This document shows positions 1 to 64,000 of a stretch of 64,000 nucleotides of DNA, piece after piece. Made by a program: the position numbers and the translations under genes. The DNA comes from an uncultured Acidobacteriota bacterium (GTDB taxonomy: Bacteria; Actinomycetota; Acidimicrobiia; Spongiisociales; ZC4RG35): assembly GCA_963789135.1 (NCBI GenBank), contig CAWBJJ010000002.1:23736-87735 (forward strand), in the 5' to 3' direction. How positions within the stretch are numbered: position 1 is the first letter of the stretch; every line of letters begins with the position of its first letter. The notes under the pieces are model-generated. The model was not told where the DNA came from, searched no databases, and saw only the letters and a program-made list of their open reading frames with translations.

Positions 1-1014
1 GTCGAGCAGGCGAGCATGGCCAACAGCACGCCCACCATGCCGTTGTCCAGTGCAGGCGCTCCAGTGCCGTTGCCTTCGGGCGAACGGGCGCGGGTCCCGA
101 TGTTGATGGTTTACCCGAACTACTTCGCCACGGTCGGCATGCCGATCATCAGCGGCCGCGACTTCGGAGCAGCAGATCTCGGCGAGCAGGCGCCAGGAGT
201 CTGCATCGTCAACGAGGCGTTCGTCCGCCGGGTGTTCCTCGGCGAGAATCCGATTGGCCGGCCGTGTTACACGGGCCGCCGGGCGCGTCTTCAGAGCACG
301 ATGCCGGCGCAGATGGCACAGACGGAGCCTTTCCAGATCGTCGGTGTCGTCCGCGATTCCCGCTACACCAATCCGCGCGGTGAAACGCAGCCGCTCATCT
401 ACATGACGTTCCTCCAGACCAGCACCGGGCGCGGGCAGATGCTGCTGCACCTGCGCGTGACCGGCAATGCGGGACTGGTGGTCCAGCGCGTGCGGGAAGA
501 GGTTGCAGCGATTGACCCGGCGATGCCGATGTTCGACGTGCACACCCTCGAGGAAGAGATGAATGCCGCGCTCGTACAGCAGCGGCTCATCGCCATGCTC
601 TCGACGTTGTTTGGCGCGTTGGCGCTGGTACTGGCGTGCGTCGGACTCTATGGGCTGTTGTCCTTCACGCTTGTTCAGCGAACGAGCGAGATGGGAATCC
701 GCATGGCGCTCGGTGCGCGCCGGCGAGACGTCGTGTGGCTCGTCGTGAGCGATGCGCTGCTGCTGGTGCTGATGGGCATCGCCATCGGCGTACCGTCGGC
801 CCTCGCGGTTGCCCGGCTCGCGGCCAATCAAATCTCGGGTCTGTTGTTCGGTCTCAATCCCGTCGATCCCGCGATACTGGCAATGGCGGCGTTGGTATTG
901 GGCTCGGTGGCGGCCATCGCGGCGTATCTGCCCGCTCTCCGCGCCTCGCGCGTGGATCCGATGGTGGTGCTTGAGAGCGGAGTGACCGGATCGGGCGGAG
1001 ATCAGGAGATTTGA
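1..1014 (+). CDS. ABC transporter permease, FtsX/MacB type (ADOP-like), C-terminal part; gene runs off the 5' window edge
   Basis: ORF 16..1014 stays open to nt 1 in the same frame. It has C-terminal TM helices and the tail LPALRASRVDPMVVL typical of FtsX-domain permeases. Confidence 0.85.
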   Translation, partial: VEQASMANSTPTMPLSSAGAPVPLPSGERARVPMLMVYPNYFATVGMPIISGRDFGAADLGEQAPGVCIVNEAFVRRVFLGENPIGRPCYTGRRARLQSTMPAQMAQTEPFQIVGVVRDSRYTNPRGETQPLIYMTFLQTSTGRGQMLLHLRVTGNAGLVVQRVREEVAAIDPAMPMFDVHTLEEEMNAALVQQRLIAMLSTLFGALALVLACVGLYGLLSFTLVQRTSEMGIRMALGARRRDVVWLVVSDALLLVLMGIAIGVPSALAVARLAANQISGLLFGLNPVDPAILAMAALVLGSVAAIAAYLPALRASRVDPMVVLESGVTGSGGDQEI

Positions 1015-1072
1015 CTAACAACTCCTGAACTCCTTCTCTCCTGTTGAAGTAACTCCTGATCTCGAGTATCCG

Positions 1073-1717
1073 ATGCTCCGACCGAGTTCCAGCGACATTT
1101 CGCAGCAGCTGATAGAGATCGGCCGGCGGTTCGATTCGCGCGGGTGGGTGCTTGGCACCAGCGGCAATTTCAGTGCGGTGCTGGAGCGCGACCCGCTTCG
1201 CCTGGCCATCACGTCGAGCGGTCTATCGAAGGGCGATCTGCGGGCCGATCAGATCCTGCAAATGGATGCCGACGGCGCCGTAGCGGGAACTGGTGCCGGC
1301 CGACCGTCGGCGGAAGCGCGCCTTCACGTCGAAATCGTTCGTGCTCGGGGCGCGGGGGCCGTGCTGCACACGCACTCGATGTGGAGTACGTTGCTCTCCG
1401 ACCGCTACGCCGTCACGCGCGGGTTCACCATCGAGGGCTACGAGATGCTCAAAGGGCTCGAGGGTGTCAGAACTCATGAGCACCAGGAGTGGATCCCCGT
1501 CCTCGAGAACGATCAGGACATGGTTCGGCTGGCCGGCGAGGTACGGGAAACCTTGACCCGCCATCCGGCGTGCCACGCCTTCCTCCTCCGACGCCACGGG
1601 TTGTACACTTGGGGCGACACGCTTCTGCAGGCCGTGCGGCACGTTGAAATCGTCGAGTTTCTGCTCGAGGCTGTTGCCCGAACCGACCAGCGGACCGCGC
1701 CGTCCAGCGAGCGTTAG
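1073..1717 (+). CDS. mtnB: methylthioribulose-1-phosphate dehydratase (class II aldolase fold)
   Basis: The 214-aa translation (GWVLGTSGNFS..., HTHS motif) resembles MtnB. It is followed directly by mtnD and mtnC. Confidence 0.85.
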   Translation: MLRPSSSDISQQLIEIGRRFDSRGWVLGTSGNFSAVLERDPLRLAITSSGLSKGDLRADQILQMDADGAVAGTGAGRPSAEARLHVEIVRARGAGAVLHTHSMWSTLLSDRYAVTRGFTIEGYEMLKGLEGVRTHEHQEWIPVLENDQDMVRLAGEVRETLTRHPACHAFLLRRHGLYTWGDTLLQAVRHVEIVEFLLEAVARTDQRTAPSSER

Positions 1718-1735
1718 AGCCAGGAGGTGATCACC

Positions 1736-2296
1736 ATGGCGGTCGTCAGAATCCCGACGGAGAACACGGTCCTCAGAGAGACCGAGGCCATCACGAGCTT
1801 CCTCGGCACTCATGGCATCGAATACGAGCAGTGGGTTCCGGATCGTCCGGTTGCCGCGGATGCCACAGCAGACACGCTGCTCGCGGCCTACGGTCAGGAA
1901 ATCGACAAGCTGAAGGCGCGCGGCGGATACCGCACGGCCGACGTGATCGACGTCCGGCCGGAAACGCCGAACCTCGATGCGATGCTCGCGAAATTCAGCC
2001 GCGAGCACTGGCACGACGAGGATGAAGTCCGGTTCATCCTCGAGGGTCGCGGGTTGTTTCACGTCCATCCAGCCGACGGCCCGGTCTTCGCGATCGAGGT
2101 CGAGGCTGGCGACCTCATCAGGGTGCCTCGCGGCACGCACCACTGGTTCGATCTGTGCGCCGATCGCCGCATTCGCGCGATCCGGCTGTTCCAGGACACC
2201 TCGGGCTGGACGCCGCACTACACCGACAGTGGCGTCGACCAGGGATTTCAGCCTCTGTGTCTCGGGCCCTCGTACATGCCAGCCACGCGCGTGTGA
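1736..2296 (+). CDS. mtnD: acireductone dioxygenase (cupin, ARD)
   Basis: Translation contains [27 protein letters not shown] at 1722-1727 favours the ATG at 1736 over the GTG at 1727. Confidence 0.85.
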
Positions 2297-3042
2297 GCGC
2301 ACCCCCGGCGCTCGCCGCGCTGCGCGCAGTTCTGCTGGATATCGAAGGGACGACCACCCCCATCGCGTTCGTTTACGACGTGCTGTTTCCGTATGCGCGC
2401 CGGAATCTGCGGCGTCATCTCGAGCAGCACGCCGCTCGTCCGGAGTACGAGGCCCTTCTCGACCAGCTCCGAGTCGAATACCACTCCGATCAGGAGGCGC
2501 GCGACACCTTACCGCCCTGGATCGATGCGCCGGCCGCGGCGCGTCTGACCTCCGGCGTCCGCTACTGCGAGTGGCTGATGGATCGCGATCGCAAGTCCAC
2601 CGGTTTGAAAGAACTGCAGGGCAGGATCTGGCAGGAAGGTTACGCCAGCGGTGAGCTGGTTGGGGATGTCTTCGTCGACGTGCCTGAAGCGCTCAGGCGC
2701 TGGCGCGCGCGGCAGTTGCGAATCGCGATCTTCTCCTCCGGGAGCGTGCTCGCACAGCAGCTGCTCTTCCGGCATTCGTCGGCTGGCGATCTGACCGGCT
2801 TCATTCAGTGGCATTTCGATACGACGACAGGCGCGAAGACCGACAGCGAGAGCTATCGCCGCATCGCGACCGCGATGGAGCTTCCGCCGGCCGCAATCCT
2901 GTTCGCTTCGGACGTGATCGGCGAGCTCGATGCCGCGCGCGAAGCTGGCATGCAAACGGTGTTGTCGGCGAGGCCGGGCAACAAGCCTCAGCCGCACGGA
3001 CACGGCCATCCGGTCATTGCGAGCTTCGACCTCTTGCGCTGA
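2293..3042 (+). CDS. mtnC: enolase-phosphatase E1 (HAD family)
   Basis: HAD motif [11 protein letters not shown] is present. GTG 2293 overlaps the mtnD stop (GTGA). The upstream part of ORF 2155.. overlaps mtnD and looks non-coding. Confidence 0.8.
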
Positions 3043-3084
3043 CGACGGTTCGCCGACATCACCTACAATTGGCACCTCAGCGCG

Positions 3085-5784
3085 ATGGCTCTTGCCCCCG
3101 GCACGCGCCTCGGCTCTTACGAAGTTCTCTCGCCCCTCGGCGCCGGGGCGATGGGTGAGGTCTATCTCGCACGCGACAGGAAGCTGAATCGCGATGTCGC
3201 GCTGAAGGTCCTGCCGCCGGCGTTCACGGCAAATGCCGATCGCCTGGCGCGCTTCGAACGCGAAGCACGACTCCTCGCGTCGCTCAATCATCCGCACATC
3301 GGTTCAATCTACGGTTTCGAAGACGCCGATCACGTACCGGCTCTTGTGCTCGAGCTTGTCGAGGGCGACACGTTGGACGAACGCGTGCGCCGCGGTGCGC
3401 TGCCGCTCCCGGAGGCTCTGGCCATCGCGCAGCAGATCGCCGATGCGCTCGATGCCGCGCACGTGTCCGGAATCATCCATCGCGATCTCAAACCCTCCAA
3501 CATCAAGATCACGCGCGATGGGATGGTCAAGGTGCTCGACTTCGGTCTCGCCAAGGCCCTCGCCTCCGAAGCGTCAGGGCCGGACCTCGCGAAGTCTTCG
3601 ACCCTGACGGTGGAGGGGACGATCCCAGGTGCGATTCTCGGCACCGCCGCGTACATGAGTCCGGAGCAGGCACGAGGCCAGCCGCTCGACAAACGCACCG
3701 ATGTCTGGGCCTTCGGGTGCGTGCTCTTCGAGATGCTGACGGGCTCTCGAGCTTTTCTACGAGAGACCATCACAGACACCATCGCCGCCGTCGTCACTGC
3801 GGAACCGGACTGGACGTTGCTGCCGGCGGAGACGCCAGGCAGCATCCGACGCTTGCTGGCGCGTTGTCTCCAGAAGGATGTCAGGCGGCGGCTTCATGAC
3901 ATCGCCGACGCGCGGATCGAGCTCGAAGACGCGATGTCTGCGCCTTCCGTACCGGTGACAGCCCGGGCATCTCGGACGTGGGCACGCCCGATACTCATGG
4001 CGCTGGTGCTCGGGATGGCGACGGCCCTTGTCCTCCTCTGGGCGTTGCGCGACAGGTTCGGAACGGCGGCGCCGCCCTCGCCATCGGATGCTCGCGTCGT
4101 CCGCCTCACGGATCTTCCTGGCCTCGAGGAGTCTCCAGCCATTTCATCAGACGGCAAGTCGGTGGCGTTCACCGCCGGTGTGGGCGGCAAACGACAGCTC
4201 TTCGTGCAGCTCATTGCTGGCGGCGCGCCGCTGCAGATCACGTCCGATCCGGTCGATCACGAGTACCCTCGCTGGTCGCCCGACTCGAGCTCGATCCTCT
4301 ATTTCTCGCCGGCGGCACCAGGAGAACTGCAGGGCAGCATCTGGGAGATCCCGGCACTTGGCGGCGTGCCACGGCGCGTCGTCAACAGCGTGGGAGGTGC
4401 CGACGTCAGTCCGACGGACGGACGGCTTGCGCTGTTCCGGCTGGCGAAAGCAGGCATCCAGCTGGTGACGGTGCCAACGGATGGTTCCAAGTTCGACGTG
4501 GTCGCCGAGTTCAAGCCCGCCACGTACTACTTGTATCCGCGCTGGTCGCCGGACGGCAGGTGGCTGGCGTTTCAGCGCGGAGACAGCATCAGGTTCGACG
4601 TTTTCGTGGTACCCGCAGCTGGAGGCGAACCGCGGCAGTTGACGCGTGACAACAACATGATGAGCGGTTTCGCCTGGCTGCCCGACAGCACGGGCATCGT
4701 TTACAGCTCGAGCCGCGGCGGCACGATGCCTTACTTGCCGGCCTTAGGCTTGTGGCAGGTGGCGCTGAGTGATGGGAGCGTACGGCGAGTCACATCGGGC
4801 GAGGCATCGTACGTCAGTCCGGACATCTCCAAGAGTGGCGCGATATTGGTCAGCCGCATGAAGCTGCAGACCGACATCTGGAAGTTCCCGGTCGACGGTG
4901 TGCCCGCCGAGAACGTGCGCCACGCCGTTCGTGTCACGCGACAGACCGGGCAGGTCCTCACACCTACGGCCAGCCCGCGCGACAAAGAAGTTGCATTTCT
5001 TTCCGACAGCGGCGGTCACGCGAATCTGTGGGTCGTGAACACCGAGAGTGGCGGGCTGCGCCAGATCACTCACGAGCGCGATCCGAACGTGGCCATGGGC
5101 GTCCCGGTGTGGTCGCCCGATGGCCGTTCCATTGCGTTCGTCTCCTCGCGCGGCAACCAGGGGTGGACGTTCGGAGTCTGGCTGGTGGATCCGGATGGAA
5201 GCAACCTGCGCAACGTCGCGAATCCCGGTCTCGGCCCCGCGTGGTCGCCGGACGGCCGCTGGGTGTATTACTCGACGCGCGGCGGCGCGGCGGCCACGGA
5301 TGTCGTGCTGAAAAAAGTGCCGGTTGACGGCGGGCCGGCGGTCACGGTGATGACCGAGCGGTTGCGCAACGTGATCGGGTTGGATGGAAAAACCCTGTAC
5401 TACTCTTTCGAGCGGCCGCTCATGGATGGCACGCCGGAATTCGAAATCCGGGCCGCCACTCCCGAGAACGCGCCGTTTCGCGTGCTCGCGCGCATTCCAG
5501 CCTCGCGCGTGCCGATCTGGCAGATCGTCAATCCCGCGCTGTCCCCCGACGGGAAATGGCTGGCCCAGGCACTGACCGACGGGTCGACCACCAACGTCTG
5601 GGCGCTTTCGACTACGACCGGCGAATGGCGTCAGATTACGGACTTCGGCGAACGCACGACTTTCATCGCCCGCCGTGTGTCCTGGTCGTCAGACGGGCGC
5701 TCCATCCTGGCCGCTGTCGGAGAAGGCGATTCCGACATCATCCTGCTCGAAGGATTGACGAACGTCGGTCGCCAGCAGCCCTAG
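3085..5784 (+). CDS. Ser/Thr protein kinase with one TM segment and a C-terminal TolB-like PD40/WD40 beta-propeller
   Basis: Kinase motifs GAGAMGEVY, HRDLKPSN and DFGLAK are present. RWSPDG-type repeats recur in the C-terminal 550 aa. Confidence 0.9.
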   Translation: MALAPGTRLGSYEVLSPLGAGAMGEVYLARDRKLNRDVALKVLPPAFTANADRLARFEREARLLASLNHPHIGSIYGFEDADHVPALVLELVEGDTLDERVRRGALPLPEALAIAQQIADALDAAHVSGIIHRDLKPSNIKITRDGMVKVLDFGLAKALASEASGPDLAKSSTLTVEGTIPGAILGTAAYMSPEQARGQPLDKRTDVWAFGCVLFEMLTGSRAFLRETITDTIAAVVTAEPDWTLLPAETPGSIRRLLARCLQKDVRRRLHDIADARIELEDAMSAPSVPVTARASRTWARPILMALVLGMATALVLLWALRDRFGTAAPPSPSDARVVRLTDLPGLEESPAISSDGKSVAFTAGVGGKRQLFVQLIAGGAPLQITSDPVDHEYPRWSPDSSSILYFSPAAPGELQGSIWEIPALGGVPRRVVNSVGGADVSPTDGRLALFRLAKAGIQLVTVPTDGSKFDVVAEFKPATYYLYPRWSPDGRWLAFQRGDSIRFDVFVVPAAGGEPRQLTRDNNMMSGFAWLPDSTGIVYSSSRGGTMPYLPALGLWQVALSDGSVRRVTSGEASYVSPDISKSGAILVSRMKLQTDIWKFPVDGVPAENVRHAVRVTRQTGQVLTPTASPRDKEVAFLSDSGGHANLWVVNTESGGLRQITHERDPNVAMGVPVWSPDGRSIAFVSSRGNQGWTFGVWLVDPDGSNLRNVANPGLGPAWSPDGRWVYYSTRGGAAATDVVLKKVPVDGGPAVTVMTERLRNVIGLDGKTLYYSFERPLMDGTPEFEIRAATPENAPFRVLARIPASRVPIWQIVNPALSPDGKWLAQALTDGSTTNVWALSTTTGEWRQITDFGERTTFIARRVSWSSDGRSILAAVGEGDSDIILLEGLTNVGRQQP

Positions 5785-6740
5785 TCTTCTTCCTCCACCG
5801 CTCCACCGCCGCCGGCGCGGACGACATCTTCCTGCTTGATCTTGTCGATCTTGAACTTTCCGGCAGCGCGATCCATTCGACTCATCACGTCGTCGAAATC
5901 GAATTCCGTGGAGGTGGAAAACCGGATCGGGTTGATCCGCGCGACGACGAAAGGTCGAAGGTAGGGACTGGTGAGCCCACGCGCCTTCAGCTTCTGGACG
6001 ATGTCTCCCACCTGATCGTCGATGGCCAGCAACTTGTTGGCGCGGCGGAGGCGTTCTTTCATGGCCCGCGGCAGCGGCTCGCTCAGAAAGTCGTCGATGC
6101 GGCGCAGCAGCGATTGGTAGGCGCCGCCGCTCAGACGGGGCCGTTGTTCGTAGGCCGCGCCGAGCGTCAGGAATGACGGCTGGTCGAACTCGAACACGAA
6201 CTCGCGCTCTTCCCGTTTGTCACCACTCTCCGCCAGCGCGCGCAGCATGCGAATCGTTTCGAGCGATTTCTCTTTCAGGTTGTGTGCTTTCTCGGTGTTG
6301 AGCGCCAGGATCTTGAAGGCGACGTTGCGATCGGGAACGAGCAGCGCAACAACCGTTTGTGCGCCGAGCTTTCGCAGCGCCTGGAGGCGGTGATTTCCGT
6401 TCGGCGTCCAATACTGGTCGTGTTCGCGGGTCGCGATGATCGGATCGAGAAAGCGGCCGAGCGTCTCGATCACGTTCATCAGCCGCTTGACGTGGGGCTC
6501 CGAGGGATCGCGTTGAAACGGCGTTGGCTCGACGCGGTCGATGGGCAACGCGGCGAGCAGTACCGGCGTCCCCCCGAACGGCTCGCGATACGACGCCAGC
6601 ACCACGCCGCCGTCGGCTTCGACCTGTCGTTCGAGCGAAGCCGTCGCTGACGCGTCGACATTTCGCGTGTCGGCGGCGGCCAGGCCGACGGACTTGGGCG
6701 CCGTTTTTTTGCGGCGTCGTACTGTGCGCTTTTTGGCCAT
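5781..6740 (-). CDS. ParB/Srx-fold N-terminal domain protein (orphan ParB-like)
   Basis: The 319-aa ORF has a basic N-terminus and the segment PIDRVEPTPFQRDPSEPHVKRLMNVIE...NGNHRLQALRKLG, typical of the ParB-like nuclease domain. Confidence 0.7.
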   Translation of the reverse strand: MAKKRTVRRRKKTAPKSVGLAAADTRNVDASATASLERQVEADGGVVLASYREPFGGTPVLLAALPIDRVEPTPFQRDPSEPHVKRLMNVIETLGRFLDPIIATREHDQYWTPNGNHRLQALRKLGAQTVVALLVPDRNVAFKILALNTEKAHNLKEKSLETIRMLRALAESGDKREEREFVFEFDQPSFLTLGAAYEQRPRLSGGAYQSLLRRIDDFLSEPLPRAMKERLRRANKLLAIDDQVGDIVQKLKARGLTSPYLRPFVVARINPIRFSTSTEFDFDDVMSRMDRAAGKFKIDKIKQEDVVRAGGGGAVEEED

Positions 6741-6749
6741 TGATCAGTT

Positions 6750-6823
6750 GGGGTCAGATCTTGTTTCTTGCAAGGTTCCCTGTCTCAGAAAGAGGACAAC
6801 CTTGCAAGAAACAGACTGACCCC
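6750..6823 (-). promoter_or_regulatory. long inverted repeat (about 26-bp arms, 20-nt loop) between the FG-GAP gene stop and the ParB-like gene start; terminator or operator
   Basis: Arm 6750-6777 GGGGTCAGATCTTGTTTCTTGCAAGGTT pairs with arm 6798-6823 AACCTTGCAAGAAACAGACTGACCCC. There is one 2-nt bulge. Confidence 0.5.
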
Positions 6824-6833
6824 TGTATCCCTG

Positions 6834-8798
6834 CTACCTCGTCGCGCGGCGATTGCGGCCGGCGCCCCAGAAGATGAACGTGCCACGGCTGGTCGCGGCC
6901 ATGATGTCGACAGCGCCATCCTTGTTCAGATCCGCCGTTTGCACCATCGATCCAACCCCGGACCGGTTGTGGATCAGCTCCGGAACGAATTCGGCACCGC
7001 CCGGAGCCTTTGGATTGCGCACGGTCCGATACCAGTAGAGAACGCCCGGTCCGTTCGGATCGGGATCGCTGAAGGTCTCGAGATGCGCCCAGTGCCGTTT
7101 GCCGACGACGATGTCCTGGATGCGATCGCCGTCGACGTCGGCGGCGGTGAGCGCGTGCAGCTCGGAGAAGGTCACATCGCCGGCGTTCTTGGTGGAGAAG
7201 TCATCCATGATGATGTGCGGCTCGAATGTGATCGCCCCGGCCGCATCGCGCTTCTGTTCGTACCACGCCAGGCCCCACCAGTGAGCCGACAAACTGGTCA
7301 CCACATCGTTGCGGCCGTCGCCGTTGACGTCGAAGACGACCATCTCGGCGCCGCCGCCACCTCCCGGACCCATGCGCCCCAACGCGACCGGATGATAGGT
7401 CCACAGTTTCTGCGTTGTGCCCTTCGCCGGCTGTTCCCACCATCCGTATGGGTGAAGGATATCCACGCGGCCGTCGCCGTTGATGTCGCCGGCACCGATG
7501 CCATGGAAACCCCAGGGCCCGGGCTCGGACACGACGTGGACCGTCCACGGTGCGGTCGGATTCTTCGGATCCGGCGTCACGTACTGAAGGACGTTGCTGC
7601 CGACGAACACGGCGTCGGGCTTTCCGTCGCCGTCGACATCCTTGAACGTGATGGCCTCGGAGACAACCTGGGGAAAGACCCGGTAGCGATCCCAGCGCCG
7701 CGATTCGCCGCGCGGGTTGACGTAGAGCGCCGGCGCCCGGCTCTCCGATATCAGGACGTCATCCCATCCGTCGCCGGTGTAGTCGAAGGCGAAGTTCACC
7801 ATCGCGGGTGAGTAGGTGAGCGCCGGGTTGTAGGGCTGCGCGAGATAGATTTCGCGCGACTCCTTGAAGTCGGGCCCGAGGTAGTACCTGTGCCCGGACG
7901 TGACATCCAAGACCCCGTCGTGGTTGAAGTCGCCTGCGGCAGCCGACCATCCGGTGTAGAAATCCTCGATGCGCTGCATACGGAAGCGCTGCGACAGCGA
8001 TTCCGGCGGTGTGACGCGGCGGCCAAGATCCTTGACCGCAACATCCTTGAAGCGGACTTCGCCCGTCCCGCCGACATGGAGCGCGACGGGGCCAAACTTC
8101 CCGATCTCTTCATCCGCGACGCCTGCACCACCGCCGCCCCCGTTCAACCAGGAACGGGCGATGTTCGCGTCGACGATCGCTTCGAACGTGTTCCAGTCAT
8201 CGGGTCGGAGGTCGGTGGAGGCAGGTTCCGGGAACGGTGACGGGATGCCTCCAGGCATACCGAGGCGTCCACCACCGCCGCCGCCACGCCCGCCGGCGGC
8301 ACCGCGACCTCCACGCCCTTGGTCGCTGCCGGCGGGAGGCGGTGGGGGCGGCGGGGGCGCAATCCGTTCAGCGCCGTTGGCCGCGCGAAGCCTGTCCTTG
8401 CCGACTTCGGCACCTTGCGAGTCGACTTTGATCGCGTACGCACCGCGCTCACCACCCATCAAGCTGATGTAGACGCCTTTCATCGCGTCGGCGGTCTTTT
8501 CAGCGCGGAGCACGACCCCGGCGGTGCAGGCGCCACGACAGCGGAACGTGGCCGCAAACTGCACGTCCTGATACGACTGCGGGAGCAGCAGCCATCCACC
8601 TGCCGCCGTTTTGGGCGTCCCGACGATCTCGCCGTTTTCGGCCCGCCAGTCAGCCTGACCCACGGGATGGAAGCCCGTGAGGGCCGAACCGGTGAATGTC
8701 CAGTCCGGCACGAAGTTCCGCGGACCGCCGGCCGATGGATTGGACAGTGCGAACGGGAACAGTGCAAGCACGAGCACGATCGTCGATCGTCGAACCAT
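6834..8798 (-). CDS. secreted FG-GAP/VCBS repeat protein with N-terminal DUF1080-like (3-keto-disaccharide hydrolase fold) domain
   Basis: The ORF has a signal peptide (MVRRSTIVLVLALFPFALS) and repeated DxNGDGxxD / DGDG motifs. It has a low-complexity P/G linker. GGAGG lies upstream of the ATG. Confidence 0.75.
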   Translation of the reverse strand: MVRRSTIVLVLALFPFALSNPSAGGPRNFVPDWTFTGSALTGFHPVGQADWRAENGEIVGTPKTAAGGWLLLPQSYQDVQFAATFRCRGACTAGVVLRAEKTADAMKGVYISLMGGERGAYAIKVDSQGAEVGKDRLRAANGAERIAPPPPPPPPAGSDQGRGGRGAAGGRGGGGGGRLGMPGGIPSPFPEPASTDLRPDDWNTFEAIVDANIARSWLNGGGGGAGVADEEIGKFGPVALHVGGTGEVRFKDVAVKDLGRRVTPPESLSQRFRMQRIEDFYTGWSAAAGDFNHDGVLDVTSGHRYYLGPDFKESREIYLAQPYNPALTYSPAMVNFAFDYTGDGWDDVLISESRAPALYVNPRGESRRWDRYRVFPQVVSEAITFKDVDGDGKPDAVFVGSNVLQYVTPDPKNPTAPWTVHVVSEPGPWGFHGIGAGDINGDGRVDILHPYGWWEQPAKGTTQKLWTYHPVALGRMGPGGGGGAEMVVFDVNGDGRNDVVTSLSAHWWGLAWYEQKRDAAGAITFEPHIIMDDFSTKNAGDVTFSELHALTAADVDGDRIQDIVVGKRHWAHLETFSDPDPNGPGVLYWYRTVRNPKAPGGAEFVPELIHNRSGVGSMVQTADLNKDGAVDIMAATSRGTFIFWGAGRNRRATR

Positions 8799-8839
8799 GT
8801 CTGCCTCCGAGCTGTCCTTGCCGCAAACTGCGGCGTGGA

Positions 8840-8911
8840 ACAGTGCGAACGCGAACAGTGCGAGACAATCGTGAATACGAGTGCGAGGACAATCGTCGAT
8901 CGTCGAAACAT
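8840..8911 (-). repeat. degenerate duplicate of the FG-GAP gene translation-initiation and signal-peptide region (original at 8744-8798)
   Basis: Both copies contain ACAGTGCGAACG(G/C)GAACAGTGC...ATCGTCGATCGTCGAA(C/A)CAT. Each has its own GGAGG plus ATG on the minus strand. Confidence 0.7.
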
Positions 8912-9003
8912 ATCTTCCTCCGGGCTCTCGCCCTGCTCATTATGGTCCGTTTTTTCCGATATGCAGTCGCTTCAAGGACGTATAACTCCTAACGCCTGAC
9001 TAG

Positions 9004-9195
9004 TTGGAGGCGCTAACGGTCGAGCACCTGATCAACTCGCTGGGGCAGATCGAGATCTGGACGAAGGCAGTCCGGCGGGCGCTGTCCTCACTGGATCCGA
9101 AAACGGAACTGAGACTGTCGGACCCGGTTGCCAAGCTCTGGCGGGGAGCAGAATCCCCGTTGCGGACCAGGCGTGAGTGTCCACCGCCGGACTGA
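9004..9195 (+). CDS. candidate 63-codon small ORF (possible precursor peptide) directly upstream of the radical SAM gene
   Basis: TTG start; hand-counted GC3 is about 77%. It ends 20 nt before the rSAM ATG. I recognise no homology. Confidence 0.3.
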   Translation: MEALTVEHLINSLGQIEIWTKAVRRALSSLDPKTELRLSDPVAKLWRGAESPLRTRRECPPPD

Positions 9196-9215
9196 GGCTG
9201 ACACGGGAGGACATC

Positions 9216-10476
9216 ATGGCTCGTCCAGCCGGCATCACGCACCTCGACGTCGTACTGACCGCAGGCTGCAACCTGCGGTGCTCCTACTGTTATCAGAACG
9301 ATAAGAAGGCGCGGCGCATGGATTGGGACACGCTTCGGGCGTCTGCCGATCTCGTGCTCGCCTCGGAGCGTGACGAGGTCAGCTTGCTGTTCATCGGCGG
9401 CGAGCCACTGCTGGAGTTCCCGCTGATCGAGCGCGCCGTCGCCTACATCGAGGAGCGTCGGGCTCCGCCCCAGAAGATCAAGTATCAGGTGATCACCAAC
9501 GGAACCCTGCTCACCGACGAGCACGTGGACTTTTTTGCGGACCACGACTTCGAAGTGCAGCTCAGTTTCGACGGCGTCGAGCCGGCGCAGGATCTGAGGG
9601 GACGCGGCACGTTCGCCCGGCTCGACGCGCTGCTGGATCGGCTGCGCGCCGAGAAGCCGCGTTTCTATTCGGAGAATCTCAGCGTGAGCGTGACGCTGGC
9701 CATGTCCGCCGTGCGTCATCTCGCGGATTCCATCGATTACTTCCTGGACAAACAGATCGGCGAGATCGCCATAGCGCCGTCGATCACATTCGAGCCCGGC
9801 TGGCGTCTCGAATCGATCGACGAGCTGGACAGGCAGTTCTCGCGAATCTTCACGCGGCTGGTCGATCTGTACGACCGGACCGGGGACGTCCCGCTCGTGC
9901 TGTTCCGGCGGCATCACGATCCGTCGCCGCACAAACCCGAGGGCTTGTCGCTGTGCGGAGTCGGACACGGCGAAACGCCCGCCGTCGACGTCGACGGCCA
10001 GATGCACGGCTGCGTCATGTTCGTCGACTCGTATCAGGTGTTTCCGACCACGTTCCTGCGCAGCCGGCTGGAAGCCATGCGCATGGGACACATCTCCGAT
10101 CCGCAGCTCACGAGCCGGATGGCCGCCTATCCCTGCGGCCGCAAGGGCGGCCGGCATCTTTCATTCGAGACAGGAGAAGTACTCATCGTACGGGCAGTGC
10201 CGCGACTGCCACTTCATGACGACGTGCGCGATATGCCCGGTCTCGATCGGCCATCAGCCAGGCAACACCGATCCGCATCGGATACCGGATTTTCTCTGCG
10301 CTTACAATCTGGTGTCGCTGAAGTATCGCGAGCGGTTTCCGCGCCAGCCGGACGTCCGGGACATCCTGATGGGCCGCGCGAAAATTCCGAGTCTGATGCA
10401 GAAGCTCGCAATGTTCGTTGACAGCTCCGACGATGAACCTGGTGCGACGCGCCAGCCCGGACCAGAAGTCGCGTAA
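9216..10476 (+). CDS. radical SAM / SPASM-domain maturase, reading frame broken once (about 10130-10190)
   Basis: GGGAGGA RBS precedes the ATG at 9216. The CNLRCSYC (CxxxCxxC) cluster is present. The C-terminal SPASM-like motif GQCRDCHFMTTCAIC lies in the +1 frame (ORF 10216..10476). Confidence 0.8.
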
Positions 10477-10484
10477 GGATCTCT

Positions 10485-12018
10485 ATGCCGCCACAGCTGC
10501 CGTCGTCCGAACGGGAAAGCGGTCTCTATCTCGAGGCGCACTTCGAAGCTGACCTTGTCCGGATCGTGAGGTTGGAGCCCATCTCGCGCGTGTCGCGTGC
10601 GAGGCTGCGCGCCCCGATATTGACAGAGGAATACGCGAATCCGTCGAGGCCGGACGCCGCCGAGATTGTCCTGAGCATTCTCAACGCCGACTTTACCGTG
10701 CTCGATGCCTTCGCGTGGCCGCACGCTGCGCGTGCATTCTTCGATCGCCCGCGTGGCCAAAGCGAAAGTGGGGACATAGAAGGCGGACCTGTGGATGCGC
10801 GAACAACATTGCGCATCCTGCGCGTGCCCATCCGGCCCGAAGCTGAGTACTTGTTTTTCCATGGTTCGGAGTCGAAACGAATTGCCGGAACCTCCAGGCG
10901 GGCGTTTTCTCAGCGCCCGATGGGACTGTATCCGCTGCGGCCGGACGGTGCCGCCGACGCCGATTCCGCCGCCGCCGCCGCTGCCGATCCCCACGCCGAT
11001 CCCGCCGCGGTTTCTTCCGCTGCCGTACATTCCGGCGAAGGACAGGCGGCTCTGGTGGGAGAGGATGATTTCCACCATACCTCCGCGCAGCTTCGTCAAA
11101 GGCGTAGACACCCTCGTCAACAGCGGACCGCCGGCCACCTGCTTCGATGTGGTGATTCTGGGCGATGGCTTCACCGAAGGCGATCTGTCGCTCTTCAACA
11201 CGCGCGCGCAGGAGATCGCGAATGCGCTCATGACCATGCCGCCATTCAGCACGATGGCTGGCAGCATCAACATTCATGCGGTCCGTGTGGTATCCGAAGA
11301 CTCAGGCATTACCGATTGTCCAACAGCGAGCGCGATCCGCAGGACGTTCTTCGAAATGAGGGGCAACTTCAACGGTGAGGGATTCGCGGGATTCGTCGGC
11401 ACGCACGTCCCCGAACGGATCTACCTTGCCGCAGAGTGGATCGCCCCGCGCGAAGATCTCGAGGTGTTTCTCATGCTCGTTAACTGCAATATCGACGGTG
11501 GCTGCGCGTTTCCGGATCTGCAGCTGGCGTGCGGGACCATGGGCACACCGATGCCGAAGGCCGCGAACATCGCCGCCCACGAGATTGCGCATGCGGTCGC
11601 CAGGGTCTGCGAGGAGTACATCAGCTGCATCGACCACGATCCGACGTTCGTGTATCCGAATCAAGGTACCGAAGAGGAGAAACAGGCGGACACGATTCCC
11701 TGGAAGGGACTGGCTACGGCTGCCGAGCTCGATGGCAATAACGCATTCCGCGCGGTCCATGTGCTCGGCGACCCTTTCGACATCAACAACGAACCGATAG
11801 TCTCGCTGCCCCTGAGCGGCATGCTGGGCCTGTATTGGGGATGTCAGGACGGCGATCCGGACATTGCCGGGCCGGAGGCGTGCGATCCGTATCAGGATCC
11901 CCGTGGCGCCATGTTCTACCGGCCCATGGCCCGCTGCAAAATGCGACGAAGCTTCTTTCCCTTCTGCCGCGTCTGCGAAACCAAGATCGCTGAAGCCATC
12001 GTGCTGGCATCGATGTAG
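10485..12018 (+). CDS. M64 (IgA-peptidase-like) zinc metallopeptidase without a signal peptide, reading frame broken once (about 10935-10950)
   Basis: An N-terminal beta-sandwich-like domain is in frame 10485. A Pro-rich linker and the catalytic domain (VVILGDGFTEGD, HEIAH) are in frame 10795. The GC3 signal switches frame near 10945. Confidence 0.75.
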
Positions 12019-12023
12019 GACGC

Positions 12024-13613
12024 TTGGCCACATCCGACATACCTCCTGGCTCAGATCAGCTCCTGCAGCGGCCCGAAGACGGCTGTGCATTCGTCATCTT
12101 CGGTGCCAGTGGCGACCTCACGAAACGCAAGCTGATACCAGCGCTCTACAACCTCTCCTGCCAGGACCTCCTCCCGCCCGGATTCGCCGCGGTTGGCTTT
12201 GCCGTCACGCCCATCGCCGATGCTGACTTCCGGCAGCAAATGGAGCAGAGCGTCAGGCAGTCAGCGGATGTGTTGGCGTTTCGTCAGAAGTTATGGGACG
12301 AGTTCGTTCCTTCACTGCACTACCTGACGGCGGACTTCGAGCGACCGCAAGGCTATCAGCAGCTCGGCGCGCTGCTCGGTGAAATGGACGCCAGGCATGG
12401 CTGTTCCGGGAACCGGCTGTTCTACCTGGCAACTCCGCCGAGTTACTTCCCGACCATCGTCGAGAACCTTCACCGGTTCGGACTGATCAGACGAGGCATC
12501 CGCTCGACCGGCTGGACCCGTGTTGTCGTCGAAAAGCCGTTCGGCCGCGATCTGACCAGTGCGAGAAATCTCAGCGATACGCTCGAGCAGGCGCTGGACG
12601 AAGAGCAGGTTTATCGGATCGATCACTACCTCGGAAAGGATACGGTCCAGAACATCATCGCCTTTCGCTTCGCGAATTCGATCATCGAGCCGATCTGGAA
12701 TCGCAACTATATCGATCACGTGCAGATTACGGCCGGCGAAACGCTCGGCGTGGAACATCGAGGGAGGTACTACGAAGAAGCGGGATGCCTCCGCGACATG
12801 TTCCAGAACCATCTGTTGCAACTGATGGCGCTCGTGGCGATGGAGCCGCCGGCCCGCGATCACGGAGAGTCGACGCGCGATCGCAAGGCCGACGTGCTGC
12901 GCGCCATCGTTCCGATGAAGACCTCGGCGCTTTCCGAGGTGGCGGTGCGCGGGCAATACGGTCCGGGCGACGTCAACGGAGTGCAGGTGCCGGCATATCG
13001 GGCGGAGAGCGGCGTCGCCGCTGACTCCAACACCGAGACGTTTGCCGCGATCAAGCTGATGGTCGACAACTGGCGATGGGCCGGCGTGCCTTTCTATCTC
13101 CGCTCGGGCAAGAGGCTGCCTCAGAAGCTGACGGCCATCAGCATCGAGTTCAAACGTGTTCCGATCCTCTTCTTCCACGACAGGCTGCAGGATCAGATCG
13201 AGCCCAACGTATTGACGATTCGCATTCAGCCAGATGAAGGCATCGCGCTGAAGCTCGGTGCGCGGGCGCCCGGCCCGGCGATGTACGTGCGGCAGATGCT
13301 GATGAACTTTTCTTACAGCGATGCATTCGGCGAGTTTCCGGCGACCGCCTACGAGACGCTGCTGCTCGACGCCATGCTCGGTGACCTGACCCTCTTCAAC
13401 CGTCGAGATGCGGTCGACCTGTCGTGGCAGATCCTCGAACCGGTGATCGAAAGCTGGCACGACCGGGGTGATCTGGCGTCGTTTCCGAACTATGCGGCTG
13501 GAACGTGGGGCCCGGCCGCCGCTGACGCGCTCCTCACGCGCGACGGACGCAGTTGGAAGAACACGGTAAACCTGGGCCGCTTCGATGTGACCGGTGCGTC
13601 GTCCGACCGGTGA
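12024..13613 (+). CDS. zwf: glucose-6-phosphate 1-dehydrogenase
   Basis: Translation contains FVIFGASGDLTKRKLIPALY, RIDHYLGKD and EKP motifs. The TTG start is uncertain. Confidence 0.92.
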   Translation: MATSDIPPGSDQLLQRPEDGCAFVIFGASGDLTKRKLIPALYNLSCQDLLPPGFAAVGFAVTPIADADFRQQMEQSVRQSADVLAFRQKLWDEFVPSLHYLTADFERPQGYQQLGALLGEMDARHGCSGNRLFYLATPPSYFPTIVENLHRFGLIRRGIRSTGWTRVVVEKPFGRDLTSARNLSDTLEQALDEEQVYRIDHYLGKDTVQNIIAFRFANSIIEPIWNRNYIDHVQITAGETLGVEHRGRYYEEAGCLRDMFQNHLLQLMALVAMEPPARDHGESTRDRKADVLRAIVPMKTSALSEVAVRGQYGPGDVNGVQVPAYRAESGVAADSNTETFAAIKLMVDNWRWAGVPFYLRSGKRLPQKLTAISIEFKRVPILFFHDRLQDQIEPNVLTIRIQPDEGIALKLGARAPGPAMYVRQMLMNFSYSDAFGEFPATAYETLLLDAMLGDLTLFNRRDAVDLSWQILEPVIESWHDRGDLASFPNYAAGTWGPAAADALLTRDGRSWKNTVNLGRFDVTGASSDR

Positions 13614-13714
13614 GAGGGCAGCAAGCGCCTGCGGCCCGAGCGAGGCGCGGAGTCGCCGAGCGAGCGCGCTTGGGGGTGCCCGCCTTCGCTGCTCGCGGGG
13701 ATTGCGGGTGAGCA

Positions 13715-13738
13715 GCTACGGCGAGGTCTCGCCGTAGC
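13715..13738 (+). terminator. GC-rich hairpin downstream of zwf
   Basis: GCTACGGCGAG pairs with CTCGCCGTAGC in a near-perfect palindrome. There is no T-tract. Confidence 0.35.
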
Positions 13739-13796
13739 GCGCGAAGAAACGTCAGCGCGCGGAGGCGGAGGGCCCCAAGCGCATTGAGAGAAAAAA

Positions 13797-15179
13797 ATGG
13801 CCACGACCACGGAAACCGACCAGAGCGGGGAACAACAGGCGAAGTCGTTTGCACTCTTGATCTCCGTGGCAGACACCGGGACCGTCGAGGAGCTCAGGAC
13901 GGCAGTATCGGCGCTGCACCCGGCCGATGTGGCGGAGCTCATCGACCTGCTCGAGCGATCAGAGGCCAGGAACAGGGTATTCGGCGTCCTGGCTCCCGCT
14001 GTTGCGGGGGAGGTTCTGAGCCTGATCTCGCCGCTCGCGCGCGAGAAAATTCTTCAGGACCTCTCCGAGGATCAGGTGCGGCGCATCCTGGAGGACCTGG
14101 ATTCCGACGACGCCGCCGACCTTCTGGCATCGATTCCGAGCGAGCGCGCTCAAAGTATCCTGGCCGGACTGCCCGGACCGCTCTCGGCGCGCATCCAGCA
14201 ACTGTTGCGCTATCCGCCGGATACCGCCGGCGGCCTGATGCAGACGGAGTATGCCGCCGTTCTTGAAGGCGCAACGGTCGAAGAGGCGGTCGAGATCGTC
14301 CGCACGCTAGCCGAGGCTGTCTCCGACATCCACAACGTATTCGTCGTCGATCATCGATTTCACCTGTTGGGCGTGCTGCCGCTGTCACGGCTGATTCTTG
14401 CGCGCGCGGGCGAGACAGTGGACGCGGTCATGGACCGCCAGGTGATTTCCGTCACCGTCAACACGGACCAGGAACAAGTCGCGCAACTCTTCAGGAAGTA
14501 CGACCTTCTCTCGCTGCCGGTCACCGATCCGCGAGGAGCGCTGCTCGGCCGCATCACGATTGATGACGTCGTCGACGTGCTCGAAGAAGAGGCGAGCGAG
14601 GACTTCGCGAAGCTCTCGGGTCTCGGTCAGGAAGAGCCCATCTTCGATTCACCGATGCGCGCCATTCGCCGGCGACTCCCATGGCTCGGTCTGAACCTCG
14701 TGACGACGAGCGTGAGTGCCAGCGTCATCGGTCTCTTTCAAGGCACCATCCAGACGATAGCGGTCGCCGCGGCATTGATGACAATCGTCGCCGCGCAGGG
14801 AGGAAATGCCGGAGTGCAGACGCTCACGGTCATGGTTCGCGGGTTGGCTCTGGGACAGGTCACTGTCGTTCACGCCCGCGCGATCCTGTTCAAAGAGCTC
14901 GCGGTGGCCTGCGGCAACGGCGTGGCATTGGGTCTGGCCGCCGGCGTGGCCGGCTACGTGCTGCACCGGCAGGCACTCCTGGCCGTCGTCCTCGGATTGG
15001 CGCTGTTGGTGAACTACCTGGTCGCCGCTCTGGTGGCGAGCCTCATTCCGCTCACCTTGCACTGGCTCCGCTTGGATCCCGCCGTCGCCTCCAGCGTCTT
15101 CGTCACGGCGTGTACGGATCTGTGCGGGTTCTTCTCGTTTCTCGGGCTGCTGACGATCGGGTTGCGGTACTTCGGGTAA
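13797..15179 (+). CDS. mgtE: magnesium transporter MgtE
   Basis: The translation has an MgtE N-domain, tandem CBS region and five C-terminal TM helices. Confidence 0.92.
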   Translation: MATTTETDQSGEQQAKSFALLISVADTGTVEELRTAVSALHPADVAELIDLLERSEARNRVFGVLAPAVAGEVLSLISPLAREKILQDLSEDQVRRILEDLDSDDAADLLASIPSERAQSILAGLPGPLSARIQQLLRYPPDTAGGLMQTEYAAVLEGATVEEAVEIVRTLAEAVSDIHNVFVVDHRFHLLGVLPLSRLILARAGETVDAVMDRQVISVTVNTDQEQVAQLFRKYDLLSLPVTDPRGALLGRITIDDVVDVLEEEASEDFAKLSGLGQEEPIFDSPMRAIRRRLPWLGLNLVTTSVSASVIGLFQGTIQTIAVAAALMTIVAAQGGNAGVQTLTVMVRGLALGQVTVVHARAILFKELAVACGNGVALGLAAGVAGYVLHRQALLAVVLGLALLVNYLVAALVASLIPLTLHWLRLDPAVASSVFVTACTDLCGFFSFLGLLTIGLRYFG

Positions 15180-15237
15180 GGAAAGGAGGAAGGAAGAAGG
15201 ATCGCTTCATCCTTCCTCCTTCCTCCTTCTTCCTTTC
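15180..15237. terminator. polypurine/polypyrimidine hairpin between convergent mgtE and the STAS gene
   Basis: GGAAAGGAGGAAGGAAGAAGGA - loop - TCATCCTTCCTCCTTCCTCCTTCTTCCTTTC. It shares a 19-mer with the element at 27537-27603. Confidence 0.55.
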
Positions 15238-15576
15238 TTACTGCGAGAACGACCGGATCGCCTCGTCCTTCGTACCGCAGATATCGAATATCTTGTGCAT
15301 CCGGACCAGCTCGAAGAGCGCGCGGACCGGTTTCGTCATCCCACACAGCTTCAAATCCCCGCCGGTCGCGTTCAGTTGCCGCAGCGATGACAGGAACGCG
15401 CCGAGACCCGAGCTGTCGACGAAACGCAGCTCGGCGAGATCGAAGATCACCTTGCTCCGTGGTTCGAGCAGCGGCGCAATATCCCGTTTGAACTCCTTGG
15501 CATTGCTGGCGTCGAGCTGCTCACCCGGCAGGATCACGACCATCACGTCACCGATCTTCTCCGTCGTCAGCTCCAT
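15238..15576 (-). CDS. STAS-domain anti-sigma-factor antagonist (SpoIIAA/RsbV-like)
   Basis: The 112-aa ORF has the motif FVDSSGLG containing the phosphorylatable Ser. Confidence 0.88.
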   Translation of the reverse strand: MELTTEKIGDVMVVILPGEQLDASNAKEFKRDIAPLLEPRSKVIFDLAELRFVDSSGLGAFLSSLRQLNATGGDLKLCGMTKPVRALFELVRMHKIFDICGTKDEAIRSFSQ

Positions 15577-15591
15577 TGCCCTACTCCCTCT

Positions 15592-17211
15592 TCAGGCCAA
15601 CTTCCGGTTCTTGACCATCGAAATGCAGTTTCGCCCGCGCTCATCGCGGTGGTAGCGGACCTCGTCGACGGAGCGCTCGATGATGAACATTCCGAAGCCG
15701 CCCTCTTGAGTACCATCGAACTTCGGTGAGTTCACCGCGTCAGGATCGAAGGTTTCGCCGAGGTGGTGCAGGCGCAGGACGATGCGATCGTGAAACACTT
15801 CCGCATCCAGTTGGATGCGTTGGTCGGTGCGACCGTTGTACGCGTGCCTCATGACGTTGCTGGCCGCTTCCGTCATCGCGAGCTCGAGCTGGGCGACCGC
15901 TTCTTCGTCGAACGCTGGCGCCGGCAGCCTCTGGCAGACATCCCGGACGAAGGCCCGCACCCGCGCCAGCTCGTTCAGATCGCTCGAGATGTCCATCTCC
16001 GCACGGGCGAGGGGCAGCTCGCGCTCCTCAATCCGGACGGCGACGCACGTCAAGTCGTCGCCAAACGTCTCCGAGTTCGAAAAGGCCACGGCGGCCTGGC
16101 GGATCTGATCGATCAACGCCTCGGGTTCGAGCTGTCCGTAGGTTGTCAGACACTCGGCCAGACGCTCTATGCCGAACAGCTCGCCGTCGCTATTTCGGGT
16201 TTCCGTCAGTCCATCCGAGTAGAAGAGGAGGACGTCACCGGGCTCCAGTGACACGCGGACCTGATCGTAAATCTCACGCTCGCGGACGCCCAATGGCAGG
16301 TTCATGCCCTGCAGCATGGCGCAGGTCCCCGTGCTCGCCTGGTAATGAATCGTCGTCGTGTGACCACAATCCACGAAGTCAACGTGACGGTTCTCGAGAT
16401 CGAAGCGGGCGTAGCACACGGTGACGAAACTTTCGAGCTCGATCAGCTGCCGCGCGACTTCCGAGTGGGCCATCGTGACGATGTCTTTCGGTTCGGGCAG
16501 GGTGCCCGGCGGCGCCAGTGAGATCAACCGGCTCAGGGCTTGAAGAAAATGGCTCTTGGTCGCCGCGCCGAGCAGTGCGGCCGGGATCCCTTTGCCCATG
16601 ACGTCGCCGACGATGACGTCGAGGCAGTCGTCGCGGTGCTTGAAGAAATCGTAGAAGTCGCCGTCGATGCGCTGCGAGGGAATCGTGAGCGCGGCCACAC
16701 GCACGCCCGGCACGTCTCGGGGCGGCTGGTCGAGGAGCAGGGTCTGCTGGATCTTGAAGCCGATCTCGACTTCCTGCTCGCGCGCGCGTGCGAGCTCCTC
16801 TTGCGCTCGTTTGCGCTCGGTGATGTCTTCGGAGATGCCGACGAGATACTTCGGCGTGCCATCGGCGCCGAGCACGGGCACTTTGATGGTGTGCAGATAG
16901 CGGAGACCCCGATGCGCGGTCTGGATGGCCTCTTCGGGAATCTCGACCATCCGCCCGCCGTCCAACACGGCGCGGTCTTTCGCGACGAAGAAGTTGGCCT
17001 GTTCCTCGGGAAAGAAATCGTAATCGCTTCGTCCGATTGCCGCGCTGCGATCGATGCCGAGCGCCTCTTCCTCCGCTCTGTTCCAGCGAATGAACTTCAG
17101 GTCCTTGGCGTCCTTGACGAAGAGCATGACCGGCAGATTTTCGAGCACCGAGTCGAGAAAACTCCGCGCATCTTCGAGCTCGGCCGTCCGCTTGGCCAGC
17201 GCTTCTTCCAT
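15592..17211 (-). CDS. PAS - PP2C (SpoIIE-type) phosphatase - HATPase_c (RsbW-like kinase) fusion protein
   Basis: PAS region (FIRWNRAEEEALG), PP2C motifs (DGDFYDF, GDVMGKG, FYSDGLTE) and a C-terminal ATPase-like segment are present. It lies 15 nt upstream of the STAS gene. Confidence 0.85.
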   Translation of the reverse strand: MEEALAKRTAELEDARSFLDSVLENLPVMLFVKDAKDLKFIRWNRAEEEALGIDRSAAIGRSDYDFFPEEQANFFVAKDRAVLDGGRMVEIPEEAIQTAHRGLRYLHTIKVPVLGADGTPKYLVGISEDITERKRAQEELARAREQEVEIGFKIQQTLLLDQPPRDVPGVRVAALTIPSQRIDGDFYDFFKHRDDCLDVIVGDVMGKGIPAALLGAATKSHFLQALSRLISLAPPGTLPEPKDIVTMAHSEVARQLIELESFVTVCYARFDLENRHVDFVDCGHTTTIHYQASTGTCAMLQGMNLPLGVREREIYDQVRVSLEPGDVLLFYSDGLTETRNSDGELFGIERLAECLTTYGQLEPEALIDQIRQAAVAFSNSETFGDDLTCVAVRIEERELPLARAEMDISSDLNELARVRAFVRDVCQRLPAPAFDEEAVAQLELAMTEAASNVMRHAYNGRTDQRIQLDAEVFHDRIVLRLHHLGETFDPDAVNSPKFDGTQEGGFGMFIIERSVDEVRYHRDERGRNCISMVKNRKLA

Positions 17212-17252
17212 CCGCTGCTGTTCGCGTCAGGTTCTCTTACATCGTTGCTCGT

Positions 17253-17308
17253 GGCTCGGGGCTCGGGGCTCGGGCTCGGGGCTCGGGGCTCGGGGCTCGG
17301 GGCCTCGA
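17253..17308 (+). repeat. GGCTCGG heptamer microsatellite (about 7.5 units), G-quadruplex-capable
   Basis: GGCTCGGGGCTCGGGGCTCGGGCTCGGGGCTCGGGGCTCGGGGCTCGGGGCC read directly, 42-97 nt upstream of the start of the PP2C fusion gene. Confidence 0.9.
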
Positions 17309-17314
17309 GCTCGC

Positions 17315-17358
17315 CGTAGCTTAAGCGGAGTCTCAAGCTTCGCATCGTAGCTTAAGCG
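17315..17358 (+). repeat. direct repeat of the 13-mer CGTAGCTTAAGCG (17315-17327 and 17346-17358), each containing the palindrome GCTTAAGC
   Basis: Read directly. AAGCTT lies between the copies. Confidence 0.8.
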
Positions 17359-17370
17359 TAGGTGGGCGGC

Positions 17371-17538
17371 ATGCTAGCACGACAGCTCGCGGCACTCGCT
17401 GGCCGGCGCAACCCACGACGTGCCTATCTCGTCCAGGGAGCGTTGACCCTAGTCATCGTCGCGCTCGCCGCTACCTGGATTCCGGCGCGCGCCGCGACGA
17501 GAGTGGATCCGCTGCAAGCTGTTCGCGCCGACGGTTGA
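17371..17538 (+). pseudogene. relic of the last 55 codons of an FtsX/ADOP permease gene
   Basis: Translation is [55 protein letters not shown], i.e. the final TM helix plus the conserved ...PArRAarVDP... tail. The rest of the gene is absent, and the relic overlaps the tctA 3' end in antisense. Confidence 0.7.
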
Positions 17539-19014
17539 TGTGAGCCGGCGAAGTTGCGGGCCGGCGAGCACCACGAGCGCAAGCGCAAGCAGGAGCGCGG
17601 AAATCGGACGCGTGAAAAATATCGTCAGATCCCCTTCACCGATGGCCAGACTCCGGCGAAACTGCTGCTCCGCCAGCGGTCCGAGGACGAGACCGAGAAC
17701 GGCGGGGACGAGCGGCACGTCGTTGATCCTCATTACACAACCGACCGCACCGACAAGGTAGAGCAACGCCAAGTCGAGCAGCGAACGGTTGAACGTATAG
17801 GCGCCGATGGAAGCCAGGACGAGGATGCCGGCGAAGAGGAGCGGTCTCGGTACGAGCATGACTCTCGCCCACACGCCGGCGAGCGGCAGGTTCAAGACGA
17901 GCAGCATGACGTTGCCGACATAGAGACTTGCGATGAGCGTCCACACCAGGTCAGGGCGTGCCGAGAAGAGAAGCGGGCCAGGTTGAAGTCCGAACTGCTG
18001 GAAGGCCGCCAGGAGCACGGCCGCTGTGGCGGATGCGGGAATGCCCAGCGTGAGGAGCGGGACGAGGACGCCGGCAGCAGCGGCGTTGTTGGCCGCCTCT
18101 GGACCGGCAACGCCTTCGATGGCGCCGTGGCCGAACTCCTCCGGCCGATCGCTCAGGCGCTTCTCGGTCATGTATGAAAGGAAGGTGGGAATTTCCGTTC
18201 CGCCGCACGGCAGCACGCCGAGCGGAAAGCCAATCGCGGTCCCGCGCAGCCACGGCTTCCAGGACCGGCTCCACTCTTCGCGTGTCATCCCGATGGCACG
18301 TTGCAATGGCACGGGCGTGAAGTCCTCTCGGCCGTAGCGCCACGCCTGATACATCGTTTCGCCGACCGCAAACAGTCCCATCACCAGGATCACGACATCG
18401 ATGCCGTCGAGAAGCTGCGGAATGCCGAAGGAGAATCGCGCTTCGCCGGTGAGCTGATCGATCCCGATCAGGCCCAGCGCAAGGCCAAGAAACAGGCTGA
18501 AGAGCCCGCGTGCCAGGGATCCGCCGAGCAGTACCGTCACCGTGGTGAACGCGAGAACCGTGACGGCGAAGTACTCCGCCGGACCGAATCGCAGGGCGGC
18601 CGCGGCGAGCGGCGGCGCGAAAAACGTGAGGGCAATCGTCGACAGCGTGCCGGCGACGAACGATCCGATCGCGGCCGTGGTCAGTGCTGCGGCGCCACGC
18701 CCCTGCCGGGCCATGGCGTGGCCATCGATGGACGTGGCGATGGCGCCGGTTTCGCCTGGCGTGTTCAGCAGGATGCTGGTCGTGGATCCGCCGTACATCG
18801 CGCCGTAGTAGATGCCGCCGAACATGATGAACGCGCTCGTCGGATCCAGATTGAAGGTAATCGGCAGCAGCAGCGCGACGGTCATGGCCGGTCCGATACC
18901 CGGCAGCACACCGACGGCCGTGCCGAGTGTGACCCCGGCAAGCGCCCAAAGCAGGTGAGTCAGCGTCAGCGCACGGGTAAAACCGTCTGCGAGTGCCGTC
19001 AGTGTGTCGAGCAA
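17449..19014 (-). CDS. tctA: tripartite tricarboxylate transporter large permease TctA
   Basis: The 521-aa polytopic protein carries GVLPGIGP and LNTPGE motifs. The last ~30 codons read antisense through the permease relic and are probably not native. Confidence 0.88.
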
Positions 19015-19020
19015 GTCAGC

Positions 19021-19854
19021 TCACAGCAGCCGTGCCAGCGGCCCCAACGGCAGCGGCAGTTGCAGCACGCGCGCGAAAAGCACGTACGCGCCGATCGCTA
19101 TTCCCACGGCAAGGATCGCGTCACGAAGGGGACGGCTCGGATCGAAGGCACGGGCGGTGAACCAGAAGAGAACGGCTGACGCCAGCACGAAGCCGGCCCA
19201 TTCCGCCAGGATGAGATTCAACACGATTCCCGCGGTCAGGAGCGCGACCGGCCGCCAGCCGGCCCACTCGCGGGTCGGGACCGCGCTGCTTGCAGTGCGG
19301 CGTCCCTGAACAACTGCGGCAATGGCCGTCAATACGAGGCCGGCGAGAACGAAGAGGGGATACGTCCGGGCGGATGCGCTGCCGGCGCCTGCGCTCGAAC
19401 GTCCAAAGTCTCGAAGGATGCGCTCCACGCGCGTCTTCTCGGCTGAGACGAACTCGGCAAACGGTCGGCCCGCCAGATGGCGATCGAGCCAGCGGTAGCG
19501 AGTCAGAGCATCGTGCCACTCCCTGGACCGAACCATATCGGCGACGAGCGCTTCGAGACGATCGCGATCGCTCTTGCTGATTCCGGGAGGAGCAACGAGC
19601 GAGCGCCAGTTCTCGAATTCGACGTCGACACCTTGCTCGCGCAGCGTTGGCAGCTCCAGACCGGGCAGACGATCCGCGCTCGAGATCGCCAGGGCGCGGA
19701 TCGTGCCCGCCTCGATGTGCGGAGCGAACTCGGCCAGGCCACTGACACCGACGTTCACCTGTCCGCCGACGAGTGCCGCGAGCGATTCACCCCCTCCGGA
19801 AAACGCCACATAGTTGACGCGCGCTGCCGGTACCCCGACGGCAACGGCAACCAA
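19021..19854 (-). CDS. N-terminally truncated TctC (Bug-family binding protein) fused in frame to TctB (4 TM)
   Basis: The TctC C-terminal half ([20 protein letters not shown]...[17 protein letters not shown]) runs without a stop into a 4-TM TctB-like segment. TctC similarity fades by about 19890. There is no signal peptide or N-terminal lobe. Confidence 0.7.
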
Positions 19855-19982
19855 ACCAGCGAGAATCTGATCGCCGCCACGGTCTGACCCGGATCGCGAT
19901 CGCGTCGGGCGAGCCGGCCGCGACGCGTCCCGCCGCGCAATCGCGAGTCAACGCACCGGTTGGCACGCGCGAAACCGCGCTG

Positions 19983-20370
19983 ATCGGACCGATTCTGGTG
20001 GCGGAAGACAACCCCATAAACCAGAAGGTGGCGATCCGGCAACTCGAAAAGCTCGGCTACAAGGCGGACGTCGCGGGAAATGGCCGCGAAGTCCTGGAGG
20101 CCCTGAGCCGCACGCGCTATCCCCTGGTACTGATGGACGTGCAGATGCCGGAGATGGATGGATTCGAGGCCACCGCCGAAATTCGCAGGCGCGAGGGCAC
20201 GACACATCACACCCCGATCATCGCAATGACCGCGCACACCATGACTGGGGAGCGCGAGAAATGCCTGCAGGCGGGGATGGACGATTACCTCGCCCAAGCC
20301 GGTCAAGATCGATGATCTTGCCGGCGTGCTCCGCCGCTGGATGGCGGAGTCTCCTGCCTCGTTGACGTAG
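19983..20370 (+). pseudogene. orphan response-regulator receiver domain (likely C-terminus of a lost hybrid histidine kinase) with a 1-nt frameshift at about 20293-20296
   Basis: Translation reads [13 protein letters not shown]...[15 protein letters not shown]...GMDDYLA, then the expected [15 protein letters not shown]... continues in the next frame to TAG 20368-20370. No kinase core lies upstream. Confidence 0.7.
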
Positions 20371-20404
20371 ATTTTCTCGCGCTCAGCTCTGGGATGGAAG
20401 TAGG

Positions 20405-21520
20405 TCAACGCGTCAGCGCCGCCTGCATCATGGCGCGGGTATAGCCGACGTTGTAGATCTCGCCCGAGAATCCTCCACCACCCGGATACTGATTACGGAT
20501 TGCGCCGTGATCGCGGTCGACGTCGATCGCCCGTGGATGTTCGGGGTAGATGGTCCTGGGATACTTCTGACGTACCAGCTCCTTCATCACCCCGAACAAA
20601 TCCACCTGCCCGTTGTCGAGGAACACCTCGGTGTAGTCGACGTACGGCTGGCGAACGACGACGTTGCGGAAGTGAACGTGGTTGATGCAGTCGCGCTCGC
20701 CCAGGTAGCGACAGACGGCAACGGGATCCTCTCCCATCTCGCGCGTGACGCCGCAATCGAAGGTCATCCCGTTGAAGGGGCTCTTGACGAGATTGAGGTA
20801 CTGCTTCCAGTGATCCACCGTTGCCATGATCTGCTCGGAGCCGCGGCTGATCGGCACCGGCGGGTCGTTCGGGTGCAGCGCCAGCCGGACGTTGGCCTTT
20901 TCGGCCTCTGGGACGACCGCCTTGAGGAAGTGCTCGGCGCGCTTCAACTGCTCGGCCCGTGTGTGCGTGCCGACCCCCTCTTTGGGCGGCAGGTTCTTTG
21001 AAAGCTCGTAGTCGTACGCCGTGTAACCTGCCCCCGCTCGTCCTGTTTCCTCTTTGTAGCCCTCCATGAGGCGGTTTGCGTAGAAGTTGTATTCGATGAC
21101 CGGCAGACCGGCTTTGCCCGCGGCGCGAATCGAGGCAATCACCTGTTCGATCTGCGCATCAGCCCCCGGCTTTCCCCAGATCACATCGTTGAAGCCGGAG
21201 ATCATCATGTTGAAGAGCGTGAGGCCGCCGGCCTTGAAGCTGTCGATTCGACTGCGGACGTCCTCTTCCGTCCACGGCATTTTCGGACCGCCGGTGAGCA
21301 CGTAGTCGACTCCGATCTGTTTGAGCCGCCGCATGCCCGCGTCGTCGACGGTTCCGTAGAATCCCAGACAGATCTTGGGCGTGTCCTTACCCTCGCCGGG
21401 CATCCGAGGAAACGACGGGGGGGTCTGAGCGGGAGCGGCTGACGCCGCGCGCGGGAACTGTGCCAGCGCCGCAACTCCCATCGACTGCAGTAGTCTTCGC
21501 CGGGTCAAGCGAGAGGGCAT
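20405..21520 (-). CDS. mannonate dehydratase (UxuA)-family TIM-barrel protein with a Tat signal
   Basis: Start is taken at ATG 21520 (MPSRLTRRRLLQSMGVAALA...). The body shows UxuA-like similarity (HPNDPP, FDCG, INHVHFRN). Confidence 0.7.
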   Translation of the reverse strand: MPSRLTRRRLLQSMGVAALAQFPRAASAAPAQTPPSFPRMPGEGKDTPKICLGFYGTVDDAGMRRLKQIGVDYVLTGGPKMPWTEEDVRSRIDSFKAGGLTLFNMMISGFNDVIWGKPGADAQIEQVIASIRAAGKAGLPVIEYNFYANRLMEGYKEETGRAGAGYTAYDYELSKNLPPKEGVGTHTRAEQLKRAEHFLKAVVPEAEKANVRLALHPNDPPVPISRGSEQIMATVDHWKQYLNLVKSPFNGMTFDCGVTREMGEDPVAVCRYLGERDCINHVHFRNVVVRQPYVDYTEVFLDNGQVDLFGVMKELVRQKYPRTIYPEHPRAIDVDRDHGAIRNQYPGGGGFSGEIYNVGYTRAMMQAALTR

Positions 21521-21737
21521 GGTGCTGCTCCTGTCGGTGGTGGAAATCGCCTCGCGACCGCTGCCTGCGTGACGATCGCGGCTACACGTTGTATCTCCGA
21601 ACAGGACGGCAGCGCAAGGATGTCGATCTTGATTCAGGTAGTGCGGTGTAGGCGGTGAACATCGTTCGAGAAGCGGTTTCAACCCATCGATCTTCCACTT
21701 TGACTTGATCTCGGCTGGACGCTACGCTCCATCTCTG

Positions 21738-24329
21738 ATGTCACTCGATCCCGGGACACGCCTGGGACCGTACAAATCCTTGGACCCGTCGGCGCCGGCG
21801 GTATGGGTGAGGTCTATCAGGCGCGCGACACGCGGCTCGGGCGGGTGGTCGCGGTCAAAGTACTGCGTCATGACCTTGCCGCCGATGCCGATCGCATCGA
21901 ACGTTTCGAGCGAGAAGCTCGTTCTGCATCTTCCCTGAACCATCCCAACATCGTCACTATTCACGACGTAGGCGTTTCCGGCTCGACGTCTTTCATCGCG
22001 ATGGAGCTCGTGGATGGCACGTCGCTCCGCAATATGTTGGTAGAGAGAAAGCCGCTACCGGTCGCCTCCGTGCTCGGGATTGGTGCGCAGATCGCGGAAG
22101 GACTGGCCAAGGCGCACGCCGTGGGAATCGTGCACCGGGATCTCAAACCAGAGAACGTGATGGTGACAGCCGAGGGACTGGTGAAGATCCTGGATTTCGG
22201 CCTGGCCAAGCTGGTTGCGCGGGACGAGCAGCTCGGCGCGCAGCTGGCGACGCAGGCCGGAACCTCGGTCGGGCTGCTGCTTGGTACCGTGGGATACATG
22301 TCCCCGGAACAGGCGACCGGGGCCGCCATCGATTACCGCTCGGACCAGTTCGCCCTGGGCGTCATTCTTTATGAACTGGCCACAGGCAGTCGGGCGTTTC
22401 GCCGCGACTCGGCACCGCAGACACTTGCGGCCATCATCGAGGACGATCCCGAACCACTCGCTTCGATCAATCCGCGGCTTCCTCCACAGTTTGCGCGCGT
22501 CGTGGCGAGGTGTCTGGCCAAGAAGCCCGAGGATCGGTACGAGTCGACGCGCGATCTCGCGCACGACCTGCGAGATCTGGTCCACGATTCGTCCGCGGGT
22601 TCTGGCGTCGCGGTTCCGCCCAAGCAGGCACGGGTCCCACGTCTGGTGTGGCTCGGTCTCCTCGCGGCATGCCTAGCGATTGTTGCCGGCGTGACCGCCT
22701 GGTTGATTGTTCGCTCGCCAGCTGACGATAAATCGCCGGCCCACGACATTCGAAGGATCGTCGCGGTCCTGCCGTTCAAGGATCTCACGGGAGATCCGTC
22801 ACAAGCCTACTTCGCTGCTGGTGTTACGGAAGAGATCCGCGGACAGCTGTCCAGGCTTGTCGCCCTGCGGCTTTTGAGCCGCGGCGCGGTACAGCGGTAC
22901 GGCGAGGCTGACATTCGGCGGCTCCGGACCGAGCTCGGCGCCGGGAGCGCCGTTGAAGGTAGCGTTCGACTCGAGCGCGATCGAGTGCGGGTCGCGGTCC
23001 AACTAATCGATACCGCCACCGAGCAGACGCTCTGGTCGGAGCAGTACGATCGGACGCTCGCCGGCGTGTTGTCGGTTCAGAGCGATGTCGCGCTTCGCAT
23101 CGCCGAGGCGTTGAACGCGACGCTCAGCTCGGACGAGCGCCGCCGTGTCGAAAAGGCTCCTACCGAGAACGCCGAAGCCTATCGGACATATTTGCGATCG
23201 CTGGAGCTGAGTTCGCTCGAGCGGCAGCAGAATCTCCGCGGCATCGAACTCTTGCGCAAGGCTCTCGAACTCGACCCAAAGTTCGCGTTGGCCCAGGCCC
23301 GTCTCGCGTATCGCACGTTCTTTCTTGCCTACTACGACGATCCCAAGTACCTGGACCTGGCCATCGAGCAGGCGCTCCGTTCCATCGATATGGACCCGAC
23401 GCTCTCCACCGGGTTCGTCGCGCTGGCCAGCGCGTACGCTGTGAAGGGATGGGCCGCGAAGGCGCGTGCCGCCTTCCTGAAGGCGCAGGAGCTCAATCCA
23501 GGCGATTCGTCTCCGGTGGCGAACCTCGCCGTAACCGAGTCGGAGGTACTCGGTCGGCACGATGCCGGTCTTTCCCACGCGCGCCGGTTGCTCGACTTCG
23601 GACCGGTGCAGGCCAACGGCCTCTACCATATCGCCTGGCCGATGCTCTTTCTTCGTGACGATGCGACCACTGACCGGTGGCTGAAGGAAGCGGAGCAGCG
23701 CTTTCCAAGTTTCCCTCGTCTTCAATACCTCCGTGCCGGTTTTGACTACCTGCGCGGCAATGAAGCGGAGGCACTGTCCCGCATGCGGAAGCTCGGCGAG
23801 TCGCACCCGGCCAATGAAGAAATCCTCACCGTTCTTGCCGAGCTGACCTACCTCACCGGAGCATCCGATGCGGAAGTCCGTACTGAACGATTCTTTCGCC
23901 GCGCTCCAGGCCTCGCGACAACGCAGTTCCTGAAACCGGAATCGCACCAGACAACGTATGCGCACCTGTTGATGAAGCGCGGAGAACGCACACGGGGTCT
24001 CGAGCTTCTGGAGAGCGCCATGCGCGTGGCCCAGGCCGCACTTGCTGACGGCAACGAAGCGGTACCGAGTACCGATGGAAATCGCCGCAATCCACGCCGC
24101 GAGGAACGAGAGGGAACAAGCGCTGGAGTGGCTGGAGCGGGGTTTCACCGCTGGCTACAAGGACTACGCAACGCTTGCCCGCACTCCGATATTCGAGAAC
24201 GTCCGGGGCGATGCACGGTTCGCGGCGGTGCTCAAGAAAATGGAACAGGCCGTGGCCGCGATGCGCGACGGTTCGAGTGTGCTCGCGGAGTTGCGGACGA
24301 TGCCGTTTCCGACAGTCGCGCCGCGCTGA
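21738..24329 (+). CDS. Ser/Thr protein kinase with TM segment and C-terminal TPR domain; two frame breaks (about 21775 and 24062-24075)
   Basis: The N-terminus MSLDPGTRLGPYK is in one frame and ILGPVGAGGMGEVYQARD in the next. The C-terminus continues in ORF 24042..24329 after a 7-bp duplication. Confidence 0.8.
24062..24075 (+). repeat. exact 7-bp tandem duplication GTACCGA GTACCGA that breaks the kinase frame
   Basis: Read directly. Removing one copy gives ...DGNEAVPMEIAAIHAARNEREQALEWLERGF... in frame. Confidence 0.9.
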
Positions 24330-24480
24330 CGCGCACGGTCGGCTGCGTGCCGCAAGACGAACGGCAGATATGCTAGAAATTTAGCACGATCGCAGCCTCG
24401 TCGTTACTCGGTGGTTACGGCAATGAAGCTCGCGGCTGGACGCTGGTGGCTGGAAGCTGGAGGCTGGTTATAATCCGCTG

Positions 24481-24861
24481 GTGTCTGAGACCGATGTGAC
24501 CGCGCGGCTGGCCGCGATGGAAGCGCAGATTGAAGAATTGAAATCCGTGCAGGAGCTGCTGCTCCGGCTGCTGTCGACCAGCCGGCCGCTGGCGAAGCTC
24601 CTGGAGTATTACGGGGCGACGGATACAAATGAGCAGTCGCTTTACAAGCTGCTCGATGAGCTCGTCGAGCGGATCCGCGGCCCCAAGTTCCGCGAACCGA
24701 CGTTCGGCTCGTTCGTGCAGCGCCTCGGGGAGATCTTTCCCGAGATGCGCGGTGACCGGGAGTTCATCCAGCTGCTGATGGACACGCTGCGCGTCGAGCG
24801 GCCAGCCTACCGCGACCTTCACGGCTTCATGGTCACCCACGGCTGGCCGGTCTGGGACTGA
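24481..24861 (+). CDS. hypothetical protein (126 aa, helical)
   Basis: GTG start, strong GC3 bias, and a hairpin follows the stop. Confidence 0.55.
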   Translation: MSETDVTARLAAMEAQIEELKSVQELLLRLLSTSRPLAKLLEYYGATDTNEQSLYKLLDELVERIRGPKFREPTFGSFVQRLGEIFPEMRGDREFIQLLMDTLRVERPAYRDLHGFMVTHGWPVWD

Positions 24862-24884
24862 AGGGGACACTCAGCGTGTCCCCT
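24862..24884 (+). terminator. stem-loop AGGGGACAC-TCAGC-GTGTCCCCT followed by TTGG
   Basis: A 9-bp perfect stem lies immediately after the stop at 24861. Confidence 0.5.
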
Positions 24885-24935
24885 TTGGTCGCCTTCGCCT
24901 ACAGCACGCCGGCGGATCCGCCGAAAATCTCGTTG

Positions 24936-25163
24936 ATGGTCTGGTTTTTCCATCGTGGTCGCGAGCATCTGCGAGTGGAAACCCGGCGTAGCCGATCCGG
25001 AGAGTTCATCCTGATCCTGCACCAGGCCGACGGCACGCAGCTGGTCGACCGCTTCAAGAGTCAGGGCAAGTTTCGAAAGAGACTGCACGATCTCGAGCGT
25101 AAGCTGGCGAGGGCCCGTTGGACGACGCGTTCAGCCGCTGACAGCGCGCGAAGCGAACGGTAG
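24936..25163 (+). CDS. hypothetical small protein (75 aa from ATG 24936; the track ORF starts at 24876 inside the hairpin)
   Basis: Translation is MVWFFHRGREHLRVETRRSRSGEFILILHQADGTQLVDRF... with moderate GC3 and no clear RBS. Confidence 0.35.
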   Translation: MVWFFHRGREHLRVETRRSRSGEFILILHQADGTQLVDRFKSQGKFRKRLHDLERKLARARWTTRSAADSARSER

Positions 25164-25302
25164 GTCCTCCCACCGCTCGGCATCCGGTCCCCCCGTCCGG
25201 CGAGCCCGACCCCACAGCCCGGCCGTTCGCACCTTCCCGGTAGCTGCCATCCCCCAGCCGCCTTAGCCTTCGCCTGGCGCTTCGGCGCCACGGAGGTATT
25301 CG

Positions 25303-26778
25303 ATGCACAACTACAGTCTCGTTGCCCGGTGCCTGCTCGTATGCGCCATCAGCGCCGCCGCGCCCTCTGCCTGGGCGCAGGCGACGTCGCCCGGTGACAA
25401 GGTTCCAATTACAACTTCATCAGACGAAGCGCGTCAGCTGTTTCTCAAGGGCAGGGATCTCGCTGAGAAGCTGCGCGCGACCGACGGCCGAAAGTTCTAC
25501 GAGCAGGCCATCGCCAAGGACAAGAACTTCGCCATGGGTTATGTCGGGCTCGCCAACACGTCGGGAACGAACAAAGAGTTCGTCGACGCCGTGACCAAGG
25601 CGGCGTCGCTCGCCAGTCAGGTCAGCGAAGGGGAGCGGCACATCATCCTCGCGCTCGACTCCGGATTGAAGGGAGACCCGGCCGCCGTCGTGACTCATTA
25701 CAGCGACCTCGTTCGGCTGTTTCCGAACGACGAGCGCGCCCACACGCTGTTGGGCAACGTCTACTTCGGACGGCAGGACTACGAGACCGCCGTCAAGCAC
25801 TTCGTGAAGGCGACGACCATCAACCCCTCGTTCTCGCAGCCGTACAACCAGCTGGGCTACGCGTATCGGTTCCTCGAGAAGTTCGGCGACGCGGAAACCG
25901 CGTTCAAGAAATACGTCGAGCTCATCCCCAGCGATCCCAATCCGCACGACTCCTACGCCGAACTGCTGATGAAGATGGGCCGCTTCGACGAGTCGATCAA
26001 GGCTTACGAGAAGGCGCTCTCGCTCGATCCCAACTTCGTCGCCTCCTACGTCGGCATCGGCAACAACCACCTGGCCGCTGGCCGGCCCGAGCAGGCGCGA
26101 ACCGCGTTCGCGCGTATTGCCGCCGTAGCCCGAACAACGGGCGAACGCCGCCTCGCCCGATTCTGGACGGCTGCGTCGTACGTGCACGAAGGGGCGACCG
26201 ACAAGGCCCTCGACGAGCTCCGTGCGGGGTACGTGCTCGCGGAGGCGGAAAACGATTTCGGCACGCTCTCAGGCGACTTGAACCTGATGGGAGACGTGCT
26301 TCGGGAGGCAGGGCGGCTGGATGAAGCCACGGCCAAGTACACCGAAGCTGTGACTGCCATCAACAAGGCGCAGGTACCCGACCAGGTGAAGGAGGCGACT
26401 CGCCGCAATCACCTGTTCGAGCAGGCGCGCGTGGCTGTCGCGAAAAAGGATCTGGCCACGGCCAAGGCCAAGGCGGCCGAGTACACGACCCAGGTGGCGG
26501 TGAAGAAGGTCCCGTTCGAAGTCCGTCAACAGCATGAGTTGGCAGGACTCATCGCCCTGGCCGACAAGCAGCCGGCCATGGCCGCACAGGAGTTCGCGCG
26601 CGCCAATCAGCAGGATCCGAAGATCCTGTTCCTCACGGCCATCGCGTGGCGTGAAGCGGGGAATGCTGCGAAAGCCACGTCGTTCGCGACCAAGGCGGCC
26701 AAGTTCAATGGCCTCGCGTTCAACTACGGCTACGTCCGGAAGAAGGCGGAAAAGTTTTCCAGCTCTCCGACGGAATGA
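25303..26778 (+). CDS. secreted TPR-repeat protein
   Basis: A signal peptide is present (LLVCAISAAAPSAWA). The body has multiple TPR-like helical repeats. Confidence 0.8.
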   Translation: MHNYSLVARCLLVCAISAAAPSAWAQATSPGDKVPITTSSDEARQLFLKGRDLAEKLRATDGRKFYEQAIAKDKNFAMGYVGLANTSGTNKEFVDAVTKAASLASQVSEGERHIILALDSGLKGDPAAVVTHYSDLVRLFPNDERAHTLLGNVYFGRQDYETAVKHFVKATTINPSFSQPYNQLGYAYRFLEKFGDAETAFKKYVELIPSDPNPHDSYAELLMKMGRFDESIKAYEKALSLDPNFVASYVGIGNNHLAAGRPEQARTAFARIAAVARTTGERRLARFWTAASYVHEGATDKALDELRAGYVLAEAENDFGTLSGDLNLMGDVLREAGRLDEATAKYTEAVTAINKAQVPDQVKEATRRNHLFEQARVAVAKKDLATAKAKAAEYTTQVAVKKVPFEVRQQHELAGLIALADKQPAMAAQEFARANQQDPKILFLTAIAWREAGNAAKATSFATKAAKFNGLAFNYGYVRKKAEKFSSSPTE

Positions 26779-26953
26779 CGTCGGACGATGTCATACGTTT
26801 CACGACTTCTTTCCGTGAGCGTATGCAATTTCGCAGGAAGTAAGTGATACGGAGCCTCTTCGCTCGACGCGGTCCACTTGCGCGTGCCACGCGTGGATCG
26901 GGTATTGCTCGGCGTCCACGCGCTCAAGCCAATTCATCGCGAGGAGGAGTCAC

Positions 26954-27538
26954 ATGGACATCAAACGTAGGAAATTCTTCGAGCGGGCCGGTCTGGGGTC
27001 GGCAGCTCTGCTGTCGTTACCCATTCTCGGTGGCGCTGCGAAGTCGAAGTCCTCAGGCAAGGAGGAGCATCGGCACGACAAGATCAGCGGACCACTGGCC
27101 TCGGCTACCGTCAGCTTCGGGCAGTGGTCGGCGGATGGGCTCGACAGATTCCCTGATCAAGTGGCGGGTCCGCCGCCCACTGGACTACCCAACGAACACA
27201 CGCTTGTCCCCAATGTGTCGTTGATCAAGGCCGGCGGGTCGGTGAACTTCATCATTGCGGGGTTTCACCATGTGCTGGTGTACGGGGACGGCAAGAAACC
27301 AACCGATGTCCAGATCGATCCCGCCCATCAGATCAGTGTCACCAATCCTCCGGGACCGCCGCTGATCAATGACGAGGACGGCCGAGTCTATCGCGGCCTC
27401 GACCCGAGCCTGCCCCTCCTGGCGCTGCAGGATCGCGTCGAAGTCGTGCACTTTCCAGAAAAGGGACTGTATCTGGTGATCTGCGGCGTGCTTCCGCATT
27501 TCAACGACGGTATGTACGGCTGGGTCAGAGTGGTCTGA
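26954..27538 (+). CDS. Tat-exported cupredoxin-like (type-1 copper) protein
   Basis: Twin-arginine signal MDIKRRKFFERAG and a GAGGAGGAG RBS are present. Candidate copper ligands are GFHH... and C-x4-H-x4-M in YLVICGVLPHFNDGMYGWV. Confidence 0.55.
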   Translation: MDIKRRKFFERAGLGSAALLSLPILGGAAKSKSSGKEEHRHDKISGPLASATVSFGQWSADGLDRFPDQVAGPPPTGLPNEHTLVPNVSLIKAGGSVNFIIAGFHHVLVYGDGKKPTDVQIDPAHQISVTNPPGPPLINDEDGRVYRGLDPSLPLLALQDRVEVVHFPEKGLYLVICGVLPHFNDGMYGWVRVV

Positions 27539-27603
27539 AGAAAGGAAGAAGGAGGAAGGGAAGAAGGAAGGAAAGGAAGAAGTCTTCATCCTTCCTCCTT
27601 CCC
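27537..27603. terminator. 46-nt pure purine tract plus complementary pyrimidine arm between convergent genes
   Basis: Positions 27537-27582 contain only A/G, followed by TCTTCATCCTTCCTCCTTCCC. The 19-mer CTTCATCCTTCCTCCTTCC is shared with 15205-15223. Confidence 0.55.
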
Positions 27604-27646
27604 ACTTCAGTGCTCGCGGCCCCGCTCGCGCCGCAGCGCTCTTCCT

Positions 27647-28501
27647 TTATTTCAGATACCAGTGAGCAGAGAGTCCGACTCGCAGTCCACCGAGCTCGAA
27701 GCCGTCGTACGGCGCGTGCGTCCAGCGATATCCGAGATCGGTACTCACCGCCAGTCGGGGGGCACTCGCGAACGTGAACTCACCGCCGCCGAACGCCTGG
27801 AACCCGGTCTCGCTGGTCGATCCGAAGCCAGCCTGCGTCGCGCGCTGCAGGCTTGCCCCGCCGCCGATATACGGGCGCAGCCACACGTAATCTCCCACGC
27901 GATCGGGCAGTGAAAACAGCACGCTCGGTGCTACTTCCAACAACGTGACGCTACCGGGCGCAACCGCGCTCGAGATCGCGTAGCGCGATACCTCCGCTTG
28001 CACGCCGAGGCGTTTCCGCGTCCAACCGCGCAGCGTGGCGCCGAAGCCGAGCGTTGAACCGCCCATCCGGCCGCCGAACCCCACGACGCGCGAAATCCCG
28101 TTGCTTCTCGGCGCCGGCTGGCTTCCGAAGTCCGCGGGCCCGCCGTTCATCGCGGCGTTTGGAGCGAGTGCGGACTGCGGCGTGGAACGATCGATGCCGG
28201 CCACCTGCTGCCCCGGAACCGCGGTTGCCTGGCCTGCGAGCGTGCCAGCGGTCACACGCACGTAACCGACGGCATCAGGTTCTGCTGGCCACGAGACCTT
28301 GACCCAATCGCCGAGCTCGCGAAGCACTTCGAGAACCGCGCCGCGCGGCGCCTGGCCGACGACCGGGCTGGCCACGCTGGGTCCCTTGTAAACGGTCGCC
28401 GACGCGGTGTTCACGGTCAGCTGGACATTCTGCGCATACAGCCACGCCGGGCTGACGCAAAGTGCGACGGCGACGGCGACAGCATGACGAATCATTTCCA
28501 T
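27647..28501 (-). CDS. secreted SH3-domain protein with a C-terminal beta-barrel-like region (putative outer-membrane protein)
   Basis: Start is at ATG 28501 (GGAGG upstream; MEMIRHAVAVAVALCVSPAWLYA signal). An SH3_3-like segment (YKGPSVASPVVGQAPRGAVLEVL) is followed by an alternating-pattern C-terminus. Confidence 0.6.
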   Translation of the reverse strand: MEMIRHAVAVAVALCVSPAWLYAQNVQLTVNTASATVYKGPSVASPVVGQAPRGAVLEVLRELGDWVKVSWPAEPDAVGYVRVTAGTLAGQATAVPGQQVAGIDRSTPQSALAPNAAMNGGPADFGSQPAPRSNGISRVVGFGGRMGGSTLGFGATLRGWTRKRLGVQAEVSRYAISSAVAPGSVTLLEVAPSVLFSLPDRVGDYVWLRPYIGGGASLQRATQAGFGSTSETGFQAFGGGEFTFASAPRLAVSTDLGYRWTHAPYDGFELGGLRVGLSAHWYLK

Positions 28502-28541
28502 ACCTCCTGCTTGACTAACGACTAACGACCAACGACTCACG

Positions 28542-29744
28542 TTACTGATCGCTGGTGATGGTCTTGAGCACGTCCAGCGATGCCCCCTCGGTTCGATCGG
28601 CCTTCCGCAGTGTGAGCATGTCGCGCGCGTGCAAACCCTCCACGCGCAGGCGCCAGCTCTCATCGCGCAGCCGGAGGTATTCCTCCGCACTGGCGACGAT
28701 GGGTTGATGTTGCTCGGGTACACGGTCGAGTGACTTCAGACGGAGACGAACGGATTGCAGCTCCGGAAGGATGGTGCCGTTGATGACCTGGGCGAGCGCG
28801 TCGGCATTGATCCCGCCAAGCTTGAACTGCTCGACGGCTTTGTCGTACGCGCCGGCCGTCCGGCTTTCGAATGCCACGACACGCGCAATCTCCGGTTTCA
28901 CGTCCAGGTATCCGCGACGGGGGACGGCAAAGACCGCGGCAACGACCAGCGTGACCACGAGCGCGACGCTGCTGCGCAACGCCGGCGCCTTGCGCACACC
29001 GATCCCCGCCGTCAGGGCGAGGCCGCAGACGAGTCCCATCATCAGGCCGTGCGGTGCGCGCGCGCCGGACAGCTCGCCTGTCGCCACGCTGTACAAGAGA
29101 AAGATCACGGCGCTCGGCACGAGGGCCTTGATGGCCGTCAGCGGAACCGACACGCGCGACGGCTGTAGCAGTCCCCAGATCACCGACGCCACGAACATGC
29201 CGTAGACCCCGAAAATTGCGCCGGACGCGCCGACGCTGATCGCCATGGGATCGGCGGTCAGACTGGCGGCGTTTGCCACGACTCCCGATCCCACGTACAC
29301 GGTGGCGATTGCCAGCGGACCGGCGAGCCGTTCCACGAGCAGGCCCACCATGACCAGCCCGACGAGGTCCATCAGCAGGTGCAGCAGGCCGCCATGCACG
29401 AACAGCGACGTGAGGAGCCGCCACCATTCACCGTGCGTCGTTCGCGGACCGACGCTGGCGCCCCACGCGACGAGTGTCTCGGGATCGGAAACGGAACCAT
29501 CCGCGAAAACCATCTGGAAGAACATCAGCACGTTCAGGAGGACGATGCCGGCCGTGAACACCGGCAGACGAGTTCGCTCGCGCAGCGCGTCGAAGAACGG
29601 ACCCGACTGCACGTGCGCGCGGTGCGTCAGACGCACGGCCGATTGCAACGCCGGCCCAGCGCTGCCGAGCAATCGTCGTCGCTCGTCCGGCGACATGACG
29701 TACAAAGCGAACGCGCCAAGCACGAGAAGTACAAAAATGAACAT
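28542..29744 (-). CDS. rhomboid-family intramembrane serine protease with a C-terminal soluble extension
   Basis: Rhomboid motifs EWWRLLTSLFVHGGLLHLLMD and GASGAIFG are present. Confidence 0.85.
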   Translation of the reverse strand: MFIFVLLVLGAFALYVMSPDERRRLLGSAGPALQSAVRLTHRAHVQSGPFFDALRERTRLPVFTAGIVLLNVLMFFQMVFADGSVSDPETLVAWGASVGPRTTHGEWWRLLTSLFVHGGLLHLLMDLVGLVMVGLLVERLAGPLAIATVYVGSGVVANAASLTADPMAISVGASGAIFGVYGMFVASVIWGLLQPSRVSVPLTAIKALVPSAVIFLLYSVATGELSGARAPHGLMMGLVCGLALTAGIGVRKAPALRSSVALVVTLVVAAVFAVPRRGYLDVKPEIARVVAFESRTAGAYDKAVEQFKLGGINADALAQVINGTILPELQSVRLRLKSLDRVPEQHQPIVASAEEYLRLRDESWRLRVEGLHARDMLTLRKADRTEGASLDVLKTITSDQ

Positions 29745-30040
29745 TGACGGCTACCCGGAACAACTCAAGACGTATGCCGGCAGACAGGAGCGTTTCAGGC
29801 GGGTTTTCGGGCTTTGGAGGTGTGTCAGAAACGTGAAAATTTCAAGACTCGCGACCCGGTGGACGACTTTGTAATAGCTGGTTCAGGCTGTCGGTTCCAG
29901 CCACAACGTCTTCGATGTACTTCGAGCCAAGAATGGTTAGCGAGGAATGGCCTCGGTCCGGGGTGTTCGCTTGTCAAAAGCGACAGGAGCACAGGAGGTA
30001 AGGAGCAATTCCGAAAACCGGCAGCAGGCCTGTTGGCAAA

Positions 30041-31292
30041 TTACTTGGCGAATACGTTCGTCAGATCCGCCACGCTGATTCCGAGTGTGGCGCGCGCGAG
30101 TCGATCGAGCTCGGCCTCAGGGCCGGTGAAGTGAAACGTGCGATGAACGTGTGTGTATCGCTGTTGCGGTGCGAGATTGAGCGCCGGCGATGACGTCTCG
30201 AGCTCGTAGAACGGACCGAGCGGCGGTTGGCCGGGCGCCGGAGGCCCGTCGTTGTAGCTGTTGATAACGTCGCCCTTGTACGGCTCGCGCTGAATCTCCC
30301 ACATCGAATTGACATACCTGGTCGCATCGGCAGGCCGCGTGTATTGCACCAGCGTCAAGACGCGCGCCGTCGCGTCGTAGCTTCCCGCCACGTCACGTGC
30401 GCGCGATGGGGACAAGCCAATCTTGCTGCGATGCTGGCCGTCGCCTCGAAAGAGAATGACCGCCTCGGTGATCTTGAGACGGTCGCTCGGCACCTTGCCG
30501 AAATAGGCGTCGTTGACGACGGGACCGAGTGCCGACTCCGGACCGGCAGTGAAAGGGATCGCAATCGTGGTGTCCGGCGACGGGTTGAACATGCCGAGTA
30601 TCCACACCGAGATCAGGCCCGACTCCGGCTGCCATGGGGCGCTGCCGACATTCACGACCGTATTGGCGGACTCGTACGCCACCATCCGAACGCCACGACC
30701 CGGAGCCGTCCCCAGGTGCATGGCGGCATCCTCCGCTTTGACGAGACGCACCGCACGGTCCACTTCGATCTCGAGGGTGGTGTTCGAATAGTTCGCGAGC
30801 GTCATGCGTTTGGTGAAGCGCACCGCGTCGGACGATCGCTCGCGACTGTCCCATGCGCCCCAATCGATCGGCTCCGGCACCTGCCAATGCGCCAGATCGA
30901 ACGGGTCGCCCGCCTTGAAGTACAAGGAGTACCTGTCCCCCTTCGGGACCCAGCCAGAAGCGATCTTCACCGCCGAACACGTTCATGTGCGGCTGCCGCT
31001 GACCGCCGGCCACCGCAGCGCGACCGATCCACCCGAAGCTGAGCCCGTCTGCACCGCCCGTGGTGCTGGTCATCACTCGACCCTGATAGCCAGGGGTGAC
31101 AGCCACCTGTGCGCCGGACGAATCGGACAGCACGACCACCTCGGTGTGCTGGCGAAGGAAGGCGAGATCGGAGGCGAATCGGTCGTAGGCTGGCGCGAGC
31201 GCCGTCGGCTCGGTCCTGCGGCAGGCGGCGATCGGAATCGTCGCCGCGGCCATCGCCAGTATGAGAGCGGCACGCGGTCCAGGGCATCGCAT
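30041..31292 (-). CDS. conserved hypothetical lipoprotein, one frame break at the C5 run 30937-30941
   Basis: The N-terminus (lipobox IAAC; ...GGEDRFWLGPEGGQ) is in ORF 30393..31292. It continues as YSLYFKAGDPFDLAHWQ... in ORF 30041..30970. Confidence 0.65.
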
Positions 31293-31321
31293 CGCGCGAT
31301 GATTCTATGTCCCCTTTTCCG

Positions 31322-31586
31322 TTATTCGTGGCGCAACGCCGTCGTTGGATTGAGGCGCGCGGCGCGCGTGGACGGGATCAGCCCGGATCCAACAAGGTGA
31401 ACTGCACGAGTTCGTGCGAGGCTCGAACCGGCAGCACGCGCAGCAGGACCCGATCCACGAGGGTGAAGATCGCCGCGTTTTGCGCCGATGCCCAAGGCAA
31501 GTGAAAGGACGGCTATCGCAGTGAAGGTGGGCGACTTACGCCGCGCGCGGAAGGGGAGGCGTGCATCGGCGACGGGGGTTGGCCAT
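31322..31586 (-). pseudogene. ADOP/FtsX permease relic: first ~55 codons joined to the last ~17 codons, plus two homopolymer frame breaks
   Basis: With 1-nt corrections it reads [62 protein letters not shown]..., then ...GLIPSTRAARLNPTTALRHE*. Confidence 0.65.
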
Positions 31587-31808
31587 GGTCCCTGGACGGA
31601 GGGTGACCGTAGCCGGTTGAGCGACGCCGCAGTCATCCAGGAATTTGGAGAAAAAAATCAGGCGGTGGCCCGGCTTTCTGAGCGCTTGACATCGCAGTGG
31701 CTAACCCTTAGGGTAGCGCTAATTTACGTCTTTTTTTCGGGGCCCGACGCAACTCCCGGCAGTTGCACGGCTGTTGTACGTCTGTTGGACGTTGGAGGAG
31801 AGAGAGAA

Positions 31809-34800
31809 ATGGCATCACACGTTCAGCGTTGTATGAGTGCTCTGATCTCCGCCGTACTTGTGGCCTTCCTGGCCGGCACTGTAGCCGATGCCCAGGTTCT
31901 ATACGGTTCCATCGTTGGGAACGTGACCGACTCGACCGGTGCGGCGGTGCCTGGTGCCACCGTCACCATCGAGCAGGCGGAAACGAAACTCACACGCGAA
32001 CTGGTGGCCGACGCCGCCGGTGCCTATCACTTCACAGCGGTGCCGTCCGGAACCTACAGCGTGACGGTGACGATGAACGGCTTCCGATCGTTCAGCCGCA
32101 AGGATGTCCCGGTCACGCTCAACTCCGTGGCGCGCGTTGACGCGAAATTGGACGTCGGGCAGCTGGCGGAAACGGTGAGCGTCTCCGCCGAGTCGCCGAT
32201 TCTTCAGACCGACCGGGCGGAAGTTCGTGCCGAACTGAAGTCGCGCGACCTGACGGAGCTGCCGGTTCCCATCGGCCGCAATTATCAGCAGCTGTTCAAG
32301 ACGCTGCCCGGTTTCACGCCGCCGGCCGACGCGCACTCGATTCCGTCCAACCCGTCCCGTGCCCTCGTCTTCAACGTGAACGGCTCGAGTGACAGCTCGA
32401 ACAACACGCGGATCGACGGTGTCAGCACGACGAACGTCTGGCTGCCGCACGTCGCGGCGTACGTGCCGGCCCTCGAATCGCTCGAAACCGTGAACGTCGT
32501 GACCAACAGCTTCGACGCGGAGCAGGGACTCGCGGGCGGCTCGGCGATCAACGTGCAGATCAAGAGCGGCACGAACCAGCTGAAAGGGTCGGCGTTCGAG
32601 TACTACACCAACGAGCAGATGCGCGAGCTCAACTACTTCGCGCCAGCCAATGCGACAAAAGGGGACTGGGCGTACCACCAGTACGGAGCGACGCTCGGCG
32701 GGCCGATCCTGCGCAACAAGCTGTTTTACTTCGGCAGCTACGAGAGCACGCGCGACAAGCAGAATGCGACGCGTACGATCTCAGTGCCCTCCGCAGCGCT
32801 GCGCCGCGGCGACCTGTCTGGGTCGGTGAATCCCATTTACGATCCGGCGACCGGCACGGCAAACGGAACCGGGCGGACGCCGTTTGCGGGCAACATCATT
32901 CCCCAGGATCGCATCGACCCGATTGCGGCGAAGATCATCGGCCTGATGCCGATGCCGAACGTGCCGGGAACGGCGGAGAACGACAACTACTTCGCCGCCG
33001 CGCCGTTCGAGTTCAACCGGTGGACGCTCGACACGAAGGTGAACTGGAACGCCACATCGAAGTTGAACATCTTCGGCCGCTACAGCCACCTCGACTTCTG
33101 GACGTTCAACGAAGCGGTGTACGGCGACACGCTGCAGGGAATTCCAATCGCTGGCGGCAACCCCGGAACGGGTCAGGGCTACACAGCCAACTTTTCGGCG
33201 GGCGGCACCTACGTGATCTCGCCCAGTCTCGTCGCCGACGCGCACTTCGGCTACGTGCGGATGTACACCGACGTCGCGCACACCGATATCGGCCAGAACA
33301 AAGGGCAGTCGCTGCTCGGGATTCCGGGTCTCAACGGCTCGCGTGCGTTCGAAGGGGGCATGCCCGTCTTCGACTTCGAGACCTTCCAGGACATCGGGAT
33401 CACGGAGCTGTACATGCCGTACACCCGCAACGACGATCAGTATCAGACCGTCGTGAACGTCAACTGGATGAAGGGAAAACACAACGTTCGCGCCGGCACC
33501 GACATCTATTTCCAGGCGCTGAATCACCTGCAGCCGGAAACCACGGGCGATAACTATGGCGCGCGCGGCGGCTTCCGCTACAGGAGCGGTCCGACGCTGC
33601 TGAGCGGAGGGCCGTCGGCCAACCTCTGTATAACGCATGGGCGTCGTTCCTTCTCGGCTATCCCGAACAGCTCGGCCGCCTGAACCTCACGGAAGCGCCG
33701 TACGCGACGCGGATGCAGAGCTACAGCTTCTACGTGCGGGATCAGTGGCAGGTGACGAACCGGATGACGGTTTCGTTCGGCACGCGCTACGAGTACTTCC
33801 CCATGCCGACGCGGGACGGTCGCGGTCTCGAACGCTACAACCCCGAGACGAACCTGATGGAGATCGGCGGCATCGGCTCGGTGCCGATGGACCTCGGCGT
33901 CAGCATGGAGAAAGGGCTGTTCGCGCCGCGCGTCGGGGTGACGTTCCGCGCGTCGCCGACGATGGTCCTGCGCGGCGGGTTCGGGATCACCAACGACCCG
34001 TACTCGCTGGCGCGGCCGATGCGCACGAATCATCCAGTCCTTCTCAACCTGATCGTCAACGCGCCGAACACGTTCTCCTGGGCCGGCCGAACGGCTGATG
34101 GCGTGCCGCCGGTGCCGAACGCCGATTTCGGCAACGGCATCATCACGATTCCGTCGAACGTCAGCGCCGTCACGATTCCGAGTGACTTCAACCGCGGCTA
34201 CATCAAGTCGTGGAATGCGGCGATTCAGAAAGAGCTGCGCTGGGGGTTCGTCGGCGAAGCGGCGTACGTCGCGACGCGTCAGATCGATCAGCTCGGGGTG
34301 CCTCGAACTGAACTGGTCGCCGATCGGCGGCGGTCAGGCCGCGTCGGCAGCTGAATCAGCGGTTCGGACGGACGGCGCAGACCCAGCTCGTCGCGCCGGT
34401 CGGCGACACCAAGTACGACGCGCTGCAGACACGCCTCGATCGACGCTTCTCGAACGGGATTCAGCTCGGTGTCGGCTACACGCTGTCGAAAGCGACGGGG
34501 ATCGCCGGGGCACCGCGCAGCGACGGCGTGCCGCGCATCATGATTCCCGAGTTCTACCACCTGAACACGGCGCTGCAGTCGTTCGACCGCACGCACAACC
34601 TGCAGATCACCAACCTCACCGAGCTGCCGTTCGGTCCGGGCAAGCGCTGGCTCAATGGCGGCGGCGTGGTCGCCGCGATCGTCGGCGGGTGGCAGATCAA
34701 CAACATCGTCAGCATCACGAGCGGCACGCCGTTCGACATCACGGCATCGAGCACGTCGCTGAATGCGCCGGAGAGCTCGCAGCGCGCCGACCAGGTGAAG

Positions 34801-35171
34801 TCGGACGTCGAGATTCTTCACGGCATCGGCCGCGGCAACGCCTGGTTCGACCCGTTCGCGTTCAAGCCGGTCACCGAGCCGCGGTTTGGCACGGCGCCCT
34901 GGGGCGCGGTGCGCGGACCGGGTTACGCGAACTGGGATTTGGGCGTGTTCCGGCAGTTCAACCTGCCGCGGAACATGCACGTGCAGTTCCGGTTCGAAGC
35001 GTTCAACGTGACCAACACGCCGCACTTCAACAATCCCAGTGACGCGGGAGAAACGTGTCCAACCTGCAGCTGAACCCCGACGGCACCGTCCGCAACCTGA
35101 ACGGCTTCAGCGAGATCAGCAGTTCGTTCGGTGAGCGGCAGATGCGGGTCGGCCTGCGGTTGGGCTGGTAG
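31809..35171 (+). CDS. TonB-dependent receptor with N-terminal CarboxypepD_reg domain; four frame breaks (about 33627, 34298, 34341, 35048)
   Basis: A signal peptide is followed by YGSIVGNVTDSTGAAVPGATVT. Fragments 31809..33683, 33713..34354 and 34528..35073 join colinearly. The terminal ...ERQMRVGLRLGW* ends at 35171 in a fourth frame. Confidence 0.8.
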
Positions 35172-35202
35172 GAAGAAAGATCGAAGAGTCGAAGGAAGAA
35201 AG

Positions 35203-35234
35203 GGGGACAGTCGACCGGTGACTGTCCCCTTTTT
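35203..35234. terminator. canonical intrinsic terminator, usable bidirectionally (A-rich 5' flank, T5 3' flank)
   Basis: GGGGACAGT-CGACCGGTG-ACTGTCCCC-TTTTT sits between the convergent TBDR and amidohydrolase genes. Confidence 0.8.
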
Positions 35235-35235
35235 C

Positions 35236-36438
35236 CTACAGGCCCAACAACCGCGCGGCGTTCCCGTTGTAGACCTTCTGCAGGATCCCCTCCGGTAGTC
35301 CAATCCCGTAGATCTGCCAGCGTCCCTGCGGTGGTACGGGTGCAGGGGCGTAGTCGAAATACTCGTCCTCGGTCTCGAGGAACCGGAAGTAGATCTCGTA
35401 CAGCTGGGTGCCGAAGATCTGTTGCGGCGTTTGTGTGCCGTGCGGCACGGCGTCGGTCCCGAACAGGATCCGGTCCTGATAGCGATCGAAGAACCGCCGC
35501 GCGGTGCGCGGTTGGCGTCCCAGTTCACCGATCCGTGCGCCTATCTCGACGTGCATGTTCGGAAACTTGTCGAGACATTCCGAAACGTAGCCGAGGTCCT
35601 CGGCGTTGTGGCCGACGTGCAGGGCGACGAAGGTCGTCTTCGGGTGACGCGCGAACATCCGGTTTCTGGCCTCGAGCAGCGCGCGGTTCGAGGGGAAGTC
35701 GCGGCCGTGGAACGACCAGTCGGGATGGTTGTTCAGCTCCTCGAAACGCTCGTTGAACCGATCGGTGGGAAGGAAGAACGCCTCGGGATCGCTGACGTGA
35801 ATGGCGACGGGCATCTTCTTGCCGGCACATGCTTCCCACATCTGGTCGAAACGCTTGTCATCCACCGCGAGCAGCGGACCTGACGTCACCTTCTCGCGCA
35901 GGTACAGACCGAGAGTTTTCAGCACCTTCAACCCTCGCGCGCCGGCACCGTGGGCGCGCTCGATGTCGGCCGCCTGCTCGCGAGCGTAGTTCGCGTCGTT
36001 GATCTGCGCATATCGCGGCTCCGTGAACGTGACGAAGCGTTTGGGGTGGGCCGTCTGATACTGCGCGATGCTCTGCTCCAATCCCTTGCCCACGCCCCCC
36101 GTCAGGTTCACCATCGTCTGCAGGTTCACCTGGTCCATCACTTTGAGGAGCTCTGCCGCCGGCGCGCGGAAAGTCGTCTCCTCGCCCTGCGGCACGCCGG
36201 ACACGCCGGCGCGGAATCCCAGGTGCGTGTGGAAGTCGATCACCGGATGTCGCGCCCGCGCCACCTTCGTCTCGGCAACCTTGAGCATGCTCTTCGGCTG
36301 AAAGTCTTTGAGGTCGAGAGGCGTCGGCGGTCTCGGTGGCGGATTCTGCGACGTCTGACGCCCCTCGCCATGAACCGCCCGCACCATCGGCACCGACGCC
36401 AGCAACGAAAGCCATTGACGGCGGGTCACATCACTCAT
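35236..36438 (-). CDS. Tat-signal amidohydrolase-family (metal-dependent hydrolase) protein
   Basis: N-terminus is MSDVTRRQWLSLLASVPMV. HTH and HVSD metal-binding motifs are present. A GAGGA RBS precedes ATG 36438. Confidence 0.8.
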   Translation of the reverse strand: MSDVTRRQWLSLLASVPMVRAVHGEGRQTSQNPPPRPPTPLDLKDFQPKSMLKVAETKVARARHPVIDFHTHLGFRAGVSGVPQGEETTFRAPAAELLKVMDQVNLQTMVNLTGGVGKGLEQSIAQYQTAHPKRFVTFTEPRYAQINDANYAREQAADIERAHGAGARGLKVLKTLGLYLREKVTSGPLLAVDDKRFDQMWEACAGKKMPVAIHVSDPEAFFLPTDRFNERFEELNNHPDWSFHGRDFPSNRALLEARNRMFARHPKTTFVALHVGHNAEDLGYVSECLDKFPNMHVEIGARIGELGRQPRTARRFFDRYQDRILFGTDAVPHGTQTPQQIFGTQLYEIYFRFLETEDEYFDYAPAPVPPQGRWQIYGIGLPEGILQKVYNGNAARLLGL

Positions 36439-36461
36439 GTTCTAATCCTCAGCGGGTGATC

Positions 36462-36644
36462 CTACACGAGCGCCTTCAACTCCCAACCTCCAAATCCAAC
36501 CCCGGCGATATGGCCCCCCATGCCATCGGCAACCATGAGCACGGCTGGGCCTTCCGACTCCCCCGAGCTTTCCGGATAGATGGTGTCTTCGTTGTTCTTG
36601 CGCACCATGCCCTGGTGGCTGGCGGCGGCCCAGATGTACTTCAC
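36462..36644 (-). pseudogene. pstP: 5' fragment (about 48 codons) of the PP2C Ser/Thr phosphatase gene pstP, truncated at the block junction
   Basis: Translation MKYIWAAASHQGMVRKNNEDT...LMVADGMGGHIAG matches a PP2C N-terminus. It then runs into 12 unrelated codons and a stop. It overlaps the fhaB stop by 4 nt, as in an operon. Confidence 0.75.
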
Positions 36645-37051
36645 CGAACCTCCATCACCGTCTTGCCGACCTGGATGGTGTCTCCCCTTCGCATGGTCGT
36701 GGGGGCTGTGATCCGGCGGCCATTGACGTAGGTCCCGTTGGTGCTCCCCAGGTCGTGGAGTACCAGCCCATTATCCGACGCCACCAGCCGCATGTGGAAC
36801 TCGGAAGCGTAGGGATCGTCGAGGAGCATGTCGGCCTCGGCCGACCTGCCGAGGACGGTGACGTCCCGCACTTCGATTTCCAGGCCCTGCTGTGTCTCGG
36901 AGCGCACCACGACCACCTTCGAGCCCTCCCGGCGCCGACGTCGCGCCGAGATCCCGAGGTGTGAACCTATCGCTCGCGCCACCTGCCAAACGAAGAGATA
37001 AACCAGGCCAAGAAAGATGATCCGGAGGAGGGCGAGAATCAGATCGGGCAT
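36641..37051 (-). CDS. fhaB: FHA-domain protein FhaB/FipA (N-terminal TM helix plus FHA)
   Basis: The 136-aa ORF contains the FHA signature GRSAEADMLLDDPYASEFHMRL...GSTNGTYVNG. Confidence 0.85.
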   Translation of the reverse strand: MPDLILALLRIIFLGLVYLFVWQVARAIGSHLGISARRRRREGSKVVVVRSETQQGLEIEVRDVTVLGRSAEADMLLDDPYASEFHMRLVASDNGLVLHDLGSTNGTYVNGRRITAPTTMRRGDTIQVGKTVMEVR

Positions 37052-37054
37052 GGT

Positions 37055-37705
37055 TCAGGGCTCACGCAACCGGAAGCGGTGGCTGCCGAAGGTGATGCTC
37101 GCTCCCTTTTCCACCTGTCGGCCGTTTCTCGCGACCGGTGAGCCGTCGAGGATGGTCCCGTTGGCCGATCCCAGGTCCTTCAACCAGGTCGCACCCTCTG
37201 CTCGCCAGACGAGTGCGTGGTTGCGGCTCACGTCGTCGTAGGGGAGCACCACGTCGGCTTCTCTGGAACGGCCGATCACTGCGCGGTTGGGCCCTATCTC
37301 GAACTCGGCCTCTCCCGCGACCAAGCGCGCCCATGGCGGGATTCTCCCTGGGACGACGGAAGGAACACAGGTGAATTGGCCCGGCGACACCCTATCTGAG
37401 GTCTCGATGAGCACGGTCGGCGGCCCTTCGAGACGGAGGCCGGCCTCGGCGGCATGCTCTGACAACGCCGCCTCGAGCTGGCGCTGCAGTCGCGTTGGAT
37501 CGAGGTCGAGGTCTCCGGGATTGAACGTGAGCAGGAACCGGTTGGAGGTGGCGGGGCCTGTCGGGTGCTGGTAGCTCGTCAGATCGGCCTCGCGGGCGAT
37601 CCGGCCCGCCATCTCAGAGGGATGGATTCGACCCGAGAACACACGTCCGGTGGTGCCTTCGAAAAGGCGCTCGAGGCGGCGTTCGAGGCTCCTGGCGAGG
37701 CTCAT
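37055..37705 (-). CDS. fhaA: FhaA (DUF3662 N-domain plus C-terminal FHA domain)
   Basis: N-terminus is MSLARSLERRLERLFEG.... The C-terminal FHA segment is IGRSREADVVLPYDDVSRNHA...GSANGT. Gene order is fhaA-fhaB-pstP. Confidence 0.85.
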   Translation of the reverse strand: MSLARSLERRLERLFEGTTGRVFSGRIHPSEMAGRIAREADLTSYQHPTGPATSNRFLLTFNPGDLDLDPTRLQRQLEAALSEHAAEAGLRLEGPPTVLIETSDRVSPGQFTCVPSVVPGRIPPWARLVAGEAEFEIGPNRAVIGRSREADVVLPYDDVSRNHALVWRAEGATWLKDLGSANGTILDGSPVARNGRQVEKGASITFGSHRFRLREP

Positions 37706-37788
37706 TCGGTGGAAGGTTACGGTCAGTCGGGGATATGGAGGCCGACTACCGCAAGTATCCGAGCAGGGTTACGCTTCACAGCCGTTAC

Positions 37789-37874
37789 GGGCGAGTGGCG
37801 GAATTGGCAGACGCGGAGGATTCAGGTTCCTGTGATCGCAAGGTCGTGGGGGTTCAAGTCCCCCCTCGCCCACC
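37789..37874 (+). tRNA. tRNA-Leu (anticodon CAG), long variable arm, CCA encoded
   Basis: Hand fold: acceptor GGGCGAG/CTCGCCC, D-arm GCG/CGC, anticodon loop TTCAGGT, T-loop TTCAAGT. The C-run appears one nt short for a 5-bp T stem. Confidence 0.85.
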
Positions 37875-37958
37875 AAGGACTGACGGTTTTCCCCGCTGGT
37901 CCCGCCTACCGCACCGGCCGCAGAAGGGCATCGATGGTCTCCCCCGAATTCTCGAGAT

Positions 37959-38957
37959 GTGATGCTTGACACCCCACGGCCCAGGAAACGTGTCGCCGCC
38001 CGTTTCGTCTGGCCGTTGCTGATCTCAATTGCGGCGATAGCCGCGATCGCCCTCTCCGGCTCGGGGACAGACGCTCGCGCCGAGCTCGAATACCTGGACG
38101 CGGTGCAAGAGGAAGCAGTCGCCCTCTCCTCCAAGGGCACTGCTCTCAGCGGTGTGGTCTCGCGTCTCTCGATGATCGACCGCACCGAACTGGTGACAGT
38201 CATCGACGGCCTCCGCGCCGATATCGCCGCAGGGCTGGAGCTGGCCGAAGAGGCGCCTCCATCGGAGACCTTGTTCGCGGTCAATGCTCTGCACAGGCAG
38301 GCCCTGGCGGCCTGGGAAGCCGGGATCAGCGGCTTCGGGTCGGGACTACTCGCCGCCGCCGACGACCCCACCAGCGAGGTCGTCGTCGACAACATCGCAA
38401 ATGCCCTGGGGGAGCTGCGCGCGGGCGACCGCCTCTACAGCGACCTGGTGACGGAGTTGGAACGCGAGGAGGTGCCGGATCCGGCATCGCCAATGCCCGT
38501 TGTGGTGCTCATGCCGACCACGGGAGGTCTCACCAGCCTGGCTCAGGCCTATGTGCTCGCGGCCCGGTCGCCCGAGAGCACCCTGGCACTCCGTCCCGGG
38601 CTCGCAGTGAGCCAGGTGGTGTCAGAGCCGGAGTGGGAGGTGAGCCCTGAGGATGTCGTGATCGTTCCCAACACCGAGACGATGACGTTCAATGTCGTGG
38701 TCTCGAATCTGGGAAATGTGATCAGCCCGGCGGTGAGTCTCAACTTCGAGCTCACCACCGAGGAGGAAGACCCACTCGTCCTCGAACTCCCGGTGCCTGC
38801 TCTCGAATCCCAGCAACAGACCACCGTCACGTTCCCTGACATCGAGGTGAGCGGTGGAACGGCCTACGAGGTGACCCTCACTCTGGTCGGGGTGCAGACC
38901 GACGTGAACGCCGATGACAACGCCCTCACGGTGCCATTCACTGTGAGCGAAGGTTGA
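37959..38957 (+). CDS. hypothetical membrane-anchored protein with a CARDB-like C-terminal domain
   Basis: An N-terminal TM helix is followed by a helical middle region. The C-terminus reads FNVVVSNLGNVISPAVSLNFELTT...VTFP. Confidence 0.6.
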   Translation: MMLDTPRPRKRVAARFVWPLLISIAAIAAIALSGSGTDARAELEYLDAVQEEAVALSSKGTALSGVVSRLSMIDRTELVTVIDGLRADIAAGLELAEEAPPSETLFAVNALHRQALAAWEAGISGFGSGLLAAADDPTSEVVVDNIANALGELRAGDRLYSDLVTELEREEVPDPASPMPVVVLMPTTGGLTSLAQAYVLAARSPESTLALRPGLAVSQVVSEPEWEVSPEDVVIVPNTETMTFNVVVSNLGNVISPAVSLNFELTTEEEDPLVLELPVPALESQQQTTVTFPDIEVSGGTAYEVTLTLVGVQTDVNADDNALTVPFTVSEG

Positions 38958-38994
38958 GGCCGCTCCACGGTCGCCCGGTAGCATCCGTCGGCCC

Positions 38995-40242
38995 ATGATC
39001 GACCACAGGCTGCTCAGAGACGACCCGGAGTCAATCCGGGAATCGCTGCGCCGACGGGGGTCCGATATCGACCTCGACAAGCTGATCGACCTCGAAGCCG
39101 CCACCAGGGCCCGGCGTCAGGAAGCCGAGGAGTTACGGGCCCGGCAGCGAGAGGCGGGGCGGCTCATTGCTTCGTTGGGCGGAGCCGAAAAGGACTCGGC
39201 GATCGCCGAGGTGGCCGAGTTGGCGGCCGCGGTGAAGGAAGCATCCGGGGAGGCCGATCGGCTCAGCGCCGAGGTCGACCTCGCGCTCCTCGACGTGCCC
39301 AACCTGGTTGCTGCCGATGCCGCAGATGGATTCACCGACGCCGACAACGTCGAGATCAAGAGGGTGGGGAGCCCCCGGTCGGAAGGGACCGATCATGCGA
39401 CTCTCGGCGAGAGCCTGGGCATCATCGACACCGCCAGAGGGGTCAAGGTCTCGGGCAGCCGTTTCGCCTATTTGAAGGGCCTGGGGGCTCTCCTCGAGCT
39501 GTCTTTGGTGCGATGGGCCATGGACAACCTCGTGGAATCCGGATTCACCCCGATGATCCCCCCGGTCCTGGTCCGTGAGGAGGCCCTGGAGGGAACCGGT
39601 TTCTTTCCCGAGGCGAGGGAGCAGGTCTACGAGGTCCCGAAGGACGAGTTGTTCCTCGTCGGAACCTCAGAGGTGCCGCTGGCGGCCTATCACGGGGACG
39701 AGATACTCGATTCGGACCAGCTCCCCCTCCGATATGCCGGGTTCTCGACTTGCTTCCGCCGGGAGGCCGGCACTTACGGCAAGGACACCGCCGGGATCTT
39801 CCGGGTCCATCAGTTCGACAAGGTGGAGATGTTCGTTTTCTCCGGGCCCGAGCAGTCGGCGGAGGAGCACGAACGGCTTCTCGCGGTGGAGGAGAGCCTG
39901 GTCCAGCAGCTCGATATCCCGTATCGGGTCGTCAATGTCGCCGCTGGCGATCTCGGAGCCTCGGCGGCCAAGAAGTACGACATCGAGGCCTGGTTCCCCG
40001 GTGAACAGGCATATCGGGAGATCACTTCGTGCTCCAACACCACCGACTACCAGGCTCGGCGACTCAAGGTGCGAGTCCGCGGTGAGGACGGGAACCGGGT
40101 GGTGCACACCCTCAACGGGACCGCGTGCGCGGTGGGCCGAACCATCCTCGCCCTTATCGAGAATCACCAGCAGGTCGACGGGTCGGTGGCGATCCCGGAG
40201 GCGTTGCGTCGCTACACAGGGTTCGACCTGATCGAGCCGTGA
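38995..40242 (+). CDS. serS: serine--tRNA ligase
   Basis: The 415-aa ORF has a coiled-coil N-arm and class II motifs (FRREAG, GTACAVGRT). Confidence 0.95.
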   Translation: MIDHRLLRDDPESIRESLRRRGSDIDLDKLIDLEAATRARRQEAEELRARQREAGRLIASLGGAEKDSAIAEVAELAAAVKEASGEADRLSAEVDLALLDVPNLVAADAADGFTDADNVEIKRVGSPRSEGTDHATLGESLGIIDTARGVKVSGSRFAYLKGLGALLELSLVRWAMDNLVESGFTPMIPPVLVREEALEGTGFFPEAREQVYEVPKDELFLVGTSEVPLAAYHGDEILDSDQLPLRYAGFSTCFRREAGTYGKDTAGIFRVHQFDKVEMFVFSGPEQSAEEHERLLAVEESLVQQLDIPYRVVNVAAGDLGASAAKKYDIEAWFPGEQAYREITSCSNTTDYQARRLKVRVRGEDGNRVVHTLNGTACAVGRTILALIENHQQVDGSVAIPEALRRYTGFDLIEP

Positions 40243-40871
40243 GCGAGGTTTCCGACCCGATATTCGCCCGGATCGCGGCACGCTACGACAGGATCAACCG
40301 GATCCTCTCCCTGGGCCAGGAACGGGCATGGCGGAAACGAGGGATCGACATGTTGGGACCAGGGCACGCCCTCGACCTGGGGTGTGGCACCGGCGACTCC
40401 GACTTCGGTAGCCGACGGGTTGTGGGCCTGGACCCGGTGATAGAGATGTTGGCGTTGAGCCCGGTGCGGGAGCGGGTCGTTGGAGTCGGGGAACGTCTGC
40501 CGTTTCCGCACGACAGCTTCGACGGGGTCTTCAGCGGTTTCGTTTTCCGCAACCTCACCTCGGTCGACCAGACCATCACCGAAGTGGGCCGTGTCCTCCG
40601 CCCCGGCTCGGCGGCAGTGGTCGTCGACCTCACCAGGCCCCGCAACCAGGTACTCAAGGTGTTGCACCGGATGGGAACTGCTGTGGTCCTCCCGCTCGTG
40701 GGGATGTTGTTCGCCGGGGCGCCCAAGGAGTATTGGTACCTGCATCGCTCGCTCGACTCCCTGCCGCCACCGGAGGTGCTGTTCGAAGGCAGGGACGTGG
40801 TGGTGGAAGAGGTGTGGCGGATGGGGGTTTTCGGATTCGTCTACGGAGCGAGATTGCGCAAACCCGCTTAG
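40239..40871 (+). CDS. class I SAM-dependent methyltransferase (UbiE/MenG-like)
   Basis: GTG 40239 overlaps the serS stop (GTGA). Motifs ARYDRINRILSLGQERAWRK and LDLGCGTGD are present. Confidence 0.75.
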   Translation: MSEVSDPIFARIAARYDRINRILSLGQERAWRKRGIDMLGPGHALDLGCGTGDSDFGSRRVVGLDPVIEMLALSPVRERVVGVGERLPFPHDSFDGVFSGFVFRNLTSVDQTITEVGRVLRPGSAAVVVDLTRPRNQVLKVLHRMGTAVVLPLVGMLFAGAPKEYWYLHRSLDSLPPPEVLFEGRDVVVEEVWRMGVFGFVYGARLRKPA

Positions 40872-40879
40872 CGGGTTTG
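40859..40879 (+). terminator. hairpin CAAACCCGC-TTA-GCGGGTTTG spanning the methyltransferase stop codon
   Basis: A 9-bp stem read directly, with a T-rich 3' side. Confidence 0.45.
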
Positions 40880-40984
40880 CGTTCTGCGCATTACGTACCA
40901 CGTGATACGGCGCCCGTGAACGGGCGCATGATCGTGCCCCCGCCGTCGGAACGATGAGCCACCGTCGACGACGGCCGCCGGCTC

Positions 40985-41078
40985 GGGTCAGGCCGCCCTG
41001 CGTCACCCGGAGCAGACCGCTTAGGGCTGCTTCCTTCCGGATCTGACCCGGTTCGCGGGGCTCCGCCGCGCAGGACCC
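40985..41078 (-). ncRNA. ffs: signal recognition particle RNA (small bacterial SRP RNA / 4.5S type); ends approximate
   Basis: The minus strand reads ...CCGGGUCAGAUCCGGAAGGAAGCAGCCCUAAGC..., nearly identical to the conserved helix-8 motif GGUCAGGUCCGGAAGGAAGCAGCC. Flanks pair (GGAGC/GCUCC, CUGCG/CGCAG, GGGUC/GACCC). Confidence 0.75.
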
Positions 41079-41254
41079 GACCGTCAACGCCGCGTGTCCA
41101 TCGTCAGGGCCGGAGCCCCGGTGTCACGCCATCCCTCGGGCGGGGAATTCGGCCCCGCATGTAGAGGATTTCGGGTACAGGGCACCCCTAGTGCCCCACC
41201 TAGCACGATCGGGTTTCAGGCTACCCCCGCGGGCACTGTTACCTTCCCCTGCTC

Positions 41255-42418
41255 ATGGCCCTCGCCGCCTTCGGCCCCACTTTTCCGCGCCTCTTCGTCG
41301 CCGGTCTGCTCGAGGAGATCTCTTTCGTCCTCATGATCCACTTCCCGGGTTATCTGGACGACCTGGGTGTGACCGAGTCGAAGATCGGGCTCCTCTATGC
41401 GGCGGCCGCCGTCCTCGCCCTTCTCATGCGGCCGGCCCTGGGACGCCTTCTCGACTTGACCCACCGCCGCACCGTCCTCCTCTTCGCCGGGGCGGGGAAC
41501 ATCGTGTTCATGCTGCTCATGGTGGCGACCACGGTGTGGGGACCGGTGTTGTGGGTCATCTTCTTGGCCCATCGAGTCCTTCTCATCTCCTTGTTCACCA
41601 CCCTGCTCACCTACGGCGCCGATTCGATTCCGGCCAAACACCGCACTCAAGGGCTGGCCTTGTTCGGTCTCTCCGGATTGGTCCCGATCGCCATCGGCGG
41701 TGTTCTCGGTGACCTGGTGATCGAGGTGGCCGGCTTCGACGGGCTCTTCATCCTCTCCGCGGCAGCGATGCTCGGATCCTGGCTGACCGTGTGGACCCTC
41801 CCCGTTCTTCCGATCCTCGGCCGGCGTCCCCGGCGCGGCTTCTGGCATGCCCTGGCGCAACGTGACCTGCTGCCCCTCTGGTGGGTGACGCTGACTTTCA
41901 GCATCGGGATGGAGACGCTGTTCACCTTCACCAGGACGTATGTGGACGAGCGTCAGATCGGGTCGGCCGGCCTCTTCTTCGGTGTCTACGGGGTGACTGC
42001 GGCGACGACCCGGCTCTTCGGCGGAAGCCGTTACGACCGGATGCCGCAACGTCCGGTGGTGGTGGGCTCGATCCTCTGCCTCTCGGTGTGCCTCGGCGTC
42101 ATGGCGGTGGCCGGATCCGCCGTCGTGCTCGTCATCGCCGCCATCGCCGGAGGGATGGCCCATGGCGCCCTGTTCCCGATCCTCTCCAGCCAGGTGGTCA
42201 ATCGGGCCCGCACTGCAGAGCGCGGATCGGCGATGTCGATCTTCACCTCGATCTTCGATTTCTCGCTGCTGATGGCTGCGCCACTGGTGGGGGCCGCCAT
42301 CGACGGGTTCGACTACCGGGTGGCTTTCGGCGCGGTGTCGATCGTCATCGTCCTCGGAGCGGTCGTCTACGCGATCTGGGACCGACGCCTGGCGTTGGTG
42401 GAAGCCGGGGTCGGCTGA
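41255..42418 (+). CDS. MFS transporter
   Basis: The 387-aa ORF has about 12 hydrophobic segments. Confidence 0.8.
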   Translation: MALAAFGPTFPRLFVAGLLEEISFVLMIHFPGYLDDLGVTESKIGLLYAAAAVLALLMRPALGRLLDLTHRRTVLLFAGAGNIVFMLLMVATTVWGPVLWVIFLAHRVLLISLFTTLLTYGADSIPAKHRTQGLALFGLSGLVPIAIGGVLGDLVIEVAGFDGLFILSAAAMLGSWLTVWTLPVLPILGRRPRRGFWHALAQRDLLPLWWVTLTFSIGMETLFTFTRTYVDERQIGSAGLFFGVYGVTAATTRLFGGSRYDRMPQRPVVVGSILCLSVCLGVMAVAGSAVVLVIAAIAGGMAHGALFPILSSQVVNRARTAERGSAMSIFTSIFDFSLLMAAPLVGAAIDGFDYRVAFGAVSIVIVLGAVVYAIWDRRLALVEAGVG

Positions 42419-42889
42419 TCACCTCCGGTCGCCGAAGAACCCCGTGAGGAGCGCAGCGCACTCGTCTGCCATGACCCCGTCCACCAGTTCGACGCGGTGG
42501 TTGAGGCGCCGGTCCTGGGGGATGTTGTAGAGGGACCATGCGGCTCCGGCCTTGGGGTCGGCGGCGCCGTACACGATCCGTTGCAGGCGGGAAAGCACCG
42601 CCGCTCCGGCGCACATCGGACACGGCTCGAGGGTGACCACCAGGGTGTGCCCTTCGAGACGCCAATCTCCCAGGTCCCTGGCCCGTCGGGAGAGGACAAG
42701 CATCTCGGCATGGGCGGTCGGGTCCGACAGCTCTTCACGCCGATTGTGGTCCACTGCAACCACAACTCCGTCACCATCGAGGAGTACCGCTCCTACTGGC
42801 ACATCCCGGGATCCCGCTGCTTCGGCACCCGCTTCGAGCGCCAGTTTCATGGCCGGCAGGTAGTCGGAGGTCGATATCGGCTGGGACAC
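42419..42889 (-). CDS. tadA: tRNA adenosine(34) deaminase
   Basis: CMP/dCMP deaminase zinc motifs HAEM and PCPMCAGA are present. The start is GTG. Confidence 0.88.
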   Translation of the reverse strand: MSQPISTSDYLPAMKLALEAGAEAAGSRDVPVGAVLLDGDGVVVAVDHNRREELSDPTAHAEMLVLSRRARDLGDWRLEGHTLVVTLEPCPMCAGAAVLSRLQRIVYGAADPKAGAAWSLYNIPQDRRLNHRVELVDGVMADECAALLTGFFGDRR

Positions 42890-42935
42890 GTCGTGGATTA
42901 TCCTCTACTCGCCTGCCAGCTCTGGCAGGCTTCCA

Positions 42936-43026
42936 GGAGGGATCGCATAGTCCGGTCTAGTGCGCGGCACTGGAAATGCCGTTGGGGGTTTACGCTCCCT
43001 CGAGGGTTCAAATCCCTCTCCCTCCG
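42936..43026 (+). tRNA. tRNA-Ser (anticodon GGA)
   Basis: Hand fold: acceptor GGAGGGA/TCCCTCC, anticodon stem CGGCA/TGCCG with loop CTGGAAA, long variable arm, T-arm GAGGG-TTCAAAT-CCCTC. Confidence 0.88.
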
Positions 43027-43061
43027 CGATACCGGTCTCGGCGGTCAGGCCGCCGGCCCTT

Positions 43062-43152
43062 GGAGGGGTCGCATAGTCCGGTCTAGTGCGCGGCACTCGA
43101 AATGCCGTAGGGGGCTGACGCCTCCTCGAGGGTTCGAATCCCTCCCCCTCCG
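43062..43152 (+). tRNA. tRNA-Ser (anticodon CGA)
   Basis: Same architecture as the preceding tRNA, with anticodon loop CTCGAAA and T-arm GAGGG-TTCGAAT-CCCTC. Confidence 0.88.
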
Positions 43153-43176
43153 CTCCCTCCTACGAGAGGATTCCAC

Positions 43177-44070
43177 TTGAGCAGCGACACGGAGCGCACC
43201 GGAGCCCGGCACGCCCGGCCGCTAGGCCTCGCTCTCGGGCTGATCGTTGCCTACGCAATCGTCGAGGTGGCAGCGGCGATCTTCACCGGGTCGTTGTCGC
43301 TCCTCTCCGACGCAGGGCATATGGGCACCGATGCTCTCGGACTTGGAATGGCCCTCGCCGCCGCCCTCACCGCACAGGGTGCGGCACGAAGAGATCGCCA
43401 GACCTACGGGCTCTACCGCCTGGAGATCATGGCGGCCGCCGCCAACTCCATCCTTCTGCTGTTGGTCGCCGCGTATGCGATCTTCGAAGGCGTCCGTCGG
43501 CTGTCGGATGCTCCGAGCCTGGACGCGGGGCCGATGCTCGTGGTCGGGCTTGGCGGCCTGATCGTCAACATGGTGGCGGCCCGGATCCTGCGAGCCGGCT
43601 CTGCCGAGAGCATGAATGTCGAAGGCGCATACGCCGAGGTGATGGCCGACTTTCTGGGGTCGATGGGCGTGATCGCGGCCGCCCTGGTCTATCTCGCCAC
43701 CGGGTGGGCCTACGCCGACCCACTGGTGGCGATCGCCATCGCGTTCTGGATCATCGTGCGCGCCGTCGCCCTCGGCCGGAAGGCCCTATCGGTACTGGTG
43801 CAGGCGGCTCCGACGCGGGTGGACCTGGTCGAGTTACGACACGACCTGGCCGAGATCGATGGGGTGACCGATGTCCACGACCTCCACGTGTGGACTCTCA
43901 CCTCGGACATGGATGTGGCCACCGCCCATCTCGTGGTGGCCGATGATGCCGACACTCATGCCGTCCTCCATCGCGCCGGCGACAGTCTCCGGGAGCGTTG
44001 GGGTATCGCCCACGCCACCTTGCAGGTCGAGCCGGAGAGCCACCGGGAGTGCGTCGAAGAGACTTGGTAG
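43177..44070 (+). CDS. cation diffusion facilitator family transporter (CzcD/ZitB-like)
   Basis: The 297-aa ORF has 6 TM segments, the motif LLSDAGHMGTD, and a C-terminal cytoplasmic domain containing HDLHVW. Confidence 0.88.
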   Translation: MSSDTERTGARHARPLGLALGLIVAYAIVEVAAAIFTGSLSLLSDAGHMGTDALGLGMALAAALTAQGAARRDRQTYGLYRLEIMAAAANSILLLLVAAYAIFEGVRRLSDAPSLDAGPMLVVGLGGLIVNMVAARILRAGSAESMNVEGAYAEVMADFLGSMGVIAAALVYLATGWAYADPLVAIAIAFWIIVRAVALGRKALSVLVQAAPTRVDLVELRHDLAEIDGVTDVHDLHVWTLTSDMDVATAHLVVADDADTHAVLHRAGDSLRERWGIAHATLQVEPESHRECVEETW

Positions 44071-44135
44071 GCCCCACGCGCGTGGACGCGGGCAAGGACC
44101 CGCCGGTGTTAGAAACGTGGGCGACTTAACACTTG

Positions 44136-44165
44136 TTGACGGGACTACAAGTCGTGTCGTACGCT
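44136..44165 (+). promoter_or_regulatory. candidate promoter: -35 TTGACG, 18-nt spacer, -10 TACGCT
   Basis: Read directly. It lies immediately upstream of the operator-like palindrome and about 70 nt upstream of the SBP start. Confidence 0.4.
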
Positions 44166-44169
44166 CGGG

Positions 44170-44183
44170 TTGAAACGTTTAAG
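44170..44183. promoter_or_regulatory. LacI-family operator candidate TTGAAACGTTTAAG
   Basis: Near-palindrome around the CG centre. A closely similar site lies at 52674-52687, and an extra half-site ACGTTTCGA lies at 44188-44196. Confidence 0.5.
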
Positions 44184-44232
44184 TCAGACGTTTCGAGAGC
44201 GCCGCGGGGCGCGCCTGATGAGGAGGATGTGC

Positions 44233-45600
44233 ATGAAACTGTTTTCGCGACGGTGGGCGGTGGTCCTTGCGGTGATCGCTCTCGTTGTCGTTGCATGTGG
44301 CGGTGGGTCGGAATCGACCACCACCGTCGCAACGGATGACGGTGCGACCACGGCCCCACCAGGGACCGAGGCTCCTGCCACCACAGCCCCAGCTGCCGAA
44401 CCGGTAACCCTTTCGTTCCTGATCGATGACAATCAGGTGACGATCGACTCGGCCGAGGCCCTGACAGCCGCGTTCACCGCAGCAAATCCAAACATAACGT
44501 TCGAGATCGAAACCCGGCCCGGCGGTGGGGAAGGCGACAACATCGTCAAGACCCGTCTCGCCACCGGGGAGATGACCGACATCTTCTGGTACAACACCGG
44601 CTCCCTGTTCCAGGCGCTCAATCCGACGGAGACCTTGGTCCCGATCACGGATGAGCCCTTCGTGGGCAACATCGTGGATTCGTTCCTGCCGACGGTCACC
44701 GCCGAGGAGAACGTGTACGGGGTGCCCTCGCAGACAGCCATGGGCGGTGGCGTCCTCTACAACAAGGCGATCTACGAAGATCTCGGCCTGAGCGTGCCCA
44801 CCACCTGGGACGAGTTCGCGGCGAACAACGACGCGATCCTCGCCGCGGGGATAGCCCCGGTCGGTCAGACCTACACCGACACTTGGACGTCGCAGCTGTT
44901 CGTGCTCGCCGACTACTACAACATCCAGACTCAAGACCCGGACTGGGCGGAGAAGTACACCAACAACGAGGCGAAGTACGTCGACCAGCCAGCGTTGGCT
45001 GGGTTCGAGCGCCTGCAGCAGGGATTCGAAGCCGGCTGGTATCAGCAGGACTTCGGATCGACGACCTTCGACGACGGGCTCAACCTCTTGGCGACCGGCG
45101 AGATCGCTCACTATCCGATGTTGACTTTCGCCCTCGGGGCGATCGCCACGAACCATCCGGACGCGGTCCAGGACATCGGGTTCTTCGGTCAGCCCGGCAA
45201 CGACGCCGCGACCAACGGGACCACGATCTGGATGCCGGCAGGCATCTACATCGCGGGGACGAGTGAGAACCAGGATGCGGCCAAGCAGTTCCTTGCGTTC
45301 GTTGCCTCGGTCGAGGGAACAGAGGCCTTGACTGCGGCGGTGGCGCCTCAAGGCCCGTACATGATCGAGGGGTCGTCGCTACCGGCGGACACACTGCCGG
45401 CCGTGCTCGACATCCAGGCCTATATCGATGCCGGGAAGACGGCACCGGCGCTCGAGTTCTTGTCACCGATCAAGGGCCCCAACCTCGAGTTCCTCACAGT
45501 GGCGGTCGGTTCGGGGCTCCAGAGCGCCGCAGACGCCGCTGCCGACTATGACGAAGACGTCGTTGCCCAGGCCCAGCAACTCGGCCTCCCTGGTTGGTGA
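44233..45600 (+). CDS. ABC transporter sugar-binding lipoprotein (family 1 SBP)
   Basis: GAGGAGGA RBS precedes ATG 44233. The lipobox is VVVACGGG. Confidence 0.85.
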   Translation: MKLFSRRWAVVLAVIALVVVACGGGSESTTTVATDDGATTAPPGTEAPATTAPAAEPVTLSFLIDDNQVTIDSAEALTAAFTAANPNITFEIETRPGGGEGDNIVKTRLATGEMTDIFWYNTGSLFQALNPTETLVPITDEPFVGNIVDSFLPTVTAEENVYGVPSQTAMGGGVLYNKAIYEDLGLSVPTTWDEFAANNDAILAAGIAPVGQTYTDTWTSQLFVLADYYNIQTQDPDWAEKYTNNEAKYVDQPALAGFERLQQGFEAGWYQQDFGSTTFDDGLNLLATGEIAHYPMLTFALGAIATNHPDAVQDIGFFGQPGNDAATNGTTIWMPAGIYIAGTSENQDAAKQFLAFVASVEGTEALTAAVAPQGPYMIEGSSLPADTLPAVLDIQAYIDAGKTAPALEFLSPIKGPNLEFLTVAVGSGLQSAADAAADYDEDVVAQAQQLGLPGW

Positions 45601-45637
45601 GCCAGCAAACCGAACCCATCTCCAAAGTTGATAGCTT

Positions 45638-45671
45638 GAGCACCGGCGGGGCAGTTGCCCCGCCGGTGCTC
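45638..45671 (+). promoter_or_regulatory. perfect 15-bp stem / 4-nt loop hairpin between the SBP and permease genes
   Basis: GAGCACCGGCGGGGC-AGTT-GCCCCGCCGGTGCTC read directly. Confidence 0.7.
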
Positions 45672-45689
45672 AACGTGAAGGATCGACGA

Positions 45690-46559
45690 ATGGGTGCGCC
45701 TTCGTTGAAGGACAAGGCCTACCCCCACGCCTTCTACATCCCGGCCGCAATCGTCTACGCCGTTCTCTTCATCGTTCCCACGGGGATGGCCTTCTTCTTC
45801 AGTCTCACCCGCTGGTCGTTGTTCGATTGGGAGTTCATCGGGTTCGAGAACTTCGTGCTCTTCTTCAACCGGCCTGCGTTGGTCAGCAGCATGCGCAACA
45901 CGCTGATCTATGCGGTGGTCACCAGCGGTTTGAAAGTGGTCATCGGTCTCTCTCTCGCCGTTCTCTTCACGTCGATGATCCGGCTCAAGACCGTTATGAG
46001 ATCGATGGTGTTCTTCCCGGTGATCGTGAGCATCGTCGCCGTTGGCATCACCTTCAAGATCTTGATGCATCCCTCGGAGGGCCTGATCAACAAGACGATC
46101 GCCTTGCTGGGTGGCGTGGGCCCTGCCTGGCTCACCGATCCCCAGATCGCCCTCCTCTCGGTGGCTCTGGTCGATGTCTGGAGGGGAGTCGGTATCGCGC
46201 TGGTGATCTTCATCGCCGGCATCGTCTCCATCCCCGAGGAGTACACAGATGCGGTCCGGATCGATGGTGGCGCATGGGCCAGGTTCCGCCACGTGATCGT
46301 CCCCCTTAGCCGCAATGCCACCTTCACCGTGATCCTGCTTTCCCTGATCGGCGGGCTTCGCAGCTTCGACCTGATCTGGACCATGACCGGAGGCGGGCCC
46401 GGGTTCACCACGGATGTGGTCGCGTCGGCGATCTTCAAGCAGTACCAGGCCGGCTTCTACGGGCTTTCGACTGCCGGGAACGTGATCCTGTTCATCGCAG
46501 TGAGCATCATCGTCTTCCCGTTGATGCGGTACTTCAACCGCAAGGAACTCGACCTGTGA
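45690..46559 (+). CDS. carbohydrate ABC transporter permease (MalF/UgpA-like)
   Basis: The ORF has 6 TM segments and an EAA-loop region. The start is chosen at ATG 45690, after the hairpin. Confidence 0.85.
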   Translation: MGAPSLKDKAYPHAFYIPAAIVYAVLFIVPTGMAFFFSLTRWSLFDWEFIGFENFVLFFNRPALVSSMRNTLIYAVVTSGLKVVIGLSLAVLFTSMIRLKTVMRSMVFFPVIVSIVAVGITFKILMHPSEGLINKTIALLGGVGPAWLTDPQIALLSVALVDVWRGVGIALVIFIAGIVSIPEEYTDAVRIDGGAWARFRHVIVPLSRNATFTVILLSLIGGLRSFDLIWTMTGGGPGFTTDVVASAIFKQYQAGFYGLSTAGNVILFIAVSIIVFPLMRYFNRKELDL

Positions 46560-47383
46560 GGCTGGTGCGCCGGTGGTGGGTCGACGGTGTGGCCTTGGCG
46601 GTCGGCACCGTTGTGTTCCTGGTCCCCTTCGCCTTCATCATCCTCACCGCGGGCAAGGACCAGGCAGAAGCGGCATTGCTCGACTTCACCTGGCCCACCG
46701 AGTGGCACCTCTGGGACAACCTGCAGGAGGTGTTGACTGCACGTGACGGCATCGCCGTCACGGCACTCAAGAACAGCTTCATTCTCACCATCGCCGCCGT
46801 GGCGCTCATCGTCTTCGTCTGTTCCATGGTCGCATTCGTCCAGCAACGTCGAAAGGACGGGCTCAGCTCATTCGCCAGCATCCTTTTGCTTGCCGGCCTG
46901 ATCATCCCTCCGGCGGTGGTGCCCACCATCTTCGTCTTACAGGCCCTCGGGCTGTTCAAGACCCTGATCGGCTTGATCTTGATCCACCTGGCTTTTGCCA
47001 TGCCCTTCGCAGTCATCGTCCTTCGCGGCTTCATCGGCACCATCCCCCGCGAGATCGATGAGGCTGCCATCGTCGACGGGGCCTCACCGATGACCCTGTT
47101 CTTTCGAGTCATCTTCCCTCTGATCCGTCCGGCGGTGATCACTGTGATCGTGGTGAACGCGGTCCTGATCTACAACGACTTCGTGTACGCGCTCTACTTC
47201 CTGCCCGGTGACGAGAACGCCACCGTGCAGCTGACGCTGTTCAACTTCCAGAGCCAGTTCCTCACTCAATGGAACCTGCTCTTCATGAACGTGGTGATCA
47301 TCACCATCCCGCCTCTGATCATGTTCATCCTCTTCAGCCGGAAGATCGTCTCTGGGCTCGCCGCCGGCGCAGTCAAGGGATAG
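46556..47383 (+). CDS. carbohydrate ABC transporter permease (MalG/UgpE-like)
   Basis: EAA motif IDEAAIVDGASPMTLFFRVIFP is present. The gene overlaps the upstream stop. Confidence 0.88.
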   Translation: MRLVRRWWVDGVALAVGTVVFLVPFAFIILTAGKDQAEAALLDFTWPTEWHLWDNLQEVLTARDGIAVTALKNSFILTIAAVALIVFVCSMVAFVQQRRKDGLSSFASILLLAGLIIPPAVVPTIFVLQALGLFKTLIGLILIHLAFAMPFAVIVLRGFIGTIPREIDEAAIVDGASPMTLFFRVIFPLIRPAVITVIVVNAVLIYNDFVYALYFLPGDENATVQLTLFNFQSQFLTQWNLLFMNVVIITIPPLIMFILFSRKIVSGLAAGAVKG

Positions 47384-47417
47384 CCCTCATCAACGCCGTG
47401 ACCATCTAGGAGACTCA

Positions 47418-50141
47418 TTGCCCACTGAACAATCAAACCGCGCGGCTGTCGCCAGCCTGTCCTGTCAATTGCCGGAGGGGGCCATTGGTCTCGGCAAGGA
47501 ACCGGTCCGCCTGTCCTGGACTGTGACTTCAGCAGAGCTGAGTGGAGGGCAGACTGGCTACGAGATACAGAGCTCCGATTCGCCCGACTTCCGCGATCTC
47601 CTCGCGACCTCTGGGGAAATGGCGAGCCCGCAGCAGGTGGGAATCGTCGCTCCCGGCCCGGTCATGAAGAGCCGTGAGCGCAGGTTCTTCAGAGTTCGGA
47701 TCGAGACCGAGGCCGGGTGGACCGACTGGGGGCCGACGCTCCAGGTCGAGAGTGGGCTCGTCGAGGCGTCCGATTGGTCGGCTGAGGGGATCACCCTTCC
47801 CGGCGACCCGGGAGCAGAGCATCAGGCCCCAGTGCCATTGCTTCGGCGCGAGTTCGACCTGCCCTCGCACGTTTCACAAGCGCGTCTCCATGTGACTGCC
47901 CTTGGTATCTGCGACGTCGCGATCAATGGAGCCCCGGTCAGCGACGAGCTCTTCAACCCCGGTTGGTCGACCTATCACCGTCGGCTTCTGTCCGCCACAT
48001 ATGACGTGACCCACCTCCTTCGACGTGGCCCGAACCTGATTTCAGCGGCCCTCGGCGACGGCTGGTATCGGGGGCGGCTGGGTTGGAATCCCGAAGGTGA
48101 CCGTTGCAACTACGGCGAAGAGCTTGCTCTCATCGCTCAACTGGAGATCGACACCTCGGACGGGCAGTCCCACCGAGTTGTCACCGACGAGAGTTGGAAA
48201 GCGTCCACCGGTTCGGTCCGGTCGGCGGATTTCTACGACGGCACCGTGACCGACCTACGACAGGAACAGTTCGGGTGGGCATCTCCCGGTTTCGACGACG
48301 GCCACTGGGATCAAGTGAAGCTGGTCCCGTACGACAAGACCTTGATCCAGCCTCGCCTGGCGCCCCCGGTGCGCCGCATTGAATCTCGCCATCCCGAGGT
48401 GACCAAAAGGCCGGACGGCGTCATCGCCCTCGATGGAGGTCAGAACATCGCAGGATTCGTCAAGTTGACCATGCGCGGGCGCCCCGGCGACGAGGTGAAG
48501 GTGCGCCATGCCGAGGTGCTCGGTCCAGACGGCTCACTTCACACTCACCCGCTCCGATCAGCAAAGGCGACCGACACCTACGTCCTGGCAGGTGAAGACG
48601 CGGTCGAGCTGGAGCCGGCCTTCACGTTCCACGGCTTCAGGTACGCCGAGGTGGAGAGCCAGGCGGAGCTCCTCTCCGCCGAGTTCGTCGCCATCAGCAG
48701 TGATCTGACGCCGAGATCGAGCTTCGAATGCTCCCATTCGAGCCTCAACCGGTTCCACGAGAACGTGATGTGGTCGCAACGGGACAACTTCGTGTCCCTG
48801 CCGACCGACTGCCCGCAACGGGACGAGAGGCTCGGTTGGACCGGGGATGCCCAGGCCTTTGCGCCTACCGCGTGCACTCTCTTCGATTCCCACGCCTTCT
48901 GGCTGAGCTGGTTGGAGGATTTGAGCCTCGATCAGGACGATGAGTTGGGCCCCCCCGCCGTCGTCCCCGACGTGGTCATCGAGGGTGAGGCCCGGTTCGG
49001 GCGGGCCGGCTGGGCCGATGCCGCCGCCATCGTGCCATGGGCGGTTTTCGAGTCCTATGGCGATCCGGCGGTTCTCGAGCGCCAGTACGACAGCATGGTG
49101 CGCTGGGTCGACTCGCTCGTGACCCGGCGCGAGGCCGATGGGCTTCTCGGCCCGGCGATGCAATTTGGAGACTGGCTGGACCCCGACGCCCCCATGGATC
49201 GGCCCTGGGAAGCGAAGGCGGACTCGGTGTTCCTGTCCAATGCCTTCTTCTCGCACAGTGCTCGCCTGTTGGCCGACGCCGCGAGCACCCTGGAAAAGGC
49301 GCCGGAAACCGTCGAGAAGTACCGCGAAATCGCCGATGAGGTTGCCTCGCTGACCTGGGAGCGATGGGGAGCTCATGTGCGAGAGACGCAGACAGGATGC
49401 GCCGTGGCCCTTCAGTTCGACATCGTTCCCGAGTCTGAGCGGGCAGGGGTAGCGGCAACGCTCGCCAGGATGGTGGGAGAGGTTGGCGGGCGGGTGTCGA
49501 CCGGGTTCCTCGGCACTCCACTGGTGCTCCCCGCGCTGTCTTCGGCTGGTTTCTACGACGAGGCCTACGCCATGCTTCTCCGCAACGAATTCCCTTCGTG
49601 GCTCTACCAGGTCGAGATGGGCGCCACGACGGTATGGGAGCGATGGGACGCGATACGACCCGACGGGTCGATTCACCCCGGAACGATGTCGACCCCGTTC
49701 GAGGAGGAGGGAGAGTCCGAGGAGGGCAACATGCTCTCCTTCAATCATTACGCCTACGGGGCGGTCATCGACTGGGTCTATCGGAACCTCGCCGGCATTG
49801 CACCCGACGTCGAAGAGCCCGGATATCGCCGGATTGTCTTTGCCCCACGCCCGGTCGCCGGGGTCAGCTGGGCACACGCCTCGATCGACACCCCATATGG
49901 GCAGGCCGCCATCTCTTGGGATCTCGACGCTGCTGGCGGCCTCGTTGTCGATCTCGAGATTCCATTCGGCGCCGCCGGGGTCTTCATCCCTCCGGCGACT
50001 GCCGGATCGACGATTCGCCTCGATGGTGAGGAGCATGGAGGCCGGGTTGACCTATTACCGGGCCGGCACAGGGTCGAGGTGACGAGTCCATCGTTGGCGG
50101 ATCCGTCGCGGGCCACCGCGTCCACCCAACAGGATCAATGA
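47418..50141 (+). CDS. alpha-L-rhamnosidase (GH78)
   Basis: The 907-aa ORF contains DCPQRDERLGWTGDAQ and the usual GH78 domain order. Confidence 0.9.
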   Translation: MPTEQSNRAAVASLSCQLPEGAIGLGKEPVRLSWTVTSAELSGGQTGYEIQSSDSPDFRDLLATSGEMASPQQVGIVAPGPVMKSRERRFFRVRIETEAGWTDWGPTLQVESGLVEASDWSAEGITLPGDPGAEHQAPVPLLRREFDLPSHVSQARLHVTALGICDVAINGAPVSDELFNPGWSTYHRRLLSATYDVTHLLRRGPNLISAALGDGWYRGRLGWNPEGDRCNYGEELALIAQLEIDTSDGQSHRVVTDESWKASTGSVRSADFYDGTVTDLRQEQFGWASPGFDDGHWDQVKLVPYDKTLIQPRLAPPVRRIESRHPEVTKRPDGVIALDGGQNIAGFVKLTMRGRPGDEVKVRHAEVLGPDGSLHTHPLRSAKATDTYVLAGEDAVELEPAFTFHGFRYAEVESQAELLSAEFVAISSDLTPRSSFECSHSSLNRFHENVMWSQRDNFVSLPTDCPQRDERLGWTGDAQAFAPTACTLFDSHAFWLSWLEDLSLDQDDELGPPAVVPDVVIEGEARFGRAGWADAAAIVPWAVFESYGDPAVLERQYDSMVRWVDSLVTRREADGLLGPAMQFGDWLDPDAPMDRPWEAKADSVFLSNAFFSHSARLLADAASTLEKAPETVEKYREIADEVASLTWERWGAHVRETQTGCAVALQFDIVPESERAGVAATLARMVGEVGGRVSTGFLGTPLVLPALSSAGFYDEAYAMLLRNEFPSWLYQVEMGATTVWERWDAIRPDGSIHPGTMSTPFEEEGESEEGNMLSFNHYAYGAVIDWVYRNLAGIAPDVEEPGYRRIVFAPRPVAGVSWAHASIDTPYGQAAISWDLDAAGGLVVDLEIPFGAAGVFIPPATAGSTIRLDGEEHGGRVDLLPGRHRVEVTSPSLADPSRATASTQQDQ

Positions 50142-51562
50142 AAGGGCCCATTGCGATGCAACGCCAAACCATGACGTCTGACACTCAATCTTCGACCCTT
50201 ACATTTCCCACCGACTTTCGCTGGGGGGTGGCGACGGCGGCGTATCAGATAGAGGGCGCAGCCAACGAGGGCGGCCGGGAGCCTTCGATCTGGGACTCAT
50301 TCTCCAGGATCCCGGGGAAGACCCTCAACGGGGACACCGGGGATGTCGCCTGTGACCACTATCACCGGTTTCAAGATGATGTCGACCTCATGGGCTCCAT
50401 GGGTGTATCCGACTATCGGCTATCGATCTCTTGGAGCCGCCTCCTCACCGGCACGAATCTCAATCCGGAGGGCGTGGATTTCTATCGCCGTCTGCTCACC
50501 AGCCTGCTGGACGGCGGAATCACACCGTGGATCACGCTGTACCACTGGGACCTGCCGCAACGATTAGAGGATGCCGGCGGATGGCCGGCCCGAGAGACCG
50601 CACAGCATTTCGCCGACTATGCCGATGCGGCCCACTCTGCTCTGGGCGATCTTGCCAACAATTGGATCACAGTCAACGAGCCGGTGAACTCGTCGCTGCT
50701 GGGATATGCCGGAGGAATCCATGCCCCCGGGCTCAAGAGCCCCCTTGCTGGTTTGGCGGCCGCCCATCACCTCCATCTCGGGCACGGGCTGGCCACTCGT
50801 GCCATAAAGGAGCGCGATCCCACGGCACAGGTTGGCCCAGCCTTTCTCCTCACGCCGGTCCACCCTCTGACCCCGGAAGCCGGGGACCAGGCCGCGGCCG
50901 CGAAGCTGGACGGGATCCTCAATCGGCTCTTTCTCGATCCCGTGTTCCGCTCTGCGTACCCCGATGACCTGCTCGAGAACGTTGAGCGATTCGGATTCCG
51001 TGATGTCATCGACGATGGAGACCTCGAGACCGTCGCTACACCCGTTGACTTTCTCGGCGTCAATTACTACTTCCGGGTGGTCGTCAGCTCTGAGCCCCAA
51101 GGATCGGCTTCGTCTTTCGACTGGCGTCGCGATGCATGGGTTGGGTGCGAGGACGTCTTTCCCGTGGAGGTAGATGGGGTGAGAACCGAGATGGGGTGGG
51201 AGATCTACCCGGACGGCCTGACTGAGGTGTTGACTCGTGTCTCTGGGGACTACACGAAGGTGCCCATCTACATCACCGAGAGCGGAGCCGCGTTCGCCGA
51301 CGACGTGATCGCCGGTGCTCAGGTCCAAGACCACGATCGGGTGGACTACATGCGATCTCACATCTCAGCGGCAAAGCGGGCGATCGATCGAGGGGTTGAC
51401 CTCCGCGGCTACTTCGCCTGGTCCCTGCTCGACAACTTCGAGTGGACGTTCGGGTATGCGAAACGCTTCGGACTGGTGCACGTCGACTTCGAGACGCAGG
51501 TCAGGACTCCAAAGCAAAGCGCGGGCTGGTACGGGGACTTGATCCTCAACAACGGGCTTTGA
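50138..51562 (+). CDS. beta-glucosidase (GH1)
   Basis: Motifs FRWGVATAAYQIEGA, TVNEP and YITESG are present. An ATGA overlap links it to the GH78 gene. Confidence 0.92.
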   Translation: MKGPIAMQRQTMTSDTQSSTLTFPTDFRWGVATAAYQIEGAANEGGREPSIWDSFSRIPGKTLNGDTGDVACDHYHRFQDDVDLMGSMGVSDYRLSISWSRLLTGTNLNPEGVDFYRRLLTSLLDGGITPWITLYHWDLPQRLEDAGGWPARETAQHFADYADAAHSALGDLANNWITVNEPVNSSLLGYAGGIHAPGLKSPLAGLAAAHHLHLGHGLATRAIKERDPTAQVGPAFLLTPVHPLTPEAGDQAAAAKLDGILNRLFLDPVFRSAYPDDLLENVERFGFRDVIDDGDLETVATPVDFLGVNYYFRVVVSSEPQGSASSFDWRRDAWVGCEDVFPVEVDGVRTEMGWEIYPDGLTEVLTRVSGDYTKVPIYITESGAAFADDVIAGAQVQDHDRVDYMRSHISAAKRAIDRGVDLRGYFAWSLLDNFEWTFGYAKRFGLVHVDFETQVRTPKQSAGWYGDLILNNGL

Positions 51563-51572
51563 CGGCAGGCGC

Positions 51573-52607
51573 TCAGATGTGTCTGGGCCGCGAAGGCCCA
51601 GACCAGGTACTAGACCGCACCGGGCCGGTGCTGCTCCTCACTGACAGTTCAGAGTTGAAGACGACTTGCTGGTGCTCATGGCCTACGGCTCCGCATCCCC
51701 TGATCAACAGGTCGATGGCAGTGGCTCCCATCGCATACGCCGGCCTGGCGACCGAGGTCAGAGGAACCATGGCCGCGGATGCGAACTCGATGTCGTCGAA
51801 GCCGATGATCGAAACGTCATCCGGGATCGCATAGCCAAGGGAGAGCAAACGGGCCTCCATGCCCAGGGCGAGCATGTCATTGGCGCAGATCACCGCGCTG
51901 GGGAGTCCACGCTCGTGCAGTTCATCGGCGGCGAGACGCCCCGGCCCGGTGAGGATTCTCGGCACGGTGGTGACTTCGACAATCTCCATTCCCAGTTCCT
52001 GCGCCGTGATCCGCACGCCGTTGGCACGTGCCGTGATCTGCGGGGCGCCGACCGACCCCACCCAGGCGACGGCGCGATGACCGAGCTCATAGAGATGGCG
52101 CACTGCGAGCTCCCCACCGTGCACGTCATCCACCGACGAGCTGCAATGTTCTGTCGCAGGGTCTTCCAGGTCGGCGAGGATCACCGGCACACGACGTCCC
52201 ACGATCTGGCTCGTGGGCGCGAGATCTGTGGCCCTGGTGAGCAAGATGCCACGAACCCGCTGCTCCATGAGCACGTTCAGATAGTGGGCCTTCTCACCCG
52301 GATCCTCGGTTTCGAGCCAGCAGACGAAGAGGGTCCACCCTTGCTGGAGGGCATGTTCCTCGACGCCCCGGGCCAACTCGGTGAAGAAGGGGTTGCTGAG
52401 ATGGGGCAGCACCAGCGTCACCACCTCGGAGGTGCCCCTCCGGAGTTGGCGCGCTGAGCCATTGCGAACGAAGCCGAGCTCGCCTATGGCTTCCCTGACC
52501 CGGTCGCGGGTCGGCTCCGCCACCAGGTGGGGGCGGTTCAAGACGTTCGAAACAGTGGCTATCGAGACTCCTGCTCGTGCCGCCACTTCTCGCATTCCAG
52601 CCTTCAC
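51573..52607 (-). CDS. LacI-family transcriptional regulator
   Basis: The HTH REVAARAGVSIATVSNVLN is followed by a periplasmic-binding-fold body. The start is GTG 52607 or ATG 52595. Confidence 0.9.
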   Translation of the reverse strand: MKAGMREVAARAGVSIATVSNVLNRPHLVAEPTRDRVREAIGELGFVRNGSARQLRRGTSEVVTLVLPHLSNPFFTELARGVEEHALQQGWTLFVCWLETEDPGEKAHYLNVLMEQRVRGILLTRATDLAPTSQIVGRRVPVILADLEDPATEHCSSSVDDVHGGELAVRHLYELGHRAVAWVGSVGAPQITARANGVRITAQELGMEIVEVTTVPRILTGPGRLAADELHERGLPSAVICANDMLALGMEARLLSLGYAIPDDVSIIGFDDIEFASAAMVPLTSVARPAYAMGATAIDLLIRGCGAVGHEHQQVVFNSELSVRSSTGPVRSSTWSGPSRPRHI

Positions 52608-52673
52608 GTGGCGAGTTTACGGCCGGGCGAACCGACCTCAGCGATCCGACGCTGCTTGGGGGCGGATATCATC

Positions 52674-52687
52674 TTGAAACGTTTGAA
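52674..52687. promoter_or_regulatory. LacI-family operator candidate TTGAAACGTTTGAA
   Basis: It lies in the divergent lacI / aldolase-SDR intergenic region and matches 44170-44183 at 12 of 14 positions. Confidence 0.5.
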
Positions 52688-54710
52688 TTTGGGCTACGAA
52701 GAGGGGCGAACCATCACTCCGAACGTCTCGACCGCAACAGAGCAACCCCGCATCGATATCGATGTCCATCTCGACCTGGTGAATGTCAGCGCTTCGACAA
52801 AGGCTCTCCTGGCAGACCCGTTGAGCGCCGGCCTGGCGAGGGTCCTGACCATCGACAGCAACGATGTCCTCGGCCAGTTCGATCAGGATCGTCTGGACCG
52901 CCTCCGTGAGTCACATGGAGCGAGCGCGACCGAAGAGGAGTTGTTGGAATCACTTGAATTCTGCCGGTTCGGCACAGACGATTCCCCGCCTTCGATCGAC
53001 ACCGGGCTGCACGCCTTTGTCGCGGGCGGCCACATCCGGCACTCACACCCGGTGTCGATCCTTGCGATGGCGACGGCAGTGGACGGGCAGTCCCTCACGA
53101 AAGAGTGTCTTGGCGATGAGTTCACTTGGATCCCGTGGCGTCGCCCGGGACTCCGACTTGGCCTCGATCTCGCCGACGCTCAATCTGATCATCCGGATGC
53201 CGTCGGAGCCGTGCTCGAGGGCCATGGGCTGCTCGTGTGGGGAGAGACCGGTGAGGAGGCGCTGCACCGCCAAGACGCAGCGATCCAGAGAGCGGAGGCA
53301 TTCGTAGCCGAACGACTGCGGCCGAGCCCATTCGGACGACTGGTGCACAGCCGGATGTCCGGCTCGGAGCCGGAACGTCGGCGGCGCGCCGCCTGGCTCG
53401 CCCCGGTCCTGCGTGGCCTGGTTTCGACTGACAGACCGATGGTTGCCCATTTCACCGACTCCGATCGATTACTCGATTTCATTGGCTCCTCGGAAGGGCC
53501 CCGACTCGCAGACTTGGGAACGCCGTACCCTGAGCACGTTTCGATGACCAAGCCGTTTCCTCTCTTTCTCGACTCGCAGGTCGACGACCCGGTGGGCGAT
53601 GTTGTCGCTCGTGCGCGTCGATTGCATGGAGACTTTCGAGAGAGATACCAGCACTTCTACAAGCGATACCCCCGGCCTGAATCGCCTGTGATGAGAAGCT
53701 GCGATCCCACCGTCGTTCTCGTCCCTGGCGTTGGCATGTTCACCTTTGGAGAGGACAAGCGAGCCGCGCGGCGCACGGGCGAGGTCTATTGCAGCGCCAT
53801 CCAGGTGATGGCCGGCGCCGAGTCGCTGTCCGCATTTGCTCCCGCCGCCGAGGCCGAGGTCTTCCAGGTCGAGCACGGACCGTTCGAGGAGTCACGTCTA
53901 CAGCGCATGCCGAAACGGAAGCCTCTGACGGGTCGAATCGCTCTGGTCACCGGGGCAGCCAGCGGCATTGGGAAGGCCACCGCGGAGAGGCTGGCGGCGG
54001 AGGGTGCAAGTGTGGTCGTGGCTGATCGCAATATGGAAGGCGCCGAAGCGGTTGCCTCTCAACTAGGCCCCGACGTGGCGATCTGGACCGGCACCGATAT
54101 CACCGATGAAGAGGCGGTCCAAGAGCTGATGACGACCGCTTCGATTTCATTCGGCGGGTTAGACCTGGTCGTCAACAACGCCGGGCTTTCGATCTCCAAG
54201 CCTCTCCTGGAAACAGATCTCTCGGACTGGGATGTCCAACACGATGTTATGGCCCGCGGGTCGTTCTTGGTTTCCAAGGAGGCGGCAAGGGTCATGATCA
54301 GCCAGGGCATGGGCGGCGACATCGTCTATATCGTCAGCAAGAACGGTGTATTCGCAGGGCCGAACAACGTCGCTTACGCCTCGGCAAAAGCAGACCAGGC
54401 GCATCAAGTGAGGCTGCTCGCGGCAGAGCTCGGTGAGCACGGGATCCGGGTCAACGGCGTCAACCCCGATGCGGTTGTGAGGGGCTCGGGCATCTTCGCG
54501 TCGGGCTGGGGTGCAGAGCGCGCTGCTATCTATGGGGTCGAGGAAGAGGATCTGGGACGGTTCTATGCGCAGAGGACACTTTTGAAGAGAGAGGTTCTTC
54601 CCGAGCACGTGGCGGCAGCTGTTTTCACTCTGACGGCCGGTGACCTCTCCTGGACTACCGGCACCCACATACCGGTCGACGGTGGCATGGCTGCCGCCTT
54701 TCTCCGCTAG
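52674..54710 (+). CDS. bifunctional class II aldolase / short-chain dehydrogenase (RhaEW-like rhamnulose-1-phosphate aldolase / lactaldehyde dehydrogenase); start uncertain
   Basis: The aldolase part (PSIDTGLHAF...HSHP...WRRPG) is followed by an SDR part (TGAASGIGKA, YxxxK). The track ORF begins at 52527, overlapping lacI. Confidence 0.8.
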   Translation: MKRLNLGYEEGRTITPNVSTATEQPRIDIDVHLDLVNVSASTKALLADPLSAGLARVLTIDSNDVLGQFDQDRLDRLRESHGASATEEELLESLEFCRFGTDDSPPSIDTGLHAFVAGGHIRHSHPVSILAMATAVDGQSLTKECLGDEFTWIPWRRPGLRLGLDLADAQSDHPDAVGAVLEGHGLLVWGETGEEALHRQDAAIQRAEAFVAERLRPSPFGRLVHSRMSGSEPERRRRAAWLAPVLRGLVSTDRPMVAHFTDSDRLLDFIGSSEGPRLADLGTPYPEHVSMTKPFPLFLDSQVDDPVGDVVARARRLHGDFRERYQHFYKRYPRPESPVMRSCDPTVVLVPGVGMFTFGEDKRAARRTGEVYCSAIQVMAGAESLSAFAPAAEAEVFQVEHGPFEESRLQRMPKRKPLTGRIALVTGAASGIGKATAERLAAEGASVVVADRNMEGAEAVASQLGPDVAIWTGTDITDEEAVQELMTTASISFGGLDLVVNNAGLSISKPLLETDLSDWDVQHDVMARGSFLVSKEAARVMISQGMGGDIVYIVSKNGVFAGPNNVAYASAKADQAHQVRLLAAELGEHGIRVNGVNPDAVVRGSGIFASGWGAERAAIYGVEEEDLGRFYAQRTLLKREVLPEHVAAAVFTLTAGDLSWTTGTHIPVDGGMAAAFLR

Positions 54711-54842
54711 GTCGCCTGATGGAGGCGTGACTCCGATCAACGGAGTCGCGGCGCGGAATCTGACCTGTTCGGCGCCAGAACTCTGGCAGATCATGGAAAT
54801 GTGAGGATCTATGCTCGCGTCGAGTGAGTCTGCCGCCGCGCC

Positions 54843-55832
54843 ATGAGTGAGAGGGTGCGGGTCGCCGTCGTAGGGACCGGAGAGTGGTGGGGGCGCGAGC
54901 ACGCCCGGTTGTTCAGCCGACGAGTTGACACCGAGTTGGTGGCGGTCGTCGGTCGCACATGGGAAAAGACGGAAAATCGCGCCGCCGAGTTCGGCACAAC
55001 CCCCTATGTCGACCTCCAACAAATGCTGGAGGAGCAGAGACCCGATCTCGTCTCGCTATGCCTGCCCAACGAGCACCACTACGAGACGACCTTGCAGACC
55101 ATCGAGGCGGGGTTCCCGCTTCTGGTGGAGAAGCCGTTCGTGTTCGACCTCGAGGAATCCAACCGCCTGATAGCGGAGGCCGAGCAGCGCTCGCTGTTCT
55201 TCGCCATCAACTTCAACCACCGGTATGCGGTCCCAGTGGGCCGCGCTCGAAGGTCGATCGAGGCCGGGGACCTGGGCGAGATCGTCTTCGCCACGTGGAG
55301 ATTCGGTGGCGAGGCCGGGACGAGCGAGCACGCCCAAGCCAACCTCATCGAAACGCAGTGTCATGGCTTCGACATGCTCGAGCACCTCTGCGGTCCGATC
55401 GAGAGTGTGATGGCGCAGATGGTCGACAACCTCACGGGTCGCGGGAACTCGACGATGGCCATCGCCTTGAGCTTCGCCAACGGGGCGGTGGGAAGCCTGG
55501 TTGGTAGCTACGACTCCTCGTATGCCTACCCGAACACCCATTACCTCGAGGTGAACGGCACCGAAGGCAGGGTGCTCGTCGAGGACACGGTCCGAAGATT
55601 CGTCCTGAACAAGGCGGGTGACGAGAACTCGACTGTGTGGGCAGCGGGTTACTTCAACGACCGGGACCGGGACTTCCATGAGATGTTCGATCGACACCTC
55701 GACGAATTGATTCCAGCTTTCAAGAGTGGAGGGGAGCCTCCGATCCACGCCCGGGCCGGGCATCGAGCGCTGGAACTGGCTCATGCCGCGATCGAATCCT
55801 TCGAGACGGGCAGCCGGGTGGCCACTGGCTAG
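54843..55832 (+). CDS. Gfo/Idh/MocA-family oxidoreductase
   Basis: The N-terminal Rossmann segment is VAVVGTGEWWG; EKP and a C-terminal alpha/beta domain follow. Confidence 0.85.
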   Translation: MSERVRVAVVGTGEWWGREHARLFSRRVDTELVAVVGRTWEKTENRAAEFGTTPYVDLQQMLEEQRPDLVSLCLPNEHHYETTLQTIEAGFPLLVEKPFVFDLEESNRLIAEAEQRSLFFAINFNHRYAVPVGRARRSIEAGDLGEIVFATWRFGGEAGTSEHAQANLIETQCHGFDMLEHLCGPIESVMAQMVDNLTGRGNSTMAIALSFANGAVGSLVGSYDSSYAYPNTHYLEVNGTEGRVLVEDTVRRFVLNKAGDENSTVWAAGYFNDRDRDFHEMFDRHLDELIPAFKSGGEPPIHARAGHRALELAHAAIESFETGSRVATG

Positions 55833-55881
55833 GTGGCCAGCCAAAGATCGATTCACCTAGCGTGAGTGCCGATACCCACCC

Positions 55882-55968
55882 GGAGGGGTGTCCGAGTGGT
55901 CTAAGGAGACGGTCTTGAAAACCGTTGGGCCCAATAGGGTCTCGTGGGTTCGAATCCCACCCCCTCCG
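55882..55968 (+). tRNA. tRNA-Ser (anticodon UGA)
   Basis: Hand fold: acceptor GGAGGGG/CCCCTCC, anticodon stem ACGGT/ACCGT with loop CTTGAAA, T-arm GTGGG-TTCGAAT-CCCAC. Confidence 0.88.
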
Positions 55969-56025
55969 CCGCTCGACGTTTCGCGATCTGCGTTTAACGT
56001 TGAGCGGCGGCGCAACGCGCCGAAC

Positions 56026-56117
<92 letters not shown>

Positions 56118-56156
56118 GCTTTTTGGGGGACTCTCCCCGTCGGATACGCTCCGGGC

Positions 56157-56573
56157 ATGAACTGGACCCTCGAAGTCGTGGTAGTGCCGGTGACCGATGT
56201 CGACCGGTCCAAGTCGTTCTATGCCGATCAGGTCGGCTTCCACGTCGACCACGACACCAAGATCTCCGACGAGCTGCGTGTGGTCCAACTCACGCCACCT
56301 GGATCGGGGTGTTCGATCGTGATCGGCCTGGGGCTGGTCAACATGCTCCCCGGCTCGCTACGAGGGCTGCAACTCGTCGTGCCTGACATCTTTCAGGCGC
56401 GTGAAGAGCTCGTGGAACGAGGCGTCGAGGTCTCCGAGGTCCAGTCGGTCGACGGAGACAGTGAGAAGGTCCGCCTCGGTGGGACGGCCCTGGACAACGT
56501 TGGGTTCATCTATTTCGACGACCCGGACGGCAACGGTTGGGCGGTCCAGCAGATCTCCAGCCGCGGATCCTGA
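56157..56573 (+). CDS. VOC / glyoxalase-family protein
   Basis: The 138-aa ORF starts MNWTLEVVVVPVTDVDRSKSFY... and contains DPDGNGW. Confidence 0.8.
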   Translation: MNWTLEVVVVPVTDVDRSKSFYADQVGFHVDHDTKISDELRVVQLTPPGSGCSIVIGLGLVNMLPGSLRGLQLVVPDIFQAREELVERGVEVSEVQSVDGDSEKVRLGGTALDNVGFIYFDDPDGNGWAVQQISSRGS

Positions 56574-56640
56574 CGCTTGATCCCGGTTTGCCCGGGAGCC
56601 TGTGGGGATAATCAAGGGGACCATCGAATGGAGGTCTCCA

Positions 56641-57090
56641 ATGTCCGGCGCATCCGGCTTCACCGCGTGGTTCGAGAAGTTCTCCCATCGGGTGACCGAG
56701 GCCGCGGGCCGTCCCTGGGCGTTCCTGGTGGCGATCCTCGTGATCTTGGTGTGGGCCCTTACCGGGCCACTCTTCGGATTCGGTGACACCTGGCAACTGG
56801 TGATCAACACCGGGACGACCATCGTCACGTTTCTCATGGTGTTCTTGATCCAGCAGACCCAGAACAAGGACGGGAAAGCCGTGGAGCTCAAGTTGAACGA
56901 GCTGGTCGCGGCAACCAAAGGGGCGAGCAACCGGCTGATAAATGTCGAGGACCTCTCGGAACAGGAGCTGGACACGCTGCGTGAGTACTTCGAGGAGCTC
57001 GCCGAGCTCGCGGAGAAGGACAAGAGCATGACCGAGTCGCATTCTCTCGAGGAGGCGGAGCGCCGGCACGCCGCCAAATCCAAGAGCTGA
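56641..57090 (+). CDS. low-affinity iron permease family protein
   Basis: Translation contains FTAWFEKFSHRVTEAAGRPWAF... and two TM segments, then QNKDGKAVELKLNEL. The start is ATG 56641 or GTG 56602. Confidence 0.75.
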   Translation: MSGASGFTAWFEKFSHRVTEAAGRPWAFLVAILVILVWALTGPLFGFGDTWQLVINTGTTIVTFLMVFLIQQTQNKDGKAVELKLNELVAATKGASNRLINVEDLSEQELDTLREYFEELAELAEKDKSMTESHSLEEAERRHAAKSKS

Positions 57091-57093
57091 GGT

Positions 57094-58077
57094 TCAGGAC
57101 GGGCGAACGATGCAGCGAAACCCGAGGTGGCCGGTCGATGAGTCGATGGCCTGGGCCTGTCGGGCTGCGGGGCGGTAGCGGAGGCAGTAGTTGGGGGCGC
57201 AGAGGTGTGAGCCCCCTTTGATCACCCGCCGCGGGATCTGCTCGCCGGGCTGGCCTTTGGCGTAACTCGACTCGGAGAGCTCCATGTGCGGGTTGCGGGG
57301 AACACAGCAGGCATGCTCCACCTCTTCAGGGTGGTTTCTCGCGAACCAGTCGGTGGTCCACTCCCAGACGTTTCCCGTCATGTCGAAGAGGCCATAACCG
57401 TTGGCCGGAAAGCTTGCTACGGGCGACGTTCCCTCGAAGCCGTCGACCATGAGATTCTCCCAGGGGAACTCGCCCTGCCAGGAGTTGGCCATGGCCTTGC
57501 CGCCCGGGAAATGCTCGTCGCCCCAGGCGAACGTCGCGCCGTCCAGCCCGCCCCGGGCGGCATACTCCCACTCGGCCTCGCTGGGGAGGTCCTTCCCCGC
57601 CCAGCGGACGTAGGTCTCGACGTCCTCGAACGCGACCTGGACCACCGGGTGGTGGTCCCGCCCATTGATCGTGGTCCCCTTGCCTCCTGGGTGCTTCCAG
57701 TGGGCGCCGGGGACGTAGTCCCACCAGTTGTGGATGTTGTCCAGCGGCACGGGGCCTGTCGTCTTGTGGAATACGAGTGACCCCGGGACCAGCAGGTCGG
57801 GATCGGCGTCGGGGTACTGATCTGGGTCGAGGGGTCGCTCGGCCACGGTGACATACCCGGTATCCCGAACGAAACGCCGAAACTCGCCGGCGGTCACCGG
57901 ATTCTGGTCCATCCAGAAGCCGTCGACTTGGACCCGGTGCACCGGACGCTCTTCGGGGTAGAAGTCGGCGGAGCCCATCGAGAACTCACCTTCGGGGATC
58001 CAGACCATCCCGGGCTGCGGCGGTGGCCCCGGTACTTCCGAAGCCCCGGACCGGCCGATCTCGACGTTGATTCCCAT
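57094..58077 (-). CDS. formylglycine-generating enzyme (SUMF1/FGE) family protein
   Basis: Translation contains MVWIPEGEFSMGS..., RVQVDGFWMDQNPVT, WEWT and GGSHLC. Confidence 0.85.
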   Translation of the reverse strand: MGINVEIGRSGASEVPGPPPQPGMVWIPEGEFSMGSADFYPEERPVHRVQVDGFWMDQNPVTAGEFRRFVRDTGYVTVAERPLDPDQYPDADPDLLVPGSLVFHKTTGPVPLDNIHNWWDYVPGAHWKHPGGKGTTINGRDHHPVVQVAFEDVETYVRWAGKDLPSEAEWEYAARGGLDGATFAWGDEHFPGGKAMANSWQGEFPWENLMVDGFEGTSPVASFPANGYGLFDMTGNVWEWTTDWFARNHPEEVEHACCVPRNPHMELSESSYAKGQPGEQIPRRVIKGGSHLCAPNYCLRYRPAARQAQAIDSSTGHLGFRCIVRPS

Positions 58078-58156
58078 CCCGCCGAGGCTACCGCCGCTCC
58101 GGCGCTGGTCAGTCGGTAGTGAGGGATCGCTCAGTAGCCATTCGTTTGCTACGCGA

Positions 58157-58182
58157 AGGAGGCGTGGATTGCTCCACGCCTC
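58157..58182 (-). terminator. perfect 11-bp hairpin downstream of the fasciclin gene
   Basis: GGAGGCGTGGA-TTGC-TCCACGCCTCC read directly. There is no clear U-tract. Confidence 0.5.
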
Positions 58183-58203
58183 CCTTTCAGCCCGATGTGA
58201 CCG

Positions 58204-58863
58204 TCAGGCGCTGGGCACCAGGACGGTGTCGATGATGTGAACGGTGGCGTTGGCGGTCTGGACGTTGCCGCAGAGAACTGCCGCTCCATTGACCGATACC
58301 AGCTCACCCGATGGTGCGATCTGGAGGGACTCTCCTTGGACCGTGGTCACTGTGCCGGCTTCGGCCAGTCCGGCCAGGTCGAGCTGCTCCCCGGCCACCA
58401 CGTGATAGGTGAGGATCGAGGACAGCAATTCCTCATCGGCGAGGATCGCATTGAGATCGTCCTCGGGGATGGCGGCGAAGGCGTCGTTGTAGGGGGCGAA
58501 GATTGTGAACGGGCCTTCACCGTTGAGGGTGTCGACCAGGCCGGCCTCGCTGACGGCGGTGACCAGGGTGGACAGCACCGGGTTGTTGGAGGCGGCGGTG
58601 GCTGCCGGATCATCGGCCATCCCATCGAAGGAGCCTTCCCCGTCCGCAGGAACCGCTCCACATGCCGGGCCCACGTTCATCGCGCTGAGATCGCTGGCTG
58701 GGGGCGCCGTCGTCGCCGGGGCCATGGTGGTGGGCGCCATGGTCGTCGGCACCGCTGCAGCCTGAGTGGTGTCCGCGGAGTCGTCCCCGCCGCATGCAGC
58801 CAGGACCAGGGTGAGGGCTGCGACGATCGCAGCCGCTCGGATTGGTGATTTGATTCGTCTCAT
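58204..58863 (-). CDS. fasciclin (FAS1)-domain lipoprotein, Mpt70/Mpt83-like
   Basis: Start is ATG 58863 with lipobox LAACGG. The FAS1 motifs are TIFAPYNDAF and TYHVV...IIDTVLVP. The upstream part of the track ORF is non-coding. Confidence 0.85.
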   Translation of the reverse strand: MRRIKSPIRAAAIVAALTLVLAACGGDDSADTTQAAAVPTTMAPTTMAPATTAPPASDLSAMNVGPACGAVPADGEGSFDGMADDPAATAASNNPVLSTLVTAVSEAGLVDTLNGEGPFTIFAPYNDAFAAIPEDDLNAILADEELLSSILTYHVVAGEQLDLAGLAEAGTVTTVQGESLQIAPSGELVSVNGAAVLCGNVQTANATVHIIDTVLVPSA

Positions 58864-58934
58864 AGACGGTCCTTTCTTGGTTGGGCAAGCCGTCACTCCC
58901 CATTCGGAGCCGAACGCCGACCGGATGGAAGAGA

Positions 58935-60500
58935 TCAGCCTTCGACGAGCACGACGATCGAGTGCCAGCCCGTGGCGCCGTCGGGGATGGGTGTAGCCCG
59001 GGCCTCGGTCTGGACCTCGCCGTTGCCGTCGGTGGCACGACAGGCGATGTCGTGACGCCCCGGGGTGGCGTGCCATGGGAACCGCCATTGGCGCCAGGTG
59101 GTGTCGTTGAGCTCGTCGGCCAGCTCGGCAAGTTGCCAATCGCCGTCGTCGACTCGCACCTCGACCTGCTCGATGCCCCGGGTCTGAGCCCAGGCAACTC
59201 CGGCGATCAACGAGGGACCGGTGGGAATTCGGTCGAGTGGGCCTGGGGTGTCGATCCGCGACTGAGTCTTGATCGGCGCCTGAGGTGACCACCCTCGGCC
59301 CACCCAGTAGTGGTCGAATGCGGCGAAGGTCGTGAGCTGGATCTCAGCCAGCCACTTGGTGGCGGACACGTATCCGTAGAGCCCGGGAACGATGAGGCGC
59401 GCTGGGAAGCCATGCTCCAGAGGAAGCGGAACGCCGTTCATGGCGATCGCGACCATGGCATCGCGGCCGTCGAGCGCTGCAACCGGGAAACCGCAGGTGT
59501 ATCGGTCCACCGACTTGCCGACGATTTGATCGGCGCCGGGTTGGATTCCTGCTTCCTCCAGCAGGCCGTCGAGCCTCACACCCAGCCAACGGGCATTGCC
59601 GGCCAGCTTCCCGCCGACCTCGTTGGAGACACAGGTGATCGTGATGTCCGACTCGATCAGCTCCCTGTCGAGCAAGTCCTGATAGGTGAGTTCCATCGGT
59701 CGCTCAACCAAGCCGGTGATGCCCAGCCGATAGTCGTCGACCTGGATCTGGGGAACGGTCAGGGCCGTGTCGATCCGATAGAAGTCAGCGTTGGGGGTGG
59801 TGAAGGGGGTGATCCCATCGACGCCGTCGAATTCGACTCCGGCGGGCGTTGCAGGGAGCGGGCTCGCAGGCGAAGGCAGGCGCAGGTTGGAGCGAGCACG
59901 CGCTGAGTCGAATCGCCTGTCGAGGGCGCGTCCCGCTCCACCAAGGGTGAACGCCGAGGCGACTACCAGGGAGGTAGCCATGAGGAAGGAACGCCGGGAT
60001 GCCCCGAAATGGGGGTCACCCGCTGCCCGTCTCAGTTCCGGACGCGCCAGCAGTATCAGGGCAGCGATGCCGGCCGTGGCCCCGATGAGGCTCGGAAGGC
60101 TTCCGAAGAGGCCGGTGGCGCCGGTCGCCCCCGCGATCGCGCCGACGAGACCCATGGCCGCGATGGCCACTACAGCGGCAGCCAGGCTCCTTCGCACTGC
60201 GACCTCACCGATCAGGGCGGCCGTCGCCAGGAGGACTATCGAAATTCCGACCACCAGCACCGGCTTGTCGGCGGTGCCGAGGAGATCGATGGCGACCTCT
60301 TTGAGCCCCGATGGAACCAGGTCGATCACCCGATCGCCGATGTCGAGCACCGGTGATCTGAGTCGTGCCGAGAGACCTGCGATCAGTTCCGCGACGCCGA
60401 GGGTGAGCAGTGCCGCGGCGATTCCCACCACGATTCCCCGCGTCCGACTGGTTGGCGTTTCCCCATCCGATCCCGGGTCGACTCGATCGTGGACCTTCAT
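58935..60500 (-). CDS. membrane-anchored molybdopterin-dependent oxidoreductase (sulfite-oxidase family)
   Basis: About 5 N-terminal TM segments precede the Moco domain (ITCVSNEVGG, YGYVSATKWL) and an Ig-like C-terminus. An alternative start lies at 60572. Confidence 0.8.
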   Translation of the reverse strand: MKVHDRVDPGSDGETPTSRTRGIVVGIAAALLTLGVAELIAGLSARLRSPVLDIGDRVIDLVPSGLKEVAIDLLGTADKPVLVVGISIVLLATAALIGEVAVRRSLAAAVVAIAAMGLVGAIAGATGATGLFGSLPSLIGATAGIAALILLARPELRRAAGDPHFGASRRSFLMATSLVVASAFTLGGAGRALDRRFDSARARSNLRLPSPASPLPATPAGVEFDGVDGITPFTTPNADFYRIDTALTVPQIQVDDYRLGITGLVERPMELTYQDLLDRELIESDITITCVSNEVGGKLAGNARWLGVRLDGLLEEAGIQPGADQIVGKSVDRYTCGFPVAALDGRDAMVAIAMNGVPLPLEHGFPARLIVPGLYGYVSATKWLAEIQLTTFAAFDHYWVGRGWSPQAPIKTQSRIDTPGPLDRIPTGPSLIAGVAWAQTRGIEQVEVRVDDGDWQLAELADELNDTTWRQWRFPWHATPGRHDIACRATDGNGEVQTEARATPIPDGATGWHSIVVLVEG

Positions 60501-60634
60501 GATCCGTATTCGGAACCGCAGGAAACCCTGGATGATCGGTTGCCGGGCGTCATCCGGAGCCGCCCCGTGCAACGAATTGTCCGGTGAACCGAGAGACTCC
60601 GGCCCTGCCTGAGGTAGCCCTACCTGGTCGTAGG

Positions 60635-61213
60635 ATGCCTCGTTGGTGGCAATCGGAGCCCTTCTTGGCAGAGACGAATCGAGGTGACGCAGACCTGGCA
60701 GCCCGCATGGCCGGGGGTGACCAGGCGGCCCTCGCCGGGTTGTTTCAGGAGCATGGTGGAGCCGTCAAGTCGGTGGCATTCCGGGTGACAAGGGACGAGG
60801 CATTGGCCGAAGACGTGGTGCAAGACACATTCGTGGGCCTCTGGCGGGCGCCGGAGAAGTACGACGCGTCACGCGGATCCATGCGCACCTTCCTGCTCAC
60901 TATTGCCCACAGGCGGGCGGTCGACATCGTCCGCTCTGAAGTGGCCAGGTCCCGACGCGAGACCCGGCCCCCAGATCCAGACCTCTTCGACCTGGAAAAC
61001 GAGGTGATCACGCGGCGGATGTCGGAGGAGGTGAGGGCCGCCCTCGCCGGTCTGGCTCGGGAGGAGCGGGAAGCCATCTCGTTGGCCTATTTCGATGGGC
61101 TGAGCTACGTCCAGGTCGCCCGTAGGCTCGACGCTCCCGAAGGCACCGTGAAGAGCCGGATTCGAAGCGGGATGCGAAAGCTCGCCAGCTCCCTGGAAGG
61201 TGTGGCCAGTTGA
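60635..61213 (+). CDS. sigK: ECF sigma factor, SigK-like
   Basis: Sigma-70 region 2 (DVVQDTFVGLWR) and region 4 (LSYVQVARRLDAPEGTVKSRI) are present. It overlaps the downstream RskA-like gene by 4 nt. An alternative GTG start is at 60584. Confidence 0.8.
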   Translation: MPRWWQSEPFLAETNRGDADLAARMAGGDQAALAGLFQEHGGAVKSVAFRVTRDEALAEDVVQDTFVGLWRAPEKYDASRGSMRTFLLTIAHRRAVDIVRSEVARSRRETRPPDPDLFDLENEVITRRMSEEVRAALAGLAREEREAISLAYFDGLSYVQVARRLDAPEGTVKSRIRSGMRKLASSLEGVAS

Positions 61214-61923
61214 TGGGACACGATCAGCTGTTCGAGTTGGTCCCGCTCTACGCCATCGACGCGTTGGAGGGTGAGGAGCGAGAAGAGTTCGAGGCGCACC
61301 TGGCAACCTGCGCAGAATGTGCCGCAGAGCTCGCGGTGCAGCGTTCCACCGTGTCAGCGATGGTCCCCGATGGCCCCGCGCCTGCTGGAGTTTGGGATCG
61401 AATCGCAGCCGAGATCGGTGCTCCGGCCGATCCGGCGGGGGAGGTCGCCGACCTCGATGACCGCCGCTCGCGGTCTGGCCGCAGGTTCGCCTGGCTGGCG
61501 GGAGTCGCCGCGGTCGTCGTCCTGGTGCTCGGATCAATAGCGGTCTTCCAAGCCCTCCAGGTCGACGAACTCACCGGGCCTGAAGCGGTCATCGCCGCCG
61601 CAGAGGCGGCCGCCGACGAGCCGGGCTCCATCGTCGCCGAGCTCGAGTCGCCCGACGGGGTGGTGGCCCAGGTGGTGCTCACCTCCGACGGCGAAGGCTT
61701 CTTGATCCCGGCCAACATGGAATCCCTTGGCGATGACCGCACCTATCAGCTGTGGGTCATCACACCGGAGGAAGCCGCGATATCGGCAGGCGTCCTCGGC
61801 AACGAGCCTGTGCCGGCCCGTTTCACCTGGAGTGGCGATGTCGCCGGCTTCGCCCTGACCCGCGAGGTGGCGGGAGGAGTCGAGAGCAGTGCTGGCGACG
61901 TGGTGTCTGTCGTCGAGGTATGA
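61210..61923 (+). CDS. rskA: anti-sigma-K factor RskA-like (zinc-finger N-domain, TM helix, extracytoplasmic domain)
   Basis: Translation contains H-x3-C-x2-C (HLATCAECAAEL), one TM helix, and the C-terminal TYQLWVI motif of the RskA domain. Confidence 0.8.
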   Translation: MMGHDQLFELVPLYAIDALEGEEREEFEAHLATCAECAAELAVQRSTVSAMVPDGPAPAGVWDRIAAEIGAPADPAGEVADLDDRRSRSGRRFAWLAGVAAVVVLVLGSIAVFQALQVDELTGPEAVIAAAEAAADEPGSIVAELESPDGVVAQVVLTSDGEGFLIPANMESLGDDRTYQLWVITPEEAAISAGVLGNEPVPARFTWSGDVAGFALTREVAGGVESSAGDVVSVVEV

Positions 61924-62017
61924 CGGCCGTCGGCTGCTGAGGCGACCAATCCGAGCACCGTCGATTCCTGCCACGTAGCATCCGACCCAAGTACGGCGAG
62001 TGCACTTGGGGGTGCCC

Positions 62018-62410
62018 ATGGTCAGATGGCTAATTTCGACAGCTCTCTATCTGGGAGCCAACGCGCTCGCGCTTTGGATTGCCGACCTGTTGCTCGAAGA
62101 CATGACGATCTCCGGGACAGCTTTCATCACCGCGGTGCTGCTCTTCACCCTCGTCGAAGTCCTGGTGCAACCGATGTTCAACCAAATGGCGGCCAAGGGG
62201 TCATCGGCCTTGAGTGGAGGCACGGCTCTCATCGCGACGTTCGTGGGATTGTTGGTGACCGCGCTCATCAGTGACGGCCTCTCGATCGACGGGGTGGTGA
62301 CCTGGATATCTGCGACGGTCATCGTCTGGGTCGGTGCCTTGTTGGCCGGATGGATCCTGGGCCTGATCTTCGTGAAGCGGGTGGTCGAGGACGACAACAC
62401 GAGGCGGTAG
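62018..62410 (+). CDS. 4-TM phage-holin-family (superfamily IV / DUF360-like) membrane protein
   Basis: Translation is MVRWLISTALYLGANALALWIADLLL... with four hydrophobic segments. Confidence 0.7.
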   Translation: MVRWLISTALYLGANALALWIADLLLEDMTISGTAFITAVLLFTLVEVLVQPMFNQMAAKGSSALSGGTALIATFVGLLVTALISDGLSIDGVVTWISATVIVWVGALLAGWILGLIFVKRVVEDDNTRR

Positions 62411-62472
62411 GCACGGCCGGGTCGAAGGCGGCACCTGCCACCCCGCTGCGGCGGTCAGGCGAACAGTCCCGG

Positions 62473-63205
62473 CTATCCGACCGCCTCGGTTGCGCCGGTC
62501 CAGAGCAGCCTCCCGGAACGACGCAACGAGGAGGCGATCGGCTCTGAGGGGTCCGAAGGATGACGGGTCGTCATGCATTGGTTCAGCCAGACTCCTTCGA
62601 TCAGGCTGGCGAAGGCGCAGGCGAGATCGTTGAGCGTCACACCATCCCTGAGGGACAGTCCCAAAACGCTGTATCGCTTCCTCGAGCACTTGCTCCAGCT
62701 TCTCGAGCCATTGTGTGTGCTCTTCCATGCTGGGCCGGCGAATCTTTTCGCTCCACATGCCGTATGGCACAGCACTGAGCCAAAGGGCCCAAACCGATCC
62801 ATAGTTGGTGATGGGCGGGCGACCTCGCAAGGGGCCACGCTCTGACTCGCCGGTGAAGAAGGCGTCGAGCCATTCGCCCGCCTCCCGGTAGTCCCCAGGT
62901 TCCGGGTACTGGATCTCAACGATCCAATCGCGCGAATTCAGCGCCAGCGCCATGGTCGCCGCCTGGAAGGCAGCCTGGCTTCCGAACAGATTGCTGATGA
63001 CACCGCGTGTCTTGCCATCGCGGGCGGCCACCTCGTTGGCATCGAGTCGGGCGAATGGGCCTACCGCGATCGAGTGAATGTCGAGCGTTTCGGAGTCCTT
63101 CTTGATCTGCTCCAGAGCTACCAGCTCGCCGATCTCGACATAGCGCTGTCGCGCTTCTTGCTGAGGCAAGCGTGATCGATTTGGCCGTGGATTCGGGCTT
63201 GAAAT
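62473..63205 (-). CDS. TetR-like transcriptional regulator, one frame break near 62655-62667; start uncertain
   Basis: HTH-like segment LDANEVAARDGKTRGVISNLFGSQAAF is present. The C-terminus LNDLACAFASLIEGVWLNQCM... lies in ORF 62473..62919. AAGGAGGAG lies 7 nt before a possible ATT start; an alternative TTG is at 63169. Confidence 0.55.
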
Positions 63206-63257
63206 GAGGTCTCCTCCTTGCGTGCAGATCGAGCTTACTTGACTTTCCTGGTTCCAT

Positions 63258-63292
63258 ACGTACAGTACGTATGAGCGTACATACGGTATGTA
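63258..63292. promoter_or_regulatory. two adjacent palindromes in an AT-rich divergent promoter region (TetR operator candidates)
   Basis: ACGTAC-A-GTACGT at 63258-63270 and TACATAC-G-GTATGTA at 63278-63292, read directly. Confidence 0.5.
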
Positions 63293-63314
63293 TGGAAGCG
63301 AGGCTCTGCTCGAA

Positions 63315-63918
63315 ATGGCAACACTGGACGTCACCGCTGCGACCGCCATTCGATCCGCGGTCAAAGTCAAGGGGTGGGCGATCACGCTTCTTGCCACTGT
63401 TGTGTCCACCTACGCACTGGACGGGGTGGCCACGGCTGGAGGGGTGATTTTGGTCGCTTCGGGGGTGATGGCGGGGGCCGCACAGCCGATGCTCTGGCTG
63501 GTGCTAGCTGCTACCTATGTTGCCTGGGGGGCGGGGCTCCGCGTCAACTTGAAGGCGAACTTCGAACTCCTCGAGGCCGTGGGGACGAGCAGCAACGCTT
63601 TGTCGAAGGCCACCTACGAGCTCGTGAGACGGCGAGCCAGGACCGTGCGATACCCGAAAGGTTGCCGCGGCCGCCGCCTATGTCGTCACCGAGATCGCCA
63701 AGGAGGTGCCGTATTACGCCGTGGCATTTGGCGTCGCGCTCACCAACGACACGATCACCTCTCGCGATGCCCTCGTCTTCCTCGCCGGCACCAATCTCGG
63801 CGCGGCTCTCTACGAGTACGGGCTCGGCAAGGCCACGTGGGCCTACCTGCGGCGCCCCGCCGCTCGCCGGAGACTCGGACCAGGTCGTCGCGGCGGCCAT
63901 TCAGCAGCCAGCCGGTGA
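63315..63918 (+). CDS. hypothetical membrane protein, one frame break near 63645
   Basis: MATLDVTAATAIRSAVKVKGWAITLLATVV... has hydrophobic segments in frame 0. It then continues as ...RKVAAAAAYVVTEIAKEVPYYAVAFGVALTND... in the frame of ORF 63706..63918. Confidence 0.5.
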
Positions 63919-64000
63919 GTAGGGCCAGGGCGAAGGTCTCGGCTTCGAAAGGGCCGCCGGCGGGCTCACTGAATGCATCGTTGTCGTCGACCACACGGAG
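63850..64000 (-). CDS. 3' part of an unidentified gene entering from the right window edge
   Basis: The frame ...VVDDNDAFSEPAGGPFEAETFALALLTGWLLNGRRDDLVRVSGE... has high GC3. The true stop is unclear. Confidence 0.3.

Follow-up and report, generated by a model that had tools for sequence, protein, structure and literature searches.

A probable assembly chimera between Acidobacteriota-type and Acidimicrobiia-type DNA, joined within pstP on a public metagenome contig

The actinobacterial cluster fhaA-fhaB-pstP-rodA-pbpA-pknA/B lies beside a tRNA-Leu gene, as exemplified by Rv0020c-Rv0014c and leuT in Mycobacterium tuberculosis. Many chimeric contigs arise at shared repeats, such as rRNA operons and IS elements. 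Inter-genome chimeric contigs in metagenome-assembled genomes (MAGs) are a type of error that the tool GUNC (Orakov et al. 2021), cited in PMC12313526, was built to find.

We analysed a stretch of 64,000 nucleotides, referred to here as the window, in which tRNA-Leu(CAG), fhaA, fhaB and the first 48 codons of pstP follow one another in the canonical order of the actinobacterial cluster. Eleven related loci, L001-L011, which we obtained by scanning the GTDB representative genomes with FhaA, carry the whole set, including a pknB with four PASTA domains, whereas the window stops at pstP codon 48 and has no full-length PP2C phosphatase, rodA, pbpA or PASTA kinase. Two further departures from the described cluster are the short FhaA of the window (216 aa) and, in the relatives, a single kinase gene in place of pknA plus pknB. 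At codon 48 the DNA changes from one bacterial lineage to another, and we assign a probability of roughly 0.85 to the reading that this joint, at 36501/36502, is a chimeric assembly and not biology.

The open reading frame that spans the joint occupies 36462-36644 on the minus strand and reads, from 36644 to 36462, VKYIWAAASHQGMVRKNNEDTIYPESSGESEGPAVLMVADGMGGHIAG, then VGFGGWELKALV, then a stop. It comprises 48 PP2C codons (36501-36644), ending the normal PP2C N-terminus at ADGMGGHIAG, followed by 12 unrelated codons (36465-36500) and the stop codon at 36462-36464; all coordinates that an earlier, sequence-only reading of this DNA had given proved correct. Pfam finds no domain left in the 60-aa product. 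Only its residues 1-48 match the PP2C protein of L001, at 47 of 48 identical positions (97.9%), and this full-length pstP homologue has 235 aa and a PP2C_2 domain. As far as the sequence itself goes, the truncation of pstP in the window is real. Between the stop and the start codon (36436-36438) of the neighbouring amidohydrolase gene lie 23 nt (36439-36461), exactly as measured before. The earlier description of that gene as divergently oriented was wrong, as it runs from 36438 to 35236 on the same minus strand as the truncated pstP, fhaB and fhaA.

Nucleotide homology to the right-type relatives ends at window position 36502 or 36500 in all 11 loci, and from about 36498 downward the spacer can be aligned with left-type relatives. 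The 62 nt that extend from the amidohydrolase start to the end of PP2C homology (36439-36500, minus strand) look like a native amidohydrolase 5' spacer with its ribosome-binding region, that is, like left-type DNA. They align loosely with the native spacers of the left-type contigs L016, L017 and L019, with which they have in common a GGAGGAT ribosome-binding region before the ATG and a TGGATTYGGAG motif lying 2-3 nt from the joint. Because the spacer aligns with left-type DNA and PP2C homology ends at the joint, we describe the structure as a clean two-way join at 36501|36502, without filler and with an ambiguity of at most 1-2 nt. A search of the joint for repeats, microhomology and filler revealed no meaningful repeat, no evident microhomology and no filler, and Pfam annotation of the genes nearby revealed no IS element and no integrase or recombinase; the tRNA-Leu gene is 1.3 kb away. 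The earlier remark that no IS, integrase, tRNA or direct repeat marks the joint is in keeping with these searches. As a separate observation, the spacer 5' of the amidohydrolase gene in the left-type relatives consists of heptamer-like tandem repeats (GGAAGCT, GGCAGCT, GGGAACT), located at 10320-10400 in L016, 9880-9990 in L017 and 9632-9700 in L019. The window spacer is a diverged version of this repeat array, with the joint at its distal end.

To the right of the joint, synteny, composition, Pfam and Rfam identify an Acidimicrobiia/Actinomycetota-type chromosome (36502-64000). It carries fhaB, fhaA, tRNA-Leu, serS, an SRP RNA gene, a tadA-like deaminase gene, four tRNA-Ser genes, a sugar ABC transporter, GH78, GH1, LacI, an aldolase-SDR fusion, sigK-rskA and a fasciclin gene. 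The first genes are intact: fhaB (36641-37051, minus strand) encodes a 136-aa FHA-domain protein that is 95.6% identical to the FhaB of L001, and fhaA (37055-37705, minus strand) encodes the FhaA_N and FHA domains in a protein 86% identical to its L001 counterpart. Upstream of fhaA, ARAGORN places the tRNA-Leu(CAG) gene at 37789-37875 on the plus strand. The same tRNA-Leu stands upstream of the FHA gene in the Streptomyces loci L013 and L014 and in L001-L011; it is part of a conserved actinobacterial arrangement and not an integration site. Pfam detects FhaA_N plus FHA, a second FHA protein, an ECF sigma factor with RskA, the fasciclin gene and an Aldolase_II plus SDR fusion in this block. Together with ARAGORN, these hits agree with the actinobacterial hallmarks recognized before (fhaA-fhaB-pstP beside tRNA-Leu, sigK-rskA, fasciclin and the fusion enzyme).

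The right block is collinear with L001-L011 over window positions 36502-47611. Across the joint the 11 relatives continue with the rest of pstP, rodA, pbpA and pknB; in L001 these are the PP2C_2 phosphatase, an FtsW/RodA protein, a transpeptidase PBP and a Ser/Thr kinase with four PASTA domains. When the L001 cluster proteins were compared with the whole window by tblastn, no pstP C-terminus, rodA, pbpA or PASTA-type pknB was found, and the matches to the kinase were to unrelated kinase domains. An inversion or insertion that displaced the missing parts to elsewhere in the window was considered and rejected, as they are absent from its entire length. The right block also contains a bacterial SRP RNA of the large type (RF01854, 142.7 bits; 40932-41208, minus strand), situated between a ubiE-like methyltransferase gene and an MFS transporter gene, and two tandem tRNA-Ser pairs, at 42936-43153 (GGA+CGA) and 55882-56117 (TGA+GCT), the first of which is close to serS and conserved in L001-L011.

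To the left, synteny, composition and Pfam indicate a Vicinamibacterales/Acidobacteriota-type chromosome (1-36501) with mtnB/D/C-like genes, PD40 and TPR kinases, zwf, mgtE, tctABC, a TonB-type receptor, a DUF6786 gene and a rhomboid gene. The families that had suggested an acidobacterial origin, namely FtsX permeases, a CarboxypepD_reg TonB-type receptor and PD40/TPR kinases, were confirmed by Pfam (the permeases as FtsX/MacB_PCD), which also reported outer-membrane barrels. The first intact gene of this block encodes the amidohydrolase (35236-36438, minus strand; 400 aa; Amidohydro_2, PF04909), whose closest homologues, at 96% (P0001) and 92% identity, are found on contigs L016, L017 and L019. 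Two other proteins, P0251 and P0248, were tried as nearer amidohydrolase relatives with which the left edge might be refined, and proved more distant than L016. The window is collinear with the JGI contig L018 from 2305 to 22779 (96% nucleotide identity) and with L016 from 25265 to 36438 (93%), the latter segment covering the amidohydrolase, the TonB-type receptor, DUF6786, the rhomboid and a TPR protein; L017 and L019 are collinear with it only nearest the joint, over the amidohydrolase and the receptor. Upstream of the amidohydrolase, L016, L017 and L019 carry a hypothetical gene of 315-561 aa and a PP-binding/thioesterase gene, both of which are absent from the window.

The sequence-only reading had also seen relics of ADOP/FtsX permeases on the left side. 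Most of these prove to be either true lineage-specific deletions that relatives have as well or a small number of local frameshifts, and they do not represent general decay. Relatives possess duplicated-FtsX/MacB ("ADOP"-type) permease genes (L018, 13622-16027; L019, 14552-17125) that the window has lost by clean deletions at positions 17211-17449 and 31310-31386; the second deletion is common to the window and L016, and the "relics" are therefore lineage-specific deletions. Two further differences from L018 were noted in this block. At 19879-20355, 477 nt of unrelated DNA take the place of the first 160 codons of a fused TctC-TctB gene that is intact, at 443 aa, in L018; this second abrupt within-gene replacement, which may be real variation or another assembly defect, contains an oppositely oriented ORF (19998-20315) for a receiver-domain (Response_reg) protein of 105 aa. 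At 9177-12018, radical-SAM and Peptidase_M64 genes occupy the site where the 96%-identical L018 has PspC and PadR genes, with putative frame changes near 10235 and 11090 according to a frame model.

Frameshifts specific to the window are concentrated next to the joint. The TonB-type receptor gene (31840-35171, plus strand) is broken by insertions at 33625 (+2), 34294 (+1), 34337 (+1) and 35034-35049 (+8), so that its Pfam pieces, corresponding to profile positions 2-328, 366-561 and 655-816, lie in three frames; an intact homologue of 1108 aa exists in L019. A +1 insertion at 30932 likewise splits the DUF6786 gene into two frames. These five insertion events, seen against both L016 and L019, fall between 30.9 and 35.05 kb, in the final 5.5 kb of left-type sequence. 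No frameshift was found in the roughly 20 kb of window 2.3-22.8 kb compared with the 96%-identical L018, and none in the tested part of the right block. Frameshifts beside the joint would fit a thinning of read support near a contig end, a fit that is suggestive and not decisive; all being insertions, they could equally reflect real pseudogenisation of the receptor and DUF6786 genes. An initial impression of many indels across the left block was discarded, as these were mostly errors in L016 (ENA contig_62449). That contig has many 1-nt indels in coding regions; its TonB-type receptor is split, its amidohydrolase ORF (540 aa) runs together with upstream sequence, and it is not usable as an error-free reference.

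Base composition is the same on both sides of the joint, with a GC content of 0.62-0.66, matching GC1/GC2/GC3 values and a flat GC skew. Signatures of higher order differ. Principal component analysis of tetranucleotides groups the six left 6-kb chunks with L016 and L017, and the four right chunks with L001-L011, without exception. We also scored 1-kb windows with a 5-mer Markov log-likelihood ratio for which the relatives alone served as training data. It was positive (left-type) in 36 of 36 left windows and negative (right-type) in 27 of 27 right windows (37001-64000); the mixed window 36001-37000 was also net negative, and the split extended to regions without any homologue among the training loci. 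This ratio reaches its cumulative maximum, the change point, at 36421. Together with the homology ends in 11 of 11 loci, it puts the break far beyond chance. Synonymous codon usage differs between the blocks by a distance of 3.71, compared with 1.64±0.28 under permutation of gene labels, and none of 5000 permutations reached the observed value; among the threonine codons, for instance, ACC changes from 0.31 to 0.57 and ACG from 0.48 to 0.24. Both of the comparisons proposed in the sequence-only reading, of tetranucleotides and of codon usage, separate the two halves.

Protein taxonomy divides along the same line. The named matches of the amidohydrolase are "Acidobacteriota bacterium" and "Vicinamibacterales bacterium", and those of FhaA and SerRS (the latter at 78-83% identity) are exclusively "Acidimicrobiia bacterium" or "Actinomycetota bacterium". 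Named matches, k-mers, codon usage and synteny all switch at 36501/36502, which upholds the original proposal that an Acidobacteria-like block abuts an Actinobacteria-like block within a truncated pstP; the lineage break is real in the sequence despite the flat GC. Record titles conflict with one another on the right-type lineage. Eight Microflora Danica MAGs with the right-type locus, on contigs of up to 2.6 Mb, are titled "uncultured Acidobacteriota bacterium", and MAG B15T1B8, with the same type of locus, is titled "Acidobacteria bacterium"; L001, L002, L004 and L007-L011 bear Acidobacteriota or Acidobacteria titles, and the equally similar L003, L005 and L006 are titled Acidimicrobiia. This conflict probably reflects inconsistent NCBI naming of a single lineage. 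We considered whether the Acidobacteriota titles mean that there is no lineage break, and set them aside because the named SerRS and FhaA matches, the PASTA-kinase cluster and the composition point to Acidimicrobiia. If the titles were correct, the phylum-level contrast would be smaller, and the joint would remain a break in composition, codon usage and synteny.

Exact-sequence look-up in NCBI and ENA located the 60-aa junction ORF on a single contig of 864,454 bp. The same record contains exact copies of left-block proteins (the amidohydrolase, the TPR protein, MgtE and the aldolase) and of right-block proteins (FhaB, FhaA and SerRS). A contig of this size from a soil-type community implies a long-read assembly; the Microflora Danica catalogue, assembled from Nanopore data with metaFlye (mmlong2; PMC12313526), is the source of the closest relatives and may also be that of this contig. 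Beyond that record, a 120-nt junction string had no match in the GTDB representative genomes, and neither a wobble-tolerant junction pattern searched against JGI metagenome contigs nor a left-spacer 32-mer searched in JGI metagenomes gave a match. Look-ups by exact product for the amidohydrolase, FhaB, the 60-aa ORF and P0121 likewise yielded no contig.

These observations are best accounted for by an assembly error. DNA of two co-occurring soil bacteria of similar GC, a Vicinamibacterales-like Acidobacteriota (1-36501) and an Acidimicrobiia-like Actinomycetota (36502-64000), would have been linked into one 864-kb contig during long-read metagenome assembly; the most likely cause would be a very small number of chimeric reads, perhaps a single one, or a faulty extension at a place where one of the genomes was no longer covered. 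On this view, the "truncated pstP" would mark the point where Acidimicrobiia sequence ends, and the 12 extra codons and stop would arise because the frame continues into the spacer that natively precedes the amidohydrolase gene of the Acidobacteriota. The data show directly that the window is composed of two lineages, where exactly they meet, and that the junction ORF and both flanks occur on one deposited contig; we infer that the joining took place in silico or during library preparation, not in a cell. As a biological feature, the joint is most likely not real.

An assembly chimera is favoured, firstly, because each block consists of core chromosome whose native synteny extends over at least 11-30 kb, with serS, the large-type SRP RNA, five tRNAs and the tadA-like deaminase on the right and zwf, mgtE and methionine-salvage genes on the left. 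It is also favoured because the cut removes a cell-division and signalling cluster that is intact in 11 of 11 relatives, because the joint has no integrase, IS element, flanking or att-like repeat or filler, because the pstP stub is undecayed (47 of 48 residues) and some 20 kb of the left block are free of frameshifts, and because the junction was not found in the GTDB representative genomes or the JGI metagenome contigs. The sequence-only reading had named contig concatenation or a chimeric assembly as the simplest explanation; the former falls on the one-contig record, and a chimeric join within the contig is the part of that statement which is best supported.

Largely the same facts bear on the alternative that the join arose in a cell, by very recent transfer between phyla or by illegitimate recombination, with pstP cut at codon 48; we regard this as improbable. 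Such an event would have brought at least 36 kb of Vicinamibacterales DNA into an Acidimicrobiia chromosome or, in the opposite direction, moved at least 27 kb. It would agree with a junction internal to one deposited contig, with a joint as clean as illegitimate recombination can give, and with the frameshifts in the TonB-type receptor and DUF6786, the outer-membrane-related genes nearest the joint, which might represent decay in a monoderm host. It is harder to reconcile with two blocks of syntenic core DNA, each with essential genes present in single copy (on the right serS, the SRP RNA and tRNAs; on the left zwf and mgtE), with a joint that lacks an integrase, an IS element, a tRNA edge or a repeat, and with the destruction of pstP and detachment of rodA-pbpA-pknB. 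Nor is there a sign of amelioration or of general decay in the left block, whose outer-membrane proteins are of no use to a monoderm host, and the junction is absent from both public collections. About as improbable is the fuller claim that tens of kb of core chromosome from an Acidobacteriota and an Acidimicrobiia were very recently fused by illegitimate recombination in a cell that is alive today, and that the outer-membrane genes next to the joint, the TonB-type receptor and DUF6786, no longer of use, are starting to decay.

A very doubtful proposition is that an ordinary rearrangement occurred within one genome and that patchy databases or mislabelled taxa create the lineage contrast. Equal GC and GC1/2/3 on the two sides and the nine Acidobacteriota-titled MAGs with the right-type locus would suit this explanation, but the tetranucleotide, 5-mer and codon signatures that switch at the joint match two different sets of relatives, and the named SerRS and FhaA matches are all Acidimicrobiia or Actinomycetota. 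Moreover, the right-type relatives carry the PASTA-kinase cluster beside tRNA-Leu, as Streptomyces does, and the left block encodes TonB-type and outer-membrane barrel proteins. Lastly, a concatenation of two separate contigs when the draft genome, MAG or window file was built would suit a joint at which one side breaks off within a gene and the other within a repeat-rich spacer, a common pattern at contig ends, and the failure to find the 120-nt junction string in the GTDB representative genomes, but it is scarcely credible, since the junction ORF and exact proteins of both sides on the single 864,454-bp contig in NCBI and ENA exclude joining at the level of the file.

Under the preferred reading of an assembly chimera, the locus matters as data hygiene and probably not as biology, as two phyla appear to be fused in an 864-kb MAG contig that is publicly available. 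Such a contig would yield false calls of horizontal transfer and a false "loss" of the pstP-pknB cell-division cluster, would add a spurious 60-aa protein to the databases, and could lead to a wrong assessment of MAG taxonomy or quality. It further illustrates that equal GC can hide a chimera which k-mer, codon and synteny tests expose at nucleotide resolution. Were the join real, it would amount to an extraordinary large-scale exchange of core chromosome between phyla.

Compared with known systems, the window resembles genomic islands and integrative elements in having a compositionally foreign block that is sharply bounded some 1.3 kb away from a tRNA gene. It differs from them in that there is no integrase, there are no att-like direct repeats, the edge is not at the tRNA and the cargo is core housekeeping chromosome in its native synteny; both blocks reach the ends of the window, over 36.5 kb or more on the left and 27.5 kb or more on the right, and no second boundary is seen within the 64 kb. 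The likeness to chimeric MAG contigs is closer. Unlike chimeras borne by repeats, the present joint has no visible shared repeat or microhomology, as would be expected if it stems from a chimeric read or a faulty extension. As in chimeric contigs, mobile-element hallmarks are lacking, a gene is cut in mid-codon-run, and taxonomy, k-mers and codon usage switch at one point. The composition of the window changes where its synteny breaks, each flank is collinear with a different lineage, the relatives on neither side have the junction, and both flanks are contained in one assembled sequence.
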